Of a stretch of DNA of 64,000 nucleotides, positions 1 to 64,000 are shown piece by piece. Below the pieces are notes generated by a model. That model had not been told where the DNA came from and did not search any database. It was given only the letters and a program-made list of their open reading frames with translations. How positions within the stretch are numbered: position 1 is the stretch's first letter; each line of letters begins with the position of its first letter. The stretch comes from Dictyostelium discoideum (Eukaryota): assembly GCA_000004695.1 (NCBI GenBank), contig CM000154.2, positions 3,040,001 to 3,104,000 on the forward strand. Direction: 5' to 3'. The position numbers and the translations under genes were made by a program.

Positions 1-1122
1 GAAAATGAAAATGAAAATATTAAAACCATTGAAAAATTAAATGAAATTTTAAAATTAAATGATCAACAAATTAATGATAATGGAGATGATGATGATTTTT
101 TTATTGATAGAGATATTATTAAAATTATTAAACAATATCAACAATCATTGATAGTATTAAATAAAAATAATAATATCGATAACTCAAATAAATTAAATGG
201 ATATGATAATCAAATAATTCATTTCCATAAGATAATTGAAGATATTAAAAATAATTTAAAATCAATTTATTCTTTTAATGATAGTAGATTTAAAATTGAA
301 ATCGATGAAAATAATAATAAATTTTTTAATTGTAAGCTTTTACATTATACAGTTGTTTTTTTTTTTATAAAAATTATTTTCACACATTATTCTAATTACC
401 AAAATATAGGGAACAATTTAAAGTTTTATACTTATATAGAGGGTGATTTTATTAATTTTAAGACTAACGAAGGTATAGCATTCAAAGATAATTGTAATAT
501 TTTATCAAAATTAAAAAATCAATTACCCTCAAATGTAATGCTATTGGATGGATTCAATCAAAAATTAAAACCAGGTATAATACCAAATGGTATTAAATGG
601 TTGTATTTAGGTGATATTAAACAAGAATTAATGCCTGGTTCAATTCCTAATACTGTAACTCTTGTCAATTTGTTGGATGGATTCAATCAAAAATTAACAC
701 CAGATATATTACCAGATAGTGTTAAATACTTGTATTTACATGATTTAAAACAAGAATTAATAATGGGATCAATTCCTGAAACTGTAACTCATCTCTATTT
801 AAAAGATGGATTCAATCAAAAATTAAAACCAGGTATATTACCAGGTGGTATCAAATGGTTGCATATTGGTGATTTAAAACAAGAATTAATAATTGGCTCA
901 ATTCCAAACACCGTAAAGAATATCACTTTATTGGATGGATTCAATCAAAAATTAACACCAGGTATATTACCAGATGGTATTGATTCTTTGTATTTAGATG
1001 ATATAAAGGAAGAATTAATGATTGGTTCAATACCTAATTCTGTAAAGAGAGTGAAAGTTTCCAAAAGTTTTAATCTACAAATTGAACCCTATGTTTCAAA
1101 AAATGTTATAATTGTTAAATAA
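1..1122 (+). CDS. B-box zinc finger / FNIP-repeat family protein, 5'-partial (2 exons: 1..331, 410..1122; intron 332..409)
   Basis: Exon 1 tail (..IIKQYQQSLIVLN..KIEIDENNNKFFNCK) is closely paralogous to exon 1 of the gene at 60059. The GTAAGC donor at 332 and ..atatAG acceptor at 409 give a 78-nt intron. Exon 2 carries about 7 tandem FNIP repeats (LLDGFNQKLxPGxLP..GSIPNTV). The split codon t|gg = W is in the same position as in the paralog. Confidence 0.7.
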   Translation, partial: ENENENIKTIEKLNEILKLNDQQINDNGDDDDFFIDRDIIKIIKQYQQSLIVLNKNNNIDNSNKLNGYDNQIIHFHKIIEDIKNNLKSIYSFNDSRFKIEIDENNNKFFNCKLLHYTVVFFFIKIIFTHYSNYQNIGNNLKFYTYIEGDFINFKTNEGIAFKDNCNILSKLKNQLPSNVMLLDGFNQKLKPGIIPNGIKWLYLGDIKQELMPGSIPNTVTLVNLLDGFNQKLTPDILPDSVKYLYLHDLKQELIMGSIPETVTHLYLKDGFNQKLKPGILPGGIKWLHIGDLKQELIIGSIPNTVKNITLLDGFNQKLTPGILPDGIDSLYLDDIKEELMIGSIPNSVKRVKVSKSFNLQIEPYVSKNVIIVK

Positions 1123-2144
1123 AATTTAGAAAAATAATATTTAATTTAATTCCAAGAAAAAAAAAAATAAAAAATAAAAAAGTAATTTTTAGTACTATAT
1201 CATTTTGCGTCTAATTTTTGATATAAAACAATTAAATTAATTAAAAAAAAAACACTGTTGCATGGTTCGTTTTTTTTAGTTTTTTTATTTTAATTTTTAG
1301 ATATTTTTATTTTATTTTATTTTATTTTATTTTGTTAATTTTTTATTTTATTTTTATTTTTCTTACAATTTTTGATGATTTCTAGAAATAAAAAAAATAA
1401 AAAACAAAATGAAAAATAGTATAAAAAATGAAATAACCTCAACAAAACATATAATTTTAATAAAATCTAAATTTAAATGAAACAATTTAAAGAGGAAAAT
1501 GAAGAAGATAATGAAAAATGAATTTGAATCAAATTGTAAATTAATTGAAGGTATAATTTTTTAAAATGGTCCAACAAGTGGAAATCCATCAACAATAAAA
1601 AATTTCATTAGACTTAATAAAATAACTCAAAATGGAAGTGGTTATGAAGCTACGCATCGTCATTATGAATCTGCCAAAAAAGTTATTATTTATTATTGGA
1701 TAATCGAATTTAATTGTTTGATTTAAAAATAAAGGATTATTATTATTGTTATTATTTTTTAAAATTAATAATGATTGTTGATATTGTTTAATTAGTTTAG
1801 TTGTATCATTGTTATGGTGGTGATGGTGATTTTGATTATTTATGATTATATTTTGAAGTATTTCATTATCATGAATGATTGAAGATACTATTTATATATT
1901 CAATCATGGATTTCCTTGATAATTGTGAAATATGTTCATCAAATAAACTATCCAATATTAAATATAGTCTTATATTATTTGAAGAAAGAAAAGAAGGAGG
2001 AGGAGGAACAAAAGGAGGAGGAGGAGGGGAAGAAGGAGAGGTTGTACCATATCAATCAGTATTAAATAATAATAATAATAATATTCAAGAAAATAATGAA
2101 GAATTTATTGAAAGTAAATATTTTATTATTTTATTTTTATATAT

Positions 2145-2178
<34 letters not shown>

Positions 2179-2203
2179 TCTAACTATAATTTAATTCTAT
2201 TAG

Positions 2204-2816
2204 GTTTTTAATATATTCTGATAATGATAATTTTGGTATAACACAAAATATAGCATTTAAGGAGAATTGTAAAGATTTATCAAAAGTTGGTAAAAAAATA
2301 AGAGTGACTCTTTTGGATGGATTCAATGAGAAATTAACTCCAACAACGTTACCAGAAGGTATTAAATCATTACATTTATTTGATATTAAACAAGAATTAG
2401 AGATTGGTTCAATTCCTAATACTGTGGTGAGTCTATCTTTGGAGGATGGATTTAACCAAATTTTAAAACCTGGTGTAATTCCAGAAAGTGTGAAAGAGTT
2501 GTATATACATGATATAAAGCAAGATTTAATAATTGGATCAATTCCTAATACAGTGAGGAATGTATATTTTCAAGATGGTTTCAATCAAATATTAACACCT
2601 GGTATAGTGCCTAAAGGTGGTGTTAAATATTTATATTTTTACAATATAAAACAAAAATTAATTATTGTTTCAATACCTGAGACTATAACAACTGTATTTA
2701 TTTTAAATGGAACCAATCAAAATTTAACACCAGGTATAATACCAGAAGGTGTTAAATTGGTTTATTTAATTGATACAAAACTCAAAACTTCACAAAATAA
2801 AAAGATAAAAATATAA
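2204..2816 (+). CDS. FNIP-repeat protein, exon or fragment (first exon not found; possibly a pseudogene)
   Basis: After the acceptor ..tctattAG at 2203 comes FLIYSDNDNFGITQNIAFKENCKDLSKVGKKIRVTLLDGFNEKLTP.., then 4-5 FNIP repeats. The exon start aligns with the exon-2 start of the B-box/FNIP paralogs (..GIAFKDNCNILSKLKN..LLDGFNQ). No B-box-bearing first exon is recognisable upstream (1130..2200). Confidence 0.4.
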
Positions 2817-3517
2817 ACTCTTTCTTTTTTTTTTTTTTTCAAAAAAAATTTTATTTTTGTATATATAAAAAAAAAAAAAAAAAAAATTTTAATGTATTTT
2901 AAAACTAAAAAAAATATTTATTTATTTATTTTTTTTATTTATTTTTTTAATGATTGGTAACGGTCTTTTACCTGGTTATTTTGTTTTTCCTTACTAATTT
3001 TATTTTTTTTTTTTTTTTTTTTTTATTTTTTTTTTTTTTTTCATTTGGCCTTCGATTACTTAAAGTAAATGCATTGAATTTCAAAATACTGTTTAGCTTT
3101 TTTTAGGTTGAAAAAAAAAAAAATAAAAAAAATAAAAAAAAAGAAAAAGAAAAAGAAAAATAAAATAATAAAAAAAATAAAAAAATTGAATTTTAAATAA
3201 AGTAATTAAAAACGAACATTCACACCGATAACTGTTCGTTATTTATTCACTAAATGACTCCATAACTTTTTTTTTTTTAATTTTTTTCATTTTTTTTATA
3301 TTTTTATTTTTATTTTTTTTTTATTTTTTTTTTTTTTTTTATTTTTTAAAATTTTTTTTTTTATTTTTTTTTTTTCTAATCAACATCATCACCAACCACA
3401 TACAACACGTTCATTTATTTTTTTTTTATTTTTATTTTAACCACACCAATTATTAAATAAAATTTATATATAAAATATATTTATATATAAATTAATAAAA
3501 AAAAAAAAGAAATAAAG

Positions 3518-4234
3518 ATGATGTCAAATAAAATGACAGATATGGCCATTACATTTGGTTCATTATTTTTAATTCAAAAGATTGATTTCACCAATCCACA
3601 AAATGCATTCTATGCACAATGTACATTTGGAGCACTTCAATTAGCTACTTTACTTGTCTATGTTTACATTTACAATAAAGTCAATAGTAAACCAAACAAT
3701 ACAATCGTTCGTGTACCAACCAATCCACCATCAATGTTTTCAAGACCAGATCCAAATGAACCAATGACCGAACAAACTACAACTGAATACGATTTAGCTC
3801 AATTAAAGAAATTATTCACTCAATCATTATTTTCAATTGGTATCACCGTCTTTTTATTCATTAAAATGGGTATCATTCAACCAATGGCCATGCAATCTGT
3901 TATGGCTCCACAAAATTTATTCAAAAATAAGCTTTTCAAAATCTATATTTTAGGTCAACCAGAATCTAAATTCCCACGTCCTTGGGTTGAAGAATCACCA
4001 TTTTCAATGGGTCAACCAGCTGCTGAAGAAACTCCAGCAACTGAACAAATCGATAATTCTAATAATATTACAATTCCAAAAGCAAAAGATACTAAAACAT
4101 CATCAACTACCACCTCCACCTCCACCTCCACCAAATCAAGAGCAAAAGTAACCGAAATTAATGAATCTGAATCATCTTCTGAAGAAAGCGAAAAAGAAGA
4201 AAAAACTAAAAAAAATAAAAAGAAATATTTATAA
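3518..4234 (+). CDS. PHO88/SND3-family ER membrane protein (Pfam Pho88-like)
   Basis: The 238-aa product aligns along its length with yeast Pho88: TTTEYDLAQLKKLF~TVRDYDLKEIDSAIKSIF, PMAMQSVMAPQNLFKNKLFKIYILGQPESKFPRPW~PLFMQSISPVKSALEHNEVKIHLFGKPATGDLKRPF. It has N-terminal TM helices and a C-terminal S/T/E-rich tail. Single exon. Confidence 0.7.
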   Translation: MMSNKMTDMAITFGSLFLIQKIDFTNPQNAFYAQCTFGALQLATLLVYVYIYNKVNSKPNNTIVRVPTNPPSMFSRPDPNEPMTEQTTTEYDLAQLKKLFTQSLFSIGITVFLFIKMGIIQPMAMQSVMAPQNLFKNKLFKIYILGQPESKFPRPWVEESPFSMGQPAAEETPATEQIDNSNNITIPKAKDTKTSSTTTSTSTSTKSRAKVTEINESESSSEESEKEEKTKKNKKKYL

Positions 4235-4412
4235 ATAAATAAAAATAAAGATTATTATTTATTTTAAAAATATAATGTTTTAAAAAAAAAAATTAAAAAA
4301 AAAAAAAAAAAAGGTTCTAATTTATTTTATTATTTTAATTTATATATTTATATTTATTTTTGGAAATTAATTTTTATTTTTATTTATTTTATTATTTATT
4401 TTTAATTAAAAT

Positions 4413-5177
4413 TTATTTTGGCCACATTTGATAAGCACCAATTAATGCAGAAATTATACCAGAAATACCAATTGTACCTTGAGAGAATGGATAAATTTTT
4501 AATAAAGTTGAAGCAATGATTAAATCTGAACCATTCTTTGCACAATTTAAATAGATTTCATTCTTCTTTTTAATGACTTCATTGAATTGATCGATGATTG
4601 CTTTATTTTCGACTTCAGAGGTGATTGTATGAGTATCGATGTTATTATTATTTGCATTGATTTTATTTTGAGTGATTGTTAATCTGAGTGATTTCTCTTT
4701 CTTTAACATGATGGCCAATGTATTTAAATCGATAATGATTGAACATAATAAACCAAAGAACCAACTAACACTTGAATACCAACCCAATTTGACAGTATCA
4801 AATTTACATAAACCAATGTTGGTACCAAGGATTAAATGATCGAATACCCAATAGAAATACATTCCACTTTGTCTAATCAATGCTAGAATATTTAAAAAGG
4901 CAAATGGATTCTTTACTTTGAATAATGCTAAAATCTTTTGTTGCTCGGCCAATGTATTACCTAAACGCCATACTTTACGTGCTGATCCACTTGTTGTCTC
5001 TAATTTTTTCATAACATCAACCCAATGTTTTGATCTCTTTAAAAATATATATCCTAATAATTTGGCACCATATTGTAAAATCTTGGCAATCTTATCTTTA
5101 CCTGATGTTTGTGCTAAAAGTTTAATTAAACTTTCTAAAAATTGATTATAATTTGGTTTTGATAATATTCCTGCCAT
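4413..5177 (-). CDS. pex11: Peroxin-11 (PEX11) peroxisomal membrane protein
   Basis: The 254-aa product has the PEX11 N-terminal amphipathic region (KILQYGAKLLGY..WRLGNTLAEQQK~ human RLGNSADALESAK) and a C-terminal TM (IGISGIISALIGAY~IVGLCGLVSSIL). Single exon. Confidence 0.7.
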   Translation of the reverse strand: MAGILSKPNYNQFLESLIKLLAQTSGKDKIAKILQYGAKLLGYIFLKRSKHWVDVMKKLETTSGSARKVWRLGNTLAEQQKILALFKVKNPFAFLNILALIRQSGMYFYWVFDHLILGTNIGLCKFDTVKLGWYSSVSWFFGLLCSIIIDLNTLAIMLKKEKSLRLTITQNKINANNNNIDTHTITSEVENKAIIDQFNEVIKKKNEIYLNCAKNGSDLIIASTLLKIYPFSQGTIGISGIISALIGAYQMWPK

Positions 5178-5339
5178 TTTTATTTTATTTTATTTTATTT
5201 TATTTATTTATTTATATAAATAGAGATTAAAAAAAAAAAAAAAAGTTTTTAATATATTTAAAAATTTCTTTTTTTTTTTTAATAAAGAAGTTGTATAAAA
5301 AAACAAAAAAAATAATAAAAAATAAAAAAAATATTTTTT

Positions 5340-5381
<42 letters not shown>

Positions 5382-5457
5382 AAAACAAAATAATAATTAT
5401 AATAATAACAATAAATAAATAAATAAATAAAAAATCAATATAGACTCAGAATTAGAA

Positions 5458-6178
5458 ATGGATATTGAAGATGCAAATTCTTTTTTTAATGGGAATCAAA
5501 ATACAAATATATTAGGTCAATCACCACGTCCAACTGGAATCCTAATGAAATTTATATTTTTATTTCATCCAATGTTATTATTCCTATTCATTTTACCAGG
5601 TGTTTTAACATTTTGGATATTATTTATTGCAGGTGAAAATTCAATTAAACCATTTATGTATATTATTTTCTTATTGGTTCCATTAGTATTTCAAATAGTT
5701 TTATTGATTTATCATTCACATTCATTTGTGTTTTTAAATTATGGTCTTCAAGCATTTTCACGTAAATGTAATTAAATAATTTATTATTATTTATTTAAAC
5801 TCTTTTTTAAACATAAAAATAAATATTTTAATTATACTAATGTTTTTTTTTTTTATTTTATTTAAAATTTTAGATAATAATAATTCATCAGATCAATATA
5901 CACAATTATATCAATTAGTTGATATGCAATCAGGTAGTGTTGTAACTTTATTAGATCAAAGAATAGCAGATGAAAGGGCAATGTATCTATATATACCAAT
6001 TTCAAAAGAAGTTTTCAATATGTCTTATTACGAATCAACATTTAGAGTTAATTCGCTTGGTCATTGGCAAGTTGTTCTAACTTGGAAAGCATTACTTAGT
6101 TTCTTTGTTTGTGGTATAATGTTGGTTGAATTTATTTTACTATTCGTTTTAAGAAATTGGTTTTTATTATTATTTTAA
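5458..6178 (+). CDS. hypothetical multi-pass membrane protein (2 exons: 5458..5761, 5874..6178)
   Basis: Two ORF-track ORFs join through a 112-nt intron (donor GTAAAT at 5762, acceptor tttTAG at 5873). The split codon c|at keeps the frame. Both exons are hydrophobic, and poly-A/T flanks are typical of intergenic DNA. Confidence 0.45.
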
Positions 6179-6180
6179 AT

Positions 6181-6186
6181 TATAAA

Positions 6187-6280
<94 letters not shown>

Positions 6281-6290
6281 TTAATAATAA
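6181..6290. repeat. (AAT)n microsatellite, about 35 units, intergenic
   Basis: Direct read. Confidence 0.9.
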
Positions 6291-6499
6291 TTAAAAAAAA
6301 AAAAAAAAAAAAAAAAAGAAAAAAAAAACACAACAATAACATTCAAGAAATTAGAAAAAAAAAAAAAAAAAAACAAATATACCTATATATGTATATTTGT
6401 GAATAGTTTCAATTATTTTTTTTTCCTAAAAAATAAACTTATCAAAACATTGTACATATTTTTCAAAATAAAATTAAAGTTTATTATTATTATTATTAT

Positions 6500-8726
6500 T
6501 TATTGTCTTCTTTTTTTATTACTTATATAATTATCGTCACTATCACTAGTGTTAATTTCTTTTCTTTTTGGTTTTGATCTCGATTTTGAAGAGGATGATG
6601 ATGATTTTGAGGAGGATTTTGAAGAAGATGATGATTTTGAGGAAGAAGATTTCAAAGTGGATTTAGAGGATGACGATTTTGAAGAAGAAGAAGATTTTAA
6701 TATTGGTTTCCTTCTTGAATTAAATGATTTATCATGCGATGATGATGATGATTTTGATGATTTTGATGCATTTTTAGCTTTTAATAATGGTTTCTTTTTA
6801 GATTTCTTTTTGTTATCAGAGTCTGAACTATCGCTATATCCATAATTATCACTATCACTATCGCTATTACTATCACTATCGCTATCACTATCACTATCGT
6901 TATCGCTATCACTACTTTCACTACTATCTATATTAATTTTCTTTTTACTATTTCCATTACTACTTCCATTATTTGTTATTACTTTTTTAGGTATTGGAAT
7001 TGATGCTAAAGGTATTTTACCTGTAATAGATAATGCTAAATTTGTATTTGTTATTGGTGAAGTTATAGATGTTGTTGTTGTTGTTGTTGTTGTTGTATTA
7101 TTTGTTGTTGGTGTAGTTGTAGTAGGTGGGGTTGATACTGTTGTTGGTATTGTAGCTTTTGATTCAGAAGTAATTGGTGTCGTAGGATTTGATTGAGTTT
7201 TTGACGATGATGATTTGGATTTCTTTTTTACAGATTCTGGTGATTTTTCATCAACCAAACCATCTGATCCCTTTTGTTCTTTTAATGATTTTATTACATT
7301 TGAAATATTATCAGTTATTGCTTTACAAACATCATTACTTTCATCATTTATTAAATTTTGAATTTCTTTTTGAATATATACAGCAACTCTATTAATAATA
7401 ATAATAATATATAATCAACATATAGATATTATGTATAAATATTAATATTTTATGATATTGTTAGAATTTTCTAATTTTAAAATTATATATACATACGATT
7501 CAGTATTTTTTTTTAATTCACTCATTACATGTCTTTTTTGTAAACTTTTTGTTACAGCATATGCTTCTAATGTTTCATTATTCTTTAAAACTTCTTGAGT
7601 TTTCTTTAAAATACTATCACCAATACCTTTACAATTGATTTGAGTTGTAATAATATCTCTAATCTTATCAAATGTACCATTATTCTTTAATATATCTACA
7701 ATTTGTATCGATTTTTGTTGATAAAAACTAAATTCTGCTTGACTCATTGATTCTATAATAGATTTAGATTCAATTTCATCTTTAATTTTAACTATATTAT
7801 TATTATTGTTATTATTATTGTTATTATTATTATTATTATTACTATTACTACTACTATTATTACTATTATTACTATTATTATCTTCTTTCTTTACTTGAAT
7901 TGTTGTTGTTGTTGATGATGAAACTATTGATGGTGTTAATGTTGTTGGTGTTAATGTTGTTGGTGTTAGTGTTGGTATTGATGTGGTAGTTGTTGTTGTT
8001 GGTGTTGATGTTTGTTGAGGTATTTTTAATGGTGTTTCTACAGGGGTAATACTATCCCATTTTGAAGTTCTTGCTTCTAGTTTTACAGATGGTTGTATGT
8101 TATTACTATTATTGTTATTATCTACAGTTGTGGTGGTTGATGTTGTTGTTGGAGTTGTTGAAAATTTAGATTGAATAGGTGTAATTAGCGTATTTGGGAT
8201 TTGGGTTGGTGGTGAATCTTTATTATATCTATCATTAAATCTTTCAGAATAAGTTTCCCTACCTCTATCAATGAATCTATGATCATTATATTCACCACCA
8301 CCGCCACCACCTCTAAAACCACCACCTCCGATACCTCTATCACCACCACCACCATATCCACCCCTATGTGTGATACCTCTACCACCTCTAAAACCACCTC
8401 TACCTCTTTCATAGACACCTCTATCATATGCACCCATATCTCTATCATAATCTCTTTCATAGTAACCACTTATACCTCTATCGTAAGCTTCCCTTCTATC
8501 ACTCCAACTATTTTGATGATGATCTCTACCACCACCCCTCCAACTCGTTCCATAGTAACCACCGCCACCTCTATCATATCCAACACCACCCATTGTGGTA
8601 TTTCTATCATGATATCCACTATTATGATATCCACCAGAGGGTATGGTTGTATTTATTGGACTGTTTATTGTTGTATTAGTTTGAGTGTGAGTGTGAGGAA
8701 GAGGTATTGTTGGTATTTGAGTGTAA

Positions 8727-8761
<35 letters not shown>

Positions 8762-8833
8762 TTGTTGATAACCACCACTACCAATTAGTCCCATATGTTG
8801 ATGGTGTAATTGTTGTGTTTGTTCACTCATCAT
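6500..8833 (-). CDS. low-complexity RGG/Gly-Arg-rich, Thr/Asn-rich and SD/SK-repeat protein (2 exons: 8833..7497, 7388..6500)
   Basis: The ATG ATG start is at 8833. The order is a Q-run, then RGG/YDRG repeats, T- and N-runs, a globular segment (SQAEFSFYQQKSIQIVDILKNNGTFDKIRDII..), a 108-nt intron (donor GTATGT, minus-strand intron 7496..7389; split codon tc|a), then ..VAVYIQKEIQNLINDESNDVCKAITDNISNVIKSLKEQKGSDGLVDEKSPES.., and finally a DSDSDS and SSSSKSSSS tail ending KKRRQ. The ORF-track 'M' at 7258 is actually TTG (Leu). Confidence 0.55.
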
Positions 8834-9901
8834 ATATACATGTAAAAAAAAAAAAAAAAAAAAAGTGGGGGATTAGTTTTGTTGTGGTTTACACACAAAT
8901 TGAACAATTTAAAGAACTAAAAATTTAAAAAAAAAAAAAAAATAAAAAAAAAAAAAAATATTCGTTATTTTTTTTAAAATTTTCATATTTTTTTTTTTTT
9001 TTTTATAAATTTTTTTTTATTTTTAAATTTAAATCCAAAAAATATATTCTAAAAAAGGAAAAACGAGATATTATTTTTTTTTTTTTTACAATCCCAATAA
9101 AAAAAGAAAAAAAAATTAATTTAAAAAAGGAATTTAAAATATTTTGGAATGTTCATGAACATTTACTATTATTAATTTTTTTTTTTTTTTTTTTTATTTT
9201 GGTATTATTTTTTTTTTTATAATCAAGAATTATTTTTAGAATTTAGTTATTAATTATTTATTTTTTTTTGAAAATTTTTTTTTAGATTTGAAAAAAAAAA
9301 AAAAAGAAAAATTAATTTGGAAAATTATGAATTCCTTATTTTATTTTATCTTTATTTATTTTTTATTAATTTATTTTTTAAGAATAATTATTCCAACTGG
9401 GATCCCACCAACCACGTAGATTTGAAAATTTTTTTTTTTAAATAGTAAGAATTTAATTGATTGAATATTATAGATATTCCTTTTTGTTGTTATTGTAGAT
9501 TAATTTGACCTTCATGTACAGCCTGAATCTTGAATACCAAATTGTCAGTATGATTTGGAGTGAACATGATTTCATATTTTGCCTTTTCTAATGAAAATAA
9601 TTGGGTTTTTATTTTATTTTATTTTTTTTTTTAGGTTAAGATATAGTTTTTATTTTAGTTTTTTTATTTTCATAGAAATAAAGAAAAAAAGTGATTAAAT
9701 TAATTCGAAAAAGATTTTTAATTTATTTATTCAAATCATTTTTTTATTTTTTTATTTATCAATTATTTTATTTTATTATTATTTTTTATTTTTTTATTTT
9801 TTTATTATTTTAATTTTTTATTATTATTACTATTATTTGTATTATTATTTTTATCTTTTTTTTTTTTTTTATTTTTTTTTTTTAATTTTTTTTTATTTTT
9901 T

Positions 9902-12227
9902 TTATTCATCATCAAAGGTCAAAGGAATTTTGTTTTTATTTTGGTTTGTTGATCCTTGAACGGTTTCCAACTGTCTTATTTTTGATTCTAATTCTATAAT
10001 TTTATTTTGCAATATACTAACCTCGCTCTTGTGTAACATTAATGGAAAATTTTCCATCCTAAGTTTTTCATTCATTTTCTTGATCATATGGTCGGTTTTG
10101 TGAGAATAAATTTTTATAAAATTTTTAGGTTCTCTATTATTTGTTACAGTGGCCATTATGGTACCCTTTTTCGATTCAATTGTAAGTGATTGATAATTAA
10201 TTGCTTTAACACTATCATTTGATACAAGGGTCAAATTGCCTGAGGATTTAAATTTTGAATTGGAAATATTTTCTTGTTTTGGAGCAGATAAAGAAATGTT
10301 TTTTCCTGAACACTTAATAAATTGTTTAAAGGAAAGTGTTCCAGATTTTCCAATTGTGTTAATTGAAAATTCTTTTCCTTTGCCATTGACCTCCACATCA
10401 GCAGAAATATTCAATCTACCACATTCTTTAATTAATAATTGAAATGGTTCATCATTTTTTAAATATTCTGTGCCTATTGAGCCATTGCTTATTGTAATCG
10501 AACAATAATTTGATTTGTTTTGGTAACTGATATTTGTACCATTTTCCCCCCTTATTAATAATTTCTTACCTCCATATATCATTATACTATTTCCTTTGGG
10601 CAATTCTACATTGTCTACAGTGACCGAGCCGTTGGAAGTAACAAGTATATCACTAAAAGACGTTAATCCAACCACAACACCAGATTCACCAAAATCTTTT
10701 CCAACATCTATTTTAAAGTTACCATCTTGGTCAATTGATAGATCTCCCTCTAATTTTAACTTATTAATAGGTCCTGTAATTGGATATTTAGGATCGATAT
10801 TAAGTTTTTCACAAATTTTATTAAATGATTCCGAATCACTTGTAATGGAACCGTCTTTTTCGATGCTAATTTCACAACCTTTTTTAATTTCAATTGCAAG
10901 TTTTGTTGAAGTGTTGATGCTACTCTCTACTACATTTAGTTGATATGCAGATTCATATTCTTCTAATAATGTTCTTGAAAATGGTACGTGACTTAATTCA
11001 TTTGAAAAAATGGCAAACAAACAATGACAGTAAGTCATAAAATACCTACAAACTTGATAGCAGTTTGTATCTAGCATTGCATCAGCTTCGGATTTGGAAG
11101 TTTTTTGATTATAAAAAACAATTCTTAGAGTGTTTTTCCAAGTTACTTCTTTTAAACTGTTTTTAAAATTTTCAAATTCAGCCATTGAATTATTCTTTAA
11201 GAATATTTTTTCAAATTCCAATCCAGAGTCACCCAACGATTGCTCGTCATACACAATATTGAAGTGGGAAAATGCATTTCTTAAAAGAACAGAATCTGTA
11301 TTTGAATTTGGTTTTTTGTCAATCCAAACAAAAATTCTAAGAAAAATATCATCCAATAGATGTAAAATCCGTAATCCTTCAAAGGTTTTAGATTGCTTCT
11401 TTTTAACTTTTTCAATGATTTCAGTGTAATAGTATCTAAGGAGGTGAAATTTTTCTTTGATATTAATGTTCTCATTCTGACTTGATTTTTTGAAATCTGA
11501 ATAAACTTGTGACATATCTAAAATTGTTTGACCTATTTGAAATATCCATTTTTTGTATGACTCGTCATCGTTTAGTTTTGAAATTGTTGATCTTAAATAT
11601 TCTGAAATACTTTTGTTAAACCCCGAATTTATTATTTTTGCAGTTTCTCTATAATAATGATAATTAGAAGATAATAAAAATAATAGTTATAATAATAATA
11701 GTTATAATAATAATATTTATAATAATAATAATAATAATAACAATAAAGTTCAATTGAATTATAACTGACTTTTTTTGTTTGTATTACACTTACTCGTTTG
11801 GGTTTGGCTTTTCTAATTTTTCTACATAATTATATTTCATTTTAAAAACTTCAAAGCTATCACTTTCCAAAACAAAATTATCAACTTTTGTTTTATAATC
11901 TCTAATTTTGGAATTCATAATCTGCTTTATAATATCTATTCTTTTATCTTTATCCTGGGTATTTATAATTCTTGTAGCTTGCTTATTATCATTGTCTTTA
12001 TCACCATCAACTATTTTATTTAAATCTTCTTTTTTTAAAATTTTTTCCTGTTCGATTAATGTTTTAAAATAGTAAGATGATAAAACATCACTATATACAT
12101 GATCAAGAAAAAATTCAAAATTTTCAATTGATACCATATCTGATGTTTCGCTCATATCTAAATTTCCATCTTGAGCTGATCCAGACTTAAAAGGAGGAGA
12201 TTTAGTGGGAGTATCTTTATTTATCAT
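9902..12227 (-). CDS. hypothetical protein, about 720 aa (2 exons: 12227..11794, 11648..9902)
   Basis: ORFs 11790..12227 and 9902..11515 are one gene. The donor GTAAGT at 11793 overlaps the apparent stop (ga|gtaagt), and the acceptor ttaTAG at 11649 gives a 145-nt intron. The reading frame stays open from 11648 through the annotated ATG at 11515 (..ETAKIINSGFNKSISEYLRSTISKLNDDESYKKWIFQIGQTILDMSQVYSD..). There is a C-terminal coiled-coil-like segment. No recognisable domain. Confidence 0.55.
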
Positions 12228-12861
12228 TGTGTATTTTTGATTTAAAAAAAAACAAAAAAAAAAAAAAATTTTTAAAAAAATAATTCATCAAAAAAGAAAA
12301 ATTAAAATAATTCTTTTTTTAAAATTTTTTTTTTTTTAAAATTTTCGAGTAGAAAAAAAATGAACTTCCTGTCAGATAAAAACGCGGTTATGAAATTATT
12401 TTTTTTTTGATTTAATTTTTTTTTTTTTTTGAAAAATAAAAAAAATAGATATTTTTAATTGATAAAATAAAAATTTTAAAAAATAATAGTAATTATTTTG
12501 TTTTATTTAAAATTTTTTTATTTAAAAATAAATAAATATAAAAATGAGATATTATTTTTTTTTTTTTTTTTTTTATTTTTTTTTTTTTTAATATCCAATA
12601 AAAAAACAGAAAATAAAAAAAAAAAAATTTATCAAATAAAAAAGAAATTTTAAATTTCCAAAATCTTTTATTTTTTATTCATTTTTCTAAATAATTTAAT
12701 TTTTTTTCTTTTTTTTTTTTTTTTTTTTGAAAACTATTAATTAAATTTTGGTTAAAAATAGTTTTCTTAAAAAAAAAAAAAAGAAAAAAAGAAATATATA
12801 TTTGAACAGAGTTTACTTTTATTTTTATTTTTTTTTTTTTTTTTAAAAAAGCTAAAGAAAA

Positions 12862-13733
12862 TCAATTAAAAAAAACACAGATTAAAGCAAAAGAAATTAT
12901 TGAATTAAAATAGGAAGCTTTAGAATTTGGATGTGGTGATGGTGATGAAGATAATGAAGAAGATGATGATGAAGAAGAGGATGATGATGAAGAATTAACA
13001 ATAAAATTTGTAGTTTTTAATTGTGTTGGATATTGGTATGTATAAATAATTTCAAATTGATTTGATAGATATTGTTTATTATTTGTTTTACAAGTCCATT
13101 GTTTAAAATCAACTTGTACAAAACATTTTAAACTTTCAGATATTGTACCATTATTAAATTTTCCAGTAATTGTCATACCATTATCTTTTGTAGCAATACC
13201 ATTTCTTGGTAATAATGCATCACCTTTGATTGTAATTATATCTTTATTTATATCAATTTCTGATATAGCTTGTTCATTGAATGAAATGGTTACATTTGAA
13301 TCGTAAACACCACCACTTGTTAAAACTGAGTCATTTGAAAATAAAAAGTTAATTACAACTGGTTCAGAAATTGTTAAATTCTTTGGAATTATACAAAAGA
13401 ATGGTCCTCTTATATTACCACCACCTTTTGGAATTACATTACAAGATAGACTAGTTTTTATATTATTTCTATCAATTAATGTTATTGTTGGATCTGGTGA
13501 AGCTATATTGAGTTGAGAGGTACCAGTGGTTAATTGTGATTGTTGATCTTCATTATAATAAAATGAATTTGAATTAATGACTGCACATTTTTTGGTTACA
13601 CTACTGTATGGACAAAATAGTGTAAAATCATATGAAAGATATTCAATAATAAAGCATCTATATTATTATAATTATAATTATTATTTATTTTAATTTTATT
13701 ATTAATTAATAAAAAAAAAAAAATTAATAAAAA

Positions 13734-13771
<38 letters not shown>

Positions 13772-13826
13772 ACCTAGATAGTGAAATAAGAAGGAATAAT
13801 AAAAAAATATTTGTAAATTTCTTCAT
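12862..13826 (-). CDS. secreted Ser-rich protein with C-terminal hydrophobic (GPI-signal-like) tail, about 300 aa (2 exons: 13826..13774, 13657..12862)
   Basis: Exon 1 encodes the signal peptide MKKFTNIFLLFLLISLS. Donor ag|GTAGGT; a 116-nt intron; acceptor aatAG at 13658. Exon 2 is open throughout (..CPYSSVTKKCAV..NGTISESLKCFVQVDFKQWTCKTNNKQYL..) and ends in a 14-Ser run plus ASYFNSIISFALICVFFN*. It has a paralog at 14509..15419. Confidence 0.6.
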
Positions 13827-14508
13827 TTGTGTCTAATTTTAATAAAAAAATTATGTGTAATTTTAAATTTCTTTTTTTTTTTGATTGAAACAAAAAATTA
13901 TATGAGGAAAGAATGAAATAAAAGTTAAAAAAAAATAAAAAGTTTTTTAAATAAGTAAAAAAATAAAGTCTGAGAGAATCTTATAAGAAAAAAAAAAAAA
14001 AATTGATAGTTTTTCTTAGGTTTTTAAGACAAAAATAAAGTTATAGAGAAAAATTTAAAAATCCTTTTGTTTTTTTGAATCATTTATTTTTTTATCTGCA
14101 AAACATCATGATAATATCTTGAACCTTTAAGAAAATTGGTTTTTTTTTTTTTTAATTATTTTTTTATTTTTAATTTGTTTTTTTGGGATAGCACACAAGA
14201 AACACTTCTTTTAATCATTGGAATCATATAAAAATAAAAACACAAATCCTGCCACAAAAAAACTTGTGATCTGCTTTAGATTTGAATTCTTGGATATTTT
14301 TAATTTCTTTTAATTTTTTATTTCTTTTAATTTTTAGAAATAATAATATTGCCACATCTTAAATGCAACATATGCACTAAAATAAAAATAGAATCTAAAT
14401 TTTTGAAATTTTTTTTTTTTTTTTACCCCTTAGAAAAAAAAAAAAAAAAAAGAAATTAAAAAATATTCCACCACCTTTGATGAAAATATTACACCACCTT
14501 TGACGAAA

Positions 14509-15419
14509 ATGAAGAAATTTACAATAGTTTTTTATTATTAATTTTTTTTTTTTTAAAAATTATTAGTTTATATATTTCTATTAAATTTTTTGTTATTAAA
14601 ATATAATAATTATATAGATGCTTTACTCCAGAATATTTTCCATTTAATAGTACACTACATTGTTCATACAATACTAAAACCAAAGAATGTGCAGTTATTA
14701 ATTCATTTTATTATAATGAAGATCAACAATCACAATTAACCACTAATACAAGTAGTAGACTTGGAGTTGCACCAGATCCAACACTAACTTTAATTGATGG
14801 AAATAATATAGCAACTAAATTATCATGCTATATATTCCAACTGGGTGGTGCTATGTTAAGAGGACCATCTTTTTGTGTAATTCCAAAGAATTTAACAATT
14901 TCTGAACCAATTATAATTAATTTTTTATTTCCAAATGGTTCACTTTTAACAACTGATGGTGTTTACGATTAAAATCAAACCATTTCATTCAATGAACAAG
15001 CTATATCAGAAATTGATATAAATAAAGATATAATTACAATCAAAGGTGATGCATTATTACCAAGAAATGGTATTGCTACAAAAGATAAATTTAATAATGG
15101 TACAATATCTGAAAGTTTAAAATGTTTGGTAGAAATTGATATTAAACAATGGACTTGTAAAACAAATAATCAAAAATATCTATCAAATCAATTTGAAATT
15201 ATTTATACATACCAATATCCAAAACAATTAAAAACTACAAATTTTATTGTTAATTCATCATCATCATCTTCATCATCATCTTCATCATCTTTTTCTTCAC
15301 CATCATCATATTCTTCATTATCCTCATCACCACCATCACATCCAAATTCTAAAGCTTCCTATTTTAATTCAATAATTTCTTTTGCTTTAATCTGTGTTTT
15401 TTTAATTGATTTTCTTTAG
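14509..15419 (+). pseudogene. degenerate inverted paralog of the 12862..13826 secreted Ser-rich protein gene
   Basis: Exon 2 (from acceptor atatAG at 14617) is collinear and about 85-90% identical to the minus-strand copy. It carries an in-frame TAA at 14970..14972 (TCA in the intact copy) and a 21-nt in-frame deletion (missing NGMTITG). The exon-1 equivalent (ATG 14509, MKKFTIVFYY*) has lost the signal-peptide frame and has no GT donor. Confidence 0.55.
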
Positions 15420-15771
15420 AATATAGCTATTACAGAGCTCTACTCGAAATCAATTTATTTATATTTCATTGCAAAAATCCCGAATAAACTCGATCTTTCT
15501 AAAAAAAATTTCTTTTTTTCATTATCTCAATTATTCACAGAAAGGTCCATTTCCAACTAGTATAAAAAAAATTAAAAATAAAAATAAAATAAAAAAAAGT
15601 CATTTTTAGTACTTATTTTATTTTATTTTAATTTTTTTTTTATTTTCACATTTTTTATTTTATTTTTTTTTTTTTTTTATTTTATTTTTTTTTTCAATTT
15701 TTTTTTTTTTTTTTTTTTTTTGTTATGTGTGATCACATGATTTTTTTTTTTTTCCAAAACAATAAGAAGAA

Positions 15772-16586
15772 ATGGAAAAAGGGTTATCATCTGATTTAAT
15801 CATTGCATTTGTTGCAATTGTTTTACATGTTGTCAATTATAATGTTACAGCACAATTCGAATATAAAACTAGATATTTTACAAAGGTATTTATAATTTAT
15901 AATTCAAAATTTATAATCATTATTATTAATTATTAATTTATTGTTATATTAATTAATTAATTATTTCAATAATAATAATAATTATAATAATTTGAAACTA
16001 GTTAATTGGTAGAAATGCAATTTACTATTATGCAGTTTTTTTAATTATTTCAGCATTAATTAGAGATCATTTTATCAATGTTGCAGTATTATCAGATAAA
16101 GATTCAATCATATTATTCCCAACTGAAATTGCAAATATGATTGGTGATAGTTGTTTTATTTTTGGTATTTTATTAAATATTTGGACTTTAAAAGCATTGG
16201 GAATTAAAGGAATGTATAATGGTGATAGTTTTGGTCACATTATGGACTCACCAGTAACTGGTGGACCATATCAATTTTTCAGTGATCCACAATATGTTGG
16301 TACTACTATCGCTGCTTTAGGTGTTGCTATTAGAAATCAAAGTATTTATGGATTCTGTAAGTTTTATTTTTTTAATAATAATAATAATAATAATTTTGAA
16401 GAAATTTTATTAACTGTAATAATTTTTTTAATTTTTTTTTTTTTTTTTTTAGTATGTACAATTTTGGTAGGTGTTGTTTTTTACATTTCAGCTACATTTG
16501 TTGAGACACCACATTTGAAAAATATTTATTCAAATAGATCTTATTCAAAAATCAACTTTAAAAATTTAAAATCATTAAAAAATTAA
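15772..16586 (+). CDS. phospholipid (phosphatidylethanolamine) N-methyltransferase, PEMT/PLMT family (3 exons: 15772..15885, 16002..16356, 16453..16586)
   Basis: GDSFGHIM..PVTGGPYQFFSDPQYVGTTIAALGVAI..VETPHLKNIYS matches the PEMT motifs [37 protein letters not shown]. Introns are GTATTT..ctAG (116 nt) and GTAAGT..tttAG (96 nt, in frame so the ORF track reads through it). The product is about 200 aa, typical for PEMT. Confidence 0.65.
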
Positions 16587-16609
16587 ATAAATAAATGAAT
16601 AAATAAGCG

Positions 16610-16643
<34 letters not shown>

Positions 16644-16781
16644 TTTTTAATTATGATATTATTTCAACAAATATTTATTGATGGATTAAATATAGGAAAT
16701 TAAGAGTATTTTATAACATGTGGGTTGAAATTGAAGTTAAATCTATTCATTTCTAAATAATTTATTGAGTGTTTTAGTTAA

Positions 16782-17175
16782 CTAAGGACGAGATTGATGT
16801 TGATGGTTTTTCATTTTATGATAATTATTTTCAATTGTATTGTTATTTTTATTATTCAAATTAATTCTTAAAATACGAATACTATTAATAATGGAATGAT
16901 TTAATTTTAAAGCATTTCGAATATCATTTATTAAATTTTCATTAAAAATTATGGTTTGTTTATTGTATTCTTTTAATTGTTTGGAATTATCTATATGAAC
17001 TTGGTTATTTAAAATTATTAATGATTCTTGATATTTTTTAATTATTTCAATTATACCTGTATCTACTTTAAAATCTTCACCCCCATCATAACATTCTTGA
17101 TTTTTATTGTTTATAATAAAATGATTTAACTTTTCAATGAATTTTTTATCATTATCCTCATATTTACTTTTATTT

Positions 17176-17270
<95 letters not shown>

Positions 17271-17843
17271 AAAATGTGATATTGCTTCATCAATTAATGA
17301 AGTAGTATGATTTTTTAATGTATCTGTTGTTTTAAGAGTATCGGTATTATTTTCTTGGTCATTAAAAATTGATAAGAGTTTTTCATTATCATGATTGATT
17401 GATGAATCCAAAGTTTGATTAATTAGTGTATTTGAATCGAATATGGTTTCTAGTTGTTTTTCAATATCATTTTCAATACATTGAACTGAAATATGAATTT
17501 TTTTCATTTCAGATTTTAACAAACTATTGTTTTTTTCATATTGAATTTTGATTTCATTGAATTTATCATTTGATTCTTGCAATATTTTTTCATTATTTTC
17601 AATCCTTTCAATTACTTTTGGAAATACATCATCTTTAAAACTATTAACAAATGAAAGAATATTTTTTATTGACTCTATTGGATCAGTTTTATGAGCATGG
17701 TGTTCTCCTTTACTTGATATACATATAATACAACATGGAATATATTTGCATTGTAAACATAATACTTTTATATTTTTACTTGGATGTAAAGCACACTTTT
17801 TTTTGTTATTAACTGGATTTTTATTATCAATGTTTGATGCCAT
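16782..17843 (-). CDS. B-box zinc finger protein (FNIP-less paralog of the B-box/FNIP family)
   Basis: The N-terminus [45 protein letters not shown] is almost identical to the B-box of gene 60059 ([44 protein letters not shown]). Coiled-coil and poly-N follow. It ends with a stop and no FNIP exon downstream. Confidence 0.6.
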
Positions 17844-18475
17844 TGTTAAAAGATTATATAATCAATATATTTAAAAAAAAACTAAAATTAAAATTAATAA
17901 AAATAAAAACCAACTTTTGTGGTTTGGCCTAAAAAAAAAAAAAATTAAAAATTAAAAATAAAAAATAAAATCATGATTTTATTTTCATCAAAAAAAAAAA
18001 TTAAATAAAATCAAAAAAATTGTTTTTTTTTGTTTTTTTTTTTATTTTTTTTTTATATTAATTTTATATGGAAAAAAAAAAATAGTGAAAAATTAAAAAA
18101 TAATTGATTATAATAAATTCATTATTAAATTATTTTATTATTTATTGTCATTTTTTTAAGATTTTTCTTTGGATCTCTTATTGGTTTAAACAAATTTATA
18201 ATATAGCCTACAACACACCATGTTTTGTGGTGTTTTTCTTGAACACTATCCATATCAATCGATCCTACTGAAAATTTATATCTTAGTGGCATACTTGTAA
18301 TAAATCATGATCAATTTTTATTTTTTATTTTTTATTTTTTTATTTTTATTTTTCAAATTACAAACAAACTTTGGGTGTTTTTTTTTTTAAAAAATAAAAT
18401 AGAATACTCAAATGGGTTGGAATAAATTTAAATCTTTTTTTTTTTCTTTCAAATTTTGAAAATGAAAAAATCGAG

Positions 18476-18612
18476 GTCAGATGGTGAAGTTACTTTTTTT
18501 TTGAATTGGATAACGCAATTATTAGTTGCTTCTCCTTGAGATACTAGATCCCATTTTATTTTTAGTTTTTTTTTTTTTTTTTTTTTTAAAGGGTGTATAA
18601 AAGAGGGGTTAG

Positions 18613-18657
<45 letters not shown>

Positions 18658-18929
18658 TTTCGAATTTTGAATTGTATTATTACTTTTGATTAAAACATCT
18701 TTTTTGTCCAAATTTTTTTCTAAATCTTTTTTTATTTTATCATCAGCTTCATGATTGATGTTGATGACATATTTGAATTGTTTTTTTTTTGTTTGAGTTT
18801 TATCCACAATTTCCCTTATTTTTTGTAGGCATTTGTGTTGCTTAATATTTGTGGGGTTGTTTGTAATTTTCATCTTTTTTTCTTTCTATTTTTTTTATTT
18901 TACTTTGAAAAGTTAAAAATCTGGAAATT
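18476..18929 (-). repeat. about 470-bp repeat unit, copy 1 (retroelement-associated module; continues across the N gap to about 19070)
   Basis: About 90% identical to 19386..19870. It starts with GGTCAGATGGTG (the first 12 nt of the tRNA-Val at 21365) fused to AAGTTACTT, and it is bounded by long poly-T. It carries the small ORF 18586..18873. Confidence 0.6.
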
Positions 18930-19029
18930 NNNNNNNNNNNNNNNNNNNNNNNNNNNNNNNNNNNNNNNNNNNNNNNNNNNNNNNNNNNNNNNNNNNNNNN
19001 NNNNNNNNNNNNNNNNNNNNNNNNNNNNN
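18930..19029. other. assembly gap (100 N)
   Basis: A run of N characters, conventionally a 100-bp scaffold gap placed inside the repeat. Confidence 0.95.
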
Positions 19030-19061
19030 TTGGAAATTTCCTGATTAACTTAGGTTCCCCG

Positions 19062-19113
<52 letters not shown>

Positions 19114-19385
19114 TTTTTTATTTTTTTTTTTTTTAAGTCTTTTTTATATGAAAAATGAAACAATCAAAAAAAGAGATTGTTGTTGTTGTTTGTTTTTTCG
19201 ATCTGATTATTTTTTGCTTTTTTTTTGAAAATTTTCAAAACGAAACAAATAATAAATTACAACAAAGTAAAAAGATGGCTTTTTAAAATAGTTTATTTAT
19301 TTATTTATTTGTTTTTTAAGTCTTTTTTATATGAAAAATGAAACAATCAAAAAAAGAGATTGTTGTTGTTTGTTTTTTTCGATCT

Positions 19386-19397
19386 CTGATGGTGAAG

Positions 19398-19438
<41 letters not shown>

Positions 19439-19526
19439 AATTGGATAACGCAATTATTAGTTGCTTCTCCTTGAGATGTTAGATCTCATTTTATTTTTAG
19501 TTTACAGGGTCTCTAAGAGGGGTTGG

Positions 19527-19565
<39 letters not shown>

Positions 19566-19855
19566 TTTCGAATTTTGAATTGTATTATTACTTTTGATTA
19601 AAACATCTTTTTTGTCCAAACTTTTTTCTAAATCTTTTTTTATTTTATCGTCTGGTTCGTGATTGATGTTTATGACGTATTTGAATTGTTTTTTTTTAAT
19701 TGAGTTTTATCCACAATTTCGCTTATTTTTTGTAGGCATTTGTGTTGCTTAATATTTGTGGTGTTGTTTGTGATTTTCATTTTATTTTCTTTCTATCTTT
19801 TTATTTTTCTTTAAAAAGTTAAAAATCTGGAAATTTTCTGATTAACTTGGGTTCC

Positions 19856-19870
<15 letters not shown>
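19386..19870 (-). repeat. about 470-bp repeat unit, copy 2 (frameshifted relative to copy 1)
   Basis: Collinear with copy 1, including GATGGTGAAGTTAC, TTGAATTGGATAACGCAATTATTAGTTGCTTCTCCTTGAGAT and the terminal CTGGAAATTTTCTGATTAACTTGGGTTCCCAGG. About 70-bp sub-repeats (AAGTCTTTTTTATATGAAAAATGAAACAATCAAAAAAAGAGATTGTTG..) lie at 19131..19200 and 19318..19386. Confidence 0.6.
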
Positions 19871-19908
<38 letters not shown>

Positions 19909-19970
19909 GGTGAAGTTTTTTTTTTTTTTTTAATAACATCACTCAATTTGAGTGTGTTCTAGGAGAGTTT

Positions 19971-20019
<49 letters not shown>

Positions 20020-20039
20020 CTTGTTATTCTTATTTTTTT

Positions 20040-20134
20040 TATTATTATTATTATTATTATATTATTATTATTATTATATTATTATTATTATATTATTATT
20101 ATTATTATATTATTATTATTATTATTATTGTTAT

Positions 20135-20169
<35 letters not shown>

Positions 20170-21330
20170 AGTAGTTGGTGTTATATGAGCAGTATGGTAT
20201 GAAGTGTTCCGGGATGTTTATGGTCATGAGTTTCGAGTTCCAGTTGTGGCTGAATTTTTCGAGTCTTCTTTTTATTGATGCGGTCCGATTGATTGACTCT
20301 CGGTTATCAGTGCATCTTAGTTCTTGACGTAGTTGTTTTTCTACTATCTTTCTTGTTCTATCCCATTCGGCATCTCTCGCTTTTTTGATTTTATGAATTA
20401 TTTGGTTCTCTGTTATTATTGTAGTGTTATCGTTGAATTTTATTTGATTTCTTCTGTACCATATCGATTCCATAATGGCTCCTATCAGATTTGATGAGAA
20501 TGGTGTGAGTAGTTTTCCGAGAACTTTTTCGCTCCATGGACCGTGGTAAGTGTTGTTGGAGTCTTTACAGACCTTTTGATAGATTGAGTCGATATTCTGT
20601 TTTATTGATTTGCATTCGAAGAAGATGTGCATAGACGATTCTTCTTCTTTACATGAGTGGCAATTCTCCCCATGGTGTTTTGGAAGTGCCTTGATTAGAT
20701 ATCTCCATGCTAAGTCTCTTCCTTTGATAGTTGTGATTGATCTGGCTTCTCTAAATGGTAGAATTGGGTGATTAATGTTCTTTTGAATCAGTTTTTGACC
20801 TGTTGTTGGCTGGTGTTTGTTCCATCCCTTGTATTTGATATCCATCATGTTTCTATAGATTACTTTTAATTTTTGTTTGTTTTCGTATTTGGGTTTGACT
20901 TGGTTTAGTTTGAGAGTTATTCGCTCTCTTGGGTGGTGCAACAACTTCCAGGCTTTCCAGCATTTGATGTGAATCCTTGATAGTGAGTTTTCTTTTTCCG
21001 ACTTCCAGACTTCCATATGTGGAGGGCAGTTCTGGTCGTCTTTTTCTCTGAGGTATTGTTCGTATATCCATGCTTTCTGGGCATTGGATCTGGTTGCCAT
21101 ATTCCAGAGTTCCAGGCCTCCAATTTCATAGTCTCTTCTGCTCCTTTCTTTTGAGATAGCCCACCTGTCCCCTTTGAATAACATGTTGGCATTAACGTTC
21201 TCCAGTTTCTTTATGTCATTTATTTCGTTGATGTATAGTTGGAATGTTAGTTGGGACAGGAGGTATGATTTGAGGATTGTGATTCTACCTTTTAGCGTTG
21301 ATGACACGCTCGAGTAGCATTGGTGAAGTT
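20040..21330 (-). mobile_element. 5'-truncated non-LTR (LINE-like, TRE-type) retrotransposon fragment: ORF2 C-terminal region, with a 3' poly(A) and (AAT)n tail
   Basis: The 380-aa ORF (20165..21307) has near-balanced base composition, unlike the host. It contains a Cys/His-rich motif (HHGENCHSCKEEESSMHIFFECKS) typical of the LINE ORF2 C-terminus. The stop is immediately followed by an A-run on the minus strand (T-run 20141..20166) and (AAT)n. It lies 5' of, and head-to-head with, tRNA-Val. Confidence 0.6.
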
Positions 21331-21364
21331 ACTTATAATACTACGATAGCAATAGATTTTGCAA

Positions 21365-21438
21365 GGTCAGATGGTGTAGTCGGTTATCACGGTTGCTTTA
21401 CACGCAACAGGTCTCGAGTTCGATCCTCGGTCAGATCA
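21365..21438 (+). tRNA. tRNA-Val (anticodon UAC)
   Basis: It folds as a cloverleaf: acceptor GGTCAGA/TCAGATC (one A-A mismatch at 5-68), D arm GTGT-AGTCGGTTA-TCAC, anticodon arm GTTGC-TTTACAC-GCAAC (anticodon TAC), variable loop AGGTC, T arm TCGAG-TTCGATC-CTCGG, discriminator A. The D arm (GTGT/TCAC) and the ACAC after the anticodon match eukaryotic tRNA-Val. Confidence 0.75.
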
Positions 21439-21464
21439 TATGTTGGTATAAATTTGTGTATTTT

Positions 21465-21513
21465 ACGAACTTCGGGTTTTACAGGTAAAAAAAAAAAAAC
21501 GAACTTCGGGTTT
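21465..21513 (+). mobile_element. minimal retroposition footprint: a 15-bp direct repeat (ACGAACTTCGGGTTT) flanking TACAGGT plus A12-13
   Basis: Perfect 15-bp direct repeats at 21465..21479 and 21499..21513 bracket a short sequence ending in poly(A), 27 bp downstream of the tRNA 3' end. This is a TSD plus poly(A) signature of target-primed reverse transcription. Confidence 0.45.
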
Positions 21514-21539
21514 AATGCCAATATTGATATAAGGAACAC

Positions 21540-22030
21540 AATTAATATTAAATGAATGCTGTTAAACCTGAATCAAAACTAACTTTATTTTTTCAGTTTT
21601 CATAGTTTTCGAGTTTTAGTTATTTTCGAGAAGTTTCTAAAATATATAAAACTAAATAAATTAATTATTTTTATTATTATTGTTTGCAACAGTTGGTTCA
21701 AAACATTGGTGGCAAATAACTAGATACAAAAACAATAAATGTTTTAATAGAATTACACCTATAATTCCTCCAAATATAATATATCATGAGGTTAACATAG
21801 ACTACTCAAAGAATACTTTGAAGGGTATAAATTTGTAAATTATAATTTCTATATAATGTCTTTGATAATTCATAACATTTGGATTCAGGTATAGTAATAA
21901 AAAATCAAAAAAATTAAATCAAACTGTTTAGAGACCCAAAAGATTTCCTAAACAAATAATAAAATTAAGAAAACTATTCAAGTGTCAGAGCTTCCAAACA
22001 TTTTTACTTTGACTAATTCATTTTATTAAT
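21540..22030. mobile_element. GC-richer non-host-like segment downstream of the tRNA (possible degenerate retroelement fragment)
   Basis: Its composition (about 35-40% GC, no homopolymer runs) contrasts with the flanking AT-rich DNA. There is no long ORF. It lies about 100 bp 3' of tRNA-Val, where Dictyostelium TRE3-type elements insert. Confidence 0.25.
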
Positions 22031-22084
22031 TTCATTTTATTATTAAATTTATTTTAATTATTTTATTGATTTAAATTTAAATAC

Positions 22085-22115
<31 letters not shown>

Positions 22116-22302
22116 TCTCAAAAACTATATTTAAAATTTAAAATTATTTATTTGATAATCTAAATTAAAAAAGGAATAAAAAATATTCATCTTAAAAAAA
22201 CTAAATAAACACTACATAACAAGTACCTTAGTTTGGTAAATAATTATTTACCAATTTTTAAAAATATATATTATTATTATTATTATTATTATTTAAAAAA
22301 GT

Positions 22303-23884
22303 TTATCTTTTTTCTTTATTTAATTTTGAAATTGCCCAATAACCACTTACAAAAAAGAAACAAATCCACAATATAATAATACCAATACCTTTTTGAAGTG
22401 TCCAATCTTCAAGATTATAAAATTTTAAAACATCATTACCATTTGGGAATTGACAAAAATCATTTGGACATTCTAATGGATAATCTTTAAATTGAGCGAC
22501 CATTACAGTTGCATAACCATAGTATAAAGGATTTAACCAATGGATCCAACCAAAACTTTTTGGTAATTGTTTCACAGGAACTAAATGGCCCATAAATAGT
22601 AAAAAAGTAATTGAAATTGTTGTACCATAAATAAAAGTTAAATCAGATTTACCAGTTATATTAGAGATTGCAATAATATATAAATCTGATAATAAATTAA
22701 TTAAATATAAAATGAAATAAGTAATGAAAAAGCTTGAAAAATTCCATCTTAAATGATTAATTGTATAAACTAGTAATGATACGATTAAGGAAACCAAAAA
22801 TTGAATAAATGCTTCAGTTGTAATTGTTGATAGATAAAATGGTAGAGAATGATAAATTTTTGAAGCTCTTTCTGAATTGAAAACTTCACGATTTGATAAG
22901 AACAATGTAATACATGTAAATGGTATTAAGTTTAAAACTGCAATTAAAAAGAATAAAATACCAGAAATTTTTAAAACATCCTCTTGACTTGGTGATAATG
23001 TACCAAAACAGGCGGAAAATAATAAACCAATCATAAAACCACCAGATAAACGTGTAATATATTGAGTTGAATTTCTAAAGAAATCTTTGAAATTTCTATT
23101 CAATAAAATTTTATATTGATATAGTAATGAGCAACTTTTATTTGGTTCAATTGAACGATTAAAAGGTTGAATTCTTGAAACTGCCAACATATTATCTCTC
23201 CAATTGGTTTCCCATGATTCACAAATTTCTTCATAATGATCACATTCGGAAATTTCATGACATGTATCCAATATGAAATCTGCAGGATTTGTATAGTTTG
23301 GACATTGATATTGATTTGGTAATGATGAAAGATAATTTAAAACATCATTACCACAATAAATCATTCTACCTTTTAACATAATCATAATTTTATTAAATAA
23401 ATGATAAATTTCTGGACGTGGTTGATGAATTGAACAAATTACAGTTACACCTTTAATTACGGTTAAATTCATTAAAACTTTCATAACTTTTAAAGCATTT
23501 AATGAATCTAAACCACTTGTAGGTTCATCTAAAAATAATAAAGATGGATTTGTAACTAATGCACAACCAATTGAAACTCTTTTCTTTTCACCACCTGATA
23601 AACCTTTTACAATCATACCACCAGGTAAAATACCACCAATTTTTGATTTTGATTTTTTTGTTAAACCAATATCTTTTATTACTTGTTCAACAACTTTCCA
23701 TTTATCTTGATCACTTAAACCTGGTAATCTTAAATCTGCATGAAATTTTAAAGTTTCTTCAACTGTTGAAGTTTGTAATAATATTTCATCTTGAGTTACA
23801 TAAGAACAATACTAATTTAAATTTTAAAATAAAAAAAATTTAAAAAAATAAAAAATAATTAATATAATTAAATAAATAAATAAA

Positions 23885-23920
<36 letters not shown>

Positions 23921-24459
23921 TTTTTATATGCATCTCCAATTTCTTTACCATTAACTAAAATTTTACCACTAATTGTACCAGTTGATTTTCTATTTGCAAG
24001 AATATCTAATAATGTTGATTTACCACTACCAGAAGGACCAAATAAACCAACCATTTCACTTTTTTCAATTATACCACTAACATTTGAAAGAATTGTAATT
24101 TCCTTTTCAATTTTACCATTTGTTGTTGATCTTGTTTGTTGTGGATTCATTGATTGATCAATTTTTGAAATATTTAAACTATTTGTTGGTAAAATCGATG
24201 ATCTTGATTGTTGTGGGGTTTGTAAACCTGATGCTGAAGATTCAACATCATATGATGAATTTGAGTTAGAAGAGTTAGATCTTTCCATTTCCAATTTTTT
24301 TTTTCTTTTTTTTTCATCTTTTATTTGTTTTTTATAATTTCTATTTTCAGTTTTATAAGAAATATTTTCAAAAATAACTTGAACACCAATATTATTATCT
24401 GAATTTAAATTTGTTAAATTATTATTATTATATGGAAAATTTGGGGTTGATATTTCTGA

Positions 24460-24490
<31 letters not shown>

Positions 24491-24506
24491 AAATTATAAT
24501 TATCAA

Positions 24507-24563
<57 letters not shown>

Positions 24564-24858
24564 CAATATTATTATAATTGTTACTATTATTTTTATTATT
24601 GTTATTATCAATATTATTGTTATTATCAATATTATTATCAATATTATTAATATTATTAATATTATTATTAGCAATATTATTATTATTATTATCAATATTA
24701 TTATTATTATTTCCAATACTATTATTATCTATATTATTATTATCAATATTATTATCAATATTATTTTTATTATGAATACTATTAGTATCAATATTAGTAT
24801 TATCAATATTATTATTGATGTTATTACAATTTGTATTATTTATTGAAATAACTTCCAT
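22303..24858 (-). CDS. ABC transporter G-family (ABCG/White-type) half transporter, NBD-TMD (2 exons: 24858..23920, 23811..22303)
   Basis: Walker [10 protein letters not shown], signature [12 protein letters not shown], Walker [13 protein letters not shown] and an H-loop are followed by 6 TM helices. The intron GTAAAA..aattAG (minus-strand intron 23919..23812, 108 nt) sits after ..[10 protein letters not shown]. The N-terminus is a 190-aa poly-Asn region. Exon 2 aligns with the paralog at 26245 right at the junction ([15 protein letters not shown] ~ FCSYVTQEEVFLETS). Confidence 0.85.
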
Positions 24859-24863
24859 GCTTT

Positions 24864-24934
<71 letters not shown>

Positions 24935-25131
24935 TATTTACAAAATGGAAATAAATAATTTAAAAAAATTAAATTTACAATATAAAATTTTTTATATAGA
25001 TAATATTTAAATTATGATTGAAATTATTTAATAATTTAATATAAAAAAAAATTATTATTAAAATTGATTCAATAAATAGAAAAATTATTTGTAATTTAAA
25101 AAATCTATTTTTTTTTTTTTTTATTTTAATA

Positions 25132-25171
<40 letters not shown>

Positions 25172-25173
25172 AA

Positions 25174-25222
<49 letters not shown>

Positions 25223-26003
25223 AAAACAATCAAATAAAATATTTAATTATTTTCATGATACAAAATAACCCTCATGGATACACCAATTCACAATAGTAAA
25301 AGAAAAAAACAAAACAGCTACAAAAGCAACAACAACAGCAATACCACCAGAATAAAAAAAAAAAAAAAAAAAAAAAAAAACCCAATAATGTAATGTATCA
25401 AAAAAAAAAAAATTACTACAAACAAATAAACAAAAACTACCACCCTAAATAGTATACCTATATCTAAAATTATTTTTAATTTAAAAAAAATTTAAAAATA
25501 GAAAAAAAATTAAAAAAAAAAAAAAAATTTGTATTCCAAAATGGTGGGTCTATATTAAATATTTACACAATGTTAAAATACTGTTTGAAAAAATGGCATG
25601 TGTTAAAAGGGGTTTGTGTCAGTCTGAAATCCAAAAGGCGTTTTTATAAAAAATAATTTTACTGATCCTTAAATGGGAACAAAATTTTGATATGAATAAA
25701 AAATAAATAAATTAATAAATAAAATAATTATTTAAATAAATTCAATTTTTTTATAATGTAAATATTTGAATCTGTCCTATTATAAAAAAGTAGTGCTAGT
25801 AAATGGAAAAATATTTGATTTATTTTTTTTTTTTTTTTTTTTTTTTTTTTATTATTATTTTTATTATTATTATTTTTGGGGGTTATACACTACTTTTTTT
25901 TACTTCTTTTTTTATTAATACATTTAACAGTGTGAGGTTATACGAACTAACTTGTTGATATATTATTTATTTTTATTATTATTATTATAAAATTAAAATT
26001 AAC

Positions 26004-26043
<40 letters not shown>

Positions 26044-26244
26044 TACACTAATAAAAAAAAAAAAAAAAAAAATTATTATTTAATTTAATAAAAAAAAAAA
26101 AAAAACTGATATGAATTATAAATATTTTTAAAACTATTGAAAATAACAATAAAAATTTAAAAACTTTATTCTTTTAATGAGTTTTTTTTAATTTTTTTTT
26201 GGTTTTTTTTTTTTTTTTTTTTTTTTTTATTATTTATTTTAAAA

Positions 26245-28428
26245 TTATCTTTTTTCTTTATTAAATTTATAAAGTCCAATATAAGCTAAAATATAAAAAA
26301 ATGCTATCCAAATTGTTAAAATACCAATTGATTTATTATATTCCCAATTTTTTAAACCTAAAAATTCAATTAAATTATTACCATTCGAATAAAGACATGG
26401 TATTGGTGGTTGAGGACATTGAAATTCAAAATCTCTATATTGAATGATTACTATTGATGAGAAACCATAAAATAGATAATCAATATGATGAATCCAACCA
26501 AAACTATCAGGTAATGAATTAATTGGTACTAAAAATCCGGAGAATAATACCAATACTACTGATACACCTGTACAATATGAAAATGTTAAATCAACAGTTC
26601 CAGCAATATTTGACATTGCTATTACCATAAAAACTGATGCTAAAAATACCATATAAAATGAAATCAATGATAATATATATGCTTCAAATGACCATCGCAA
26701 ATGAACAATACAATAAATTATTGTTGTAATAATTAATACAACAAAGAATGATGATACAATTTCAATTAACATTGATCCTATAAAATAAGGAAATGGATGA
26801 TAGATTTTTGATGCCCTTTCAGAATTAAATAAAGTTCTAATTGAAACAAATGTTGAAATACTTGAATATGGTAATAAATTTAATGAAGTTATAATAAAGA
26901 AAAATAAAGCTGATACTGATTGAGCCTCATTTTGATCCAACCCATCATAACCAACTGTCCCAAAACATGCAGAGAACAATAATCCAATTAATATTGCAAT
27001 TACAATCTTTGAGAAAAACACTACCCTATTCCTCACAAAACTTTGATAACTTCTTTTTTGACAAACCCAATATTGATAAATGAAACCAACTCTCTTTGGT
27101 ATATCAATATTAATTGGATCATTGGAAATGGTTGGCTGTATTTCATGTTTCCAATATTTTTCCCATGTATCAACAGTTGTTGAATATTGAGATGGATTAT
27201 TAACAATTTCATCACATACATCCAATATGAAATCAGCAGGATTCATTTGTGGTGGACATTTATAATTTGAATCTATACTTGAGAGATATTCTAAAATATT
27301 TGAACCACTATAAACCATTCTCCCTTTTAATACAACCATAATATTACTAAATAAATAAAAAATTTCAGGACGTGGTTGATGTACTGAGCATACAACTGTT
27401 ACACCTTTCATTTTAGTTAACTCTAATAAAACTTTCATTACTTTTAATGAATTTAATGAATCTAAACCACTTGTAGGTTCATCTAAAAATAATAAAGATG
27501 GATTTGTAACTAATGCACATCCAATTGAAACTCTTTTCTTTTCACCACCTGATAATCCTTTTACTATCATACCACCCGGTAGAATACCACCAATTTTTGA
27601 ATTTAATTTTCTATCTAATCCAACATCTTTTAAAACTTGTTTAATTCTTATATCTTTTTCAGTATCTGTCATATCTGGTAACCTTAAATCTGCATGAAAT
27701 TTTAAAGTTTCATAAACTGTTGATGTTTCTAAAAACACCTCTTCTTGAGTTACATATGAACAAAACATTTTATAAGCTTCACCAATTTCTTTACCATTTA
27801 CTAATATTTTACCAGTGATTGTACCTGTTGATTTCCTATTTGCAAGTATATCCAATAATGTAGATTTACCACTACCTGATGGACCCATTAATGCAACCAT
27901 TTCACCTTTTTCAACAATACCACTAACATTTGATAAAATTGTTAATTCCTTCTCAATAATTCTATCAATTGGTAATTTATTAACTTGTGATTCAATATCT
28001 TCAATATCAATTTTACCAGATTCTAATTTTTTAATAATTTTTTTTTGTTCATTATATTTTTTATTTAAAACTTTATAACAAATATTTTCAAATGTAACTT
28101 GAACTCCAACATTATTATTAATATTAATAATTTCATTATCATTTGATCTACCATTAGTAATTTCATTATTAAAAGTACCACTTGAATCACTATTAATACT
28201 ATTCCTTCTATTTTCAATGTTTTTAATTTTTGTTTGAATTCCACTTTCAATATCTTTATTATTATTATTACTATTACTATTTAAATTTGAATTATCTGAA
28301 ATTAATTTTTCACTTAAATTGATTTGTGGTGTTTGTGGTGATAAAGAGAGTGATGATAATGAATATTCATTATTTGGTTGCTTTGGATGTAATGTATTTA
28401 TTACTTCGTTTTTAAATTGTTGTTGTTC

Positions 28429-28517
<89 letters not shown>

Positions 28518-28641
28518 GATTTGATAAAATTTGTTCCTCATTTATATTATTTCTTGAATTTTTATCTTCAAAATTTTCATCATTTTTTTCATCAGACTTA
28601 TCATCAATAATTTCAAAATTATTATTTCCTATATCTTCCAT
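26245..28641 (-). CDS. ABC transporter G-family half transporter, intronless tandem paralog
   Basis: The 798-aa product has the same NBD motifs and TMD as the 22303 gene (about 75% aa identity in the core). It is continuous through the position where the neighbour has an intron. The N-terminus has a Q36 run encoded by pure (CAA)n (plus strand (TTG)n, 28417..28517). Confidence 0.85.
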
Positions 28642-29413
28642 TTTTTTTTTTTTTTTTTTAATAAATTTGTTAATTTTTTTTTTTTTTTTTTTTTTACCCT
28701 AAATTAAAACAAGGTAATTAAAATTAAAATATAAAAATAAAAATAATTTCAAGTATGTATAATTGTTAAAAAAAAAAAATAAAAAAAAAAAATATAAAAT
28801 AATTAAAAATAAAATTAAAATAAAAAAAAGAAATTAATAACAAAAGAGAAAAAAAACAATTTTTTTTCTATTTTTTGTTTTAATTACCCTATAAAATAAA
28901 TTAACTTTACAAATTTCATTATCAATAATATTGTTATTAGTAAAATATTGTTGAATTAATTTTGTTGGTAAAAGGGGGGTGAGGGGGTTAATTCTTTAAA
29001 AAAATTTATTTTTACCACTTTTTTTTTTATTTTTAAAAAAACCTTCAAATAGTTTTTTTATTTTTTTCTTTTTCTTAAATAGCTCCCATTAGTCTTTACA
29101 TACCCCAGAAAAAAAAAATCTGTTCAAATCTCCTTTAAAAAAAAATTTAAAAATTTACACTTTTATTAATAAAACAAAGGTGATATAATTTATCATTTTT
29201 ATTTAATTATTTAATTTCTAAATGTAATATTTTATATCGGATCTTTTTTTTTTTTTTTTTTAATTTTAAATTTTCTAAATATATTTATATATATATATTT
29301 TTTTATATATTTAATTAATTTTAAATTTTTTTTTATTTATTTTTCCTTGTTTTTTTTTTTTTCCTTGTTTTTTTTTTTTTTTTTTTTTTTTTTCCCTTTG
29401 GGCATAAAATTTT

Positions 29414-30959
29414 TTACATTAATGGAACTTTTGAACGTTTCTTTTTATTTTCTTCCTCCTCTTCTTCTTTTTCTTTTTTTTTATCATTATTATGATTATC
29501 AACAACTTTTTTTTCTTTTTTATTTACCTTTTCTTCATATTGTTTATTACTACTATCTTTGAAAGGATCTTCATTTTCTTGATCATCTTCATCACCATCA
29601 TCATCTTCTTTGTCTATTTCACCATCATTTTGTTGTTGTTGTTGTTGTAATTTTACATTTTCATCATAACCATCATCTTCATCATCATTATTATCATCAT
29701 TCTGTAAATTATTTGTTTTAACAAAAGTTTGTTTACTTGGTGAAGTTGGATCTGGTACCATTGTTAATTCATAATCTTCTTGAAGTTGTGTTGAAGTTTC
29801 TAAATTACTCTCGATTGAATTTGATGATTTATCAATTGAACTTGGTAATGGAGGTGGTGAAATAATTGATGACAATGATTTTGTTGGTATTTGATCTTGG
29901 ATTGGATTTTGAGGTTTTAATTCTTTAATTTGTTGTTTAGATTGTTTTTTACTTTTTTTAACTTTTTTATTATTTTCATTTTTATTATTATTTATTGTTG
30001 CTGAAGAAGATGATGCTGATGATGATGATGCTTCATTATTCTCATTATTATTATTATTATTAATATTATTATCATTTAAAGTTGTAGTTGTAGTTGTAGT
30101 ATTATTTTTATTATTTTTATTTTTATTTATTGAAGATGATTCTAATTTTAATAAAGTTTTTTTAATTTTCTTTAATAATACTGGTGAATCTGGTTTATTT
30201 TTGAGTGAATCTTGATAAGATTCTAATGCTTCTTGATAACGACCTAAAAAGTAAAGTGAGTTACCTTTTGCATAACGTGGTAAATAACTATGATGACTAT
30301 CTCTATTTTCAATATCGATTGCTTTTTGAGCATCTTCCAATGCCTCTTGATAACGTTTCAATTTATTGAAACACATTGAACGATTTGAAAAGAGTATATT
30401 ATTTCGTTGATCGATTTCAATGGCCTCTGTGTATAATTCAATTGCTTCTTGATATTTTTTAGCATAATATGAATCATTGGCTAATCTAAATAGATTCTTT
30501 GCTTCCGTTGTTGAGAAATCAATTAAATCATCAATCATTTGTAACATTTCATCAAATTCTTGACATTGTTGAATCACAATTGCACTCTCAATACATGTTC
30601 TACTCTCTTTCAATTGATTTGCACCAAGATATGCTGATCCCATTCTAGCATATGCTTTCGATAGAATTGAATCAATCTCTTCAATTTCTTTTTTTCTTTT
30701 TTTCTTTTCTTTTATTTCTTCATCCCCATCACCATCTTCCTCTTCCTCTCCATCCTCCCCCTCTTCTTCCTCTTCTTTCTTAGATAATCCTTTTGATTTC
30801 TCTTTTCTAATTTTATTACCTTTTTCTAATGTAATTTTGCATTCTTTAATTGCATTTGAAAATAATCCTGATAAATTATAAACAGCTATTTTTTAAAATA
30901 AAAAAAAAAAAAAAAAAAGGAATGGGTTTTTATAGTTTTTTTTTAGAGGAAATGTCTCA

Positions 30960-31022
<63 letters not shown>

Positions 31023-31188
31023 ATAAATATTTACCTGCTCTTGACAAATGGTATTCAATATTCTCTGGATCTAATTCCAATGCTTCTGTAAATAAATTTA
31101 ATGCAGATGTATAATTTTTATTCCATAACTCAATATTTGCTTTTTCTTTAAGTACTATTGCTTGTTTAGTTTTAATTATTGAAGTCAT
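29414..31188 (-). CDS. TPR-repeat protein (2 exons: 31188..31035, 30885..29414)
   Basis: Exon 1 is MTSIIKTKQAIVLKEKANIELWNKNYTSALNLFTEALELDPENIEYHLSRA, then g|GTAAAT. The acceptor tagCTG.. at 30886 gives a 149-nt intron. Exon 2 reads ..AVYNLSGLFSNAIKECKITLEKGNK..acidic linker..KAYARMGSAYLGANQLKESRTCIE.., then 3-4 more TPRs (YYAKKYQEAIELYTEAIEIDQRN.., YAKGNSLYFLGRYQEALESYQDSL) and an acidic/poly-N tail. The ATG at 31221 is an alternative start. Confidence 0.6.
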
Positions 31189-31625
31189 TATTATTTTTTT
31201 TTTTTTATTTTTTTTTTTCAAAAATTTTTTATATATTTTTTTTTATTATTTCTTTTTTATTCTCTGCTGATTGAGCAGAAGATTTTTTTTTTTAAAACTT
31301 ATTAATTAAATATTTAAAAACAAAAAAAAAAATAAAAAAAAAAAAAGAGAAAAAATAAATTGGAAAAAAAAAACAAATGTTTAGAAAATAAAAACCAAAA
31401 AAAAAAAAATAAAAATAAAAATAAAAATAATAATATATAAAATAAAAATAGTAAAATATTTTTTTTTATTTATTTTTTTATTTTTATTTTTATTTTTTTT
31501 TCATACTACACATTTCATAAAAAAGTTTAACTGTGAACCCCCACTTTTATTTCTTTTTCTATTAATTATTATCTAATATTTCATTGTGTGTGTGGTCCAA
31601 AAAAGTTTAACTATTTTCCATTTTA

Positions 31626-31662
<37 letters not shown>

Positions 31663-32210
31663 TAAAAATTAAATGGAAACTTGTAATTTTTTTTTTTTTT
31701 TTTTTTTTTTTTTCTTTAGTCTGAAAACCATGGTTTTAAAATTATTATTATTATTATTATTATTTTTTTTTTTTTTTTTTTTTTTTTCAACAAAAGTAAC
31801 ATCGTCATATGATTGAATATTTAAACAAAGGTGTTTTTTTATTGGACATTTAATGAAAAGATTTTACTATAAAAATAAAATGCCCACTTTTTTTTTTTTG
31901 CAGGCTTGTACCAATTAAATAAAAATAATTTTGCATATGAAAATGATTATTGATTGTTTACACTTATTAATAAGCAAAGTATTTTTTATGAACTATTTTG
32001 ATATCAGATATTATTTGATTGGTTTTTGAGTTGATATTTTCCCATTGACCAGTGTTGTTCTTTTAATAGCCTTTACAAAAAAAAAAAAAACTTTAGATAT
32101 TTTGGGAAAAGAAAAAAAAAATATTTAAAAAAAAATTGAAAAAAAAAAACAAGCTTATTTCGAGCTTTAATTCGGTATTGAATTATTTCGGGATTATGAT
32201 TAAGATTTTT

Positions 32211-32241
<31 letters not shown>

Positions 32242-32696
32242 CTTTTTTTTTTTTCCAACTTGAATTACACTTTTTCAAAAGCCACAAATTAATTTTTTTT
32301 TTTTATTTTTTTATTTTTTTTTTTTTGTGCAATTTTTGTTTTGTAATTTTTTTTTTTAGAGTGACTGATCATTTTGTTTGTTGGTAAATTATTCAGTCAA
32401 AAAAGGTAATTGAAATAAAATTATTTGAATTCGATTTTCCAAAAAAAAAAAAAAAAAAAAAAAATGAAAAAAAAAAAAAAAAATAAAATTAAAAAACAAT
32501 ATTGTGTGAAATCATAAAAATTCATTTTAATTAAAAAAAAAAAAAAAAAAAACTAATTAAATTTTTTTTTTATTATTATTATAAAAAAAAAAAAATAAAA
32601 AAAAAAATATTAGAATTATTCAAATTGTGGAATAAAAAAAAAAAACAAAAAACAACAACAATAAACACATATAATATAAATATATATATATTTAAT

Positions 32697-33317
32697 ATGT
32701 ATAGTACATTAATATCAACAGCATACTGGGGTAGTATTATTGCAGCGACAGGATTAATATGTATTGCTTCAATAATATATGCATCACAAGAAAAGTTATT
32801 ATATATTCCAGATAGAAATATTGTACTTCATCCATCACAATTTGGATTAGAGGATAACTTTGAAGAGATATTCTTAACAACATCTGATGGTATTAAAATT
32901 CAAACATGGTTTTTTAGACAAGAAAATTCTAAATCTGTACCAACATTATTATTTTGTCATTCAAATGCTGGAAGTAAGTAAATTTATAAAATATATATTT
33001 TTTTTTTTTTTTAAAAAAGTATACGCATATTCATATTTATTAACAATAATTTTATATAGATCTTTCACATAGATTAGATAATATTAGACACTTATTTGAA
33101 AATGTACGTTGTAATGTATTGATTTTATCATATAGAGGTTATGGTAAGAGTCAAGGTTCACCAACAGAGATCGGTTTAAAAAAAGATATTGATGCATGTA
33201 TGGAATATTTATTAAATGACCCAACCATTGATCCTAATACAATCATGTGTTTTGGTAGATCTTTAGGTGGTGCCGTTGCAATCGATACTGCATATAGATA
33301 TCCAAATAATGTATGTA

Positions 33318-33365
<48 letters not shown>

Positions 33366-33753
33366 TACATATTTATTAATTTTTATTTTTATTATTTATT
33401 TATTTTATAAAATTTAGATTAAAGCATTAATTTTAGAGAATACATTTGCATCAGTACCAGATATGGTTGATGCAGTTTTACCAATGTTAAAATTATTTAA
33501 ACCATTTTGTAGAAGCAGATGGGATAGTAAAGAGACTATCAAACATATCACTTGTGATATATTGTTTTTATCAGCCAAAAATGATGAATTAGTACCAGCT
33601 TCTCATATGAAACTTTTAGAGAAACATGCTCATCAATGCAAAAAGAAAACTATTGTTTTTGAAAATGGTAGACATATGGATTTAATGTTTCAACATAATT
33701 ATTATAAATATATTAAAGAATTTATGTTAGAAAAATTTGGTGACTATATCTAA
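32697..33753 (+). CDS. alpha/beta-hydrolase, BEM46/ABHD13 family (3 exons: 32697..32973, 33060..33310, 33418..33753)
   Basis: The spliced product reads ..[83 protein letters not shown].. and aligns with human ABHD13 ([60 protein letters not shown]). It has the GxSxG nucleophile. Introns are GTAAGT..tatAG (86 nt) and GTATGT..tttAG (107 nt). Confidence 0.8.
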
Positions 33754-34299
33754 AAACAATGATATAGTCAAAAAAAAAAATAAAAAAAAACAAAAATAAT
33801 AATAATATAGAAAAATAATAATAATAATAATAATAATATAGAAAAAAAAAATAATATAGAAAAAAAAAAGTAAATAAAATAAAAAATATAAAAATGTATT
33901 ATTTATATGTACAAATTCAATAATATAAATTGTATAATTGGTAGTTCATATAATTTAAATAAAAATATCTTTACCAAAAGATGAGGGTTTTTTTTTTTTT
34001 TTTTTTTTTTTTTTCTCTTAAAATAAATAAATAAATAAATAATAAAATAAATAAATAATTATAAATTCAAATATGAAAATAAATAAATAGTAAATAATTT
34101 AAAATATTTTTATATTTTTAGATATAACGATTGTCATATGAAAAATTAATTTCGCGCCTTAATTTTTTTTTTTTAAAATGTTTTTAATTTTTTTTTTTTT
34201 TTTTTTCAATTTTTACAATTTATTCACAGTATCGCAATTAGTTGTTATATATATTTAAAAAAATTATTTGTTTCTTTTTTTTTTTTTTTTATTATAGAA

Positions 34300-34520
34300 T
34301 ACACAAATATACAAATAATAATATTAATAATATTAATAATACTCATAAGAATTAGTAAACAAAACCAAACCAAACCAAACAAAACAAAACAAAACAAAAC
34401 AAAACAAAACAAAACACATATATACCAATAATAAAAATAATAATAATAACTCATAAGAATTAGTAAACAAACAAAACGGAATAAACAAAACAAAACAAAA
34501 CAAAACAAAATAAAATAAAA
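34300..34520. repeat. tandemly duplicated about 110-bp unit containing (CAAAC)n/(CAAAA)n microsatellites
   Basis: TAATA..CTCATAAGAATTAGTAAACAA followed by (CAAAC)2(AAAAC)n occurs twice. Confidence 0.8.
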
Positions 34521-34555
34521 TAAAATATAAATAAAAAAAATATAAATAAAAGATA

Positions 34556-37608
<3,053 letters not shown>

Positions 37609-37726
37609 ATTATTAAAAAAAAAAAAAAAAAAATTAACAAATAAAAAAATAAACTAACAAAAAAATTAAATAAAATTTATTTTAATAATTTTAAAACCAC
37701 CACCCCAAAAATGACAACATAATATT

Positions 37727-39189
37727 TTAATTTGAAATTTCTTTTGCTAAACCTTCGATGATTGATTTATATTCAATTTTTTCATAATTACATTCTGGTA
37801 CACCATTGAAACCATAGAGAGCACCCCACCAACAACAACCAATAGCACCAGTTGAATCATTATCACCACCATGAAGAACTGATCTTTTAATCATTTCTTC
37901 CCAATTATCAGCAGAACCTAATAAGGCATCATATGCTATAATACATGAATCATGACCTGATGAACCACCCCAACCACTAAATGAAATTGAATGATAGAAA
38001 TTCTCTCTAACTTTATAATCTGAATAATCTTTTGGGAAAACTGGATAATCGATACCCTTATCATTGGCTGCTTTTAATTCGTCTGGATTCGATGGAATTT
38101 GTCTTAATTTTAAATAAGATTTCCAAGAGTTCCAAAAATAATTCCAACCTTTTTCATAATTTTCAATGTTACGATTTGAACTATTTGAAGTTTTCTCTAA
38201 ATATTCTCTAGCTTTTGGCATTACCTCTGTCATTAATTTCAAAGGCCAGGTTTTTGGTGGAATTGATCTGATTGCATATGAGGCAAATAATGCTGATACT
38301 AATGCACCTAGAAAGCCAACTGGGTTATTATGTGTGATTCTACCACTTTCAATTGATAATTCAATTAATGTATCCAATTGTTCATCAGACCAATATTTAA
38401 ATCCAATACACATAGATCTCATTGATCCACCACAACCACCTGCTCTATCAGAGAAATCAATCTCATTCCATTGATAAACTTTGGATCTCATTCCAGTTTG
38501 TGTCATCAGTGATACTGAATTAATTGTTTGAATTCCTGGTGCTCTTCCTGCCATATCTTCCATTGAATGAATATATGCTTTTGCTAATTCTTTACATATT
38601 GATTCATTATCTGTATTGGTTGGTCTTGTTATTGCAATTGCTGTTGCAATATGCATAACTATTTTTTTTTTTTTTTTTTTTTTTTAATTAATTTTAACAA
38701 TTTTTAAAATAATATTTATTTATTTAAATTACATACTTGTATCATCTGATAATCTCCAATCTTTCTTATTTATTCTTTAATTTTTTTTCAAAAAAAAAAA
38801 AAAAATTATTATTATTATTCAAATAAAAATAAGAAATAAAATAAAATTAAAAAAAAAAAAAAGTACCTACTTTAGATTTTTATAACCACCAAGATATTCA
38901 TAGTGTTCATATATTCTTGATGGAGACTTTTCAAACTCCCAAATACCATTTTTATATCCACACTTTAAAAATAAAAAAAAATAAAAAAAAAATATTAGAA
39001 TTGATTATTTGTTTGAAAAATAAGAAAAATTGAAAAATTGAAAAATTGAAAAATTGAAAAATCAATACATACAGCATCACCAAATGCTGATAAAAGCATT
39101 GCTGGTTTAATGTTTTCTTTATTAATTGTGCCCATGATTGTTTGTGTAATCTTTTTATTTGTAAGTGTGCTAATAAATTTGTGAAACAT
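37727..39189 (-). CDS. ADP-ribosylarginine hydrolase, ARH1/ADPRH-type (ADP-ribosylglycohydrolase family); 4 exons: 39189..39073, 38962..38870, 38764..38737 (28-nt micro-exon), 38658..37727
   Basis: The spliced protein aligns with human ADPRH along its length: AFGDA-CGYKNGIWEF~AAGDALGYYNGKWEF; WRLSDDTIMHIATA~WRVSDDTVMHLATA; MEDMAGRAPG~MEDMDGRAPG; GGCGGSMRSMCIG~GGCGAAMRAMCIG; LDTLIELSIESGRITHNNPVGFLGAL~[82 protein letters not shown]~[56 protein letters not shown]. Minus-strand introns are 39072..38963 (110 nt, GTATGT..aaAG), 38869..38765 (105 nt, GTAGGT..taAG) and 38736..38659 (78 nt, GTATGT..atAG). Confidence 0.85.
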
Positions 39190-39349
39190 TGTTTTTTTTT
39201 TTTTTTTTTTTCAGAAAAAAAATCAAAAAAAAAAAAAAAAAAAAATTTCAAGCTTAATTTGAAATTTTGTGATATTTTGAGAAGTATCTATTTTAAGAAA
39301 TTCGTAATCAATTAGTCACAGTAATGACTCATTAATAATTTTTTTATTT

Positions 39350-39480
39350 TAATATTTTAACATTTTTTTAAAATAAAGCATAAAATTAATTAAAATTAAA
39401 AAAAATAAGAAATTAATTAAAATTAAAAAAATAAGAAATTAATAAAAATTAAAAAAATAAGAAATTAATTAAAATTAAAA
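39350..39480. repeat. about 31-bp tandem repeat (AATTAAAATTAAAAAAATAAGAAATTAATTA) x4
   Basis: Four near-identical tandem units. Confidence 0.8.
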
Positions 39481-39983
39481 TAATAAAAAATGAATCAATC
39501 AAATCAATATATTTGGTTTTTTATTTTATAAAATTTATTATTCCCTACTCATTATTGTTCAAAATAAAGAAACAATTACAAAAAATGAATAATAAACGAA
39601 TAATAAAATTTTAAAAATATTTGATTAATTGAAAAAAAAAAAAAAAGAACTGAATGACTACATTCATTTTTTTCTCTTTTATTTGCAAATGATGGATAGT
39701 TTCTTTTATTATTTGACTAATAAAAAATATTATTCAAAATTATGTGGTAATAAAAAATATTATTCACATTTACTAATTAAAAACTTTATTTTCAATTATA
39801 ATTTTAAGAAAATAAAATGACAAAGATTTATTTTATAACCTTTTTTTGCATCTAAAAAAGAAATTTTCCAAAGTTTGGACAAGAGATATTATAAAAATTT
39901 ATTTATCATTGTTTAATTACAACAATATTTTTTACCAACTACAATTTTACCGTAATTGCAATCCTTTTTATAATCTAAATTAT

Positions 39984-40248
39984 TAATTTCCAAAAAAAGT
40001 TCTATATGGAATTAGACATCCAGAAGACATACCCATGCATGTATAATCTTTACTTCCTATGATGAATTGAGTGCAACCATTTTCTTCAGCATTTGAACCT
40101 ACAGAGAAAAGAAATAAAGCAAATAAAATAGCAAATCCTATTAAACTTAATAACTTTAAATTTGGAATTAGTAAAAAAAAAAAAATCCAAAATTATTTAT
40201 TTAAACATATTACATGTTTAAATTCCAAAGGTTTTTACTAAATTCATT
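39984..40248 (-). CDS. candidate small secreted Cys-containing peptide, 59 aa (2 exons: 40248..40240, 40153..39984)
   Basis: ATG AAT TTA | GTAAAA..(86-nt intron)..tttaaAG | TTA TTA AGT.. gives MNL-LLSLIGFAILFALFLFSVGSNAEENGCTQFIIGSKDYTCMGMSSGCLIPYRTFFGN*. It has a clean signal peptide, 4 Cys, and local GC above background. Not on the ORF track because of the 3-codon first exon. Confidence 0.3.
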
Positions 40249-40751
40249 TTTTTTGAAACTTGTGTTTCTTTTTATTTGAATTTAGAATATAGAATTTCAA
40301 TTTTTATTTCTAAAATCTTTTTTTTAAACCACTTAAATATAAAAAAAATTGTATTTATTTAATTATTTAATTACAATTACAATTATAAGTAATATACAAA
40401 TATTAAAATTAATATGAGATTAAAAAATTTTTGTTGGTCATGTCCTATTTTTATTGGCTCAAGATATTGTTTTAACAGAACAATATTGCAGTTAAAAAAT
40501 TATTAATATTTCTAATAGTACTAAATAATAATTAATATTTTTAATTGTATTAAAAAATTATTAATATTTTTTAAAATAATTTACTTTTATTTGTCCAAAA
40601 ATCAAATGAAATTTCAAAATAAAAAATAAAAAAAAATATATATATATTTTAATTTGTTTATTTTATTTAAATTTAACAAAAAATTTTATTACTATTATTA
40701 TTATTATTATTATTATTATTCTTATTATTATAATTATTATTATTATTATTA

Positions 40752-40790
<39 letters not shown>

Positions 40791-41561
40791 TCACATGATT
40801 TTATTTTATTGATTTTTTTTACAAGATTGTTAATGTAATTAAAGATATAAAAAAAAAAAAACACCACCAACAGGAAAATTGTATATTTTTTTAATTATAG
40901 AAAACAAAAACTTTAAAAAAAAAAATTTTTTTACACGGGAAAAAAAAAAACCTTTTATTTACCCTAATAATTCCTATTGGATACAATTTTTTAGCCAAAT
41001 AGTTCCTATTGTATGTTTTTTTTTAAGTTATATTAAGTGTTGTAGGGAAATTTTTTAAAATTTCGCTGCCTTAACAGTAGTGAGTTTTCATACTAAATTT
41101 TTTTTTTTTTTTTTTTTCAATATTAAAAACAATTATTTTAGCCAAAACAATAAAAAAACTAATTTTAAACAGTTATTTGTAAGTTGTTATTTCTTTTAAA
41201 AATAAATAACAACTTACTTTCGAGTTTGTGACAATTTTTATTTTTTTTTTTATTTTTTTTTATTTAACCATAAACATAAAAAAAATGAAAAAGAGTTGTG
41301 TAACAATAAATATAAACTAATAATTTCATCTTCGTCTTCAAATAATAATAATAAATAATAATAATAATAATAATAAAAATAATAATATTAATAATAATAA
41401 TAATAATAATAATAACAATAGAGAAAAATTATCAACCATTTTCATCTTATAATAATAATAATAATAATTATAAAAATAATACAGGTGGTGCTGTTAGTAC
41501 TAACATTGTAAATAATATGGGTAAATGTGTTATTACTGGCCATCACTTTAGTGTATAAAAT

Positions 41562-42374
41562 ATGAATCATAATAATAATAACTATGATTTTGATAATAAA
41601 AATAATAGTATTGGTGGTGGTGGTGGTAGTAGTAGTAGAAGTAGTAGTAGTAGAAGTAGTAATAGAAGTAGTAGTGGAAGTAGTGGTGGCAGTGGTAGTA
41701 ACAGTAGCAGTAGTATAAATAATATTATTAATAGTGATAAAGACTTTATAACAGAAAGAAAACAAACAAAATCTCCACCTTTAACTCTTCCAAATATTAA
41801 AACCACCACCACAACAACTACCACAACAACAACTACCACAACCACAACAACAAAAAATGAAAATATAAGTTCATCTGAATCTGAAAACTCCTCTAGCAGA
41901 GTTGAATCCCCAAATTGTAATAAAAAGGTTAAGAAAACCAAAACCATTACTATCAGTCCAACTGGTTATAATATCAATAGTAAAGATGACATTAATAAAT
42001 TTACTACCTATGGCTACACTAACGAAAAGAGCAATGCCAGAAGAGACCCAAAATGGATAACTGATATTATTGAAAGATATAATCGTTTAAAATCTGAAAG
42101 CCCTAATAATAATTATAATGGCAGTAGTAATAATAATAATAATATTAATAATATTAATAACAATAGTAATAATACTACGTCACCTTGTCAATCACCATCA
42201 TCAAATACAGCAACTATAACATCAATATCATCACCTACTTCATCATCCTCATCTTTATCATCCCCATCCCCATCATTTAGTATAAATAACATTGTTAATC
42301 AAGATGTTGATGGTTGTGATAGAATGAATTATACTTTACTTTCGCAAAATAATAATAATAATAATAATAATAAT

Positions 42375-42427
<53 letters not shown>

Positions 42428-42929
42428 GAATACAAATAATAATGGTGATGAATGTATTGTTAAACCAATTTCATTAATTCAAAATAAAAAAAGCGGTCAA
42501 AGAAGTCTTAAAACCAAAGAACATAAAGAGATACTTGAAGCATTATATAGAGTAACCTTGTATCCAACATCAGAGGAAACTAAAATCATTAGCCAAATTT
42601 TGGGTATGACATTTGGTCAAGTTAAAAGCTCCTTCCGTCATCGTAGAGAGAAATTATCAAAGTCTGGTTTGTTCTCTTACGCAAAAAATCTTAAAAATTG
42701 TGGAAAATGCACAGTACCTTTGGATAATTTCTTTGAAAATTGTAAATACTTAACTACTAAAGAAACTGAAGAGTTTGCTGCTGCATATGATGTATCTTTT
42801 GAACAAATCAAAAATTATTTTAAAGGAAAAAGAGCAATATTAAATAAGTTATCTTCAAAGGCGAATCAAGATAATGATAATAATAATAATAATGAAAATA
42901 ATGATGATAGCTATAGTGATGAAGGGTGA
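41562..42929 (+). CDS. homeobox-containing protein
   Basis: N-terminal poly-N, G/S-runs and a T18 run. C-terminal atypical homeodomain RSLKTKEHKEILEALYRVTLYPTSEETKIISQILGMTFGQVKSSFRHRREK, with helix 3 (QVKSSFRHRR) matching the WFQNRR pattern. A second, degenerate homeodomain-like segment follows (TKETEEFAAAYDVSFEQIKNYFKGKRA). Confidence 0.5.
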
Positions 42930-43157
42930 TAAATTTGAATAATGAAAGAAGTAGTGTTCTTTTTTTATTATTAGATTTTATAAGAGACTTAAAATTTTTT
43001 ATCACCCCTCTCCTCCTCCTTCCTCCCCTATGAATTTATGATTATCACTACAAATCTAAATCCATATCCAATTAAAAAATTTTTGATTAAAAATATATAT
43101 GTATGTAGAGTAATTAATTATTTGTCCTATTTGTTATCTGTTTTTCAAATTTTTTGG

Positions 43158-43231
<74 letters not shown>

Positions 43232-43805
43232 AAGTTTATATTAATTAAGAATTTAATTAAATTATTTTATAAAACAAAGCCACAAGCGGTAATTTATAAA
43301 ATTAATTTTGGTTTAATCATAATTCAATTATGTTTTTTATTATTAAATTTTTTATCCACACACATTTTTTTTTTTTTTAAAATTTCCCAAATAACAAGGC
43401 TTTATCGTCATACAAAAAATAAAAAAATGAAAAAAAAGGTATGTATTTATTTTTCAAGGCTTGGAATGAAAATATCTTGAGCTTTACATAGAAATTTTTA
43501 ATGTATTTGTGATAAACGAAAATTTATTATAGGCGAAATTCAAAAAAAAAAATAAAAAAAAAACTAAAAACTTCAACTTTCTTAATTTCTAAGAAATATT
43601 TTTTTTTTTAAGAATATCAATATATTTTTCATTGGCGCCAAAATAACCCTTTTTTCTTTTTTTTTTGATTTTTAAAATTTTGTTATTTTTTTTTTTTTTA
43701 TTTTTTTATTAAAAAGGTTTGGGTGGAATACAAATAAAAAAAAAAAAAAAAAAATCATTTCAATAAATTTTCAATCAAATAATAAGTTTTTGAAACAAAT
43801 AAATA

Positions 43806-43961
<156 letters not shown>

Positions 43962-44737
43962 GTAATAATAATAATACTAATAATGGTAATGATGAAATTA
44001 AAAATAAATTAAATCAAAAGAGTAGAATGATTGAAGATTTGGAATTTTTATTAGATATTGGATTAATTAGTTTCAAAAAAATTTCCTACAACATATCATT
44101 TGGTGAATTTTTGATTGTTCTATTTATTATTAAACCATTTTTACAATTAAAAAAAAAAAAAAAAAACTAAAAAAATGAAAAATAAAAAAAAAAAATAAAA
44201 AAAAAAATGAAATATTTTTTTTTTTTTTTTTATTTTTTTTATTTTTTTAATCAAAAATATCCAACCCGAATACTTATTTAATCAAAAAAAATAAAATAAA
44301 ATAAAATAAAATATAATAATCAAATAAAAGATAAAAACCAAAAAAATTAATCAAAATTATTTTAAGAAGAGTTTTTATTTTATTTTAAAAAAAAAAAAAA
44401 AAAAAAAATCTTTTTTTTTTATTTTAAAAAACCTTTAATTTAATTTTTATTTTAATTTAATTTTAAAAAATATCTTCAAAGAATGAACCTAAAGTATTAT
44501 AATATTTGGTTCTATTATAATCTATCTGGGTTTTTTTTTTTTTTGGATTAAGGAAAAAAAAAAAAAAAAAAAAAATTTTTTTTTTTTCGCCGTTAAAGAT
44601 TTACATAAATTTTAAATTATTATTATTAATAAACAATCTCTCATCTGCATTAAAATCAGATTTGAAAAATAAAAAATAAAAAATTTAAAATTAATTTTTT
44701 TAAAAAAAAAAAAAAAAAAAAAGATATTTTTTTCTTT

Positions 44738-44779
<42 letters not shown>

Positions 44780-45102
44780 CTTTTTCGTAAATATACCCTT
44801 TGAATTTGTATTACTATTGTACATTAATTCTACCAACCCTTTTTGTATTTATATTTCTTTTTAAAAATTTCATTATTTTAAATAATAATAATAAAATCAA
44901 TCAAAAGATTAATCTATACATCAAATTCATTCACAACAATAACCTCCAAAAACTAAAAAAAAAAAAAAATAAAAAAAAAAAAAAAAAAACTAAAAATAAT
45001 TTATTTAATTTTTTTATTTTTAATTATTTTTTTATTTATTTAAACATATATATATATATATATATATAATATATAATAAATTTATATAACATATATATAA
45101 AA

Positions 45103-45142
<40 letters not shown>

Positions 45143-45169
45143 TTTTTTTTTTTTTTTTTTTTTCCTCAA

Positions 45170-45600
45170 TCACAACAATACCATAACCACACCCAACTTT
45201 CAATCCCCCCCCACTTACCACAAAAAATACCTACTAGTAATATATTTTTAAATCTCAAAAGACATAAAACCACATCAGGGTGTGATTAATCACTTGAAAA
45301 TAATTTTATAATAATAATTTAAAAAAAAAAAAAAAAAAAAAAAGGTTTGTTTGTGTTTTTTTTTATATATTATTATTATTATTTTTTTATTTTTATTTTT
45401 AGTAGTGACAAGTATAAAAAATACAACATTATTTTGAGTGTTTATTTCGAGATGTGTTGTTTGTTGTTTTTTTTTTCATTTTAATTTAAATTTAAATTAT
45501 TAATAATATTAATATTATTATTTTTTTTTTTTTTTTTTTTTTTACTTCCACACACAGATTTCCACACACCCCACCACCACACATTCAAACGGACACATTA
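45170..45600 (+). promoter_or_regulatory. C-rich / CA-rich islands in the AT-rich 5' flank of the RasGEF gene (putative promoter elements)
   Basis: CCTCAATCACAACAATACCATAACCACACCCAACTTTCAATCCCCCCCACTTACCAC (45170..45230) and TTCCACACACAGATTTCCACACACCCCACCACCACACATTCAAACGGACACA (45545..45598), the latter ending 20 bp before the ATG. C-rich blocks in an otherwise >85% AT 5' flank are where Dictyostelium promoter elements are usually found. Confidence 0.3.
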
Positions 45601-45618
45601 TAATATTATTATTTAAAA

Positions 45619-45820
45619 ATGGACATAAATAATAATATTGACAATATTACAAATAGTAATAATAATATTGAAAAAAATAATAATATTAATAATTTTGATA
45701 ATAATAATAATAATAATAATATTTTATATATTAGTAGTAGTGAGAGCAATAATAATAATAATATTAATAGTAGTAATAGTAGTAGTAATAATACTAACAA
45801 TAGTAATAATAGTAGTATTA

Positions 45821-45868
<48 letters not shown>

Positions 45869-46718
45869 TTTCCATAGAAGGTAATACAGCTAATAATAGT
45901 GATATAAAAGTTGGAACAAGTTTAACGAATTCAATTAAAAGCTTTAAGAAACTATTTAATAATCAAAAGAGTAATAATAATAACAATAATCTTCAAGTTA
46001 ATCATTTTCAACAATCACAATCATTACCACCATCATCAAATACTTCGCCTACATTTTCATCAACATCACCAATTATAATCGTATCGGATAATACAAATAT
46101 TGAATCTTTAGATTTAGAAATAAATAGTAATAATAGTGGTAGTATTGGTAGTAATAATAGTGGTGATAATAATAATATAAATATGAATTATAAATCAAAA
46201 TCCCTATCATTAAATTATTCAATTTTAAGACCTTTATGTGATACTGATAATATTAGTAATAACAATAATAATAATAATAATAATAGTAATAATAGTAATA
46301 ACAACAACAACATGTCATCCTCTGATAATAATAATAATAGTAATAGTAATAATACTACAAATGGTGGTCAACTAAAAAGAAATAATAGTAGTAATAATAA
46401 TAATAGATATAGTATTGGTGGGCCATTAAAAATGTCAAATTCATCAGATTTTAATGATTATTTATTAAATAATAATATTTTATATAATATTAATCAACCT
46501 AATCGTAAAACACCACCACCAAATTTAATGTCAGTTTTAAAGAATAGTTTCACACAATATACACCACCTTCAACAACACTCACATCACCAACAAGTACAC
46601 GTAATCCAAATAGATTATCAACAAATTTATCAAATGTAACAAATATATCCTCTTCAACATCATCATCTTCTTCATCTTTAAATGCTAATAATAATACTAA
46701 TAATAATAATCAACAATT

Positions 46719-46753
<35 letters not shown>

Positions 46754-47076
46754 TACAGCAACAACAACAATTAACAAAATCATACTCTGTTAGTAATTTA
46801 ATGAGATCACAATCATCATCATCATCTTCACAATCACCATTAATTCAACAAAGTGATCAAGTTACATTTGATTATGATTATATTTATAGAAGGTTCCTTA
46901 GAAGTAGAAGTGAATTGACATTACCATCATGGGACAATGCACAATATGAAGGTGATTTCGATACTGAAATCCAAGATACTCTAACTAGAGCTTTATCAAA
47001 TGGTAATTTACCAAGTGATAATAAAAGACAAAGTTTACATTTATCAACTGAATCAACTACAAGTAATAATAATAAC

Positions 47077-47108
<32 letters not shown>

Positions 47109-49627
47109 TAATAATAATAATAAATCAAAAACTGATGATACAACAAATTCTGCTACAACTACAACAACAACCACTACAACTACAACAACAACAACTACAA
47201 CCAATTCAACAACAACAACAACACAATTAAATAATGGTAAAAATTTAATTGGATTAGTTTATAATGATAAAGATGAAGTTATTGCAGGTGAAAGAGATAA
47301 AATTATTGGATTATTTACAGATATTTCAAAAGTGACAGGTACACAATTTTTAGAGGAATTTTTATTTACATATCATTATTATATGACATCAGTTGATTTA
47401 TTAGAGAATTTAAAGGGTAGATTTAATAATCCATTAATGGATCAAGCAGCACAATCAATATCAATACTTGAAGAGAATCATGACAAAGTAAAGATTGAGC
47501 AGCTTTCAACACATATTAGACTTCGTGTTATTAATGTAATAAAGAAATGGATTGAAAATCATGGTTATGCATTCGCAACCGATATTAACCTGTATCAAAT
47601 GTTGGTGGACTTTATAGATGGTGATGTGATGTCGTTCAGTCAAAGATGGGGCCAATATTTGAAAAAGGCAATCAATGATAGTGGCTGTCTATTACGATAT
47701 ATAGCTGTCAATGTAAAAGAAGCATCCTCCAAACAATTGCGTGAAATCATCTCATTGGATAATTTAGATGCAATCTCAAAATTAATGTCACAATCATTAC
47801 AATTGAAAGAACGTAAAAAAGGTTTAAAAGTTATTAAAAATTCATTCACAGGTAATGAAGCTGTAGAATGGTTAATTAATAAATTCAATTTAGATTCAAA
47901 AGATGAAGCACTTGAAACTTTATCAAAAATGTTACAATCAAATTTAATTTTTCATCATTCAAAATCTGGTTCTTCATTTTCTCCATCCTCCTCCTCCTCC
48001 TCAACAACAACAACGACAACAACATCATCATCATCATCGAGTTCGAATACAACAACTGCAAATATGGCATCATCATCTTCTGCAACCGATAATAGCAGCA
48101 GTGGTGGTGTTGTAACTTCTTCATCATCTTCTTCATCATCATCATCTTCTTCACCATCAAATGGAAATGGTACAACAGCTATAACGAGTACAAGTTTACC
48201 AAATTCTATATCATCATCAAATTCAACATCAATTTTAACATCATTAGTTGTAAATAGTAATAGTAGTGGAATTGCTAATGGTTCCTCAACTCCATCAATA
48301 CCATCATCTGTAACATCACCTTTAACAAATTCAAAATCGACTTTAAATTCTACCCCTTCATCATCATCAAATTCTTTTACTTTTAAAGATAAATCAACAA
48401 GTATCTATTATTTTATATTTGAAAATATTAATTTTCCAGAACCAATTGTACCAAAAACATTTTTTTCATCACCAAATTCAACATTTTCAATTACATTTTT
48501 AGATATTCATCCAGTTGAAATCGCTAGACAATTGACATTAATTGATTATGAGTTATTTAAAAAATTATCACCAACTGATTTCTATCATACAGCATGGAGT
48601 AAACCAGATGCAAAAGAGAAAGTACCAAATTTAATCAATTTTATCAATAGATCCAATACCGTTAGTTATTGGGTTGCCACAGAGATTTTATCATCTTCAA
48701 ATATAAAACATCGTGTTTCAGTTTTAAAAAGATTCATCACTATCGCTGAAATCCTTAGAAAATTTCATAATTGGAATACTCTCACTGGTATTTTAATGGG
48801 TTTAAATTTAGGTTCAATTCAACGTTTAAAGAAAACTTGGGAATCTATTGATAAGAAACAATTGGATTCACTTCAAAATTTAATTAATCTAACAAGTGAA
48901 CGTTTAAATTATTCAAATTATCGTAAAGAAATGTCAACTCCAACTTATCCTTGTTTACCTTTTATGGCTGTATATTTAAAAGATTTATATTTTATTGAAG
49001 AAAATCCTGATTATTTAGAAAATGGTTATATTAATTTTGAAAAAGTAAAAAATTATTATTATTATTATTAAATTTATTTAATTTTTATTTAATTTATTTA
49101 ATTTATTAACTTTTTTATTTTATTTTTTTTTTATTTTTTTTTACTTTTTATTTTAGATGAAAATGATTTCTAAAGTTTTAATTGAAATTAAAAGATATCA
49201 AACTGAACAATATTGGTTAAAGAAAATAGATGCAATTGAAAATATATTGAAATCAGTTGTTTTAACTGATAAAGATTTATATAAAGCTTCACATATGATT
49301 GAACAACCTCAAAGAACAATGACTGTTGGTTCAAATTTAAAAGCTCAATCATTTTTAACAACAACAACAACAACTACCACTACAAATAATTTAAATAATA
49401 ATAATAATAATAATAATCCAAATAATAATAATAATAATAATAATAATAGCGCTAATAATAAATCTTCACCATCTCCATCACCCTCCTCCTCTCCAATTAC
49501 TTCATCACCAATATCATCATTAACAATTAACAACAACAATACGATTTCATCAAATTTATCAGCTTCAACTGATAGTAGTATAAATACAAAAAAGAAATCT
49601 TCTTTCTTAATGTTTGGAAAGAAATAA
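45619..49627 (+). CDS. Ras guanine-nucleotide exchange factor with DEP domain (RasGEF_N - DEP - CDC25-homology); 2 exons: 45619..49044, 49157..49627
   Basis: RasGEF_N (IIGLFTDISKVTGTQFLEEFLFTYHYYMTSVDLLENLKGRF..), DEP (KVIKNSFTGNEAVEWLINKFNLDSKDEALETLSKMLQSNLIFH), and the catalytic domain (HPVEIARQLTLIDYELFKKLSPTDF..NFINRSNTVSYWVATEIL..NWNTLTGILMGLNLGSIQRLKKTW..PCLPFMAVYLKDLYFIEENPD..INFEK|MKMISKVLIEIKRYQ). Intron GTAAAA (49045) to tttTAG (49156), 112 nt. The product of about 1300 aa has extensive poly-N/S/T. The architecture matches what is described for the DEP-containing Dictyostelium RasGEF (GefQ), but identity cannot be verified here. Confidence 0.8.
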
Positions 49628-49757
49628 TAAAAAAAAAAAAAAATATATACTAAAAGTGTTTATGTATATTAATAATAAAAAAAAAAAAAAAAAAAAGAAA
49701 AGTAATTTTAGTATAGAAAAATAAAGAAACAAATTGTTTCTCTTTTTTTTTTTGCCA

Positions 49758-49796
<39 letters not shown>

Positions 49797-50610
49797 GGCA
49801 CGCCAATAACGTTTTGTCAACCTCTTTTTTTATTTTTTACTTTTTTTTTTTTTTTTCAAATTTTTTTTTTTTTATGGCAAAAAAAAAAGCATAAAAGAAA
49901 AACTCGTTTCTTTTTTTTTTCTTTTTTTTATTGACAAACAAACTAAAATGTAAGCATCAATACTTATTTATAAATTTATATTTTATTTTTTTTATTTTTT
50001 TATTATTATTACTTGGTGATGATTAACAGCTAAAGACTAGAGTTTCTGTAAAAACTATTGCTGAGACTATGCATTATTCTTTCCTGATATTTAATATTTT
50101 TAAAAAAAAAAAAAGAAATATATATTTGTGTTAAGAAAAAAAAAAAAAACAAATTTTAACTTTTTTTCTTTTTTTTTTTTCCTTTTTAAAGTTTTTAGGT
50201 TACATAAGTTCTTGATTCATCTAAGTTAGCTCCTTGATTTATTTTATTAATGTATGTTTTCAAAAAAGACTCAGGATAATTTTGCTTTTTATGTTTTAAA
50301 GGTTGCCAAGATTAAGTGATGATATTAATTACCGTCCGATTCTCGAATAAGACGATAACCTTTGGCTGTTTTTTTAAAACACTGATTTTCTTCACATATC
50401 TTTAAACATAATTGCAAAAAATAATATTCATGGTGTCTAAATATTTTTTTTATATTTAAACCAATACTAATATTTTTTTTCTTTTACCATAAATTATTAC
50501 AGATTTTAGAATTATTTTCCTTTTTCTTTCCTTTTTCTCTGAGATTACTTTTTTTATCATAAAATGATTTTAAAATGTTTAAATAAAAATGTTAAATTAT
50601 TAAAAAAAAA

Positions 50611-50720
50611 ATGTGTTTGGTCAATTTGTTTTTTTATATTTTTGTGTTTAAATTTCTTTTTGTTAAAAAAAAAATGTATTTGGTCAATTTGTTTTTTTAT
50701 ATTTTTGTGTTTAAAACCCA
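50611..50720. repeat. about 57-bp direct repeat x2 (AAAAAAAATGT(G/A)TTTGGTCAATTTGTTTTTTTATATTTTTGTGTTTAAA)
   Basis: Two near-identical copies in tandem. Confidence 0.8.
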
Positions 50721-50971
50721 ATTTCTAAATTTTTTTAATCATTTTTTTTTAATTCCAAATTTATTTATTCTTTATGTTTTTTTTTTTTTTTAAAAAAAAG
50801 AAGAAAGTAATATGTTTTAAAATTTTATAGGTTTTTTATTTTTTTTTATAATAAAATTACACGTAAAATTGAGTTTTATACATGTTTTTTTTTTTTTTTT
50901 TTTTGTAGATTTATTTTTTTAAATATGTGGAATTTGTATTTATATTATTATATTACTGTTGTTGGTTTATT

Positions 50972-51571
50972 TTAGTTTTGTTGTAAAAGGTTGGTACCAC
51001 AGGTTTCAGCAATGAGTTTTTCGATTTCACTACCATAAGTGACACCTCCTGCTTTTGGTTGAGTTGATTTAACACCAGCTTCGAAACCTTCTTGGTATGC
51101 TTTTGATTTTTCAGCAGTAGCAGTAGTTTTAATTTCTTTTGATAAATCTTCTTTGGCAATTGATTTGAAGGTATTTAATTTACCGACACCATGTGAAATG
51201 CCAAATAAAACGCTAAGACCATATAAAACCTTTAATTATGTTTGATGTGATGGATAATGATCATTATTATTTTTATTATTATTATTATTTAATTTTGTAT
51301 TTTTATTAATTTATTATTAGTACATCTATATATTTGGTTTAAAAATTTGTGGGTTTCTTTATTTTTTTTTTTTTTTTTCTGCTGTGACTGGGTGAAGATC
51401 GTATAAAAAAAAAAGAAAACAAAAAAAAAAATATAAAAAAAAAGAAGAAAATAATGTCATAATAATAAAATTGATTTGTTTTTTTTTTTAAAAAAGTTAT
51501 TGATATGGGTGTGTTAACACATAAGATATAAGATTACTTACACCGACGAATGAGTTTGGAGTGTAAGACAT
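50972..51571 (-). CDS. small conserved-looking protein, 95 aa (2 exons: 51571..51542, 51229..50972), probably highly expressed
   Basis: ATG TCT TAC ACT CCA AAC TCA TTC GTC GGT | GTAAGT..(312-nt intron)..aattaaAG | GTT TTA TAT GGT.. gives MSYTPNSFVG-VLYGLSVLFGISHGVGKLNTFKSIAKEDLSKEIKTTATAEKSKAYQEGFEAGVKSTQPKAGGVTYGSEIEKLIAETCGTNLLQQN*. Codon usage is strongly biased to C/T-ending codons (TTC, GTC, GGT, GCT, ACC), typical of abundant Dictyostelium proteins. The ORF-track ORF 50953..51159 is the wrong frame of this exon. Confidence 0.45.
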
Positions 51572-51630
51572 TTTAATATATATTATGTGTGTGAATGTGA
51601 TGAAAAACTATGAAATGAAAAAACAAAAAA

Positions 51631-51671
<41 letters not shown>

Positions 51672-51702
51672 TTTTTTATTTTTTTTATTTTTTTTGGAAA
51701 AC

Positions 51703-51757
<55 letters not shown>

Positions 51758-52372
51758 ATTATATGTGAAGAATTTCATTTTTTGATGTGTTTGTGAAAAT
51801 AAAAAAAAATAGTAAAACCAAAAAAAAAAAAAAAAAAAAGTAAACTAATTATTTGTATTTGTATTTGTATTTTTTTTAAAAAAATATTGTCTTATTGATC
51901 TCTTTTAATTTTTTTTATTTTTATTTTTATTTTGTTTTTTATGTTGGTAATAAAAATAAACAAAACTACATCAATGATGGTTGGTGTCTAAGGAAAGAAA
52001 AAGAGAAAGAGACCACTTGGAAGAGATATGATTTGTTTGGCTTAAGCAATTAAAGAAGTCTTTAATGGTTTGGATGGCTTATTTGGCTTTGGCATTGGTT
52101 TTGGTGGACAAGTAATAAATTCAATCGATTCAAAATTCATTTTCTAATTATTTCTAAAAGGATAAACACTAGCTTCTTTTGTTTTGTTTTTGTTTTAAAT
52201 TTTTTTTTTTTTTTTTACATTTTATAGTGATTAAAAAAAAAAAAAAACCCAAAATAAAAAAAAAAAAAATTAAATTAAATTATTTACATTATTTCACTTT
52301 TTTTTTAAAAATCTGGGTTTTTTTTTTTTTGGAAATCAAAGATTTTTTGTGATTGGACAAATATAAAAAAAA

Positions 52373-52403
<31 letters not shown>

Positions 52404-52552
52404 CAATTTTGTGACTAAGAAATAGCAAAGGGTTTTTTTTTTTATTTATTTTATTTTATAATCTAGTATTTTTATTTTTTTATTTTTATTTTTATTTTTG
52501 TTTTATTTTTGTTTTATTTTATTTTATTTTCGATACAAAATCGATAATAACC

Positions 52553-53416
52553 CTAAATTGATTTCGGTAAACAATTTTTTATTTTGGTTAAAGTAATATT
52601 ATTGAGTCTAGTATGATCAATTTCAGAAATTGAATGGGTTAAAGAGAATGGTATTGTGTTTAAAATTTTTATTGTTGGTTTGGCATCTTTTCCCATATTA
52701 AAAATACAGTATAAAATTGGAATTGTGTCACCTATTTTAGAACGAATTTCATTGATTTGTAAAGTATCTTTTTCAATATTGGTAAAGATTCCAGTGGAAG
52801 TGGATGCAAAAAATATAATATCATTCTCTTTAATTCCTGCTAAATCATTTATTTGTTTTTCTACTATATTTTGAAATGATAATTTCATTTTTAAACTTTG
52901 TAATAAATTTTCAAAAAATGGTTGATTTTTAATGATAATAAAATTTGGGTTATTATCAACAACAACAACAACATCATCATCATCATCATCAACCTTTAAA
53001 TTATTTTTTTCTTGGTTCAAATAATTTTCAAATGATTGATTTTCATTTATTAATTGTTTATCAATTTCTTGTAAATCTGGTTTTGTTGTTGTTGTAGTTA
53101 TGGATTTATTAATTGGAATTAAAGTTTTTAATTGATTTAGTTTTGAATTTTCTTTTTTTAATAGTTCAATTTCTACCAATTTTTCTTCTAAAATTTCCAG
53201 TAAAAAATGTTTATTTAAATCATGACCAAATTTTTGGAATTGAAATGGATGAAAATAATTTTCAAACTTTTTTTTAACATTTAAAATGGTATCAGTAAAT
53301 TCTAATTCAGTATTAAAATTATTATTACTATTATTATCTGATGGAAATAGGTCGTTAGTTTTTAAAATTTCATCAAAACTTTTAACTGATTTTATTTTTA
53401 AATCAAATGAAAACAT
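52553..53416 (-). CDS. hypothetical protein, 287 aa
   Basis: Single ORF with an ATG start and AT-rich flanks. Central coiled-coil-like region and a D6V5 run. No recognisable domain. Confidence 0.45.
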   Translation of the reverse strand: MFSFDLKIKSVKSFDEILKTNDLFPSDNNSNNNFNTELEFTDTILNVKKKFENYFHPFQFQKFGHDLNKHFLLEILEEKLVEIELLKKENSKLNQLKTLIPINKSITTTTTKPDLQEIDKQLINENQSFENYLNQEKNNLKVDDDDDDVVVVVDNNPNFIIIKNQPFFENLLQSLKMKLSFQNIVEKQINDLAGIKENDIIFFASTSTGIFTNIEKDTLQINEIRSKIGDTIPILYCIFNMGKDAKPTIKILNTIPFSLTHSISEIDHTRLNNITLTKIKNCLPKSI

Positions 53417-53902
53417 GTTTTTTATCTATTCTATTTTTTTTTTTTTTTTTTTTTTTCTTATATCGTTAATTAACACTGTGATAATAGGTTTTTTTTTTTT
53501 TATATTGCTTTGAAATAAAAATAATATTAATTCTTTTTTTACATTGCTTTTTTTTTTTTCATTATTTTTTTAATTTTTTTTTTTTTTTTTTTTAAGAATT
53601 TTTTTTAACTTAAATTGTTAAGCAAGTTTTCATTTAAAAATACACAACTTAGATATTTATAGGTTAAAAATTTAAATTATAACTTTTTACAATAATTTTT
53701 TCAATCATATTATTTTTTTTTTTTATTTAATATTCAAGTTATAAAAATTATAATAATTAAAAGATATTTTTTTGATTGTTTGAATTTTATTTTTTTTTAT
53801 TTTTTTTTTATTTTTTTTTATTATTTTTTTTTTATTTTAAATATGAATATTTTTTCATTTTTTTTTTTTCATTTTTTCTGCTTTGATCAACAATTTTAAA
53901 AA

Positions 53903-55061
53903 ATGAATGACAATAATAAATTTTTATATATATGGAGAAATAAAATAATAAAAAATAAAATATTATCTTTTTTAAGAGATGATAAAAATTTTTATAGTAG
54001 TTATCGATATAATAGAATATTTTCATGTTCATGGATGATAGAGAATGGATACTTTGAATTATTAAAAGAAAAAGTTGAAAAAGGTGAATATTTAGTATTC
54101 ATTAATAAAAATATATTTGATAATGGAGTTTTACCATTAGGTTTACCAAGAAGTTTAACAAAAAAGAAATATGATAATAATATTAATAATAATAATAATA
54201 ATGATAATAAAAATAAAAATAATAAAAATAATAATAATAATAATAATATTAAAAATAATCAAATTATTTTCGATAGTAATTCAATTTTTTATAAAGAAAA
54301 AGCAGCAATTCATTGGGATTTAAATTTTTATAATAATTTATTTAAAAATTATTCAAATTATTTTTTAAATTTTAATAAATCAATAACTGAAAGTACATTA
54401 ATCGAATATGATAATCAACAAGCATTACAGGTTTTAGTAGAGAATTTTAATCATATATTAGGGATTGAATCGTTTTTTAAATCATTTGAAATTGGATCTT
54501 ATGAATGTTCATTTTATATTTTTAATAAATTCAAAAATGAAATTTTAAAAAGTAAAAAACATCAAACAAGAATTTGGAATATTATATTAAACTATTCAAA
54601 TATGAAGAATGAGTTAATTACAAGTGAGATTTTAAATCAAAGAATTGATTTCATAATTAATAAATGTCAAATACCACCAACAACAACTACAACAGATTTA
54701 GAATCATTCGTACCATTTTTATTTGAAATTAAAATATTTAAACAAAAATTATCAACAATTATAGATTGTGTTAAATCAATAATTCAATTAAATGAATTAT
54801 TCACACCATTCATTACATCAATAAATGATAAATCTTATAAATTAAAATTACCAAAAAATCAAGAAATCATTTGTTCACCAGCACCACCACAATCGAAAAT
54901 TGATAAAGAATTTAAAATGTTAAATAAATTAATTTCACAATTAGGTAGTAGTGGTAAACAAGATAAAGATCAAGATAAAGATAAAAATAAAAATAATAAA
55001 TTTAAATTACCAATTGATATTAAAGAATTTGAATCATTAATATTTACAAATTTCAATAATG

Positions 55062-55096
<35 letters not shown>

Positions 55097-56689
55097 CAAC
55101 AACAACAACAATTAAATACAATAATTTGTGATTTTAATCAAAATAATACAACTAATGAACAATTTCAATTAATAAAGAAATTATATTTATTATTATTACC
55201 ATTTACAAATCATTTTAATTGTTTTATTGATAATTGGAATTTTTATAAAATTAATTATGAAAATGATTATCAAGATTATCAAACTTTTAAAAAAAATGAT
55301 AATTTCATTGTTAAAGGAACAATTAGATTTCATTCAAAAATGTTTGCACATTATAATTTTAATGATTTGAATAATGAATGTATTGATGATAATAAATTAT
55401 TTGAATATTGTAAAAATGAAAAACAATTACAAATTAATTATTTAAATAATTTAAATAATGATTTAAAAAATAATCAATCAAATAATAATAATAATAATTC
55501 AATTTTAAAATGTATATTAATTAATTTAATTTGGTTGGATGATATGGAATTAATTAAAAATTTAAATATACCAGATGATATTGAATTTTCACAAATTAAT
55601 ATAACAATGTTTATTTCAAAAGTAAAGTCAATTGAAATGTTTGATTTTATAATTCAAATTATTAAAAAGTCAGAATTAAAATTAGAATTAAATAAAAGTC
55701 AACAACAACAAGTATCAAAAATATCAATAGTTTTACAAAGATTAATTTATAGTTATAAACCAATTACCATATTAGAACATTATAAAAATAAATATTCAAG
55801 TGATTATTATTCATCGGTTAGTTCAATTGATTTAAGAGATAAATGTTACAGTTTTGAAATTTTTAAATTTGTTTATGATAATCTTTCAGATTTTAAAGAT
55901 TTAGAAAAAGTTTGTACTTGGCAAAATAATATTAATTTTGCTCCAACTTTAAATCAAATTAAATATTTAGTTGAAAGGACACCACAAAATGAAAAATATT
56001 CATTACCATTCAATTGTAATGTTTATAAACCATTTTTTGAATATGTTGTTGAAGAGAGATTCCAAGATATTCAAAATAAAACATTTGTACCTGAAAATGG
56101 TAAAACAATGTTATTTTGGTATTTTATATTTAATAAAGAATTTAGAAATAATAATAATAATAATGAAAAACATGATGGTGATAGTGGTGATGATGAAATA
56201 ATTTTAAAATATAAATTAAATTTAATGAATTTCTTTGATGAAAAATTTGAAAGAGATCCAAGCATTATTAGAGAAACATTATCAAAAGCATGTAGTTTAA
56301 ATGATTTACATTTCATTGATTTAATAATGGAAAAAGCAAAAAGTAGTAATTTAAAATATAGGTACTATAATATTTATTCAAATTGTTTAATGGAAGTATT
56401 ATCATCAATTGGTGATTTAGAAATTTTAAAATATATTCATTCAAAATATCCAGACTTGGTTGAACAAAATTTTAAAAGTATTGGTCAAAAACAAGATCAA
56501 GTTGGTTTTTTCTTTTGTTGTCCTTCAATTAGATTATCAATTTTAAATGGTAATATAGATATTTTATCATTTATTTTAAATTTATACCCTGAAAAATTAT
56601 CAATTACTTCATCAAGATTATATTTATCTTTTAATAATTCTCAATTACTTAATCACTTTTTAAATTTAAAACTTTTTGAAATTGATTAA
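53903..56689 (+). CDS. hypothetical protein family, tandem copy 1 (928 aa)
   Basis: Shares with copies 2 and 3 an N-terminal W-x-IENGYF/LLKEKVEKGEYLVF region, the SIFYKEKAAIHWDLNFYNNLFKNY..SFEIGSYECSFYIFNKFKNEILKSK block, and a C-terminal region with ankyrin-like periodicity (..LIKACS/KYNDLKFIDL/MVME..ILEVLSSIGDLEILKY..). Confidence 0.6.
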
Positions 56690-56921
56690 TCAACCAAAAA
56701 AAAAAAAAAAAAAAAAAAATCATTGTATTAATAATAAAATATAAAATAAATAAAAATAAATCATTGTACTTTTAAACTTATAAACCACACTTTTTTTAAA
56801 AAACAAATAAAAAATACATTTTTCAAATTCTTAATTATTTCTTTTTTTTTTTTGGTTTGAAAATAAAAATCTTTTTTTTTTTTTTTTTTTTTTTAATTTT
56901 TTTTTTTTTTTAAAATATAAA

Positions 56922-59528
56922 ATGAATAATAGAAGAGAGAGTGAAAATTGGTTTTTTAAAGTTTGGAGTAACAAATTTTTAAGGAGTAAAATATTATTAA
57001 AGGTTAAAGTTTTCAATGATTTTTATAATAATTACAAGCTTGATAGAATAATATCATGTTATTGGATGATAGAGAATGGATATTTTCAATTATTAAAAGA
57101 AAAAGTTGAAAAAGGTGAATATTTAGTTTTTAATAGTAGTTTAATTTATCATTCAAAATTTGATAATAAATATATATTATCACAAAGAGAAAGAGTTAAT
57201 AAAAATTTAGAAAATGGTGATGATGAATTTGTGTTAAATGAAAATTCAATTTTTTATAAAGAAAAAGCATCAATTCATTGGGATTTAAATTTTTATAATA
57301 ATTTATTTAAAAATTATTCAAATTATTTTTTAAATTTTAATAAATCAATAACTGAGAGTACATTAATCCAATATGATAATCAACAAGCATTACAAGTTTT
57401 AGTAGAGAATTTTAATCATATATTAGAGATTGAATCATTTTTTAAATCATTTGAAATTGGATCTTATGAATGTTCATTTTATATTTTTAATAAATTTAAA
57501 AATGAAATTTTAAAAAGTAAAAATTTTCAATCAAGAATTTGGAATATTATAATAAATAATATTAAATTATCAAAGAAAGATATAAATAAAGTTGAAAATT
57601 TAATTAATAAAAGTGTAAATTTTATAATAAATAAATGTAATATACAATTACCACCGCCACCACAACAACAACAACAACAACAACAACAATTCACACCATG
57701 GTTATTTAATTTTCAAATTTATGAACAAAAATTATCATTAATTTATAATTGTGTTAAATCAATAGTTCAATTAAAAGAATTTTTTAAATCATATATAAAA
57801 TCAATAAATAATAATTCATTTAAATTTAAATTTGAAAATAAAGATATAATTGAAACTAATAATTTGGTTAAAAAATATATTAAAAAATTTGTTAAGTTAT
57901 TAGTTTATGATGAGAATGGAAAGAAAAAAAAAGATTTTAAAATTCCAGATTTAAAAGAAATTGAATCAATGAAATTTACAAATCAACAATTTAATTCAAC
58001 AATTTCAGATTTAATAACAGATGGTGATGATGAAAATTATGAAAATAAAGATATTCAAGAAAACCTTAGAATTTTATACTTTTCATTAATTCCATTCATT
58101 GAACAGTATGATCATTTAATTGGTAATTTAATTTTTTATAAAGTTAAAATTTTAAATGAAAAGGATTTCATGAAATATAATCATTTGTATCCAAAATTAT
58201 GTCCTAAAATGTTTGGAATATATGGTATTTATGATTATAAATATAATAATGAAAATTATTTATTTATATATTGTAAAAATAATAGAAATCTTCAAATTGA
58301 ATATATTGGAAAAATCATTGAATCATTTCACAATCAAAAATATCCTATATTTGATTTATTATTATTATTTAGAAATTTAGTATGGTTAAATGATTTAGAA
58401 TTGGTTAATTTATTAATAAACAAAATGGAAGATAATGGTTATAGATTTGAAGATAATGATAGACAATTTTTAATTTTAAATATAAAATCAATTGAAATGT
58501 TTGATTTAATTTATAGAAATTTTAAATCACAATCAAAAAACCAAAATAATAATAATAATAATAATAGTAATAATATTTATAATACTAGTTACCCAATTTC
58601 AGAAACAAAGTTTTTTTTTAATACATTATTAAAAAGTAAATTTGAAAATTTATCAATATTATTACAACATTATAAAGATTATTATACAAATGATTATTAT
58701 ACAATAGTTGATTTAATAGATTTTAAAAATAAAAATTATTCATTTGAAGTTTTTAAATTTGTTTATGATAATTTAATAGATTTTAAAGATTATGAAAAAG
58801 TTAATGTTTGGAGTGGTACCAATAATATAAAATTAATAAAAACATTAAATCAATTCAAATATTTAGTTAAACTTACACCAATTAATAAAGATTATAAAAT
58901 ACCATATGGAAATGAATCATTTTTTAAATTTATAATTGAGGAAAGATTAAATGATTTAGAAATTGGTAGATGTGATATTACAGAAACTAGTTTACCAGAT
59001 TATAGATATTTTAAAATTTATAGAAATTATAGAGTTAATAAAAATGAAAATGAAAATGAAAATGAAAAACAATTATATTATTCATTTGAAGGAAATAATA
59101 CAATATTAAGGAATACATTAATAAAGGCGTGTAAATATAATGATTTAAAATTTATTGATATGGTAATGGAAGAATCTTTTTTATATGATCAAAATAATAA
59201 AGATAATGAAAATTTTAAAAATATTTATATTATTAGCATTTTAGAAGTAATATGTTCACAAGGCGATTTAGAACTTTTTAAATATCTTTATTCAAAATAT
59301 TCAAGTACAATAGATTTTTATTTAATAAAAAATGATAAACCTGGTTTTGATGGCTATTGTCTTCCAATTAAACTTGCTTTACTCAATGGTCATATCGACT
59401 TTTTATTATTCATTTTAAATTTAATATCAGATAAAATTTATATAAATTCAAACACAACAATTAATAATAAATTATTATTAAATCATTTTTTAAATGAAAA
59501 AAATGAATTATTAACAATCTTATTATAA
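56922..59528 (+). CDS. hypothetical protein family, tandem copy 2 (868 aa)
   Basis: Paralog of 53903..56689. The conserved block 57245..57555 is about 96% nt identical to 54281..54590. Confidence 0.6.
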   Translation: MNNRRESENWFFKVWSNKFLRSKILLKVKVFNDFYNNYKLDRIISCYWMIENGYFQLLKEKVEKGEYLVFNSSLIYHSKFDNKYILSQRERVNKNLENGDDEFVLNENSIFYKEKASIHWDLNFYNNLFKNYSNYFLNFNKSITESTLIQYDNQQALQVLVENFNHILEIESFFKSFEIGSYECSFYIFNKFKNEILKSKNFQSRIWNIIINNIKLSKKDINKVENLINKSVNFIINKCNIQLPPPPQQQQQQQQQFTPWLFNFQIYEQKLSLIYNCVKSIVQLKEFFKSYIKSINNNSFKFKFENKDIIETNNLVKKYIKKFVKLLVYDENGKKKKDFKIPDLKEIESMKFTNQQFNSTISDLITDGDDENYENKDIQENLRILYFSLIPFIEQYDHLIGNLIFYKVKILNEKDFMKYNHLYPKLCPKMFGIYGIYDYKYNNENYLFIYCKNNRNLQIEYIGKIIESFHNQKYPIFDLLLLFRNLVWLNDLELVNLLINKMEDNGYRFEDNDRQFLILNIKSIEMFDLIYRNFKSQSKNQNNNNNNNSNNIYNTSYPISETKFFFNTLLKSKFENLSILLQHYKDYYTNDYYTIVDLIDFKNKNYSFEVFKFVYDNLIDFKDYEKVNVWSGTNNIKLIKTLNQFKYLVKLTPINKDYKIPYGNESFFKFIIEERLNDLEIGRCDITETSLPDYRYFKIYRNYRVNKNENENENEKQLYYSFEGNNTILRNTLIKACKYNDLKFIDMVMEESFLYDQNNKDNENFKNIYIISILEVICSQGDLELFKYLYSKYSSTIDFYLIKNDKPGFDGYCLPIKLALLNGHIDFLLFILNLISDKIYINSNTTINNKLLLNHFLNEKNELLTILL

Positions 59529-60058
59529 TATTAATAAATAAAAAAGTGATAAAAAAAAAAAAAAAAAATCATAAAAAAGTAAACCAAATAAAAATTGGAA
59601 TTCGAGGGTTAAAATAATTTTTTTTTATTTTTTTCATCAACACTAACCACATTTCCAGGTGATTATATTCCATGTAGTAGCATTAGTAGTGGTTGTAGTA
59701 GATCCACAAACTTAAGCTCAACTAAAAACCATTAGATCATCAACATCCTTAGAAATATCAACAAACCTTAAATGATCACCATTATACATGAAAAATAATT
59801 ACATTGAAATGTTTATCCTCAAAATAACAACAAAAGATCACTCACAAACATCGAAATAAAAAAAAAAAAAAAAAAAAAAAAAAAGTATATTTGAAAATAA
59901 TAAAAAAAAAAAAAATGGATTGCAATATTATTTTTTTTTTAATTTTTTAAGTGATTTTATTTTTTATTTATTTTTTTATTTTATGATTTTGTTTTTTACC
60001 CCTATAAAAAATTTCTAACCACAAAATTTTAAAAATAATTTTTTTTTTTTTTTTTTTT

Positions 60059-62016
60059 ATGCATATTAATTTTCCAAACACAATGATATCCAATCAAAAT
60101 ATAATAAATAATAATATTGATAATAATAAAAAGTGTACACTTCACCCAAACAAAGATATAATATTCTTTTGTTTAGATTGTAAATTAATACCATGTTGTA
60201 TTCAATGTATATCAAGTAAAGGTGAACATCATGGTCATAAAACTGATCCATTAGAATCAACTTCAAATATTCTTTCATTAATGAATAATTTTAAAGATGA
60301 TATATATCAAAAAGTAATTGACAGAATAGAAACCAATGAAAAAATATTAAAACAATCAAATGATAAATATAATAAAATTCAATCACAATTTGATATTAAT
60401 AATAATTCATTAAAAAAAGAAATTAAAAAAATTCATGATATCATTTCAATCATAGAATTAGATATTAAAAAAAAATTACAAACAACCTTTGAAAATAATA
60501 CATTAATAAATACAATTATAACTTCTTCAATCAATAATGATAATCAAATACTTTCAACTATAATTAATTATAAAAATGAAAATGAAAATGAAAATGAAAA
60601 TGAAAATGAAAATGATAATATTACAACCATTGAAAAATTAAATGAAATTATAAAATTTAATGATCAACAAATTTATGATAATGGAGATGATTTTATTATT
60701 GATAGAGATACTATTAAAATTATTAAACAATATCAACAATCATTAATAGTATTAAATAATAATAATAATATCGATTATTCAAATAAATTAAATGAATACG
60801 ATAATCAAATCATTCATTTCAATAATCAAATAATTGATGATATTAAAAATAATTTAAAATCAATTTATACCTTAGATAATTGTGGATTTAAAATTGAAAT
60901 TGATGAAAATAATAATAAATTTTTTAAATGTAAGCTTTAAACTGTTTTTTTTTTTAATAAATGATTTTCACATTCTAATTACCAAATATAGGGAATAATT
61001 TAAAGTTTTATATTAAATATGAAGGTGGTTTTTTTAAATATAGGGAAGGTATAGCACTCAAAGACAATTGTAATATTTTATCAGAATTAAAAAATAAATT
61101 ACCATTACATGTAATGCTATTGGACGGATTCTATCAAAAATTAACACCAGGTATATTACCAGATGGTGTTATTCTCTTGTATTTAGGTGATATTAAACAA
61201 GAATTAATAATTGGTTCAATTCCTAATACTGTAACGAGTGTCTCTTTATTGAATGGATTCAATCAAAAATTAACACCAGGTATATTACCAGATAGTGTTA
61301 AATCCTTGTATTTGGATGGATTTAATCAACAATTAACACCAGGTATGTTACCATATAGTGTTAAATGGTTGGGTTTAGGTGATTATAAACAAGAATTAAT
61401 AAATGGTTCAATTCCTAATACTGTAACGAGGGTCTCTTTATTGAATGGATTCAATCAAAAATTAACACCGGGTATATTACCAGATAGTGTTAAATTGTTG
61501 AAATTAGGTGATATTAAACAAGAATTAATAATTGGTTCAATTCCTAATACTGTAACTTTTGTCACTTTATTGAATGAATTCAATCAAAAATTAACACCAG
61601 GTATATTACCAGATAGTGTTAAATTGTTGAAATTAGGTGATATTAAACAAGAATTAATAATTGGTTCAATTCCTAATACTGTAACGAGTGTCTCTTTATT
61701 GAATGGATTCAATCAAAAATTAACACCAGGTATATTACCAGATGGTTTAGAATCGTTGTATTTAGGTGATATTAAACAAGAATTAATGATTGATTCAATT
61801 CCTAATACTGTAACGAATGTATCTTTAGAAGATGGATTCAATCAAAAATTAACACCAGGTATATTACCAGATGGTTTAGAATCGTTGTATTTAGGTGATA
61901 TTAAACAAGAATTAATAATTGGTTCAATTCCTAATACTGTAAAGGAAGTAAAAGTTTCCCAAAGTTTTAAACATCAAATTGAACCTTATGTCTCAAAAAA
62001 TGTAAAAATAATTTAA
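60059..62016 (+). CDS. B-box zinc finger / FNIP-repeat protein (2 exons: 60059..60929, 60992..62016)
   Basis: B-box [36 protein letters not shown], coiled-coil, an (EN)n run, donor t|GTAAGC at 60930, acceptor atatAG at 60991 (62-nt intron; split codon t|gg=W), then about 10 FNIP repeats (LLNGFNQKLTPGILPDSVK..GDIKQELIIGSIPNTVT). A fragment of the 3' end is duplicated just downstream (62060..62100). Confidence 0.7.
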
Positions 62017-62434
62017 TAAGGAATTTGCAGAGTGCTTTATTTTTAATGTTGAATAAAACAATTTCTAGTACTGTAAATGTTTCCAAAAGTTTTAAACTAC
62101 AAAAAAAATCAAATCAAATCAAATCAAATCAAAAATCGTTTCTTGTCAAAATTAAATTAAATTAAATTAAATTATACCAAATCAAATTGTTTCTTTTGAA
62201 AAAAAAAAAAAAAAAATAAAATAAAATAAAAATAAGCCCTGGTGTTTCTGATTTTTTTGCGAATTATATATTTTATTTTATTTTTTTTAATATTTTTTAT
62301 TTTAATTGTGAACAAATAATAAAATAAAAAAAAAAAAATTGTTCAATTAATTTATAATAAATAATAATAATAATAAATAAAGTTTTTTTATTATACATAA
62401 AACAAATGCAAAAATTAAAAACACAACTTTGCAA

Positions 62435-62466
<32 letters not shown>

Positions 62467-63045
62467 CTGATAATTATTAATCGTCTTTTCAGTTTTTTGA
62501 TTTCTTTTTATCTGGGTGATTTATTTTTAATATTTTATTTTTTTTATTTTTTTTATTTTTTTTTTTTTTTTTTATTTTTTTTTTTTATTTTTTTTTATTT
62601 TTTTTATCCCAGTTTATTTGAAAATATCCTTGCATTTTAAATTTTTTATTTTTTTTATTTTTTTTATTTTTAATTCACTTTTTTACACACCACAAAACAC
62701 CATGAAAATATATTTCTTTTTATTGTTATATTTCCACTCCTCATAATAAAAATCACATTACAATAGATTTATGTTTTAAAAAAAAAAAAAATTAAAAAAA
62801 AAAAAAAAAAAAAAAAATAAATAAATAAAAATAAAATTGTGACCAATTAGAAATTTTTTAAAATAAAATGTTTTGTTGAAAAAAAAAGTAATTCAAATAA
62901 TAAAAAAAATATCTTTTTTTTTTTTTCGATTTCCAAATGATCAAAAAAAAATTTTTTTTTTTTTTTTTTTTTTTCTTTTAAATTTTCAAACATATTATTT
63001 TTATTTAATTTTTTTTTTTTATTTAAATTAAAAAATAAAAAAAAA

Positions 63046-64000
63046 ATGAATAATTATAATGATGTTATTTTTTTTAAAATTTGGAGAAATCATTTTATTA
63101 GAAATAATATATTAGAAAAAATTAAAGATGATAAAAATTTTTATGACAGTTTTAAATATGAAAAGATATTTTCATGTTCATGGATGATAGAGAATGGATA
63201 TTATTTATTATTAAAAGAAAAAGTTAATAGAGGTGAAAATTTAATATTCAATTGTATTGATTCACTTTGGGAAACCAATGAAAAAGAATTTATACCAAGA
63301 AATTTAACAAGAAAGAAATTTGATAATGGTCGTCTATTTGTACTAGATTGTAATTCAATTTTTTATAAAGAAAAAGCAGCAATTCATTGGGATTTGAATT
63401 TCTATATAAATTTATTTAAAAATTATCCAAATTATTTTTTAAATTTTAATAAAAATGAAACAGAATTCACATTAATTGAATATGATAATCAACAAGCATT
63501 ACAAATTTTTGTAGAGAATTTCAATCATATATTACAAATTGAATCGTTTTTTAGGTCATTTGAAATTGGTTCTTATGAATGTTCATTTTATATTTTTAAT
63601 AAATTTAAAAATGAAATTTTAAAAAGTAAAAAACATCAATCAAGAATTTGGAATACTTTATTGAATCATTCAATATTTAAAAATGAAATGATTGAAATTG
63701 ATTTAATAAATCAAAGAATTGATTTCATAATTAATAAATGTCAAATACCAATACCAAAATCATTATCAGATGTTCAACAACTCCAATTCGTGCCATGTTT
63801 TTATGAAATTAAAATATATGAACAAAAATTATCAACAATATTAGATTGTTTAAAAACTATATCACAACTTTCAAATATTTTTAAATCATTTTTAAAATCA
63901 ATAAATGATAAATCATATAAAATAAAATTAACAAAAGATCAAGATGAATATTATTCAAAAAAAGGTAGTTCAACACAATTAAATTTAGAATTATCAAATA
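63046..64000 (+). CDS. hypothetical protein family, tandem copy 3 (3'-partial, runs off the window)
   Basis: MNNYNDVIFFKIWRN..SCSWMIENGYYLLLKEKVNRGENLIF..SIFYKEKAAIHWDLNFYINLFKNYPNYFLNFNK..SFEIGSYECSFYIFNKFKNEILKSKKHQSRIWN.. is collinear with copies 1 and 2. Confidence 0.55.
   Translation, partial: MNNYNDVIFFKIWRNHFIRNNILEKIKDDKNFYDSFKYEKIFSCSWMIENGYYLLLKEKVNRGENLIFNCIDSLWETNEKEFIPRNLTRKKFDNGRLFVLDCNSIFYKEKAAIHWDLNFYINLFKNYPNYFLNFNKNETEFTLIEYDNQQALQIFVENFNHILQIESFFRSFEIGSYECSFYIFNKFKNEILKSKKHQSRIWNTLLNHSIFKNEMIEIDLINQRIDFIINKCQIPIPKSLSDVQQLQFVPCFYEIKIYEQKLSTILDCLKTISQLSNIFKSFLKSINDKSYKIKLTKDQDEYYSKKGSSTQLNLELSN

Follow-up and report, generated by a model that had tools for sequence, protein, structure and literature searches.

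Interlocus gene conversion between inverted paralogues is known from palindrome arms and from inverted duplicate genes. PsA (prespore antigen) and the ponticulin-like proteins are small surface glycoproteins of D. discoideum that are GPI-anchored and carry a Ser/Thr-rich stalk. The tgr pseudogenes tgrB_ps and tgrC_ps1 belong to a birth-and-death family (bioRxiv 10.1101/2025.10.22.684067, PMC12745789), and the locus described here, which lies within a 64-kb stretch of D. discoideum DNA analysed as a whole (the window), resembles them in this respect. As in tgr, nonsense and indel lesions have disabled a paralogue that still sits in its place and retains its promoter and the remnant of an intron; closely related isolates differ in copy number, orientation and functional status; and local duplication, inversion and recombination are active. 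Unlike tgr, the family is an unrelated one of about 280 aa, with no Pfam IPT/TIG match and no transmembrane domain, and it occupies a small two-gene site beside PEMT rather than the tgrBC hotspot.

The locus contains two head-to-head paralogues of a gene for a secreted, Ser-rich, GPI-like protein, copy A on the minus strand (12862-13826) and copy B on the plus strand (14509-15419). The two are connected by inverted homology arms of 324 nt (88%), 244 nt (88%), 125 nt (93%) and 134 nt (74%), whose similarity is far above chance expectation, and pairwise alignment gave a global identity of 90% over aligned bases. The head-to-head inverted arrangement of homologous copies, proposed in an earlier sequence-only reading of this DNA, is thereby borne out. 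The collinear identity of about 85-90% given in that reading is correct as an average, but it hides a mosaic along the gene that runs from 76-77% to 95-97%. Homology between A and B stops near the gene borders, and on the 5' side it does so at the ATG. In relatives, too, the family genes sit beside PEMT. The window shares 99.8% identity with an independent assembly, GCA_054883475.1, which matches copy B over 14363-15419 without any difference, the in-frame TAA at 14970 included. Because this assembly carries copy B base for base, the lesions described below are not sequencing errors. The sole tRNA gene in the window is found at 21365-21438.

Copy A is an intact two-exon gene encoding a 282-aa protein, and a 282-aa product is also annotated for it in GCA_054883475.1. 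Exon 1 (13774-13826, 53 nt, minus strand) encodes the signal peptide MKKFTNIFLLFLLISLS together with positions one and two of an Arg codon, and has a counterpart in the orthologues P0001 and P0002. The intron (13658-13773, 116 nt) is very A+T-rich, starts with GTAGGT and ends with ATATAG; its counterpart in GCA_054883475.1 has GTAGTT as the donor and a shorter T-run. Exon 2 (12862-13657) consists of 264 codons plus TGA and encodes a Ser stalk and a hydrophobic C-terminal tail, with seven Cys in the mature part and five N-X-S/T sequons. The signal-peptide exon, the GTAGGT intron, the Ser stalk and the hydrophobic C-terminus had all been recognised before, as had the fact that exon 2 is open. 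The sizes given at that time need correction, as exon 2 measures 265 codons and not 290, and the Ser run of the stalk is 13 residues long and not 14. Copy A is presumably functional, judging from its intact gene structure. Relatives have no homologue of its upstream region (13827-14239) at their syntenic loci, and we presume that this region represents the old B-A intergenic region plus the A promoter.

The 3' end of copy A differs from that of its relatives. In the coding-strand reading, copy A has a run of eight T (12868-12875, minus strand) where copy B and the orthologues have seven, and the run of eight is also present in GCA_054883475.1. The additional T produces a +1 frameshift, such that the protein ends in ...CVFFN before the stop rather than in the ...CVFLIDFL of copy B; the ending of copy B and the orthologues together can be written ...CVFLI(D/N/S)(F/I)L. 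This shortening of the GPI-type tail counts against a simple picture of A as the functional copy. Both the extra T and a 6-nt deletion in copy B (see below) had been missed in the sequence-only reading.

The N-terminus of the copy A protein, MKKFTNIFLLFLLISLS-RC, has a classical n/h/c signal-peptide layout as judged by eye. The C-terminal ends, ...NSKASYFNSIISFALICVFF(N) in the frameshift-shortened tail of A and ...CVFLIDFL in B and the orthologues, fit a GPI-type pattern. Based on these features, the family probably comprises small secreted, N-glycosylated, GPI-anchored surface proteins. The structure model contains an all-beta C-terminal domain with pLDDT values of 76-89, within a weak whole model (mean pLDDT 59.5). 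Structure matches to this domain were exclusively Ig-like, E-set and IPT/TIG, and it is probably an Ig-like beta-sandwich, as far as the model can be followed. No Pfam family was found for the copy A protein at E <= 1, and no match to the family was seen among PDB sequences. A profile search of 1.84 billion representatives returned only the family itself and P0009, a spurious hit that was rejected as a homologue because it arises from a 21-fold tandem-repeat artefact. On these searches, the family is an orphan found only in Dictyostelium. PsA and the ponticulin-like proteins share the general build of the family, in which a signal peptide is followed by a globular domain with Cys residues, then by a low-complexity Ser/Pro stalk and finally by a hydrophobic C-terminus of GPI type; the family differs from them in that no sequence similarity to any described family was detected (Pfam, PDB sequences and profile search). 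A Tgr identity (TgrB1/TgrC1-type) was also considered and rejected, as the protein has no Pfam IPT/TIG match and is a 282-aa product with a GPI-type tail, in contrast to the large ectodomain and transmembrane anchor of the Tgr proteins.

Copy B retains much of the layout of the gene. Its upstream (promoter) region (14240-14508, plus strand) can be aligned to the corresponding region of the intact orthologues, and the conserved blocks include CACAAAAAAACTTGTGATCTGCTTTAGAT and CCACATCTTAAATGCAAC. A tandem duplication specific to copy B (14460-14510; period 23, 2.2 copies, 92% matches, unit ATTACACCACCTTTGAYGAAAAT) runs into the ATG, and the orthologues have a single copy of the unit. The duplication had been noted earlier and is real, although its period had been put at 22 bp. 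The exon 1 remnant (14509-14541) consists of the ATG, nine codons and a TAA (MKKFTIVFYY, then stop). The hydrophobic core of the signal peptide, the 3' part of the exon and the GT donor are deleted, confirming the previously described decay of this exon, and a search of 13830-14600 found no alternative phase-2 exon that begins with ATG and has a GT donor. The intron remnant (14542-14617) keeps its ATATAG acceptor, with the AG at 14616-14617, and the exon 2 homologue (14618-15419) is collinear with copy A and the intact orthologues.

Within exon 2, a 6-nt deletion by slippage (junction 14699/14700) has reduced AATTCAAATTCA to AATTCA with the loss of Asn-Ser. A C-to-A change at 14971 has converted TCA (Ser), which is present in copy A and in all orthologues, to an in-frame TAA (14970-14972), and a 21-nt in-frame deletion (junction 15086/15087) has removed NGMTIT(G/A). 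The TAA and the clean loss of NGMTITG are both as originally reported. The reading frame of exon 2 is broken by the TAA alone; both internal deletions are multiples of three. Copy B has the structure of a genomic gene, with retained promoter alignment, an intron remnant and the ATATAG acceptor, and it reads as a non-processed pseudogene. Its decay appears to be recent, given the 96-97% identity to the intact orthologue and the position of the 21-nt deletion in a tract otherwise identical to copy A, and to this extent the claim of a recently pseudogenised plus copy stands. With the signal peptide and the donor lost and an in-frame TAA, copy B would make a 10-codon peptide at most. We infer that copy B is silent. 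To see how far the lesions have spread, ORFs derived from copy B (97 aa and 39 aa) were sought in public read assemblies, where nothing was on record. The B lineage carries 8 nonsynonymous and 5 synonymous changes and the orthologue lineage 14 and 6; these counts do not show relaxed constraint on copy B, but they are too few to be informative in a family that evolves fast.

An earlier warning that copy B could be misannotated proved apt, as GCA_054883475.1 has a 256-residue gene model over 14363-15419. This raises the question of whether copy B still works, either through an unconventional gene model or by stop-codon read-through. Such a reading can draw on the 256-aa product annotated in an independent assembly, on a promoter that is alignable with that of the intact orthologues, and on an exon 2 frame that is open except for the TAA, the internal deletions leaving it in phase. 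However, canonical GT-AG models ending at 15419, with up to 3-4 introns of at least 20 nt, include none that yields 256 aa. Models using arbitrary non-canonical junctions were rejected, as they give about 1000 meaningless solutions. There is also no upstream signal-peptide exon with a usable donor, so that a product would not enter the secretory pathway, and an intron spanning the TAA would need to be about 42 nt long and lie inside conserved coding sequence. We therefore regard a working copy B as highly improbable. The 'ORF' at 15126-15419 starts with TTG, has no ATG, and counts as an ORF only where bacterial start codons are allowed. Window positions 14363-15419 deserve a pseudogene flag; at least one public assembly lists a protein-coding gene there.

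To gain a view of the age of the pair, A, B and their relatives were compared along the gene. Copies A and B are 76-77% identical over the first 250 nt of exon 2 and have only 65% of residues in common in the 5' part of this exon, whereas its 3' part is 95-97% identical with a dS of 0.017. In the N half, dS is 0.195 between A and B, 0.096 between B and its orthologue, and 0.16-0.18 between A or B and D. cf. discoideum. As the distance between A and B is as large as that to the D. cf. discoideum gene, a recent duplication is not supported. Over the 5' part of exon 2, copy B is 96-97% identical in DNA and 92-95% identical in protein to P0001 and a 277-aa gene, and the N-half tree groups it with the single-copy gene of other isolates with 100% bootstrap. 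Two diverged D. discoideum isolates (GCA_054859355.1 and GCA_054859385.1) carry this orthologue intact and as a single copy, and in both its orientation is opposite to that of copy B and the same as that of copy A. Copy A itself is absent from the approximately 20 kb examined around each of these loci. The promoters of A and B have no homology to each other, and dN/dS exceeds 1 in the N-terminal half of the family. From these comparisons, A and B appear to be old paralogues.

These data contradict the sequence-only reading on one central point, namely that a recent head-to-head inverted duplication of a single gene was followed by the rapid disabling of one copy. The head-to-head copies, their overall identity, their identical 3' tracts (see below) and the end of homology close to the gene borders are what such an event would leave. 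Set against this are the divergence of the 5' half of exon 2, where dS is twice the B-orthologue distance, the existence in other isolates of an intact orthologue of B complete with its promoter, the unrelated upstream regions of A and B, and the direct orientation of the genes in relatives, none of which has the inverted copy. We consider a recent duplication of this kind very unlikely. A recent inverted (palindromic) segmental duplication was rejected because the arms are not uniformly similar (a 76-97% mosaic) and the upstream regions are unrelated; descent of both arms from one gene later than the separation from the closest relatives was rejected because of the fully supported grouping of B with the gene of the other isolates.

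The high identity of the 3' half points instead to gene conversion between the old paralogues. A first putative conversion tract (14978-15127, plus strand, 150 nt) is identical to positions 13121-13291 of copy A except for the 21-nt deletion that falls inside it, and in this stretch copy B differs from its own orthologue at four sites. At alignment columns 636 and 702, a derived base is common to A and B. A second putative tract (15337-15403, plus strand, 67 nt) is identical to positions 12869-12935 of copy A, and adjoining it is a Ser/Pro-tract insertion that A and B have in common and the orthologues lack. The tree of the C half joins A to B (72% bootstrap), as opposed to the grouping of B with the orthologues in the N half. 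Synonymous differences separate A and B at 13 of 77 sites in the N half and at 1 of 59 sites in the C half (Fisher p = 0.004), a contrast between the halves that is absent against the outgroup D. cf. discoideum. Both tests of conversion thus gave positive results, one being tree discordance along the gene and the other a synonymous deficit specific to the pair in combination with identical tracts. Part of the high identity between A and B in the C half is explained by the stronger conservation of this half across species. Discordant phylogenies along the gene, perfectly identical tracts in diverged paralogues and a lack of synonymous differences in the converted part only are all seen in converted inverted paralogues. 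Unlike in true palindromes, conversion here would be limited to the 3' half, the 5' half is diverged and the arms are not homogenised.

In all relatives, the family genes are in direct orientation and are transcribed divergently from PEMT. Beside PEMT, only direct-orientation copies occur in D. cf. discoideum, D. citrinum and D. dimigraforme, the last of which has five in direct tandem. Among the loci compared, only window positions 14240-15431 are inverted, and these delimit the minimal inverted segment when the syntenic locus of GCA_054859355.1 and GCA_054859385.1 serves as the reference. The unique sequence at 15432-15651 may be the co-inverted 3' flank of copy B. A search for repeats and transposon remnants at the inversion borders found only poly(A)/poly(T) tracts, nothing diagnostic. 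A further gene, X, adjoins copy A both in the window and in D. cf. discoideum, and gene X and A are both missing from the two isolates that retain B. The head-to-head layout is better explained if an old tandem pair had one of its two genes inverted.

Alternatively, the head-to-head layout could be ancestral in the discoideum clade, with the single direct B of the other isolates produced by rearrangement, for example by inversion plus deletion or by recombination between the inverted copies. The gene of these isolates does combine a B-type sequence and promoter with the position and orientation of A, recombination between inverted repeats can cause such shuffling, and the inversion breakpoints in the window are without a signature. 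This route, however, takes two or more events in the sister lineage as opposed to one in the window lineage, and finds no counterpart in D. cf. discoideum, D. citrinum or D. dimigraforme. Moreover, the gene of the other isolates is B-like throughout, its last codons included, whereas an intragenic crossover would have produced a B-5'/A-3' chimera. An ancestral head-to-head layout therefore seems unlikely, if somewhat less so than a recent duplication.

Inversion within an old tandem pair can be placed in a wider history, which we regard as probable. Starting from the observed lesions, the orthology of B, the difference in orientation and the mosaic identity, we infer the following order of events. 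An old tandem duplication beside PEMT would have given rise to B, next to PEMT, and to A, and the N-terminal halves would then have diverged fast, with dN/dS > 1. In the window lineage, a segment of about 1.2-1.4 kb containing B and its promoter would have been inverted to give the head-to-head layout, after which gene conversion between A and B would have homogenised the 3' half. Copy B would then have gained its lesions, the 21-nt deletion postdating the last conversion. In the sister lineage, represented by the two diverged isolates labelled D. discoideum, A and gene X would have been deleted, leaving B intact. The locus is a case of ordinary birth-and-death evolution in a small gene family, and its relevance lies mainly in annotation and comparative genomics, as a compact, fully resolved example of birth-and-death, inversion, partial gene conversion and differential paralogue loss among very closely related isolates, all in an orphan family of surface proteins.

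The outcome is like reciprocal duplicate loss, with A and a dead B in one lineage and B with A lost in the other, here known from one syntenic locus in few assemblies. The dN/dS above 1 in the N half and the reciprocal sorting of A and B between the lab-strain lineage and two diverged tropical isolates suggest a possible role in recognition or compatibility. It is a long shot that this orphan family of predicted GPI-anchored, Ig-like proteins acts as a cell-cell recognition or compatibility factor whose reciprocal sorting aids incipient divergence within D. discoideum. Should the family prove to have a part in cell-cell interaction, biological interest would attach to the reciprocal retention and to the fast-evolving N-terminal half. 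The two B-retaining isolates may be CR116C and OT3A, strains that are reported to still form macrocysts with AX2 (PMC12745789).

The inverted homology between copy A, the intact two-exon gene on the minus strand (12862-13826), and copy B, its disabled paralogue on the plus strand (14509-15419), was confirmed, with arms of 324 nt (88% identity), 244 nt (88%), 125 nt (93%) and 134 nt (74%), and pairwise alignment gave 90% global identity over aligned bases. Along exon 2, the two form a mosaic, with 76-77% identity over the first 250 nt, 88% over the next 100 nt and 95-97% over the following 325 nt; B and its orthologue, the intact single-copy gene of two diverged assemblies labelled D. discoideum (GCA_054859355.1 and GCA_054859385.1), are 96-97% identical all along this exon. 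The protein tree of the N-terminal half, where A and B have merely 65% of residues in common, places B with the two single-copy genes (100% bootstrap), and that of the C-terminal half places A with B (72% bootstrap). Nei-Gojobori dS in the N half is 0.195 for A-B, 0.096 for B and its orthologue, and 0.16-0.18 when D. cf. discoideum is the partner; for A-B it drops to 0.017 in the C half. Between A and B, 13 of the 77 synonymous sites of the N half differ, as against 1 of the 59 of the C half (Fisher p = 0.004), a contrast that the D. cf. discoideum comparisons do not show. A and B also share perfectly identical tracts of 150 nt (B 14978-15127, the sole break being a 21-nt deletion) and 67 nt (B 15337-15403), inside both of which B differs from its own orthologue, and a Ser/Pro-tract insertion that is absent in orthologues. 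Taken together, the mosaic identity, trees, dS values and identical tracts indicate old paralogues of about the age of the split from D. cf. discoideum, with 3' halves that gene conversion has homogenised. B would have acquired its 21-nt deletion later than the last conversion over that tract. Given the N-half divergence and the grouping of B with the single-copy genes, the label of a fresh inverted duplication is wrong for the pair.

The loci of the relatives were compared as well. A protein search returned eight homologues, all from Dictyostelium group-4, and at every relative's syntenic locus the family gene or genes adjoin PEMT and lie on the divergent strand. One family gene is present there in D. 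citrinum, one with gene X (the neighbour of copy A) after it in D. cf. discoideum, and five direct tandem copies in D. dimigraforme. An oppositely oriented copy occurs only in the window and the near-identical GCA_054883475.1; with PEMT set on the minus strand, the window order is PEMT(-), B(-), A(+), X(+). Each of the two diverged D. discoideum assemblies has one family gene (276 or 277 aa); their identity to the window is ~90% across the flanks and 98.7-98.8% for the PEX11 coding sequence. The match of this gene covers B and, upstream of it, a further ~270 nt (window 14240-15431), inverted relative to the flanks, and A and X (window ~9237-12853) have no counterpart at these loci.

The history that we consider most likely begins with B and A as tandem neighbours next to PEMT. 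A segment carrying B and its promoter, minimally 14240-15431, would have been inverted in the lineage of the window, followed by conversion with A and finally by the decay of B; the sister lineage would have lost A and X by deletion and retained B. Unique sequence at 15432-15651 may be the co-inverted 3' flank of B. This history costs one rearrangement per lineage and agrees with the direct orientation in all outgroups. At the inversion breakpoints, only poly(A)/poly(T) tracts were seen. The window as a whole has ~20% G+C, and its intergenic DNA is of poly(A)/poly(T) type. The locus is a small case of the same kind of dynamics as in the unrelated tgr family, where birth-and-death evolution, inversions and pseudogenes are described (PMC12745789; 10.1101/2025.10.22.684067). 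It represents ordinary but neatly resolvable paralogue turnover, with practical value chiefly for annotation; with low probability, the family could also prove relevant to cell-cell recognition.

Copy B starts at 14509 with the same ATGAAGAAATTTACAA as A and, from its acceptor onwards, is collinear with it to 15419. Its reported lesions are all present: exon 1 reads MKKFTIVFYY*, with the rest of the exon and the GT donor missing and the ATATAG acceptor retained; TAA occupies 14970-14972, a TCA codon in every other sequence; and the 21-nt deletion lies between 15086 and 15087. A further deletion, of 6 nt lost by slippage between 14699 and 14700, had been overlooked. The tandem duplication before the ATG is real, but has a period of 23 rather than 22 (2.2 copies, 14460-14510), and the duplicated sequence is single-copy in orthologues. 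In alignment A2, the intact orthologues have an in-frame ATG two codons 5' of the start as annotated (GATGAAAATGAAG, giving MKMKKF...), which has been lost from B's proximal repeat copy (GACGAAAATG; window 14480-14511).

Over 12 kb around the copies, the window matches an independent assembly at chromosome level, GCA_054883475.1 (CM142511.1), with 99.8% identity. Together with the G+C content and the Dictyostelium-only homologues, this marks the window as lab-strain-type D. discoideum. Within 12000-16000, two homopolymer stretches outside B are the sole differences between the two. As this assembly carries an identical B sequence across 14363-15419, the lesions are not sequencing errors. The assemblies compared here very probably come from the project of Holland et al. 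(PMC12745789), whose long-read genomes include AX2-214, D. citrinum, D. dimigraformum and others, among them CR116C and OT3A, two tropical isolates diverged from AX4 that nevertheless form macrocysts with AX2 and bear the provisional name D. discoideum, and M4B and S6B, two possible cryptic species.

Between A's ATG and B's acceptor, no open segment that begins with ATG runs to a GT in the phase needed. The anticipated misannotation has probably occurred: GCA_054883475.1 annotates a 256-residue product over 14363-15419; we found no GT-AG gene model for it, only arbitrary non-canonical junctions yielding such length, and the annotation is most likely an artefact. The downstream ORF noted earlier (15126-15419) starts with TTG and contains no ATG. 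Lineage-specific substitutions, 8 nonsynonymous against 5 synonymous for B and 14 against 6 for the lineage of the orthologue, are uninformative on constraint. B is a pseudogene, as first called.

Copy A comprises exon 1 (13826-13774), a 116-nt intron starting GTAGGT and exon 2 (13657-12862), and encodes 282 aa with a classical signal peptide layout, a hydrophobic C-terminus, 7 Cys in the mature part and 5 N-X-S/T sequons. Two details of the first description change: the codons of exon 2 number 265 rather than 290, and the Ser run is 13, not 14. A previously unlisted T8 at 12868-12875, shorter in B and all orthologues and present likewise in GCA_054883475.1, adds one T just before the stop, giving ...CVFFN* instead of ...CVFLIDFL* (relatives ...CVFLIxxL*). 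The hydrophobic tail is a few residues shorter through this frameshift, and the original TAG still lies downstream in the old frame.

No Pfam family or PDB sequence match was found for the protein, and a profile search of 1.84 billion representatives returned only the family itself and one spurious tandem-repeat protein; the family is an orphan of the D. discoideum group. The AlphaFold model (9-sequence alignment) is weak overall (pLDDT 59.5), with a confident all-beta C-terminal domain at residues ~119-220 (pLDDT 76-89). With its signal peptide, a globular part that contains Cys, a Ser stalk and a hydrophobic tail, the protein has a build that fits a putative GPI-anchored surface glycoprotein. 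All between-paralogue and between-species comparisons give a dN/dS of 1.1-1.4 for the N-terminal half, which hints at diversifying selection or weak constraint.

Several further features were seen at these loci. Gene X (ORF 9902-11515; 726 aa in the GCA_054883475.1 annotation; no Pfam match) is partly present in D. cf. discoideum (387 aa). Three of the five D. dimigraforme copies (GCA_054859025.1, locus L011 4666-16292) are annotated as separate genes, and one 503-aa model at L011 12668-16571 encloses the other two, probably a fused mis-annotation. The syntenic D. citrinum protein P0004 (locus L013 8001-8851), annotated at only 227 aa and without the third-Cys segment, entire Ser-stalk and hydrophobic tail, may stem from a further copy in decay or from a faulty gene model; the other D. 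citrinum copy, P0006, is complete and lies at an unrelated locus, L012. In GCA_054859385.1 (locus L007 2998-3400), the conserved block 5' of the B-type gene, a homologue of window 14240-14416, stands in two tandem copies of ~200 bp. Window ~17956-21778 has no strong collinear match in GCA_054859355.1; it contains a block of higher G+C (0.32 at 20001-22000), a 380-codon minus-strand ORF without Pfam match (20165-21307) and the window's only tRNA gene, tRNA-Val (21365-21438), and could be lineage-specific sequence inserted beside that gene.

Follow-up and report, generated by a model that had tools for sequence, protein, structure and literature searches.

A tRNA-Val(UAC) gene of Dictyostelium discoideum with, very probably, three stacked TRE5 insertions upstream

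Upstream of a tRNA-Val(UAC) gene of Dictyostelium discoideum lie a fragment of a non-LTR retroelement, two repeats of about 470 bp, an assembly gap, and a short sequence identical to the start of the tRNA gene itself, which raises the question of how such an assortment came to be there. The locus was analyzed within a window of 64,000 nucleotides (contig CM000154.2, positions 3,040,001 to 3,104,000), whose numbering from the first letter is used for all unprefixed coordinates. In all likelihood, the region consists of three independent TRE5 insertions, hereafter E1, E2, and E3, stacked upstream of this one gene. Such stacking at a tRNA gene is ordinary, well-described, and already known behavior of TRE5, and the locus constitutes a clean worked example of a pile-up at one tRNA gene, with repeated duplication of one and the same target site, but is of little consequence beyond annotation.

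The tRNA-Val(UAC) gene, which would be the target that drew all the insertions, is located at 21365..21438 on the plus strand. This call of the first-pass annotation is borne out by ARAGORN and by Rfam RF00005 in a local Rfam E-value scan (54 bits, E=4e-10), and the gene is also found at the orthologous loci of two other assemblies, L001 and L006; an Rfam gathering scan of the whole 64-kb window returned nothing, this gene included. The 44 nt that separate E3 from the start of the tRNA (21321..21364) comprise copy 1 of a target-site duplication (TSD; 21321..21334), made of TGGTGAAGTT and of ACTT remaining from an older, longer TSD, followed by a unique spacer (21335..21364). The 5' end of E3 lies 44 nt from tRNA position +1, and the reconstructed insertion sites of E1 and E2 lie at 44-46 nt, so that all three distances fall within those published for TRE5 integration ahead of the mature tRNA coding sequence, namely 40-54 bp, or 47+/-3 bp (PMC5911963, PMC5391098). 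TRE5 elements are oriented opposite to the tRNA gene, with their 5' end toward it (PMC3159450). E1, E2, and E3 are all on the minus strand and tRNA-Val is on the plus strand, their 5' ends facing the gene. The ORF2 fragment had been described as lying head-to-head upstream of tRNA-Val beside other retroelement pieces, in the arrangement known for TRE5, and this description holds; the distance of ~35 bp given for it does not, as the 5' end of the element is 44 nt away.

E3, the element nearest to tRNA-Val (19918..21320, minus strand), is a 5'-truncated, TRE5-B-like non-LTR element. It comprises, all on the minus strand, the C-terminal part of ORF2 with a CCHC zinc knuckle (20165..21320), a 3' UTR with runs of A and a microsatellite, (AAT)n (19978..20164), a conserved terminal stem-loop with compensatory pairs (19932..19977), and an A14-16 tail (19918..19931). 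The open reading frame itself (20165..21307, minus strand) encodes 380 aa bearing a CX2CX7HX4C motif, and its homology to related elements continues to ~21320. It retains the post-RT part of ORF2 only and has no match in Pfam, its homologues being Dictyostelium proteins with RVT_1. The amino acid identity of this ORF2 reaches 80% to a full-length element at locus L002, 55% to an element at locus L003, and 36%, over 387 aa, to TRE5-A ORF2; these comparison ORF2s are of the TRE5 type, and are themselves head-to-head with tRNA genes. A complete TRE5 ORF2 comprises APE, RT, and zinc-finger domains; the similarity of this fragment to the RVT_1-bearing proteins and to TRE5-A ORF2 is strong, in keeping with the C-terminal piece of a non-LTR ORF2 first described. 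Its composition had also been judged foreign to the AT-rich host; its GC content of 0.386 is the highest among the long ORFs of the window (0.16-0.32 for the others). In a protein look-up, the protein of the ORF2 fragment was seen in its own assembly only. The poly(A)/(AAT)n stretch at 20040..20165, previously taken for the end of the element, is internal to the 3' UTR. The tail proper occupies 19918..19931, which moves the 3' end from 20040 to 19918.

The layout of the 3' end of E3 matches that of L002 (13651..13849). E3 ends with CTCCTAGAACACACTCAAATTGAGTGATGTTATTAA followed by A(n), like element 2 of L002, and the C-module is absent. A 3' end without C-module is a feature of TRE5-B, unlike TRE5-A and TRE5-C (PMC3159450). 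The full-length relative of E3 in L002 has an ORF1 that is 30% identical to TRE5-A ORF1, a value compatible with, though not decisive for, TRE5-B, whose ORF1 is ~25% identical to that of TRE5-A. On these two sequence characters, the missing C-module and the ORF1 identity of a relative, E3 is provisionally named TRE5-B-like; given its 80% and 55% identity to the L002 and L003 elements, it may have subfamily status. Like TRE5-B and TRE5-C, it is placed and oriented as a TRE5, and the C-terminal part of its ORF2 holds a CCHC zinc knuckle.

The two other elements belong to TRE5-A (formerly DRE), whose modules are arranged as AB-ORF1/ORF2-BC (PMC3159450), with an A-module of ~200 bp at the 5' end, a B-module of ~290 bp containing the ORF1 start, and a C-module of 134-137 bp, which makes up the 3' end ahead of the oligo(A). 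E2 (19402..19906, minus strand) is cut off 5' at the A run following the ORF2 stop. From its 5' end, it contains an A45 run (19860..19904), a B-module (19565..19859), an A33 run (19532..19564), a C-module (19438..19531), and an A36 tail (19402..19437), all on the minus strand, and it is 98.7% identical (457/463) to the 3' end of the full-length TRE5-A.1 in L004, which is on another contig. The A-module is missing from E2 owing to this 5' truncation, which is typical of TRE5-A (PMC3159450). E1 (18494..19389, minus strand) is a TRE5-A that keeps its 5' end but has undergone internal deletion; its A, B, and C modules follow each other without the ORFs. On the minus strand, it comprises a full A-module (19207..19389), a partial one (19135..19206), an A-rich run (19064..19134), a B-module with the first 60-70 codons of ORF1 (18657..19063), an A run (18618..18656), a C-module (18503..18617), and an A9 tail (18494..18502).

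E1 is 96.0% identical to the 5' region of the TRE5-A in L005 (tandem A-modules, partial A, and B), and 94.4% identical to the B and C modules of L004; its A-modules alone share 96% identity with the 198-bp units that L005 carries in tandem. The peptide of the B-module is the N-terminus of the 444-aa TRE5-A ORF1 encoded by L005, a length that agrees with the 51 kDa reported for this protein (PMC5911963). Both C-modules end with GCGTTATCCAATTC followed by A(n), like four other copies, and are shorter than 134 bp, chiefly because of the length of their internal A run. The tails (A9 in E1, A36 in E2, and A14-16 in E3) are oligo(A) tails of the TRE5 kind. E1 and E2 share with TRE5-A the A, B, and C modules (94-99%), the distance of ~45 bp to the tRNA gene, the 5' ends facing it, the oligo(A) tails, and TSDs of 12-16 bp. 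Neither contains ORF2 and both are non-autonomous, E2 being reduced to B and C, and E1 (A-B-C, with both ORFs gone) being shorter than TRE5-A.2 (AB-ORF1-BC). Neither a name for the A-B-C form of E1 nor a mention of TRE5-A.3 was found in the literature searched. E1 may have been inserted as an A-B-C RNA, or may have lost its ORFs later, through recombination between its two B-modules.

The two repeat copies of ~470 bp recognized at the outset are real (~88% identity over 436 columns), but they are the B and C modules of two TRE5-A insertions instead of anonymous duplicates. This pair was obtained by unmasked blastn against the window, in which A/T low-complexity matches swamped the rest and the 436-column pair was usable. 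Several other assignments were considered and rejected. The GC-rich segment L002 5129..5621, in which Rfam found no family, is not the TRE5-A A-module, the real one being the AT-rich 198-bp tandem unit of L005. Repeats of the window labeled "X" are not a TRE5-B/C 5' UTR, as L005 shows that X is the start of the A-module. Deletion derivatives of TRE5-C, in which a C-module is present, were also discarded, because the C-modules are >94% identical to TRE5-A; the published identity of the TRE5-C C-module to that of TRE5-A is ~78%.

A run of 100 N (18930..19029) interrupts the B-module of E1. It is part of an assembly artefact (18922..19030) made of these 100 N and a redundant TGGAAATT/T overlap. 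The flanks of the gap overlap by ~9 nt, giving a true gap length of about -9 nt, and L001, in which this locus is assembled without gaps (99.8% identical), reads ...AAAAATC, then directly TGGAAATTTCC..., without break. The gap is a zero-length join with no extra sequence, and it does not signal the unresolved repeat copies that it had been thought to hide. The 100 N and ~9 adjacent redundant bases can be removed from the assembly.

The boundaries of the elements are marked by a recurring motif. On the plus strand, TGGTGAAGTT occurs at 18482, 19390, 19908, and 21321, that is, at all four element boundaries, and at two unrelated sites, for 0.09 occurrences expected per window. In addition to the copy next to the tRNA spacer, TSD copy 2 (ATGGTGAAGTT, 19907..19917) lies between the E3 tail and the E2 5' end, copy 3 (GATGGTGAAGTTAC, 19388..19401) starts with a GA that is ambiguous with the start of the A-module, and the outermost copy 4 (GATGGTGAAGTTAC, 18480..18493) adjoins the original flank. 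The TSD measures 10-16 nt depending on the boundary, in keeping with the variable length of TRE5 TSDs. Sequences following four other TRE5-A copies differ, TGGTGAAGTT thus not being part of TRE5-A; copies elsewhere ending in GTAACTTCACCATC would imply that the motif belongs to the element. The repeats of GATGGTGAAGTTAC go back to a single target site, which three successive insertions duplicated again. The motif GGTGAAGTTACTT is indeed present upstream of tRNA-Val, as first noticed, although at 21322..21334 and not at 21324..21336. Two other tRNA loci of D. discoideum display the same organization: in L002, three copies of TTCATTACAAA surround a pair of stacked elements, 46-48 nt from a tRNA-Phe gene, and in L003, three copies of TATACATTCT surround another such pair, 45 nt from a tRNA-Leu gene.

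According to the literature, TRE5 recognizes the Pol III transcription complex, and target-primed reverse transcription (TPRT) takes place ~47 bp upstream, the element's 5' end facing the tRNA. On this basis, the first to insert would have been E1, the TRE5-A that now has its A, B, and C modules and no ORFs, the second E2, the TRE5-A cut to its B and C modules, and the last E3, the 5'-truncated TRE5-B-like element in which the final third of ORF2 remains. As the position of the site is counted from the tRNA, each newcomer would hit the tRNA-proximal copy of the earlier TSD, and duplicate it anew. Serial insertion would, therefore, leave four same-strand copies of (GA)TGGTGAAGTT(AC), one per element boundary, the outermost of which would run into a tRNA-5'-like flank, producing the apparent fusion of a tRNA 12-mer to a repeat. 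The proposed order is consistent with the divergence from TRE5-A references, which is greater for the outer E1 (94-96% identity) than for the inner E2 (98.7%). E3 is of another family, and its age is not comparable with those of E1 and E2. Nested Ty1 and Ty3 elements at yeast tRNA genes likewise form clusters in which a Pol III gene is reused as a safe landing pad. Nevertheless, these are LTR elements using an integrase, while E1-E3 are non-LTR elements relying on TPRT, with a strict orientation and one re-duplicated TSD.

The tRNA-like sequence at the left end of the locus is very probably pre-insertion DNA. The stretch AGGTCAGATGGTGaAGTtacTTAT (18474..18497, plus strand) matches positions -1..+23 of tRNA-Val at 20 of 24 nt, the first 13 being exact, and this 13-mer (AGGTCAGATGGTG) occurs at 18474 and at the tRNA start (21364), with 0 expected. 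In the reconstructed empty site, the tRNA gene has the stretch 51 bp upstream of its start (-51..-28). The similarity stops after 24 nt, no tRNA is found by ARAGORN or Rfam (E<=1) in 18400..18600, and 18475 shows no fold with A and B boxes, as a tRNA-derived SINE or a second tRNA gene would. The flank to the left of the stretch is common to the element-free strain L006. The 12-mer at 18475 consists of original flank (7 nt) and TSD (5-6 nt), would be older than the insertions, and marks no element boundary. Repeat copy 1 had been said to open with the tRNA 12-mer at 18476; the 12-mer is present, but it starts at 18475, and straddles flank and TSD. An empty-site allele reading ...TCGAGGTCAGATGGTGAAGTTACTTATAAT... 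would mean that it is older than all the elements. Scanning metagenomes for AGGTCAGATGGTGAAGTTAC yielded 0 matches, an uninformative result.

It had been proposed that elements from different tRNA-Val genes recombined, or that the RT switched templates, thereby fusing the 12-mer and spreading GGTGAAGTTAC. Such an event could explain an exact 13-mer shared with the tRNA start against an expectation of 0, and a chimeric TRE5-A does exist, L002 5129..6593 combining a foreign GC-rich 5' part with TRE5-A B and C modules within one TSD pair. However, the 13-mer lies partly in untouched flank and partly in the TSD, the TPRT of E1 primes from the plus strand after ...GAAGTTAC, so that the sequence to the left is not synthesized, and the flank directly left of the 13-mer is common to L006. 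In addition, the GGTCAG part is on the outermost copy only, the inner copies being bounded by the A-module start or an A run, and a template switch to a tRNA would yield a copy of the 3' end of that tRNA instead of its 12 initial nt. With simple serial TSDs at two other loci (L002 and L003), and GATGGTGAAGTTAC being one re-duplicated target site, this explanation is extremely improbable. The same can be said of a local segmental duplication of ~908 bp, or unequal crossing-over, of one TRE5-A insertion. In its favor, the copies are direct repeats 908 bp apart with TSD-like ends in common. On the other hand, the identity of E2 reaches 98.7% to a TRE5-A on another contig but only ~88% to E1, so that the two are not each other's closest relatives by this measure; A-modules and an A9 tail are present in E1, while E2 is 5'-truncated with an A36 tail, and the poly(A)/TSD junctions of the two are separate.

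The three-insertion stack, which remains the preferred reading, fixes only the timing of the 13-nt tRNA match, before the insertions. As to the origin of 18474..18497, the balance tips slightly towards the 5' relic of a second, decayed tRNA-Val gene, or a partial tRNA duplication, older than the TRE5s and present at -51..-28 by chance; as a sub-hypothesis, this is compatible with the stack. The 20/24-nt match, a similarity bounded at tRNA position -1/+1, and a location in flank not synthesized by TPRT argue for such a remnant, against which stand the lack of a clear counterpart in L006 (just a weak CATCATTGGTAATGG), of a B-box, 3' half, or tRNA call, and of support for a duplication mechanism. 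It is very unlikely that the 24-mer is the footprint of an undescribed process copying the first ~24 nt of the tRNA gene, or of the tRNA, to the TRE5 target position. An abortive retro-insertion or a repair event at the Pol III complex could be its source, and like footprints would then occur upstream of other tRNA genes.

In the divergent strain L006, the same genes flank the orthologous tRNA-Val, TREs are absent, the DNA is ~2.7 kb shorter, and the upstream spacer has diverged by indels. Alleles carrying a clean empty site, or just one or two of the elements, were not recovered. The TRE5 insertions are polymorphic between D. discoideum lineages, and could act as strain markers. For annotation, the small "genes" in TRE5-A B-modules (DDB_G0282561-like hypothetical proteins) are element fragments, as is the 339-aa ORF2 fragment.

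On the other side of tRNA-Val, 41 nt downstream and in the same orientation, there is a 20-bp, A-tailed stub, TACAGGT+A13 (21480..21499, plus strand), surrounded by a 14-bp TSD, CGAACTTCGGGTTT (21466..21479 and 21500..21513, plus strand). TRE3 elements insert 40-150 bp downstream from tRNA genes and share their orientation (PMC5911963). The stub resembles them in position, orientation, and A tail, and keeps just 7 nt of element (TACAGGT), too little to be placed in a family. At the corresponding empty site of L006, one CGAACTTCGGATTT is directly followed by AAT.

The only tRNA gene found in this extremely AT-rich window (GC 21%) is a tRNA-Val(UAC) at 21365..21438 on the plus strand, called by ARAGORN and by Rfam (RF00005, 54 bits against a gathering score of 29 when a 3.4-kb slice was searched). 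The first-pass annotation had claimed this gene, and, offsets of 1-2 nt aside, its description of the surrounding sequence features is correct. A scan of the whole window (1..64000) at the Rfam gathering threshold listed no match, the tRNA included; this loss seems due to speed filters in AT-rich sequence.

The 100-N gap to the left of this gene had been taken for a repeat that the assembler could not resolve. The intron-less B-box gene at 16782..17843 is also present on a 5.29-Mb D. discoideum contig (GCA_054883475.1, L001), which represents the same locus, contains no N and matches 21 kb of the window at 99.8% identity. This contig reads straight through the gap position (slash) as ...AAAAATC/TGGAAATTTCCTGATTAAC..., and the window reads ...AAAAATCTGGAAATT, N100, TTGGAAATTTCC.... 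As the two flanks of the N run overlap, 18922..19030 is an artefact that conceals no repeat copy. The remaining differences between the two assemblies in the region are in homopolymer lengths only.

The two repeat copies of about 470 bp (about 88% identical) were compared with Dictyostelium loci encoding relatives of the ORF2 fragment near the tRNA gene and of the small ORF that the modules contain. One such locus (L005) holds the 5' half of TRE5-A, with tandem 198-bp AT-rich units starting TCAGATCGAAAAAAAC (A-modules), followed by a partial unit, an A run, CCTGGGAACC...ATG and a 444-aa ORF1. Another (L004) holds the 3' half, consisting of a 1047-aa ORF2 with RVT_1, a stop, an A run, a CCTGGGAACC...ATG...TTCGAAAC block whose beginning is common to both halves, a further A run and a terminal block ending GCGTTATCCAATTC+A10. 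This order agrees with the published AB-ORF1/ORF2-BC layout, in which the 290-bp B-module, with the start of ORF1, recurs as a second copy in the 3' UTR and the element terminates in the C-module (PMC3159450).

Three minus-strand elements are stacked upstream of the tRNA gene. The middle one, E2 (19402..19906), is 98.7% identical to B and C of L004; since its 5' end falls within the A run that follows the ORF2 stop, it is a 5'-truncated TRE5-A. The outermost, E1 (18494..19389), aligned after removal of the gap, shares 96.0% identity with the L005 stretch made up of full A, partial A, A run and B, and 94.4% with B and C of L004; judged by these alignments, E1 is a TRE5-A whose 5' end is intact and whose single B-module adjoins C, without ORFs. 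The 99-nt direct repeat at 19109 and 19292 is the A-module start, present twice. A short ORF lies inside the B-module at 18586..18873 (minus strand). D. discoideum assemblies list the TRE5-A B-module ORFs and the ORF2 fragment as genes for hypothetical proteins (P0008-P0013; for example, DDB_G0282561, DDB_G0280833 and a 339-aa gene in L001); these annotated genes are retroelement fragments.

The element nearest the tRNA, E3, carries the ORF2 fragment (20165..21307, minus strand, 380 aa, with a CX2CX7HX4C motif), whose frame is open further, to about 21328, and whose GC (0.386) is the highest among all long window ORFs. The ORF2 part listed as a hypothetical gene corresponds to 20165..21184 (minus strand). 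A Pfam search found no domain in the fragment itself; its database relatives are D. discoideum and D. dimigraforme proteins with RVT_1. Protein identity (tblastn) is 80% with ORF2 of a full-length element (L002), 55% with a 5'-truncated element (L003) and 36% over 387 aa with the TRE5-A ORF2 of L004. In the L002 element, the A runs and AT-rich microsatellite that follow the stop codon lie internally, and the true 3' end reads ...AAATAAACTCTCCTAGAACACAC(C/T)CAAATTG(G/A)GTGATGTTATTAA+A(n). The same type of 3' end occurs in the window at 19932..19977, followed by an A14-16 tail, so that E3 extends over 19918..21320, and the poly(A) and (AAT)n stretch initially read as its tail is internal 3' UTR. 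E3 has no C-module, an absence that sets TRE5-B apart from TRE5-A and TRE5-C (PMC3159450). Between the L002 relative and TRE5-A, ORF1 identity is 30%; the published figure for TRE5-B is 25%. From sequence comparison, E3 is provisionally classed as TRE5-B-like. A stem-loop, CAC(T/C)C-AAATT-G(A/G)GTG, is common to the TRE5-B-like 3' ends (window 19932..19977; L002 13790..13838; L003 11545..11593), with two base pairs preserved by compensatory changes across the three sequences; it is analogous to the essential C-module hairpin of TRE5-A.

The motif TGGTGAAGTT occurs four times in the region, against 0.09 expected per window, a repetition previously taken to suggest recombination or template switching between elements. 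Read on the minus strand, with slashes at the junctions, the spacer side meets the E3 5' end as ...TATTATAAGTAACTTCACCA/ATGCTACTCG, the E3 tail meets the E2 5' end as ...TTATTAA-A16-CTTCACCAT/TT-A45, the E2 tail meets the E1 A-module start as ...A36-GTAACTTCACCATC/AGAGATCGAAAAA, and the E1 tail meets the flank as ...CCAATTC-A9-GTAACTTCACCATC/TGACCTCGATTTTTTC. Each of the three elements is, in other words, bracketed by one common 10-16-nt sequence, which is not part of TRE5-A, since four other TRE5-A copies have unrelated sequences after their tails. Two stacked elements at L002, 46-48 nt from a tRNA-Phe, are likewise accompanied by three copies of TTCATTACAAA, and three copies of TATACATTCT flank the 5'-truncated element and a TRE5-A stub reduced to its C-module at L003, where the distance to a tRNA-Leu is 45 nt. 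The repeated motif is thus a target-site duplication (TSD) bracketing each element, rather than a trace of recombination or template switching.

According to published work (PMC3159450, PMC5391098, PMC5911963), TRE5 elements integrate about 47+/-3 bp upstream of tRNA genes and opposite to them in orientation; they produce TSDs and are often 5'-truncated. The E3 5' end lies 44 nt from the tRNA. As the insertion site is positioned relative to the tRNA gene, each new element would hit the TSD copy nearest the tRNA and duplicate it again, leaving the oldest element farthest away. E1 is more diverged than E2 from the TRE5-A references, in agreement with the outermost being the oldest. If such serial insertion is true, the only occupancy states at this chromosome 5 locus, flanked by an abcG-like gene and the B-box gene, should be empty, E1, E1+E2 and E1+E2+E3, and a close empty allele would read ...AAATCGAGGTCAGATGGTGAAGTTACTTATAATACTACG...tRNA. 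Of the tRNA genes of D. discoideum, 61% have one or more TREs (PMC5006619). The whole arrangement matches the described biology of these elements, and the family assignment originally proposed is correct.

An element-free strain (L006, GCA_054859355.1) has the same gene order as the window (ABC transporter gene, tRNA-Val, B-box gene, PEMT gene). It lacks TRE sequence, and its ABC and B-box genes are only 1.6 kb apart (4.3 kb in L001). Its segment 8425..10001 is the orthologous tRNA-Val locus without any of the four insertions. The B-box protein is only 78% identical and the upstream spacer contains indels, which indicates a lineage fairly diverged from the window's strain. The fourth insertion lies downstream of the tRNA, where L006 has a single CGAACTTCGGATTT and the window has CGAACTTCGGGTTT-TACAGGT-A13-CGAACTTCGGGTTT. 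This 20-bp A-tailed stub (TACAGGT+A13) with its 14-bp TSD CGAACTTCGGGTTT (21466..21513) lies 41 nt after the tRNA, in tRNA orientation, and is missing at the orthologous L006 site. Its position and orientation are those published for TRE3 elements, and it resembles a TRE3-type insertion with extreme 5' truncation.

The sole loose end of the locus is a pre-existing tRNA-like 24-mer. AGGTCAGATGGTG is present both at 18474 and where the tRNA begins (0 expected); the stretch 18474..18497 matches tRNA positions -1..+23 at 20/24 nt, including an exact run of 13 nt, which cannot be chance. This stretch is not an element junction. From the known mechanism of target-primed reverse transcription, E1 cDNA would be primed from the plus-strand 3' end directly after ...GAAGTTAC(TT), and DNA left of the TSD would not be synthesised during integration. 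The flank up to ...AAAAATCGAG is common to the window and L006, so that AGGTCAGATGGTG comprises 7 nt of original flank and 6 nt of TSD. The reconstructed empty site reads ...TCGAGGTCAGATGGTGAAGTTACTTATAATACTACGATAGCAATAGATTTTGCA, then the tRNA; the 24-nt stretch lies 51 bp upstream of the tRNA, with the TRE5 target site inside it. Neither ARAGORN nor Rfam calls a tRNA there. The L006 spacer is longer and too diverged to date the stretch. The stretch is regarded as the product of a partial duplication at the tRNA 5' end that happened before the insertions and has since decayed.

Elsewhere in the window, a diverged inverted repeat pair (12852..13678 and 14595..15419, 84% identity) and a diverged direct pair (23251..23819 and 27205..27772, 82%) are probably neighbouring paralogous genes (B-box/FNIP-type, ABC-transporter). 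At L002, one TSD pair (TTCATTACAAA) encloses 5129..6593, 48 bp upstream of the tRNA-Phe; there, a GC-rich stretch of some 490 nt that opens with GCCCTGATAGTGCAGTGGTAAAG, for which no Rfam match was found, is fused to mid TRE5-A B-module, then C-module. Possible readings are a chimeric element, a 5'-transduced one, or the 5' end of a different TRE family. Between the B and C modules of this TRE5-A copy sits a MITE-like insertion of about 575 bp (L002 5826..6400), with terminal inverted repeats of about 22 bp (GGACCTATCAGTGAATAATTGA ... TCAATTATTCACTGATAGGTCC).

What the first reader, a model, noticed from the sequence alone, without database searches (positions are those of the whole stretch)
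21465..21513. Poly(A)-only micro-insertion with a perfect 15-bp target-site duplication 27 bp downstream of the tRNA
ACGAACTTCGGGTTT occurs twice (21465..21479, 21499..21513), separated only by TACAGGT plus A12-13. A direct repeat bracketing a sequence that ends in poly(A) is the footprint of target-primed reverse transcription with extreme 5' truncation (effectively only the tail was copied). The position downstream of a tRNA gene matches TRE3-type targeting. Such near-empty footprints are rarely annotated.
Basis: seen in the sequence. Interest (0 to 1): 0.5.

Follow-up and report, generated by a model that had tools for sequence, protein, structure and literature searches.

The report
Tail-only retrotransposon footprint beside tRNA-Val
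A 19-base insert (TACAGGT plus a run of A) flanked by a perfect 15-base duplication sits just downstream of a Dictyostelium tRNA-Val gene; it is most likely an almost completely truncated copy left by a tRNA-targeting retrotransposon, which is a real but ordinary kind of scar.

Summary
ACGAACTTCGGGTTT occurs exactly twice in the 64 kb window, at 21465-21479 and 21499-21513. The two copies are separated only by TACAGGT plus A12-13. The first copy starts 27 nt after tRNA-Val(UAC) (21365-21438, + strand). A second D. discoideum assembly carries the identical structure, so it is not an assembly artefact.

Two paralogous tRNA-Val(UAC) flanks and four sister-species orthologous flanks lack the 15-mer and any duplication.

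The anatomy fits target-primed reverse transcription:
- a pure A tail;
- a 15 bp target-site duplication, the same size class as the 14-16 bp duplications of the TRE5 elements upstream of this same tRNA;
- the same orientation as the tRNA;
- an insertion point 41 bp downstream, at the lower edge of the published TRE3 range of 40-150 bp.

Longer truncated poly(A) fragments (about 200-235 bp) lie at the equivalent place beside other tRNA genes, so this looks like the extreme end of a continuum.

Two things remain unshown. I found no empty allele. The 7-nt body cannot be assigned to a source: it differs from the two D. discoideum TRE3-like 3' ends I could retrieve and shares only AGGT-An with a D. 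firmibasis element.

Verdict: a real but ordinary heavily truncated TRE-type insertion. The TRE3 attribution is probable, not proven. Interest is low.

The parts
21365..21438 (+). tRNA-Val(UAC) gene, the presumed targeting landmark. Its internal B box, AGTTCGATCCT, lies at about 21416-21426.
   Evidence: ARAGORN; Rfam tRNA, 54 bits.
21461..21464 (+). TTTT run immediately 5' of the duplication. It is the first run of four or more T after the tRNA in this assembly, so it is a candidate Pol III terminator. The inferred first (bottom-strand) nick lies between 21464 and 21465 (TTTT|A).
   Evidence: Read directly from the sequence. The terminator role and the nick position are inference.
21465..21479 (+). 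Target-site duplication, copy 1 (ACGAACTTCGGGTTT).
21480..21486 (+). The 7-nt body of the insert (TACAGGT): the last templated bases before the tail. Its source RNA is unidentified.
   Evidence: Across 254 kb of Dictyostelium DNA, no TE 3' end other than this site has TACAGGT followed by an A run.
21487..21498 (+). Pure poly(A) tail, A12. Base 21499 is a 13th A shared with copy 2 of the duplication.
   Evidence: The run is also A13 in the second assembly.
21499..21513 (+). Target-site duplication, copy 2. Together with the following AATGCC it reads CGGGTTTAATGCC, which aligns with the external B box (CGGGTTCGATTCT) of the sister-species orthologs.
   Evidence: Alignment A1 gives the alignment to the ex-B region; the homology call is tentative.
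20165..21320 (-). Context, not part of the micro-insertion. A 5'-truncated TRE5-type element (C-terminal part of ORF2) with its head towards the tRNA. Its 5' junction is 44 bp upstream of the tRNA.
   Evidence: The 380-aa ORF is 50-54% identical to the C-terminal 380 residues of 805/806-aa RVT_1 proteins of D. discoideum. Position and orientation match published TRE5 behaviour.
21321..21334 (+). Context. The tRNA-proximal copy of the TRE5 target-site duplication TGGTGAAGTTACTT. Further exact copies lie at 19390-19403 and 18482-18495. This shows that TRE-type insertions at this locus make 14-16 bp duplications.

Best explanation
This is a retro-insertion made by target-primed reverse transcription (TPRT) using the endonuclease and reverse transcriptase of a tRNA-gene-targeting non-LTR retrotransposon, most likely a TRE3-family element.

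Inferred steps:
1. The machinery was recruited downstream of tRNA-Val.
2. The bottom strand was nicked at TTTT|A (21464/21465 in today's coordinates).
3. The freed 3' end primed on the poly(A) tail of an RNA.
4. Reverse transcription copied the tail and only 7 further nucleotides (TACAGGT) before it stopped or lost the template.
5. The top strand was cut 15 bp downstream (GGGTTT|AATGCC).
6. Fill-in of the staggered break duplicated ACGAACTTCGGGTTT.

Shown: the A-B-A structure, the tail, the orientation, the position, the duplication size, and its presence in two assemblies. Inferred: the nick positions, the enzyme family and the identity of the template RNA. The element has no coding capacity and probably no function. 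It is a scar of an almost abortive retrotransposition.
For: Structure. There is a perfect 15-nt direct repeat around a 7-nt body plus A12-13. Intact 3' end, poly(A) tail and flanking duplications are the three textbook TPRT hallmarks, and premature termination gives 5' truncation (PMC5402677). The tail and the flanking duplications are shown here; whether the 7-nt body is an intact 3' end could not be tested.

Specificity. Among 289 A-runs in the window, the only comparable G/C-containing flanking repeats are those of the TRE5 elements at this same tRNA. Those are 14-16 nt long, the same size class.

Position and orientation. [quoted passage not shown] TRE5 elements insert 44-54 bp upstream in the opposite orientation (PMC5911963; PMC5006619). 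Here the tail is on the tRNA strand and the insertion point is at +41. The locus is demonstrably a TRE target, because a TRE5-type element sits 44 bp upstream.

Continuum of truncation. Other tRNA 3' flanks carry truncated poly(A) fragments in the tRNA orientation, with duplications:
- D. firmibasis orthologous tRNA-Val: 235-nt body, 14/16-nt duplication, insertion at +57, terminus ...GAATAGGT(A)13. This shares AGGT-An with the insert here.
- D. discoideum tRNA-Lys in L009: 203-nt body, 11/12-nt duplication, insertion at +105.

Nick context. In three cases the duplication starts with A directly after T: TTTT|A here, TTAT|AA for the TRE5 element, TCTT|A in L004.

Derived state. Two paralogous D. 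discoideum tRNA-Val(UAC) flanks and four sister-species orthologous flanks have no 15-mer and a single ex-B region.

Not an artefact. The structure is identical in an independent assembly.
Against: No empty allele was found. Both D. discoideum assemblies available are filled and nearly identical to each other. Sister-species flanks are too diverged to give a base-exact empty site.

Seven nucleotides are too few to assign a source. They differ from the two TRE3-like 3' termini recovered from D. discoideum (...CAGGGTGTAATG-An in L009 and ...TATTTACACTTT-An in L010). CAG|GTAAAA also resembles an ordinary Dictyostelium 5' splice site.

The insertion point (+41; duplication starting at +27) is at or below the lower edge of the reported TRE3 window and far from the typical distance of about 100 bp.

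The inferred primer end (...GTTCGT-3') offers only one T to pair with the poly(A) tail.
Confidence: 0.7

Rival explanations
1. The enzymology is the same (TPRT by TRE machinery), but the template was a cellular polyadenylated RNA mobilised in trans rather than the retrotransposon's own RNA. This would be an extremely truncated processed pseudogene.
For: The 7-nt body does not match the two D. discoideum TRE3-like 3' ends retrieved. Nothing in 7 nt ties it to a TE.
Against: Non-LTR elements generally prefer their own RNA (established knowledge for L1-type elements; not tested for TRE3). A sister-species element at the orthologous position ends in AGGT-An. Only two of the four described TRE3 families could have been sampled.
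Confidence: 0.12
2. The structure arose by local, non-retrotranspositional duplication. In this reading the A run and TACAGGT were already present, and the 15-mer was copied 34 bp downstream by replication slippage or by templated break repair.
For: Short templated duplications do occur at breaks, and A runs are very common in this genome (289 runs of at least 9 A in 64 kb). No empty site is available to exclude this.
Against: Slippage yields head-to-tail AB-AB units, not A-B-A, and Tandem Repeats Finder finds no array. The combination of a pure A run abutting copy 2, a duplication of exactly TRE size, the tRNA-strand orientation and a position inside a TRE target zone would all have to be coincidental. 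No other A run in the window has such a repeat apart from the TRE5 ones. Paralogs and orthologs show no predisposing repeat.
Confidence: 0.1
3. This is the remnant of a longer TRE3 insertion. A later internal deletion removed everything from the 5' junction to 7 nt before the tail.
For: Longer truncated TRE3-like fragments exist at other tRNA genes. TE-rich tRNA flanks are rearrangement-prone, as the pile of TRE5 fragments at 18482-21320 shows.
Against: The deletion would have had to start exactly at the junction between the first duplication copy and the element, leaving both 15-nt copies perfect. Truncation during TPRT gives that junction for free.
Confidence: 0.06
4. The structure is a chance repeat or an assembly artefact.
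For: The window has an assembly gap 2.4 kb away (18931-19029) and a repeat-rich neighbourhood.
Against: Shuffles expect 0.04 matches to the 15-mer. The identical structure is in an independent chromosome-level assembly.
Confidence: 0.01

Closest known systems
[quoted passage not shown]
   Same: It lies downstream of a tRNA gene, in the same orientation as the tRNA, carries an oligo(A) tail and has a flanking duplication. The position falls within the published 40-150 bp window at its lower edge. 5' truncation is the rule for TRE copies: it is described as typical of TRE5-A, and all the TRE3-like fragments seen here are truncated to about 200-235 nt.
   Different: Only 7 nt of body remain, so no homology to any TRE3 can be shown. 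The insertion is much closer to the tRNA than the typical distance of about 100 bp. The body differs from the two D. discoideum TRE3-like termini I could retrieve.
Severely 5'-truncated L1 and Alu insertions in mammals (classical TPRT products)
   Same: It shows two of the three defining hallmarks: a poly(A) tail and flanking target-site duplications of 10-20 bp. The third, an intact 3' end, cannot be judged from a 7-nt body of unknown source. Truncation is explained by premature termination of reverse transcription, and very short copies cannot be assigned to a subfamily (PMC5402677).
   Different: The enzyme lineage and targeting logic differ: here targeting is to a Pol III gene rather than to TTTT/AA sites genome-wide. 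The inferred nick, T|AAAA on the bottom strand, leaves a single T as primer.
TRE5 insertions at the same tRNA (window 18482-21334)
   Same: They are the same class of element and make duplications of the same size (14-16 nt against 15 nt). In both, the duplication begins with A after T.
   Different: TRE5 elements sit 44 bp upstream of the tRNA in the opposite orientation, and they retain hundreds to thousands of bases of body.

Membership tests
TPRT-generated (LINE-type) insertion | 3' poly(A) tail abutting the downstream flank | tested here: met
   A pure A12-13 run lies at 21487-21499, directly followed by copy 2 of the duplication. It is the same in the second assembly.
TPRT-generated (LINE-type) insertion | Flanking target-site duplication of roughly 10-20 bp | tested here: met
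   The duplication is 15/15 nt exact. It is the same size class as the TRE5 duplications at this locus, 14-16 nt.
TPRT-generated (LINE-type) insertion | Body is the intact 3' end of a known source RNA | tested here: inconclusive
   Only 7 nt (TACAGGT) remain. They do not match the two D. discoideum TRE3-like termini found. They share AGGT-An with a D. firmibasis element.
TPRT-generated (LINE-type) insertion | An empty (pre-insertion) allele exists in a related genome | tested here: inconclusive
   Both D. discoideum assemblies are filled. Sister species and paralogs lack the 15-mer and have a single ex-B region, but their flanks are too diverged for a base-exact empty site.
TRE3 family | Integration 40-150 bp downstream of a tRNA gene (typically about 100 bp) | tested here: inconclusive
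   The insertion point is at +41/+42 and the duplication spans +27 to +41. That is the lower edge of the published range and is not typical.
TRE3 family | Same transcriptional orientation as the tRNA gene | tested here: met
   The tRNA and the A tail are both on the + strand.
TRE3 family | Sequence homology to TRE3-A, -B, -C or -D | not testable with these tools
   The body is too short. No TRE3 reference sequence or TRE3 protein could be retrieved: every TRE protein found was TRE5-type, and the key papers are not held.
Simple tandem duplication (slippage) | Head-to-tail repetition of a whole unit (AB-AB) | tested here: not met
   The structure is A-B-A. Copy 2 is followed by AATGCC, not by TACAGGT. 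Tandem Repeats Finder reports no array.
External B box (ex-B) of Dictyostelium tRNA genes | GGTTCGAnTCC-like motif about 12-40 bp downstream of the tRNA | tested here: inconclusive
   Copy 2 plus its flank reads CGGGTTTAATGCC. This aligns with CGGGTTCGATTCT of the D. firmibasis ortholog in 9 of 13 positions, at a similar distance from the tRNA. The core TTCGA is TTTAA here. Nine of the ten other D. discoideum tRNA flanks examined, and all four sister-species flanks, were checked for this motif; most of them have a clear ex-B box.

The most novel reading that the evidence does not exclude
Tail-only or near-tail-only TPRT footprints may be a systematic, unannotated class at Dictyostelium tRNA genes. 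If so, they would record abortive TRE3 integration attempts. They would show that TRE3 machinery can cut directly at the external B box, 25-40 bp from the tRNA, well inside its canonical window. Counting them would give a genome-wide estimate of how often retrotransposition is aborted, and would refine the map of where the machinery docks on the TFIIIC/ex-B complex.
Probability: 0.2. Interest if true: 0.35.

Novelty: new member of a known kind. Interest (0 to 1): 0.17.

Why it matters
On its own it matters little. It is one more 5'-truncated copy in a genome where 61% of tRNA genes already carry TRE elements.

Its modest value is methodological. Homology-based repeat annotation cannot see such a copy, so counts of TRE3 integration events, and maps of their distance from tRNA genes, are biased towards longer copies. 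This footprint marks an integration about 60 bp closer to the tRNA than the typical distance, apparently inside a decayed external B box. If more such footprints exist, they would sharpen the picture of how TRE3 reads the Pol III transcription complex.

Tried and rejected
1. Empty-site search in other strains.
- Exact-protein look-ups with window ORFs returned nothing for the 437-aa ABCG exon. For the 353-aa and 798-aa ORFs they returned only one other D. discoideum assembly, and it is also filled.
- The homolog database held only sister-species orthologs of the neighbouring genes. The ACTFIR, ACTFIW and D. cf. discoideum versions of this locus could therefore not be reached.

2. Sister-species comparison.
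- A syntenic tRNA-Val(UAC) was found in D. citrinum (two strains), D. dimigraforme and D. firmibasis.
- Only the ex-B region aligns. This gives a single-copy state, but not a base-exact empty site.

3. TRE3 3' ends.
- All TRE proteins recovered were TRE5-type.
- Five TRE5-anchored loci, carrying 10 further tRNA genes, yielded two TRE3-like 3' fragments. Neither ends in TACAGGT.
- BLAST among all the tRNA 3' flanks found no shared TRE3 family.
- Glöckner 2001 and Marschalek 1990 are not in the paper library.

4. Possible older TRE3 remnant. I considered whether 21514-22119, which ends in A22, is an older TRE3 remnant that would explain the long tRNA-to-ABCG spacer. It has only a weak duplication and no repeat copies elsewhere. 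Left open.

5. Other RNA genes. Rfam finds nothing but the tRNA in 20900-22400.

6. Ideas rejected on structure.
- DNA-transposon excision footprint: a 15-bp duplication plus an A tail does not fit.
- Endonuclease-independent capture at a break: such events lack duplications.
- LTR element Skipper-2, which also targets tRNA 3' flanks: it has no poly(A) tail.

Full report
**What the window is**

The window is about 20% G+C. Its proteins are most similar to those of Dictyostelium species. It is 99.2-99.8% identical to a D. discoideum chromosome assembly, GCA_054883475.1. It holds one tRNA gene, tRNA-Val(UAC), at 21365-21438 on the + strand.

**Checking the observation**

- The sequence from 21465 reads ACGAACTTCGGGTTT / TACAGGT / A12 / ACGAACTTCGGGTTT.
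- The 13th A of the run is also the first base of the second copy.
- These are the only two matches to the 15-mer in the window even with 2 mismatches allowed. Shuffles expect 0.04.
- I scanned all 289 A-runs of at least 9 nt on both strands for an exact direct repeat of at least 11 nt that abuts the run. Most hits are pure A/T low-complexity sequence.
- Only three hits have 5 or more G/C. One is this site. The other two belong to the TRE5 elements upstream of the same tRNA.
- Tandem Repeats Finder sees no array.
- A second, independent assembly has the same structure with the same A13.

**Surroundings**

Upstream of the tRNA lies a pile of minus-strand poly(A)-ended fragments, from 18482 to 21320.

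- The fragment nearest the tRNA is a 380-aa ORF (20165-21307, minus strand). It is 50-54% identical to the C-terminal 380 residues of 805/806-aa D. discoideum proteins that carry an RVT_1 domain.
- Its 5' junction is 44 bp from the tRNA and its orientation is opposite to the tRNA. That is exactly the published behaviour of TRE5 elements: 44-54 bp upstream, opposite orientation (PMC5911963).
- Its target site, TGGTGAAGTTACTT, occurs three times exactly: at 18482, 19390 and 21321. Each distal copy is followed by poly(T).
- TRE-type integrations at this locus therefore make 14-16 nt duplications that begin with A after T.

**What the micro-insertion looks like**

- Here the tail is on the tRNA strand.
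- The duplication occupies +27 to +41.
- The insertion point is at +41/+42.
- The duplication is 15 nt long and begins with A after TTTT.
- A poly(A) tail and flanking duplications, two of the three classical hallmarks of target-primed reverse transcription, are present. The third, an intact 3' end, cannot be judged from a 7-nt body. Premature termination of reverse transcription is the accepted cause of 5' truncation (PMC5402677).
- 5' truncation is described as typical of Dictyostelium TRE5-A integrations (PMC3159450).

**Comparison with other tRNA flanks**

I retrieved the orthologous locus, with the ABCG gene next to tRNA-Val(UAC), from D. citrinum (two strains), D. dimigraforme and D. firmibasis. 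I also retrieved 10 further D. discoideum tRNA genes from five loci. Among them are two paralogous tRNA-Val(UAC) genes.

- None carries the 15-mer.
- With the insert removed, CGGGTTTAATGCC in the window aligns with the external B box (CGGGTTCGATTCT and similar) of the sister species. That box is single-copy there. This suggests the integration cut inside a decayed ex-B box, and that the duplicated state is derived.
- Truncated poly(A) fragments in the tRNA orientation occur at several flanks:

| Locus | Insertion position | Body length | Duplication | 3' terminus |
|---|---|---|---|---|
| D. firmibasis tRNA-Val (L004) | +57 | 235 nt | 14/16 nt | ...GAATAGGT(A)13 |
| D. discoideum tRNA-Lys (L009) | +105 | 203 nt | 11/12 nt | ...GGGTGTAATG(A)20 |
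| D. discoideum tRNA-Val paralog (L010) | A13 at +313 | not determined | none recognisable | ...TTTACACTTT |
| D. citrinum tRNA-Val (L001) | A13 at +109 | not determined | none by my criteria | ...AACATACC |

(Sources.)

The micro-insertion therefore looks like the extreme end of a length continuum, not a different thing.

**What could not be shown**

1. There is no empty allele. The only other D. discoideum assembly reachable is filled and nearly identical to the window. Other strains could not be reached because look-ups work by exact protein sequence and the homolog database lacked the D. discoideum orthologs.
2. The source of TACAGGT is unknown. It matches neither D. discoideum TRE3-like terminus that I found. 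It shares only AGGT-An with the D. firmibasis element. CAG|GTAAAA is also the form of ordinary 5' splice sites in this genome. Reference TRE3 sequences and the primary papers were not available.
3. The distance to the tRNA is at the lower edge of the TRE3 range.

**Mechanism and rivals**

| Explanation | Confidence |
|---|---|
| TPRT by TRE-type machinery, most likely TRE3, with reverse transcription ending about 20 nt into the template | 0.70 |
| The same enzymology acting on a cellular poly(A) RNA | 0.12 |
| Local duplication unrelated to retrotransposition; it must explain away the A-B-A form, the size, the orientation and the place | 0.10 |
| Deletion remnant of a longer element; it needs a deletion starting exactly at the junction | 0.06 |
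| Artefact or chance; excluded | 0.01 |

**Verdict**

It is an ordinary product of a well-known process in a genome where most tRNA genes carry TRE elements. Novelty: a new member of a known kind. Interest is low. The only wider value would come from showing that such tail-only footprints are numerous.

Noticed in passing
window 18482-18495, 19390-19403, 21321-21334: The 14-nt TRE5 target sequence TGGTGAAGTTACTT occurs three times exactly (16 nt, GATGGTGAAGTTACTT, for the two distal copies). Each distal copy is followed by poly(T) and the same 3'-end sequence (GAATTGGATAACGCAATTATTAG). This indicates successive TRE5 integrations into the same site 44 bp upstream of the tRNA, each re-duplicating the target.
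   Followed up: partly
window 18475-18486: GGTCAGATGGTG, an exact copy of the first 12 nt of the tRNA-Val gene, overlaps the start of the most distal TRE5 target-site copy (18482-18495). This suggests a relic of a tRNA 5' fragment in the original upstream region. Unexplained.
   Followed up: no
window 21369 and 21432 (tRNA positions 5 and 68): This tRNA-Val copy has A at both acceptor-stem positions 5 and 68. The same is true in the second D. discoideum assembly. The two D. discoideum paralogs and the D. citrinum and D. firmibasis orthologs have G and G, and D. dimigraforme has A and G. The 5-68 pair is never Watson-Crick in any of them.
   Followed up: no
window 21439-21464 compared with L005 17117-17142: The two D. 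discoideum assemblies differ at three positions in the 26 nt between the tRNA and the duplication (TTGGTAT against TTTTAT; GTGTAT against GTTTAT). The rest of the 30 kb differs by only about 0.03-0.1% mismatches. The changes create or destroy a T4 run, which is a candidate Pol III terminator.
   Followed up: partly
window 21514-22302: The spacer from the tRNA to the ABCG gene is 865 bp here, against 179-306 bp in the sister species. It contains an A22 run (22094-22115) preceded by ...ACTTACATTTT. This is possibly an older decayed poly(A) insertion, but only a weak duplication was found and no related copies elsewhere.
   Followed up: partly
L004 9146-9382 (D. firmibasis); L009 about 7727-7929, minus strand (D. 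discoideum): The truncated TRE3-like 3' fragments downstream of tRNA genes contain B-box-like motifs (GAGTTCGAACCCC and GATGTTCGATTCCC in L004; GGAGTTCGGATAC in L009). This raises the possibility that these 3' regions carry TFIIIC-binding-like sequences.
   Followed up: no
window 18931-19029: A 99-base run of N (an assembly gap) lies inside the pile of TRE5 fragments. The second assembly bridges this region with a different arrangement.
   Followed up: partly
window 22303-24858 and 26245-28641 (minus strand): Two tandem ABCG-type half-transporter genes, about 52% identical to each other at the protein level, lie next to the tRNA. The proximal gene has no D. discoideum entry in the protein database, although orthologs from D. 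citrinum, D. dimigraforme and D. firmibasis are present.
   Followed up: partly
L001 8515-8602 compared with L002 (two D. citrinum strains): The two D. citrinum strains differ by roughly 110 bp downstream of the orthologous tRNA-Val. The extra sequence in L001 includes a fragment ending ...AACATACC(A)13. This is a likely strain-polymorphic poly(A) insertion at the same tRNA.
   Followed up: no

What the first reader, a model, noticed from the sequence alone, without database searches (positions are those of the whole stretch)
22303..28641. Tandem ABCG half-transporter paralogs differing by intron presence and by the identity of their N-terminal homopolymer
The two same-strand ABCG genes are clearly duplicates. 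One has a 108-nt intron (23812..23919) exactly between ..[10 protein letters not shown] and YCSYVTQDE... The other is continuous at the homologous position (GKEIGEAYKMFCSYVTQEE), so this records a recent intron gain or loss.

Their N-terminal extensions are also non-homologous low-complexity inventions: a 190-residue poly-Asn in one, and Q36 from pure (CAA)34 (28417..28517) in the other.
Basis: seen in the sequence. Interest (0 to 1): 0.5.

Follow-up and report, generated by a model that had tools for sequence, protein, structure and literature searches.

The report
Old ABCG gene pair; one lost intron
Two neighbouring Dictyostelium discoideum ABCG half-transporter genes (abcG7 and its upstream neighbour) are old duplicates; the upstream copy lost a family-wide intron cleanly, and both carry fast-changing Asn/Gln repeats, all of which is ordinary for this genome.

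Summary
The core observation holds. Gene A (28641..26245, minus strand, one ORF, 798 aa) and gene B (24858..22303, 815 aa) are tandem ABCG half-transporters. B has a 108-nt GT..AG intron at exactly 23812..23919. B is abcG7, because published knockout primers match it uniquely.

The repeat details are wrong. The Gln tract is Q30-E-Q3, encoded by (CAA)30 GAA (CAA)3. The "190-residue poly-Asn" is a 157-residue extension that is 59% Asn, with a longest run of N18.

The interpretation needs correcting:
- **Age of the duplication:** it is not recent. The proteins are 50% identical, and syntenic orthologues of both genes exist in D. purpureum.
- **Direction of the intron change:** the phase-0 intron at ..YKK|xCSYVTQ is present in 12 related genes. 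These include both D. purpureum A-clade genes, the abcG12 clade and two P. violaceum genes. It is missing only from gene A of D. discoideum, D. citrinum and D. firmibasis. This is one precise intron loss, most likely through a cDNA copy.

Two further results:
- **Gene conversion:** short tracts homogenise the signature/Walker B segment of A and B within each species (P <= 5e-5).
- **Repeat turnover:** the homopolymers differ even between orthologues. D. citrinum A has about 95 Asn where D. discoideum A has Q30.

This is a new instance of well-known phenomena.

The parts
26245..28641 (-). Gene A: intronless ABCG half-transporter, 798 aa (NBD then TMD). Its official name was not verified. From memory of protein lengths it is possibly abcG4.
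   Evidence: It is a single ORF. Pfam finds ABC_tran at residues 236-391 and ABC2_membrane at 522-735. Walker A, Q-loop, signature, Walker B, D-loop and H-loop are all canonical. The same 798-aa product is called in L011. dN/dS is 0.13-0.17 against the D. citrinum and D. firmibasis orthologues.
28417..28518 (-). Gln tract of gene A: (CAA)30 GAA (CAA)3, encoding Q30-E-Q3 (residues 42-75).
   Evidence: TRF: period 3, 34 copies, 97% match. In D. citrinum A, the same position holds N5-D-N16-D-N58-I-N16, all AAT codons. D. firmibasis A has no tract there.
28327..28383 (-). Conserved island inside the otherwise low-complexity N-terminal extension of A (K87-P105, KQPNNEYSLSSLSLSPQTP).
   Evidence: It aligns with KQPNNDYSFSSLSLSPQIP in D. 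citrinum A and HPNNDYSLSSLSLSPQTP in D. firmibasis A. It is not seen in D. purpureum.
27763..27768 (-). Site of the lost intron in gene A: codons M292|F293, uninterrupted.
   Evidence: The protein alignment has no gap at the junction. The D. citrinum and D. firmibasis A orthologues are also continuous here.
27448..27606 (-). Gene-conversion tract in A (residues 346-398; signature, Walker B, D-loop).
   Evidence: It is 94% identical in nucleotides to the B tract, against 61% identity in the C-terminal 1113 nt (A residues 420-798). A tree of this tract groups sequences by species.
24859..26244 (.). A-B intergenic spacer, 1386 nt, almost entirely A/T runs.
   Evidence: Apart from the intron A-run, every difference from the second assembly lies in this spacer: 7 substitutions and 4 length changes in A/T runs.
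23920..24858 (-). Gene B (abcG7) exon 1, codons 1-313.
   Evidence: The published abcG7 primers match gene B uniquely; all three sites lie in exon 2.
24388..24858 (-). Asn-rich N-terminal extension of B: 157 residues, 92 Asn (88 of them AAT codons), NNID-like imperfect units, longest run N18.
   Evidence: TRF reports an array at 24460..24816 at 76% match. The extension is 91 aa in D. citrinum, 90 aa in D. firmibasis and only 20 aa in D. purpureum.
23812..23919 (-). Phase-0 spliceosomal intron of abcG7: 108 nt, GTAAAA..AATTAG, 1.9% G+C.
   Evidence: Retention would give an in-frame stop. The intron is 102 nt in L011, 85 nt in D. citrinum, 94 nt in D. firmibasis and 80 nt in D. purpureum, so it is mostly not a multiple of 3.
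22303..23811 (-). Gene B (abcG7) exon 2, codons 314-815 plus the stop codon.
   Evidence: Pfam finds ABC_tran at residues 257-412 and ABC2_membrane at 544-754. dN/dS is 0.06-0.07.
23494..23652 (-). Gene-conversion tract in B (residues 367-419), partner of A 27448..27606.

Best explanation
The window comes from Dictyostelium discoideum. The two genes are old tandem duplicates of an ABCG (White-type) half-transporter. The downstream gene is abcG7.

1. **Duplication.** It happened before D. discoideum and D. purpureum diverged. Both copies have stayed functional under purifying selection, with complete ATP-binding motifs.
2. **Intron history.** The ancestral gene carried a phase-0 intron between the codons for ..YKK and xCSYVTQ... 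abcG7 keeps it. Gene A lost it exactly, with no codon added or removed. The loss falls on the branch leading to D. discoideum, D. citrinum and D. firmibasis.
3. **Mechanism of loss (inferred).** The most likely route is recombination of the gene with a reverse-transcribed copy of its own spliced mRNA. This is the mechanism favoured for the hundreds of precise intron losses catalogued in this species.
4. **Repeats.** The Asn-rich and Gln tracts in the N-terminal extensions are products of slippage in AAT and CAA repeats. They expand, contract and are replaced within a few per cent of sequence divergence.
5. **Gene conversion.** Short-tract conversion between the two neighbours keeps the signature/Walker B segment nearly identical within each species. 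It has not carried the intron across or removed it.
For: **Identity of the genes**
- Pfam domains are in NBD-then-TMD order. The best solved relatives are PDR5/CDR1, ABCG2, AtABCG25 and ABCG1.
- Primers for abcG7 from Miranda et al. 2013 (PMC3743828, supplementary files 2 and 3) match uniquely at 23719..23735, 22564..22582 and 23180..23201. A tabulated value of 2556 equals the ATG-to-stop span of gene B.

**Age of the duplication**
- The proteins are 50% identical.
- D. purpureum has a syntenic pair, 153305 and 153304, next to the same hydrolase gene.
- In a neighbour-joining (NJ) tree, the A clade has 97% bootstrap support, the B clade 100% and A+B together 100%.

**Direction of the intron change**
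- Exact spliced mapping of annotated proteins finds the phase-0 ..YKK|xCSYVTQ intron in 11 further genes. They are D. citrinum B, D. firmibasis B, D. purpureum 153304, 153305, 27204, 154969 and 98693, D. discoideum abcG12 and its 627-aa neighbour, and P. violaceum 481 and 482.
- The intron is absent only from the A genes of D. discoideum, D. citrinum and D. firmibasis within that set.
- The junction in A has no indel.
- The segment is a genuine intron. It has an in-frame stop, 2% G+C, and orthologous lengths of 80, 85, 94 and 102/108 nt.

**Both genes are constrained**
- dN/dS is 0.13-0.17 for A and 0.06-0.07 for B. All motifs are intact.

**Gene conversion**
- Of 430 informative quartet sites between D. 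discoideum and D. citrinum, 400 follow orthology.
- Eleven consecutive species-pattern sites fall at A residues 348-389, with a permutation P <= 5e-5. The other two species pairs within the D. discoideum group give the same P.
- The tree of this tract groups A with B within each species (D. purpureum 98%, D. citrinum 93%, D. discoideum 70%). The rest of the gene groups by paralogue at 100%.

**Repeat turnover:**

**Base rate:** Ma et al. 2015 (PMC4683709) report 441 precise and 2 imprecise intron losses in D. discoideum, and their evidence favours the reverse-transcription model.
Against: - No transcript data could be examined, so splicing of the 108-nt segment rests on sequence features and comparative evidence.
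- The cDNA-mediated route is inferred from precision and base rates. Nothing here discriminates it from an exact genomic deletion. The flanking G+C content shows no signal, and a single-intron gene offers no adjacent-intron or 3'-bias test.
- Deeper relatives lack this intron: T. lacteum, H. album, C. fasciculata and the sister subfamily. The intron is therefore ancestral only to the group-4 plus P. violaceum part of the family.
- The tree is neighbour-joining on corrected p-distances, not maximum likelihood.
- Part of the species-wise grouping for D. purpureum in the conversion tract could reflect its different codon usage.
Confidence: 0.85

Rival explanations
1. Intron gain: the ancestor of A and B had no intron at this site, and abcG7 acquired the 108-nt intron after the duplication.
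For: Gene A, and the family members examined in T. lacteum, H. album and C. fasciculata, have no intron at this site. The intron is AT-rich simple sequence and resembles intergenic DNA.
Against: The same position and phase are occupied in 12 genes spread over the B clade, the A clade (D. purpureum 153305 and 27204), the abcG12 clade and P. violaceum. On the tree, gain in B alone would need at least four further independent insertions at exactly the same codon boundary. The alternative is a single loss.
Confidence: 0.03
2. The 108-nt segment is not an intron but retained coding sequence, or abcG7 is a pseudogene broken at this point.
For: The length is a multiple of 3 in this window (108 nt) and in L011 (102 nt). 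No transcript data were available.
Against: - Read-through meets TAA after 31 codons.
- The segment is 1.9% G+C and has GT..AG ends.
- The orthologous segments are 85, 94 and 80 nt, and would shift the frame.
- Exon 2 is under strong purifying selection, with dN/dS 0.06-0.07.
- Disrupting abcG7 gives a developmental phenotype in Miranda et al. 2013.
Confidence: 0.02
3. Gene A lost the intron by an exact genomic deletion (microhomology or end-joining repair), not through a cDNA intermediate.
For: The event removed one short intron 876 nt into a 2397-nt CDS, which is not a 3'-proximal position. There is no G+C elevation in the flanks. The intron ends share an AG|G..AG|T dinucleotide.
Against: The excision is exact to the nucleotide. 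In the genome-wide survey, precise losses outnumber imprecise ones 441 to 2 in D. discoideum. Short direct repeats were no more frequent at lost introns than at conserved ones.
Confidence: 0.25
4. Gene A is a processed retrocopy of abcG7 (or of another family member) that happened to land next to it.
For: Gene A has no introns at all. An insertion that may be a retroelement fragment lies next to a tRNA gene about 1 kb downstream of abcG7.
Against: The TPR gene, A and B lie in the same order in D. citrinum and D. firmibasis, and hydrolase, A and B lie in the same order in D. purpureum. The D. purpureum gene at the A position still has the intron. A is only 50% identical to B and forms its own clade.
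Confidence: 0.02
5. The near-identity of A and B in the signature/Walker B segment reflects extreme purifying selection plus codon bias, not gene conversion.
For: The segment is the most conserved part of any ABC ATPase. D. discoideum codon usage is strongly biased: 77% of identical residues use the same codon gene-wide.
Against: Selection and bias cannot explain derived variants shared only by the two paralogues of one species. Codon 384 is TTA/TTA in D. discoideum, GTG/GTG in D. citrinum, GTT/GTA in D. firmibasis and CTT/CTA in D. purpureum. There are 11 such sites in a row with no orthology-pattern site between them, P <= 5e-5, and the tract tree groups by species.
Confidence: 0.1

Closest known systems
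D. discoideum abcG7 and the abcG half-transporter subfamily (ABCG/White family; solved relatives are human ABCG2, ABCG1 and ABCG5/G8, Arabidopsis ABCG25, and yeast PDR5/CDR1)
   Same: The domain order is NBD then TMD. Walker A, Q-loop, signature, Walker B, D-loop and H-loop are canonical, and there is a full-length ABC2_membrane match. Gene B is abcG7 itself.
   Different: There are long Asn/Gln-rich N-terminal extensions and a low-complexity insert early in the NBD, both absent from the solved relatives. The substrate is unknown. Unlike ABCG5/G8, neither partner has a degenerate ATP site.
Precise intron losses catalogued in D. discoideum (Ma, Che, Porceddu and Niu 2015, PMC4683709: 441 cases, reverse-transcription model)
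   Same: The excision is exact with no flanking indel. The intron is retained in D. purpureum, and it is short.
   Different: The event lies in one member of a tandem paralogue pair. The intron is absent from the P. pallidum and D. fasciculatum relatives. No entry at CDS position 875-877 appears in their Table S1, so this case was probably outside their 1:1-orthologue design.
Interlocus (ectopic) gene conversion between tandem paralogues
   Same: It shows a mosaic pattern. A short tract groups by species while the rest of the gene groups by paralogue.
   Different: The tract is very short, about 130-160 nt. It coincides with the segment that forms the ATP sandwich, and it recurs in each of the four species examined. 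An intron presence/absence difference persists about 160 nt upstream of it.
Coding AAT/CAA trinucleotide repeats (poly-Asn, poly-Gln) that are a hallmark of the D. discoideum proteome (established knowledge from the genome paper, not re-tested here)
   Same: The tracts use a single codon type, lie in non-conserved N-terminal extensions, and change length quickly between species.
   Different: At one orthologous position the expanded repeat is CAA (Gln) in D. discoideum and AAT (Asn) in D. citrinum. D. firmibasis has neither.

Membership tests
ABCG (White-type) half-transporter | Reverse domain order: one nucleotide-binding domain N-terminal to one ABC-2 type membrane domain. | tested here: met
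   Gene A has ABC_tran at 236-391 followed by ABC2_membrane at 522-735. Gene B has ABC_tran at 257-412 followed by ABC2_membrane at 544-754. All E-values are <= 6e-27.
ABCG (White-type) half-transporter | Complete ATPase motifs (Walker A, Q-loop, LSGGE signature, Walker B with catalytic Glu, D-loop, H-loop). | tested here: met
   Both genes have [11 protein letters not shown][ED], LSGGE, LLFLDE, SGLD and S[VI]HQP.
ABCG (White-type) half-transporter | Closest relatives by sequence are ABCG proteins rather than ABCA or ABCB proteins. | tested here: met
   PDR5/CDR1, ABCG2, AtABCG25, ABCG1 and ABCG5/8 score E 1e-70 to 1e-41. ABCA and ABCB proteins score E >= 4e-29.
ABCG (White-type) half-transporter | Functions as a homo- or heterodimer that exports a substrate. 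| not testable with these tools
   The only functional evidence found is the abcG7-null delay in forming tipped aggregates, reported by Miranda et al. 2013.
U2-type spliceosomal intron (23812..23919) | GT..AG boundaries, and removal restores the conserved reading frame. | tested here: met
   The ends are GTAAAA..AATTAG. The spliced product aligns without a gap to gene A and to all orthologues.
U2-type spliceosomal intron (23812..23919) | The segment is non-coding: stops if retained, length not constrained to multiples of 3, composition like non-coding DNA. | tested here: met
   There is an in-frame TAA and the G+C content is 1.9%. Orthologous lengths are 102/108, 85, 94 and 80 nt.
U2-type spliceosomal intron (23812..23919) | Observed removal from the mRNA. 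| not testable with these tools
   No transcript data are available. Independent gene calls in two assemblies use this intron.
Precise intron loss (reverse-transcription model) | The intron is present at the homologous site in the orthologue of an outgroup species and in paralogues, and absent in the focal lineage. | tested here: met
   Twelve genes have the intron. The A genes of D. discoideum, D. citrinum and D. firmibasis lack it.
Precise intron loss (reverse-transcription model) | Exact excision with no gain or loss of flanking coding nucleotides. | tested here: met
   There is no gap at codons 292|293 in the codon alignment.
Precise intron loss (reverse-transcription model) | Signatures of a cDNA intermediate (simultaneous loss of adjacent introns, 3' bias, raised flanking G+C). 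| tested here: inconclusive
   Only one intron needed to be lost. The second intron of D. purpureum 153305 is not shared with 27204 or with the B clade. Flanking G+C is not raised.
Interlocus gene conversion between tandem paralogues | Within a tract, paralogues of one species are closer to each other than to their orthologues, while the rest of the gene follows orthology. | tested here: met
Interlocus gene conversion between tandem paralogues | Significant clustering of discordant sites. | tested here: met
   The longest uninterrupted runs of species-pattern sites are 11, 6 and 8 in the three species pairs within the D. discoideum group. Each has a permutation P <= 5e-5.

The most novel reading that the evidence does not exclude
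The short conversion tract is not a random by-product of tandem arrangement. It covers exactly the signature, Walker B and D-loop segment that completes the partner's ATP site, and it recurs in all four species. Under this reading, it is maintained because A and abcG7 work as a heterodimer whose two composite ATP sites must stay matched. The intron presence/absence heterology about 160 nt upstream would then act as a barrier that limits how far conversion can spread towards the 5' end.
Probability: 0.12. Interest if true: 0.45.

Novelty: new member of a known kind. Interest (0 to 1): 0.2.

Why it matters
It matters little beyond bookkeeping.
- **What is settled:** the open "gain or loss" question is resolved as a precise loss and dated to after the D. 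purpureum split and before the D. discoideum / D. citrinum / D. firmibasis radiation. The repeat descriptions are corrected.
- **A caution for tree-building:** two annotated ABCG genes exchange a short stretch of their ATPase domain by gene conversion. This can mislead family trees built from NBD sequence alone.
- **A small example of repeat turnover:** the Gln tract of one species is replaced by an Asn tract at the same place in its sister species. This is relevant to work on the aggregation-prone Q/N-rich proteome of this organism.

None of this changes what is known about ABCG transporters, intron dynamics or coding repeats in Dictyostelium.

Tried and rejected
- **Exact look-ups of both proteins:** these failed in the 15-billion-sequence collection. 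The homology search returned no D. discoideum copy of A or B and no A orthologue from the D. discoideum group. These proteins seem to be left out of that collection, perhaps because of their homopolymers. Names therefore could not be read from it. abcG7 was identified through published primers instead.
- **Name of gene A:** I could not verify it. Anjard and Loomis 2002 is not held, and searches for abcG4 in Dictyostelium found nothing.
- **(CAA)n length polymorphism between strains:** the only other D. discoideum assembly reachable (L011) has coding sequences identical to the window. It differs only in A/T homopolymer lengths and a few intergenic substitutions. It is probably the same laboratory lineage, so nothing is learned about natural variation.
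- **Flanking G+C as a footprint of cDNA-mediated conversion:** no difference between A and B.
- **Ma et al. 2015 Table S1:** I searched by D. purpureum gene numbers and by CDS position and found nothing.
- **Enumerating the splice model of the upstream hydrolase gene** to use it as a look-up key: no model found.
- **Rfam scan of the window:** nothing in or between the two genes.
- **Retrocopy origin of A and intron gain in B:** both considered and rejected (see rival explanations).

Full report
**What is there**

The window is 20.7% G+C, and its closest relatives all come from Dictyostelium.

Two genes lie head-to-tail on the minus strand, 1386 nt apart.
- **Gene A** (28641..26245) is one uninterrupted ORF of 798 codons.
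- **Gene B** (24858..22303) has two exons, 24858..23920 and 23811..22303. The intron between them is 108 nt, runs GT..AG, is 1.9% G+C and is in phase 0. The spliced product is 815 aa. Read-through would stop at a TAA after 31 codons.
- Both products have an ABC_tran domain followed by a full-length ABC2_membrane domain. All ATPase motifs are canonical. Their nearest solved relatives are ABCG proteins.
- An independent annotation of another D. discoideum assembly (L011) calls the same 798-aa and 815-aa products. Its coding DNA is identical to the window, and its intron is 102 nt because the A-run is A24 instead of A30.

Gene B is abcG7. The knockout and diagnostic primers published by Miranda et al. 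2013 (PMC3743828, supplementary files 2 and 3) match uniquely inside it. A tabulated value of 2556 equals its ATG-to-stop span. The same paper reports that abcG7-null cells are delayed in forming tipped aggregates. I could not verify the name of gene A. From memory of protein lengths it may be abcG4, but that is a lead, not a result.

The intron coordinates and the flanking peptides are exactly right. The repeat descriptions are not.
- The Gln tract is (CAA)30 (28518..28429), GAA, then (CAA)3 (to 28417). That is Q30-E-Q3, not Q36 from a pure (CAA)34.
- The Asn-rich region of B is a 157-residue extension with 92 Asn (59%). It is built from imperfect NNID-like units, and its longest pure run is N18. 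It is not a 190-residue poly-Asn.

**The duplication is old**

A and B are 50% identical over 665 aligned residues.

D. citrinum, D. firmibasis and D. purpureum each have the same tandem pair in the same neighbourhood. The hydrolase and TPR genes lie upstream, and the PEMT gene lies downstream in D. citrinum and D. firmibasis.

I built a neighbour-joining tree from 26 family members, using 549 ungapped columns and 200 bootstraps.
- The A genes of the D. discoideum group cluster with D. purpureum 153305 and 27204 (97%).
- The B genes cluster with D. purpureum 153304 (100%).
- A+B together have 100% support, and the abcG12 clade is their sister.

Both genes are under purifying selection. dN/dS is 0.13-0.17 for A and 0.06-0.07 for B, so A evolves about two and a half times faster at the protein level.

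**Intron gain or loss**

I mapped annotated proteins back onto genomic DNA with an exact spliced mapper.

| Status of the phase-0 ..YKK\|xCSYVTQ intron | Genes |
|---|---|
| Present (58-113 nt) | abcG7 in the window; D. citrinum B; D. firmibasis B; D. purpureum 153304, 153305, 27204, 154969, 98693; D. discoideum abcG12 and its 627-aa neighbour; P. violaceum 481 and 482 |
| Absent, within the same clades | Gene A of D. discoideum, D. citrinum and D. firmibasis |
| Absent, more distant | T. lacteum (an intronless gene); H. album; C. fasciculata; a D. firmibasis member of the sister subfamily |

On the tree, the simplest history is this. The intron was present in the ancestor of A and B. It was lost once, on the branch leading to gene A of the D. 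discoideum group, after D. purpureum diverged.

The excision is exact: the codon alignment has no gap at M292|F293.

**How the intron was lost**

This step is inferred, not shown.

Ma et al. 2015 (PMC4683709) found 441 precise and 2 imprecise intron losses in D. discoideum. They argued for gene conversion by reverse-transcribed mRNA. The exactness here fits that route.

I could not find a discriminating signature. Only one intron had to go, and flanking G+C is not raised. I put roughly two to one on the cDNA route over an exact genomic deletion.

This event does not appear in their Table S1 at the expected CDS position. The likely reason is that the family is multi-copy and the P. pallidum and D. 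fasciculatum relatives lack the intron.

Nucleotide identity between A and B is about 0.5-0.65 in the membrane domain. It rises to 0.94-0.97 around the signature and Walker B motifs.

In that stretch the two paralogues of one species share variants that differ between species. Codon 384 is an example:

| Species | A / B codon |
|---|---|
| D. discoideum | TTA / TTA |
| D. citrinum | GTG / GTG |
| D. firmibasis | GTT / GTA |
| D. purpureum | CTT / CTA |

The statistics agree.
- Of 430 informative quartet sites between D. discoideum and D. citrinum, 400 follow orthology.
- Eleven species-pattern sites lie consecutively at A residues 348-389, with a permutation P <= 5e-5. The other two species pairs within the D. 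discoideum group give the same P.
- A tree of A residues 346-398 groups A with B within species (D. purpureum 98%, D. citrinum 93%, D. discoideum 70%). Residues 420-798 group by paralogue at 100%.
- D. citrinum has a second tract at A residues about 260-286, with 3 differences in 105 nt. It ends a few codons before the intron site.
- Immediately after the intron site (residues 293-345) the genes again follow orthology.

So conversion operates on both sides of the intron site but has neither copied nor erased the intron.

**The low-complexity extensions**

The two extensions show no detectable similarity to each other. They also change quickly between orthologues.

| Gene A in | Tract |
|---|---|
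| D. discoideum | Q30-E-Q3 |
| D. citrinum | N5-D-N16-D-N58-I-N16 (all AAT codons) at the same place, followed by a Q-rich remnant |
| D. firmibasis | Nothing at that place, but N24-S-N10 next to the NBD |

About 15 residues downstream of the tract, an island (KQPNN[DE]YS[LF]SSLSLSPQ) is conserved in all three species. The A extension is therefore not pure filler.

The B extension is 157 aa in D. discoideum, 91 aa in D. citrinum, 90 aa in D. firmibasis and 20 aa in D. purpureum. These are slippage-driven expansions of AAT and CAA repeats, which are a well-known feature of this genome. I cite that from established knowledge and did not re-test it.

**Verdict**

The core observation is real but its repeat numbers are wrong, so it counts as partly confirmed. 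The pair is an old tandem duplication with one precise intron loss, ongoing short-tract gene conversion and rapidly evolving coding repeats. Each element is a new instance of a known kind in annotated genes, so interest is low.

Noticed in passing
window 21365..21438 (+): A tRNA-Val(UAC) gene. ARAGORN calls it, and Rfam RF00005 scores 54 bits in a local scan. The whole-window Rfam gathering scan missed it, so that scan's speed filters can lose tRNAs in this AT-rich DNA.
   Followed up: partly
window 20165..21307 (-): A 380-aa ORF with no Pfam match starts 58 nt from the tRNA-Val gene. The spacing between abcG7 and the PEMT gene is 5.7 kb here, against 1.07 kb in D. citrinum. This suggests an insertion beside the tRNA gene, possibly a fragment of a tRNA-targeted retroelement. 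That idea is from memory and was not tested.
   Followed up: partly
window 24866..24932: A 67-nt pure A run (minus strand) lies immediately upstream of the abcG7 start codon. It is 40 nt shorter in the second D. discoideum assembly, L011. Apart from the intron A-run, all other differences between the two assemblies in this 7-kb region lie in the A-B spacer.
   Followed up: yes
L002 7903..7993 (D. purpureum DICPUDRAFT_153305): The annotated second intron removes the H-loop (..CSIHQPR..). An alternative GT..AG intron at 7933..7993 keeps VCSIHQPRVQ|IFNLF and gives a 738-aa product. The public model is probably wrong.
   Followed up: partly
window 29414..31188 (-): A TPR-repeat gene lies upstream of gene A. 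It has two exons and a 149-nt intron at 30886..31034, giving a 541-aa product with its own N/T/S/Q runs. The same 541-aa product is called in L011.
   Followed up: yes
window 16782..17843 (-) and 15772..16586 (+): One ORF has a B-box zinc finger and contains an N31 run. The other gene encodes a PEMT-family methyltransferase.
   Followed up: no
L007 6001..11246 and L008 6001..11245: The sister clade also consists of tandem pairs (abcG12 with a 627-aa neighbour; D. purpureum 154969 with 98693). In that clade, all copies group by species over the whole gene. This points either to independent duplications or to whole-gene concerted evolution.
   Followed up: no
genes A and B, and the D. citrinum and D. 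firmibasis A orthologues: These proteins are absent from the clustered protein collection, and no Pfam hit is on record for the A calls or for D. discoideum abcG7, although gene calls for them exist. Long homopolymers may cause them to be filtered out, which would bias any search that relies on that collection.
   Followed up: partly

Follow-up and report, generated by a model that had tools for sequence, protein, structure and literature searches.

The locus at positions 37727..39189 on the minus strand of the window, a 64 000-nt stretch of Dictyostelium discoideum DNA, is a real four-exon gene that runs from an ATG at 39189 to a stop codon at 37727. It is very probably the single-copy ARH1-type ADP-ribosyl-acceptor hydrolase gene of this species (ADPRH_DICDI), and the protein translated from its spliced exons would, by homology, hydrolyse arginine-linked ADP-ribose. 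A sequence-only reading of the window had proposed an ARH1-type gene of four exons; the number of exons, the strand and both ends of the coding region were correct, but the size of the micro-exon and the end of exon 2 were not. The gene is already known, since the AX4 annotation carries the correct model and name, and the micro-exon boundary is the one substantive correction to that reading.

Gene structure and transcript evidence

The window is very AT-rich and contains long poly-Asn ORFs, as expected of a dictyostelid. Between 39189 and 37727 on the minus strand, a six-frame ORF list contained a single long ORF (37727..38656, 309 aa) with short fragments only upstream of it, so that the ORF track covers the last exon alone, as had been proposed. 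The spliced gene consists of exons of 117, 92, 38 and 932 nt separated by three short, extremely AT-rich GT-AG introns, with a GC content of 24–33% in the exons versus 5–12% in the introns. Retention of any one of the three introns leads to an early stop, and skipping of the micro-exon causes a frameshift with a stop after 86 residues, in agreement with the earlier prediction that a model lacking this exon would be frameshifted.

All features are on the minus strand. Exon 1 (39073..39189, 117 nt, MFHKFISTLTNKKITQTIMGTINKENIKPAMLLSAFGDA) encodes residues 1–39, starting at the annotated ATG (39189..39187), and is followed by a GTATGT donor at 39072. Intron 1 (38963..39072, 110 nt, GT..AG) has 12% GC. 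A tandem repeat, (TTGAAAAA)x6, occupies positions 39013..39062 of this intron. Exon 2 (38871..38962, 92 nt, CGYKNGIWEFEKSPSRIYEHYEYLGGYKNLK) encodes residues 40 to 70, the last in part, and includes the putative catalytic Glu48, which corresponds to human Glu25. Intron 2 (38775..38870, 96 nt, GTAGGT..TTAAAG, 8% GC) is in phase 2. Exon 3, the micro-exon (38737..38774, 38 nt, AATAAATAAGAAAGATTGGAGATTATCAGATGATACAA), encodes (K70)INKKDWRLSDDT(I83), including S79-D80-D81-T82, and is followed by intron 3 (38659..38736, 78 nt, GTATGT..AAATAG, 5% GC, phase 1). Exon 4 (37727..38658) is 932 nt long including the TAA stop codon at 37729..37727 and encodes the rest of residue 83 to residue 392, with A122, G124, C158, G159, H192, the adenosine-binding loop S308–G317 and D348-N-D350-S351 as its landmarks.

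RNA evidence consisted of one assembled Logan contig (L002, 1,210 nt) from one run, SRR24091727. After trimming of the Illumina adapters at its ends, the 1,164-nt core of this contig was 100% identical to the joined segments 39152..39073, 38962..38871, 38774..38737 and 38658..37705, which include a portion of the 3' UTR (37705..37726), and the contig holds an uninterrupted ORF of 374 codons. The 38 nt of the micro-exon agree exactly with transcript positions 197–234 and are placed uniquely. Two of the three junctions proposed from the letters alone, 39073/38962 and 38737/38658, were found exactly as given. The third, 38870/38764, was absent from the contig, as was 38871/38764, and the junction 38871/38774 was present in its place. 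Micro-exons are commonly defined as exons of at most 51 nt; exon 3, which is internal, coding, 38 nt long, supported by this contig and bordered by GT-AG introns on either side, belongs to this class.

The sequence-only reading had ended exon 2 at 38870 and had placed a micro-exon of 28 nt at 38764..38737, giving a 389-aa protein. This model is in frame and free of stops, retains KDWRLSDDT and has an AG directly before 38764. However, its exon 2 ends one nucleotide beyond the true donor and leaves an intron that starts with a non-canonical TA (TA...AG), its junction string is missing from a contig that contains 38871/38774, and it is three residues short of all orthologs at this site. Neither its 389-aa product nor the 371-aa equivalent, nor the bare 309-aa ORF, was present in a collection of approximately 15 billion proteins. 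The 38-nt model, on the other hand, yields a protein of 392 aa that is identical at every residue to the AX4 'ADP-ribosylarginine hydrolase' (Q54H71 / XP_636047.1 / EAL62549.1). The 28-nt model can thus be given practically no credence, and transcript, databases and orthologs agree on a 5' boundary that lies 10 nt upstream of the one proposed. A false acceptor was likely chosen 10 nt too far downstream because the real exon opens with 10 nt (AATAAATAAG) that resemble an intron and end in AG. The acceptor of the 38-nt exon is the AG at 38776/38775, and the resulting model is in frame with GT-AG boundaries at all three introns.

When all canonical GT-AG choices for intron 2 that keep the frame and avoid stops were enumerated, there were four, with an exon 3 of 17 nt, of 38 nt or, from either of two donors, of 24 nt. 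The 24-nt and 17-nt options were rejected, as the RNA and the orthologs match the 38-nt option only. Joining the GT donor at 38870 to the 28-nt exon was also rejected, as it produces a frameshift.

Conservation of the micro-exon

All dictyostelid orthologs carry the pattern K/E/V-(I/V)-(N/D)-x-x-x-W-R-(L/V)-SDDT at this site, which extends three residues beyond the coding capacity of a 28-nt exon; the three residues added by the 38-nt exon, I-N-K, have counterparts in every one of them. Ortholog gene structures were obtained by threading annotated proteins onto their genomic loci, with exact translation and GT-AG introns required. The phase-2 intron preceding the micro-exon was kept in all six species compared (D. 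discoideum, D. firmibasis, D. purpureum, P. violaceum, Cavenderia fasciculata and Heterostelium album). A separate 38-nt exon was found in three of the six, namely D. discoideum, D. firmibasis and Polysphondylium violaceum, and was fused to the downstream exon in the other three. A shared age of the flanking introns was sought in the starfish Asterias rubens, where the nearest introns were at different positions, approximately 8 nt and 8 codons away. From this single animal comparison, the architecture looks dictyostelid-specific.

The gene converges with one for a poly-Asn protein whose Agenet match is below threshold, the two stop codons being 118 nt apart, and a homeodomain protein is encoded divergently 2.4 kb upstream; the other neighbours encode a TPR protein and a RasGEF/DEP protein. 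No functional link to these neighbouring genes was found. Across 7 kb around the gene, the sequence matches GCA_054883475.1 CM142511.1 with 100% identity.

Start codon and N-terminal extension

A poly-A run precedes the annotated ATG at 39189, and a second in-frame ATG (Met19, 39133..39135, minus strand) lies 54 nt downstream, at 39135. The 374-aa form that starts at this second Met is identical to KAM9947824.1, has been adopted for other isolates of the species in more recent NCBI annotations and is also contained in the Logan transcript. This contig starts only at 39152, on the 3' side of the first ATG; its end there adjoins adapter sequence and may differ from the real 5' end of the transcript.

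In five Dictyostelium species, the extension between the two ATGs (17–18 codons) is free of stops, keeps the frame and has a similar sequence (MFHKFISTLTNKKITQTI, MIRKFINTFTNKNITQTI, MFHKFINTFTKRNTIQAI, MLKFINTFANRNITQRI and, in D. purpureum, MFFSKLFNKNYIKNM). Its alignment contains one indel, which is in frame, and in five of the six pairs of species the substitutions fall preferentially on the third position of codons. Among random 54-nt windows of the upstream intergenic region, 26% were stop-free as well. Both a start at 39189 (392 aa) and a start at 39135 (374 aa) are possible. The extension is basic, with no acidic residue up to residue 25, and has a pLDDT of 44–53 in the structural model described below. 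Its helical hydrophobic moment was 0.44, compared with a mean of 0.67 for shuffled sequences, 73% of which reached 0.44. A role as a mitochondrial presequence is not supported by this test.

Family assignment and predicted fold

Joining the upstream exons restores the motifs GDA-CGYKNGIWEF and WRLSDDT, as had been predicted, and extends the match to the Pfam family ADP_ribosyl_GH (PF03747). The last exon alone matched profile positions 54–286 with 159.5 bits, while the full-length product matched positions 2–286 of 287 with 195.2 bits (cut-off 26.2, E = 2.5e-57), in a profile search of the kind suggested with the earlier reading. The small upstream exons do supply the catalytic N-terminus, with the predicted catalytic Glu in exon 2 and SDDT in the micro-exon. 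A search of the sequences of solved structures returned three human ARH1 chains at 323–324 bits (E ~1e-95), matched end to end (query residues 24–389), as had also been claimed, and ARH3 at no more than 28 bits.

An AlphaFold model built on a 44-sequence alignment had a mean pLDDT of 93.9 and a pTM of 0.92, with low confidence at residues 1–20 only. The predicted fold superposed on human ARH1 structures (6iux, 3hfw, 6g28 and 6g2a) with a target-normalised TM score of 0.90–0.92 and an rmsd of 2.1–2.5 A. On ARH3 structures the TM score was 0.66–0.73, with an rmsd above 5 A and 16–19% identity. The best 50 PDB matches to the model belonged to the ARH family throughout. Bit scores (324 versus 28), predicted structure and active-site residues together support the assignment of the protein as a probable ADP-ribosylhydrolase of the ARH1 type rather than the ARH3 type, in line with the sequence-only reading.

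Active site

In human ARH1, two Mg2+ ions are bound by 54-SDDT-57 and 302-DSDS-305 (PMC9738213). Glu25 is crucial for full activity (PMC6309922), Cys129 stands where ARH3 has Asn (PMC6309922) and the D56N substitution inactivates the enzyme (PMC7050489). Contacts to the pyrophosphate come from Gly130 and His163, and those to the distal ribose from Ala98, Gly100 and Asp302; a rigid loop, Ser262–Gly271, binds adenosine, with Tyr263 stacking on the adenine (PMC9738213, PMC6309922 and PMC7050489 jointly).

The Dictyostelium protein conserves this set as E48, S79, D80, D81, T82, A122, G124, C158, G159, H192, S316, D348, D350 and S351. Its adenosine-binding loop is S308–G317, in which human Y263 is replaced conservatively by F309. 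Two peripheral adenosine contacts differ, human S124 being D153 and the water-bridged T167 being V196. Position 124 also varies in animal ARH1 (K in Xenopus and N in Asterias), which indicates that these contacts are not family-defining. SDDT and D-x-D-S were kept in seven aligned amoebozoan sequences, save that Physarum has SDDQ.

By homology with human ARH1, Glu48 from exon 2, Ser79-Asp80-Asp81-Thr82 from the micro-exon and Asp348/Asp350/Ser351 from exon 4 would form a two-Mg2+ site within the all-helical ARH fold. In a Mg2+-dependent reaction, this binuclear centre would cleave the N-glycosidic bond in alpha-ADP-ribosyl-arginine by hydrolysis, whether the arginine belongs to a protein or to the free compound, with ADP-ribose and unmodified arginine as the predicted products. 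A literature search over 8 million papers turned up no enzymology for the Dictyostelium protein, only coincidental co-mentions. Because substrate preference in the ARH family is partly set by surface features outside the active site (PMC6309922), we infer the arginine specificity of the Dictyostelium enzyme by analogy only.

Relationship to animal ARH1 and ARH2

The protein had been described from its letters as an ortholog of vertebrate ADPRH. Its ARH1 type was upheld by the comparisons above, but the term ortholog was found to be too narrow once ARH2 (ADPRHL1) was included; we know of no solved structure of ARH2. The ARH2 search was seeded with a human ARH2 sequence that is 99% identical to the gibbon database ARH2 (P0127), and only named sequences returned by the search were used. 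At least 120 ARH2 matches were obtained, which came from jawed vertebrates throughout among the matches listed. In an NJ tree of 347 columns with 200 bootstrap replicates, ARH2 formed a long-branched jawed-vertebrate clade with 100% support among the animal sequences. Vertebrate ARH1 formed a 98% clade with one fish sequence (Fundulus) outside it. The dictyostelids formed a 100% clade outside the animals, in a tree whose deep nodes are weak (9–58%).

ARH2 sequences carry SDNT, GESAAT, SSEGRGGRRG, C129F and G100D, while amoebozoan and invertebrate sequences retain the ARH1 states. The best reading of these patterns is that the Dictyostelium protein is probably a pre-duplication co-ortholog of ARH1 and ARH2, that is, a relative of both animal proteins that retains an intact ARH1-type active site.

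Is the protein nevertheless a catalytically dead pseudoenzyme like vertebrate ARH2, or an active hydrolase with other substrates? In favour of the former, it is about equidistant from the ARH1/ARH2 split; this near-equal distance is explained by the Dictyostelium lineage branching before the split. The degradation seen in ARH2 is not present in the Dictyostelium protein, in which each affected residue is intact (SDDT versus SDNT, GDNDST versus GESAAT, the adenosine loop, C158 and G124), and its identity is higher to human ARH1 (47.6%) than to ARH2 (38.8%). A dead enzyme is therefore very improbable. The other possibility is that the enzyme is active but acts mainly on substrates that are not arginine-linked (serine-ADP-ribose, O-acetyl-ADP-ribose, alpha-NAD+ or poly(ADP-ribose)), covering for a missing ARH3. 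D. discoideum was listed without ARH3 by Perina et al. 2014 (PMC4245714), which would allow the enzyme a wider choice of substrates; O-acetyl-ADP-ribose and alpha-NAD+ are further compounds cleaved by human ARH1 (PMC9738213), and the two altered adenosine contacts point in the same direction. Against this, the ARH1-specific adenosine-binding loop, the Cys at the position of the ARH3 Asn and the Glu-bearing helix are conserved, and the predicted structure is far closer to ARH1 than to ARH3. A mainly non-arginine role is accordingly considered unlikely, and a putatively active, ARH1-type arginine hydrolase is the preferred reading.

Substrates and biological significance

The gene had been taken to imply arginine-specific mono-ADP-ribosylation cycling in this organism. 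This claim goes beyond the evidence, because possession of an eraser is no proof of a writer encoded by the same organism and because bacterial effectors already supply Arg-ADP-ribose. No Dictyostelium arginine-specific transferase (ARTC) was found in the literature searched, and the evidence stops short of establishing such a cycle within the amoeba. The Legionella effector Lart1 modifies D. discoideum Glud2 at a conserved arginine in vitro (PMC7949102), Legionella Ceg3 modifies Arg236 of ADP/ATP carriers (PMC8820735) and mammalian ARH1 protects against cholera toxin (PMC7050489). The substrates of the Dictyostelium enzyme could come either from an endogenous transferase or from bacterial Arg-ADP-ribosylating effectors. 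A bolder proposal would be that the enzyme mainly counters such effectors of intracellular bacteria (Lart1 on Glud2, Ceg3 on ADP/ATP carriers), or also replaces the missing ARH3, and that the N-terminal extension and second ATG give rise to two isoforms differing in localisation or regulation. This is speculative and unlikely.

As the reference genome is already correct, the locus has little significance beyond annotation hygiene. It is a tidy example of a 38-nt exon that codes for half of a predicted catalytic metal site and is invisible to ORF scanning, and it illustrates how AT-rich sequence at the start of an exon, with an AG at its end, can mislead towards a false acceptor. D. discoideum, in which ARH3 is reported missing and which is a natural host of Legionella arginine-directed effectors, is also a convenient genetic system for the role of ARH1 outside animals, which is an opportunity rather than a discovery.

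Comparison with known ADP-ribosylhydrolases

The closest known system is AX4 ADPRH_DICDI (Q54H71), which is the same gene, with 392 of 392 residues identical and no difference at the protein level. Human ARH1/ADPRH (3HFW, 6G28, 6IUX) shares the predicted fold (TM 0.92, rmsd ~2.2 A) and 44–48% end-to-end identity. In contrast to human ARH1, the Dictyostelium protein has an additional N-terminal extension of 18–23 residues, which is of low model confidence, and an insertion of approximately 11 residues around 270–285. ARH3/ADPRS resembles it in belonging to the PF03747 superfamily and in having a binuclear Mg2+ site, but has its own TDDT/DTDT motifs and Asn, where the Dictyostelium protein has SDDT, DNDS and Cys158. 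Vertebrate ARH2/ADPRHL1 shares the fold family and probably a common pre-duplication ancestor, but has itself lost the adenosine loop together with SDDT and DxDS, all three of which the Dictyostelium protein retains.

Start codons and transcript evidence for ARH1

The first ATG of the minus-strand ARH1 gene lies 18 codons ahead of a second in-frame ATG (39135), and these codons (39136..39189, minus strand) form an N-terminal extension. The open frame of this extension is kept in five Dictyostelium species, and the extension is missing in Polysphondylium, Acytostelium, Cavenderia and Heterostelium. D. citrinum and some D. discoideum isolates have the extension, but it is left without annotation there. 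The extension is basic and is modelled with low confidence in the predicted structure, and no acidic residue occurs up to position 25. The sole ARH1 transcript contig (L002, from run SRR24091727) has its 5' end at 39152, which is 3' of the first ATG. Illumina TruSeq adapter sequence flanks this contig at both ends (positions 1–24 and 1189–1210) and no poly(A) is found in it. The contig ends (39152 and 37705 in the window) may be over-represented fragment ends rather than true mRNA ends.

Genomic context of the ARH1 locus

Two tandem repeats were located at the ARH1 locus. A 26-nt unit, AAATTAATTAAAATTAAAAAAATAAG, is present in 4.3 copies with 93 % matches (39383..39495), about 200–300 nt 5' of the start codon, and six copies of the 8-nt unit TTGAAAAA lie within intron 1 (39013..39062). 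The plus-strand neighbour, convergent to ARH1, is an ORF of 856 aa (35038..37608) whose poly-Asn and Asp/Lys-rich tracts are very long; just 118 nt separate its stop codon from that of ARH1. Close to its C-terminus is an Agenet match that, at 23.1 bits, falls below the cut-off of 27, and this ORF is annotated as a portion of a protein of at least 992 aa in GCA_054883475.1, an assembly identical to the window over 7 kb around the ARH1 gene. In the divergent direction, an unusually long intergenic region of ~2.4 kb (39190..41561) extends to a large ORF encoding a homeodomain protein (41562..42929, plus strand). Local GC climbs to 28–35 % near 39950..40150 in this region, for which the GCA_054883475.1 annotation holds no gene calls; in D. 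firmibasis, a 49-aa gene is called 5' of ARH1. Other large ORFs nearby encode a RasGEF that also carries RasGEF_N and DEP domains (45619..49071, plus strand) and a TPR-repeat protein (29414..30643, minus strand).

ARAGORN called a tRNA-Val(UAC) at 21365..21438 on the plus strand, which was confirmed with Rfam RF00005 (54 bits, gathering score 29) in a search of 201 nt. An Rfam scan of the whole window at the gathering threshold returned no matches, this tRNA included, indicating that a genuine tRNA can escape the speed filters in this AT-rich window.

ARH1 variation among isolates

The ARH1 protein of GCA_054859385.1 (P0001 / L010), from an isolate labelled D. discoideum (ACTFIR), has only 96 % identity to the AX4 protein encoded in the window and is longer by four residues (QSNN) at its C-terminus. 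This level of identity is a notable divergence within one named species.

What the first reader, a model, noticed from the sequence alone, without database searches (positions are those of the whole stretch)
50972..51571. Probable highly expressed small gene (95 aa) invisible to ORF calling: 10-codon first exon, 312-nt intron, strong codon bias
In an apparently empty 3-kb intergenic stretch, the minus strand encodes MSYTPNSFVG|VLYGLSVLFGISHGVGKLNTF..AEKSKAYQEGFEAGVKSTQPKAGGVTYGSEIEKLIAETCGTNLLQQN. It has canonical GTAAGT and AG splice sites and codon usage markedly shifted to C-ending and GGT/GCT codons, which is the signature of abundant Dictyostelium proteins. The ORF track reports only a wrong-frame ORF here. 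The product has one hydrophobic glycine-zipper-like helix (GLSVLFGISHGVG) and is probably a small membrane-associated protein.
Basis: partly seen in the sequence, partly recalled or inferred. Interest (0 to 1): 0.5.

Follow-up and report, generated by a model that had tools for sequence, protein, structure and literature searches.

The report
Known small gene, probable ATP-synthase subunit
It most likely encodes the social amoeba's version of ATP synthase subunit e, a small membrane protein that helps pair up ATP synthases in mitochondria.

Summary
On the minus strand, exon 1 is 51571..51542 (MSYTPNSFVG), the GTAAGT…AG intron is 312 nt (51541..51230), and exon 2 is 51229..50972, giving 95 aa. 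The gene is not new: the exact protein is DDB_G0289679 / XP_636052.1 / Q54H66, an "uncharacterized protein" of D. discoideum AX4.

Comparative evidence confirms the model. The intron position is identical in D. firmibasis and D. purpureum, all exon-1 differences are synonymous, and the exons are far better conserved than the intron.

An exhaustive HMMER search found relatives only in dictyostelids (seven species). All share an N-terminal hydrophobic helix with an invariant S/A/G-xxx-G-xx-Y/H-G motif followed by a basic residue, as in yeast and mammalian ATP synthase subunit e.

Profile-profile comparison with vertebrate subunit e (score 27, Prob 56%, 0 of 300 shuffles reach it) nearly equals the genuine yeast-vertebrate control (29.5, 72%). 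UniProt names two orthologs "ATP synthase subunit e". Pfam's PF05680 threshold is not met, and yeast QCR9 is a weaker rival.

The shift to C-ending codons is real but moderate (45% against 12% background). Expression level could not be tested. Interest is low: a correct rediscovery with a modest refinement of function.

The parts
51542..51571 (-). Exon 1 coding part: ATG plus 9 codons (MSYTPNSFVG), preceded by AAAATG context
   Evidence: Identical peptide in D. firmibasis and D. purpureum. The 3 nucleotide differences from D. purpureum are all synonymous.
51230..51541 (-). Intron, 312 nt, phase 0, GTAAGT...AAAG, GC 17%
   Evidence: Same position in D. firmibasis (329 nt) and D. purpureum (233 nt), and GT..AG is possible only at that split. 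Intron identity is 36-55% against 76-89% for the CDS.
50972..51229 (-). Exon 2 coding part: 85 codons plus TAA stop (50974..50972)
   Evidence: The spliced product is identical to XP_636052.1 / Q54H66.
51182..51229 (-). Exon-2 part of the predicted transmembrane helix (residues 11-26). Residues 8-10 are the last codons of exon 1 (51542..51550).
   Evidence: Most hydrophobic 19-mer is residues 8-26, FVGVLYGLSVLFGISHGVG, mean Kyte-Doolittle 1.59. AF2 predicts a continuous helix over residues 5-66.
51188..51214 (-). Codons for S16-xxx-G20-xx-H23-G24, the conserved small-xxx-G-xxx-G motif
   Evidence: G20 and G24 are invariant in 7 dictyostelid species. The same extended motif is present in human, bovine and yeast subunit e and absent from QCR9/UQCR10. 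It is the core of the hhalign match to subunit e.
50966..50971 (-). AATAAA directly after the stop codon: a likely polyadenylation signal
   Evidence: Read from the sequence. Its function is inferred from general knowledge and was not tested.
51636..51667 (-). 32-nt oligo(dT) run on the coding strand, 65-96 nt upstream of the ATG: a likely core-promoter element
   Evidence: Read from the sequence. Oligo(dT) runs upstream of the transcription start are typical of Dictyostelium promoters (own knowledge). Not tested.

Best explanation
This is the already annotated D. discoideum gene DDB_G0289679. It has two exons and encodes a 95-aa single-pass membrane protein that is conserved throughout the dictyostelids.

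The protein is most likely the dictyostelid form of mitochondrial F1Fo-ATP synthase subunit e (ATP5ME in mammals, Tim11/Atp21 in yeast).

Inferred mechanism, taken from what is established for subunit e in yeast and mammals:
- The N-terminal transmembrane helix uses its small-xxx-G-xxx-G face to pack tightly against neighbouring Fo helices (subunit g, or a second subunit e) at the edge of the membrane domain.
- This stabilises ATP synthase dimers and the membrane bend that shapes cristae.
- The long hydrophilic C-terminal helix projects into the intracristal space.

What is shown: the gene model, its conservation, the helix, the motif, and the sequence resemblance to subunit e.
What is inferred: mitochondrial location, association with ATP synthase, and high expression.
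For: Gene model:
- Exact identity to XP_636052.1 / Q54H66.
- Intron position conserved in three species.
- Exon-1 changes are synonymous only, dN/dS is about 0.45-0.55, and exons are far more conserved than the intron.
- Synteny with a RasGEF/DEP neighbour in D. purpureum.

Family:
- Exhaustive HMMER over 1.84 billion representatives finds only dictyostelid proteins. They come from 7 species, are 87-101 aa long, and have N6, V9, G10, G20, G24, L39, I43 and G58 invariant.

Subunit e:
- UniRef names the D. purpureum (F0ZNK5) and Heterostelium (D3BV32) orthologs 'ATP synthase subunit e, mitochondrial'.
- hhalign of the family against a vertebrate subunit e profile gives score 27.1, Prob 56%, P 1e-4. 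The match is centred on G20..G24 and the following K/R..LK..A stretch. The true-positive control (yeast e against vertebrate e) gives 29.5 and 72%. The negative control (QCR9 against subunit e) gives 12.2 and 0.7%.
- None of 300 segment-preserving column shuffles reaches the observed score (null 11.8 +/- 2.7, maximum 22.6, z = 5.6).
- Human and bovine subunit e rank first and second among 17 small inner-membrane proteins.
- The motif [S/A/G]xxxGxx[Y/F/H]G followed by a basic residue, at the N-terminus, is present in 7 of 7 dictyostelids, in human and bovine e, and in yeast e.
- AF2 predicts one long helix (5-66) plus a short C-terminal helix, which is the shape of subunit e.
- The profile search of PDB sequences returns mammalian subunit e at 13-14 bits. 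Genuine yeast e against mammalian e gives only 16.5 bits.
- A pan-eukaryote survey reports that amoebozoans lack only subunits h and k, which implies that an e was found there. It also stresses that such subunits of under 100 aa are hard to predict and to assign (PMC10214729).
- A moderate shift to C-ending codons fits an abundant OXPHOS subunit.
Against: - No family member reaches Pfam PF05680's gathering score. The best is 9.8 bits, E = 1.1, in 1 of 7 members.
- Yeast subunit e itself aligns poorly with the family (score 16-18, Prob 2-4%).
- My canonical subunit e profile is essentially vertebrate-only, so it represents a single lineage.
- Yeast QCR9 as a single sequence scores almost as well (25.6, Prob 52%). 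It also ties with subunit e in the PDB hmmsearch (14.2 against 13.6 bits).
- The hhalign match covers only 22-33 columns.
- The AF2 model has modest confidence (pLDDT 64), and fold searches are uninformative for a single helix.
- The only amoebozoan ATP synthase structure (Acanthamoeba) reports a non-canonical, FtsL-like subunit e (PMC13632647). The canonical subunit is therefore not guaranteed in Amoebozoa.
- No localisation, complexome or expression data for this gene could be accessed.
- The basis of the UniRef names is unknown; they are probably automatic.
Confidence: 0.55

Rival explanations
1. It is a real gene, but the product is a different small single-pass membrane protein. It could be a dictyostelid-specific supernumerary subunit of another inner-membrane complex, or a non-mitochondrial membrane protein. 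Its GxxxG helix would then resemble subunit e only by convergence, since short TM helices with small-xxx-small motifs are common.
For: - HMMER finds the family in dictyostelids only.
- There is no Pfam family at threshold.
- The subunit e match is short (22-33 columns) with Prob about 56-66%.
- Yeast subunit e does not match.
- No localisation data were reachable.
Against: - The similarity to subunit e extends beyond GxxxG into the following basic/LK..A stretch, and it beats 300 of 300 composition- and segment-preserving shuffles.
- Thirteen other small TM proteins, several of them glycine-rich (MICOS10, subunit g, EMRE), score 15 or less.
- Two orthologs carry the subunit e name in UniRef.
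- The two best independent small-protein hits in the unbiased PDB search are both inner-membrane OXPHOS subunits.
Confidence: 0.3
2. It is the dictyostelid cytochrome bc1 (complex III) subunit 9, QCR9/UQCR10.
For: - The family profile aligns ungapped over 41 residues with yeast QCR9 (14.2 bits, E = 0.4, marginally the best OXPHOS hit in the PDB search).
- hhalign against yeast QCR9 alone gives score 25.6, Prob 52%.
- The profile comparison exceeds 298 of 300 shuffles (z = 3.2).
- The 'L..DIK' stretch resembles QCR9's 'KLWKDVK'.
Against: - QCR9 is a well-conserved family: yeast against mammal gives 40 bits, yeast against plant 31-34 bits, and references score 90-95 bits on PF05365. Yet none of the 7 dictyostelid proteins hits PF05365, even at E <= 10.
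- Human UQCR10 scores only 12.2, and a three-sequence QCR9 profile lowers the score to 17.7, Prob 5%. A true member should gain, not lose, with a profile.
- The family's invariant G20 and G24 align to non-conserved F/Q/D positions of QCR9.
- The conserved G and W of QCR9's GKLWK are missing.
- The dictyostelid proteins are 30-40 residues longer.
Confidence: 0.1
3. It is not a gene: a chance open frame with fortuitous splice-like sites.
For: No transcript evidence could be obtained here. The spliced junction is absent from JGI metagenome contigs.
Against: - Seven dictyostelid species keep the protein.
- The intron position is conserved, exon-1 changes are synonymous only, and exons are much more conserved than the intron.
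- It is the longest and the only non-low-complexity frame in the gap, with an exon-like GC peak.
Confidence: 0.02

Closest known systems
Mitochondrial ATP synthase subunit e (ATP5ME/ATP5I in mammals, Tim11/Atp21 in yeast; Pfam PF05680 ATP-synt_E)
   Same: - Size: 87-101 aa, against 69-96 aa for subunit e.
- A single hydrophobic helix at the extreme N-terminus carrying [S/A]xxxGxx[Y/F]G followed by a basic residue.
- A long charged C-terminal helix.
- No obvious cleavable presequence.
- A profile-profile score close to that between yeast and vertebrate subunit e.
- Two orthologs are so named in UniRef.
   Different: - The family is below the PF05680 threshold in all members.
- There is no basic residue before the helix: subunit e has R-Y-S, dictyostelids have N-S-F-V-G.
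- The conserved N-terminal MSYTPNSFVG and the C-terminal EGFEAG...EIE..L segments have no counterpart in subunit e.
- The match to yeast subunit e is poor.
Cytochrome bc1 complex subunit 9 (QCR9/UQCR10; Pfam PF05365)
   Same: - It is a small single-pass inner-membrane OXPHOS subunit.
- It gives an ungapped 41-residue weak alignment to yeast QCR9, with F-V-G at the helix start and L..D[IV]K after it.
   Different: - No PF05365 hit, although the family is otherwise well conserved.
- The match is lost with mammalian UQCR10 and with a family profile.
- The conserved GKLWK is lacking.
- The dictyostelid GxxxG has no counterpart.
- The dictyostelid proteins are 30-40 residues longer.
Acanthamoeba castellanii ATP synthase subunit e (cryo-EM, PDB 9ZFU/9ZFT; PMC13632647)
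   Same: It comes from the same supergroup (Amoebozoa). It is a single-pass protein at the dimer interface.
   Different: - The authors describe it as non-canonical: FtsL-like, a predicted recent prokaryotic transfer. Contact between the two e subunits is hydrophobic, and the GxxxG motif is absent from subunit g.
- The dictyostelid protein instead has an invariant GxxxG and resembles the opisthokont type.
Homology between the two is therefore untested.

Membership tests
ATP synthase subunit e (PF05680) | Sequence match to the curated family model at its gathering score (22 bits) | tested here: not met
   None of the 7 dictyostelid proteins reaches it. The best is P0004 at 9.8 bits, E = 1.1, residues 18-57 to profile positions 19-58. 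Yeast, human and bovine references score 59-73 bits.
ATP synthase subunit e (PF05680) | Detectable remote homology to canonical subunit e by profile-profile comparison | tested here: inconclusive
   hhalign score 27.1, Prob 56%, P 1e-4, against 29.5 and 72% for the yeast-vertebrate positive control and 12.2 and 0.7% for the negative control. None of 300 shuffles reaches it. It ranks first among 17 small inner-membrane proteins, but yeast QCR9 is close behind and yeast subunit e is weak.
ATP synthase subunit e (PF05680) | Single N-terminal transmembrane helix with a conserved GxxxG motif | tested here: met
   The hydrophobic 19-mer is at residues 7/8-25/26 in all 7 proteins. G20xxxG24 is invariant. 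The extended [S/A/G]xxxGxx[Y/F/H]G-basic motif is shared with human, bovine and yeast subunit e.
ATP synthase subunit e (PF05680) | Under about 100 aa, with a long hydrophilic C-terminal helix | tested here: met
   Lengths are 87-101 aa. AF2 predicts helix 5-66 plus helix 78-87, with pLDDT 64.
ATP synthase subunit e (PF05680) | Mitochondrial inner-membrane location and physical presence in ATP synthase dimers; loss destabilises the dimers | not testable with these tools
   The supplements of the Dictyostelium mitochondrial compendium, the spatial proteome and the Acanthamoeba orthogroup tables are not held. No paper text mentions the gene.
Cytochrome bc1 subunit 9 (QCR9/UQCR10, PF05365) | Sequence match to the curated family model | tested here: not met
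   None of the 7 proteins is listed, even at E <= 10. References score 90-95 bits.
Cytochrome bc1 subunit 9 (QCR9/UQCR10, PF05365) | Similarity to the family as a whole, not to one member | tested here: not met
   Yeast QCR9 alone scores 25.6, but human UQCR10 scores 12.2 and the three-sequence profile 17.7, Prob 5%. The PDB search hits only the yeast chains, although yeast QCR9 itself finds mammal and plant chains at 31-40 bits.

The most novel reading that the evidence does not exclude
Dictyostelids keep an opisthokont-type, GxxxG-bearing subunit e, while Acanthamoeba, according to its 2026 cryo-EM structure, uses an unrelated FtsL-like protein in that position. If both hold, the replacement of subunit e happened inside Amoebozoa, after the two lineages split. 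D. discoideum would then be a tractable organism in which to compare the ancestral and replaced dimer interfaces.

Alternatively, and equally unexcluded, DDB_G0289679 could be a dictyostelid-specific membrane subunit that only mimics subunit e.
Probability: 0.3. Interest if true: 0.4.

Novelty: already known. Interest (0 to 1): 0.15.

Why it matters
As a discovery it matters little. The gene model is already in dictyBase, RefSeq and UniProt, and two orthologs already carry the subunit e name.

It has some value as a check on method: reading raw sequence by eye recovered a 10-codon first exon and the correct splice sites.

The practical outcome is a small annotation improvement. Q54H66 could be labelled 'probable ATP synthase subunit e', with explicit caveats.

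It also points to the recently raised question of whether amoebozoans retain the canonical dimerisation subunit, a question that genetics and complexome profiling in Dictyostelium could settle.

Tried and rejected
1. Pfam on all family members gave nothing at threshold. The DUF2799 hit (E = 0.11) occurs in 1 of 7 members and is judged to be chance.
2. phmmer and hmmsearch against PDB sequences gave only weak ties between subunit e and QCR9.
4. Word-indexed homolog searches found only the three Dictyostelium species. The exhaustive search was needed to reach the other dictyostelids.
5. My search for diverse canonical subunit e sequences returned almost only vertebrates, so the reference profile is narrow.
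6. Literature: no text hit for DDB_G0289679 or Q54H66. No supplementary tables are held for the five relevant papers.
7. Transcript evidence: the spliced-junction 23-mer is absent from the JGI metagenome contigs.
8. An unmasked BLAST footprint of the intergenic region was swamped by A/T low complexity. It was redone with masking.
9. I considered using ORF 20165..21184 as a 'highly expressed' codon reference. I rejected this because its translation looks like a retroelement ORF, so its C-rich third positions do not reflect expression level.

Full report
**Observation**

The window is Dictyostelium discoideum AX4 DNA. The protein's only contig in the collection is a 5.1-Mb record.

On the minus strand an ATG at 51571 opens 10 codons (MSYTPNSFVG) that end at a GTAAGT donor. 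A 312-nt intron of 17% GC runs to an AAAG acceptor at 51230. The frame then continues for 85 codons to a TAA at 50974..50972.

The exon-2 frame is open only two codons upstream of the acceptor and has no ATG, GTG or TTG. This is why a start-to-stop ORF list shows only a wrong-frame 68-aa ORF here. At 87 codons it is the longest stop-to-stop frame in the 2.9-kb gap between a RasGEF/DEP gene and a 287-aa ORF. It is also the only one that is not poly-K/F low complexity. It coincides with a GC peak of 30-35% in flanks of 9-20%.

**Is it a gene?**

Yes, and a known one. The exact 95-aa sequence is EAL62551.1 / XP_636052.1 / UniProt Q54H66, 'hypothetical protein DDB_G0289679'.

Independent comparative evidence supports the model:
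- Orthologs in D. firmibasis (81% identity) and D. purpureum (67%) lie in syntenic loci. D. purpureum has the same convergent RasGEF/DEP neighbour.
- In all three species the only GT..AG split that reproduces the protein is after codon 10, phase 0. Intron lengths are 312, 329 and 233 nt.
- Exon 1 differs from D. purpureum at three bases, all synonymous.
- CDS identity is 89% and 76%, against 55% and 36% for the intron. dN/dS is about 0.45-0.55.
- An AATAAA follows the stop directly, and a 32-nt oligo(dT) run lies 65-96 nt upstream of the ATG. Their roles as polyadenylation signal and promoter element are inferred from general knowledge of Dictyostelium genes.

**Codon bias**

In the two-fold Y-ending families plus Ile, 9 of 20 codons end in C (45%). 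The pooled value over 19 long ORFs of the window is 11.6% (Fisher p = 2e-4).

GGT (9/11) and GCT (4/7) do not differ convincingly from background (about 70% and about 27%, summed from the per-ORF counts). GC3 is 0.21. The shift is real but moderate. It fits a fairly abundant product but does not prove one.

One window ORF with far stronger C-bias (20165..21184) looks like a retroelement. This shows that C-rich third positions are not always a sign of high expression.

**What is the protein?**

Single-sequence methods say nothing. There is no Pfam family at threshold and no PDB relative.

An exhaustive HMMER search of 1.84 billion representatives with the three-species profile found five representatives, all dictyostelid. 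With the two close relatives this gives seven species: Dictyostelium (three species), Tieghemostelium, Polysphondylium, Heterostelium and one EukProt entry.

The alignment shows an almost invariant N-terminus (M-S/T-Y-T-P-N-S-F-V-G). Residues 8-26 form a hydrophobic helix with G20 and G24 invariant, and K/R follows at position 27. The rest is a charged segment with L39, I43 and G58 invariant.

AF2 predicts one continuous helix over residues 5-66 and a short helix at 78-87, with pLDDT 64.

**The subunit e lead and its test**

UniRef names the D. purpureum and Heterostelium orthologs 'ATP synthase subunit e, mitochondrial'. The basis of the name is unknown, so I tested it.

Against the assignment: none of the seven proteins reaches Pfam PF05680. 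The best is 9.8 bits, although that hit is in the correct register. Yeast, human and bovine subunit e score 59-73 bits.

However, subunit e is notoriously divergent. Genuine yeast subunit e finds mammalian subunit e in the PDB at only 16.5 bits, E = 0.08. The dictyostelid profile finds the same chains at 13-14 bits.

| hhalign comparison | Role | Score | Prob |
|---|---|---|---|
| Family vs vertebrate subunit e profile | test | 27.1 (P 1e-4) | 56% |
| Yeast e vs vertebrate e | positive control | 29.5 | 72% |
| QCR9 vs subunit e | negative control | 12.2 | 0.7% |

The matched columns are the family's most conserved ones: G20, Y23, G24, K/R27, L/F31, K32 and A35.

I shuffled alignment columns while keeping the N-terminal, hydrophobic and hydrophilic segments in place. 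This gives a null of 11.8 +/- 2.7 with a maximum of 22.6, and none of 300 shuffles reaches the observed score.

Among 17 small inner-membrane proteins given as single sequences, human and bovine subunit e rank first and second, at 28.3 and 27.0. The extended motif [S/A/G]xxxGxx[Y/F/H]G followed by a basic residue, near the N-terminus, is shared by all seven dictyostelids, by human and bovine subunit e, and by yeast subunit e.

**The rival, QCR9**

The same PDB search also returned yeast cytochrome bc1 subunit 9 at 14.2 bits, over an ungapped 41 residues. As a single sequence, yeast QCR9 scores 25.6 in hhalign.

I rate it well below subunit e for these reasons:
- QCR9 is a well-conserved family. 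Yeast against mammal gives 40 bits and yeast against plant 31-34 bits. References score 90-95 bits on PF05365.
- No dictyostelid protein hits PF05365, even at E <= 10.
- Human UQCR10 scores only 12.2, and a QCR9 profile lowers the score to 17.7, Prob 5%.
- The invariant glycines have no counterpart in QCR9, and QCR9's GKLWK signature is missing.

It is not excluded. In the shuffle test it still has z = 3.2.

**Context from the literature**

A survey of 219 eukaryotic proteomes concluded that subunit e is ancestral to eukaryotes. It lists amoebozoans as lacking only h and k. It warns that subunits under 100 aa are often not predicted and cannot be assigned unambiguously by sequence (PMC10214729).

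[quoted passage not shown] The authors consider it a recent prokaryotic acquisition (PMC13632647).

The dictyostelid protein, with its invariant GxxxG, looks like the opisthokont type instead. If both statements hold, the replacement happened within Amoebozoa. I could not obtain the Acanthamoeba sequence to compare the two directly.

**Mechanism**

This part is inferred from established work on yeast and mammalian subunit e. The N-terminal helix would pack through its small-xxx-G-xxx-G face against subunit g or a second subunit e at the periphery of Fo. That packing stabilises dimers and the membrane curvature at crista ridges. The C-terminal helix would extend into the intracristal space.

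None of this was tested here. Mitochondrial location is also inferred.

**Verdict**

- 'Highly expressed' remains untested.
- The gene is already known.
- The function is most likely ATP synthase subunit e (about 0.55). Another small membrane subunit is about 0.3, QCR9 about 0.1, and 'not a gene' about 0.02.
- Interest is low.

**Side finding**

About 590 nt downstream, on the other strand (about 50312..50386), lies a probable box C/D snoRNA. See the items noticed in passing.

Noticed in passing
window 50312..50386 (+): Probable box C/D snoRNA in the same 'empty' intergenic stretch.
- Rfam gives sub-threshold CD-box hits: snoR77Y 23.5 bits (gathering score 52) and SNORD49 17.2 bits.
- The syntenic copies in D. 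firmibasis (L002 4105..4189, snoR77Y 25.3 bits) and D. purpureum (L001 3969..4080, Afu_300 23.7 bits) also give CD-box hits.
- It is 93% identical over 87 nt to D. firmibasis, more than the neighbouring coding exon at 87.6%.
- The three-species alignment shows an invariant box C (TGATGA), a conserved guide TAATTACCGTC before a D'-like C[C/T]GA, a 14-nt insertion confined to the central loop in D. purpureum, and an invariant box D (CTGA).
- From memory, the guide's complement matches the universal 18S '530-loop' CGGTAATT, the target of yeast snR77 and plant snoR77Y. This was not checked against Dictyostelium rRNA or published snoRNA lists.
   Followed up: partly
window 20165..21184 (-): A 339-aa ORF with very atypical codon usage for this genome: C-ending 69% in the Y-ending families and GC3 0.44. 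It has no Pfam hit at 1e-3. Its translation has a Cys/His-rich segment (HGENCHSCKEEESSMHIFFEC) that looks like the C-terminal region of a non-LTR retrotransposon ORF2 (the resemblance is from memory). It is probably a retroelement fragment rather than a highly expressed gene.
   Followed up: partly
window 51960..52185 (-): A second GC-richer island (28-30% GC) between the 287-aa ORF and the subunit-e-like gene. It contains a 32-aa ORF (52042..52140, MNFESIEFITCPPKPMPKPNKPSKPLKTSLIA). It is weakly conserved with D. firmibasis (69% over 193 nt), where the match lies about 70 nt downstream of the upstream neighbour gene, and is barely conserved in D. purpureum. It could be a 3' UTR or a terminal exon of the upstream gene. 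This is unresolved.
   Followed up: partly
window 50605..50715 (-): Two tandem copies of a unit of about 60 nt (aaacacaaaaatataaaaaaacaaattgaccaaa[t/c]acattttttttt...) downstream of the gene. They are visible in the sequence and as the repeated peptide KHKNIKKQIDQ.HFFF in a spurious ORF.
   Followed up: no
window 45619..49627 (+): The convergent neighbour is a large RasGEF with RasGEF_N, DEP and RasGEF domains. It is apparently split by a short intron between 49071 and 49157 (two adjacent ORFs). The same gene neighbours the ortholog in D. purpureum, so local synteny is conserved.
   Followed up: partly
L001 2066..2138 (-) (D. purpureum): A tRNA gene (Rfam RF00005, 72.6 bits) lies between the upstream neighbour and the ortholog in D. 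purpureum. No tRNA is present in the corresponding D. discoideum interval.
   Followed up: no
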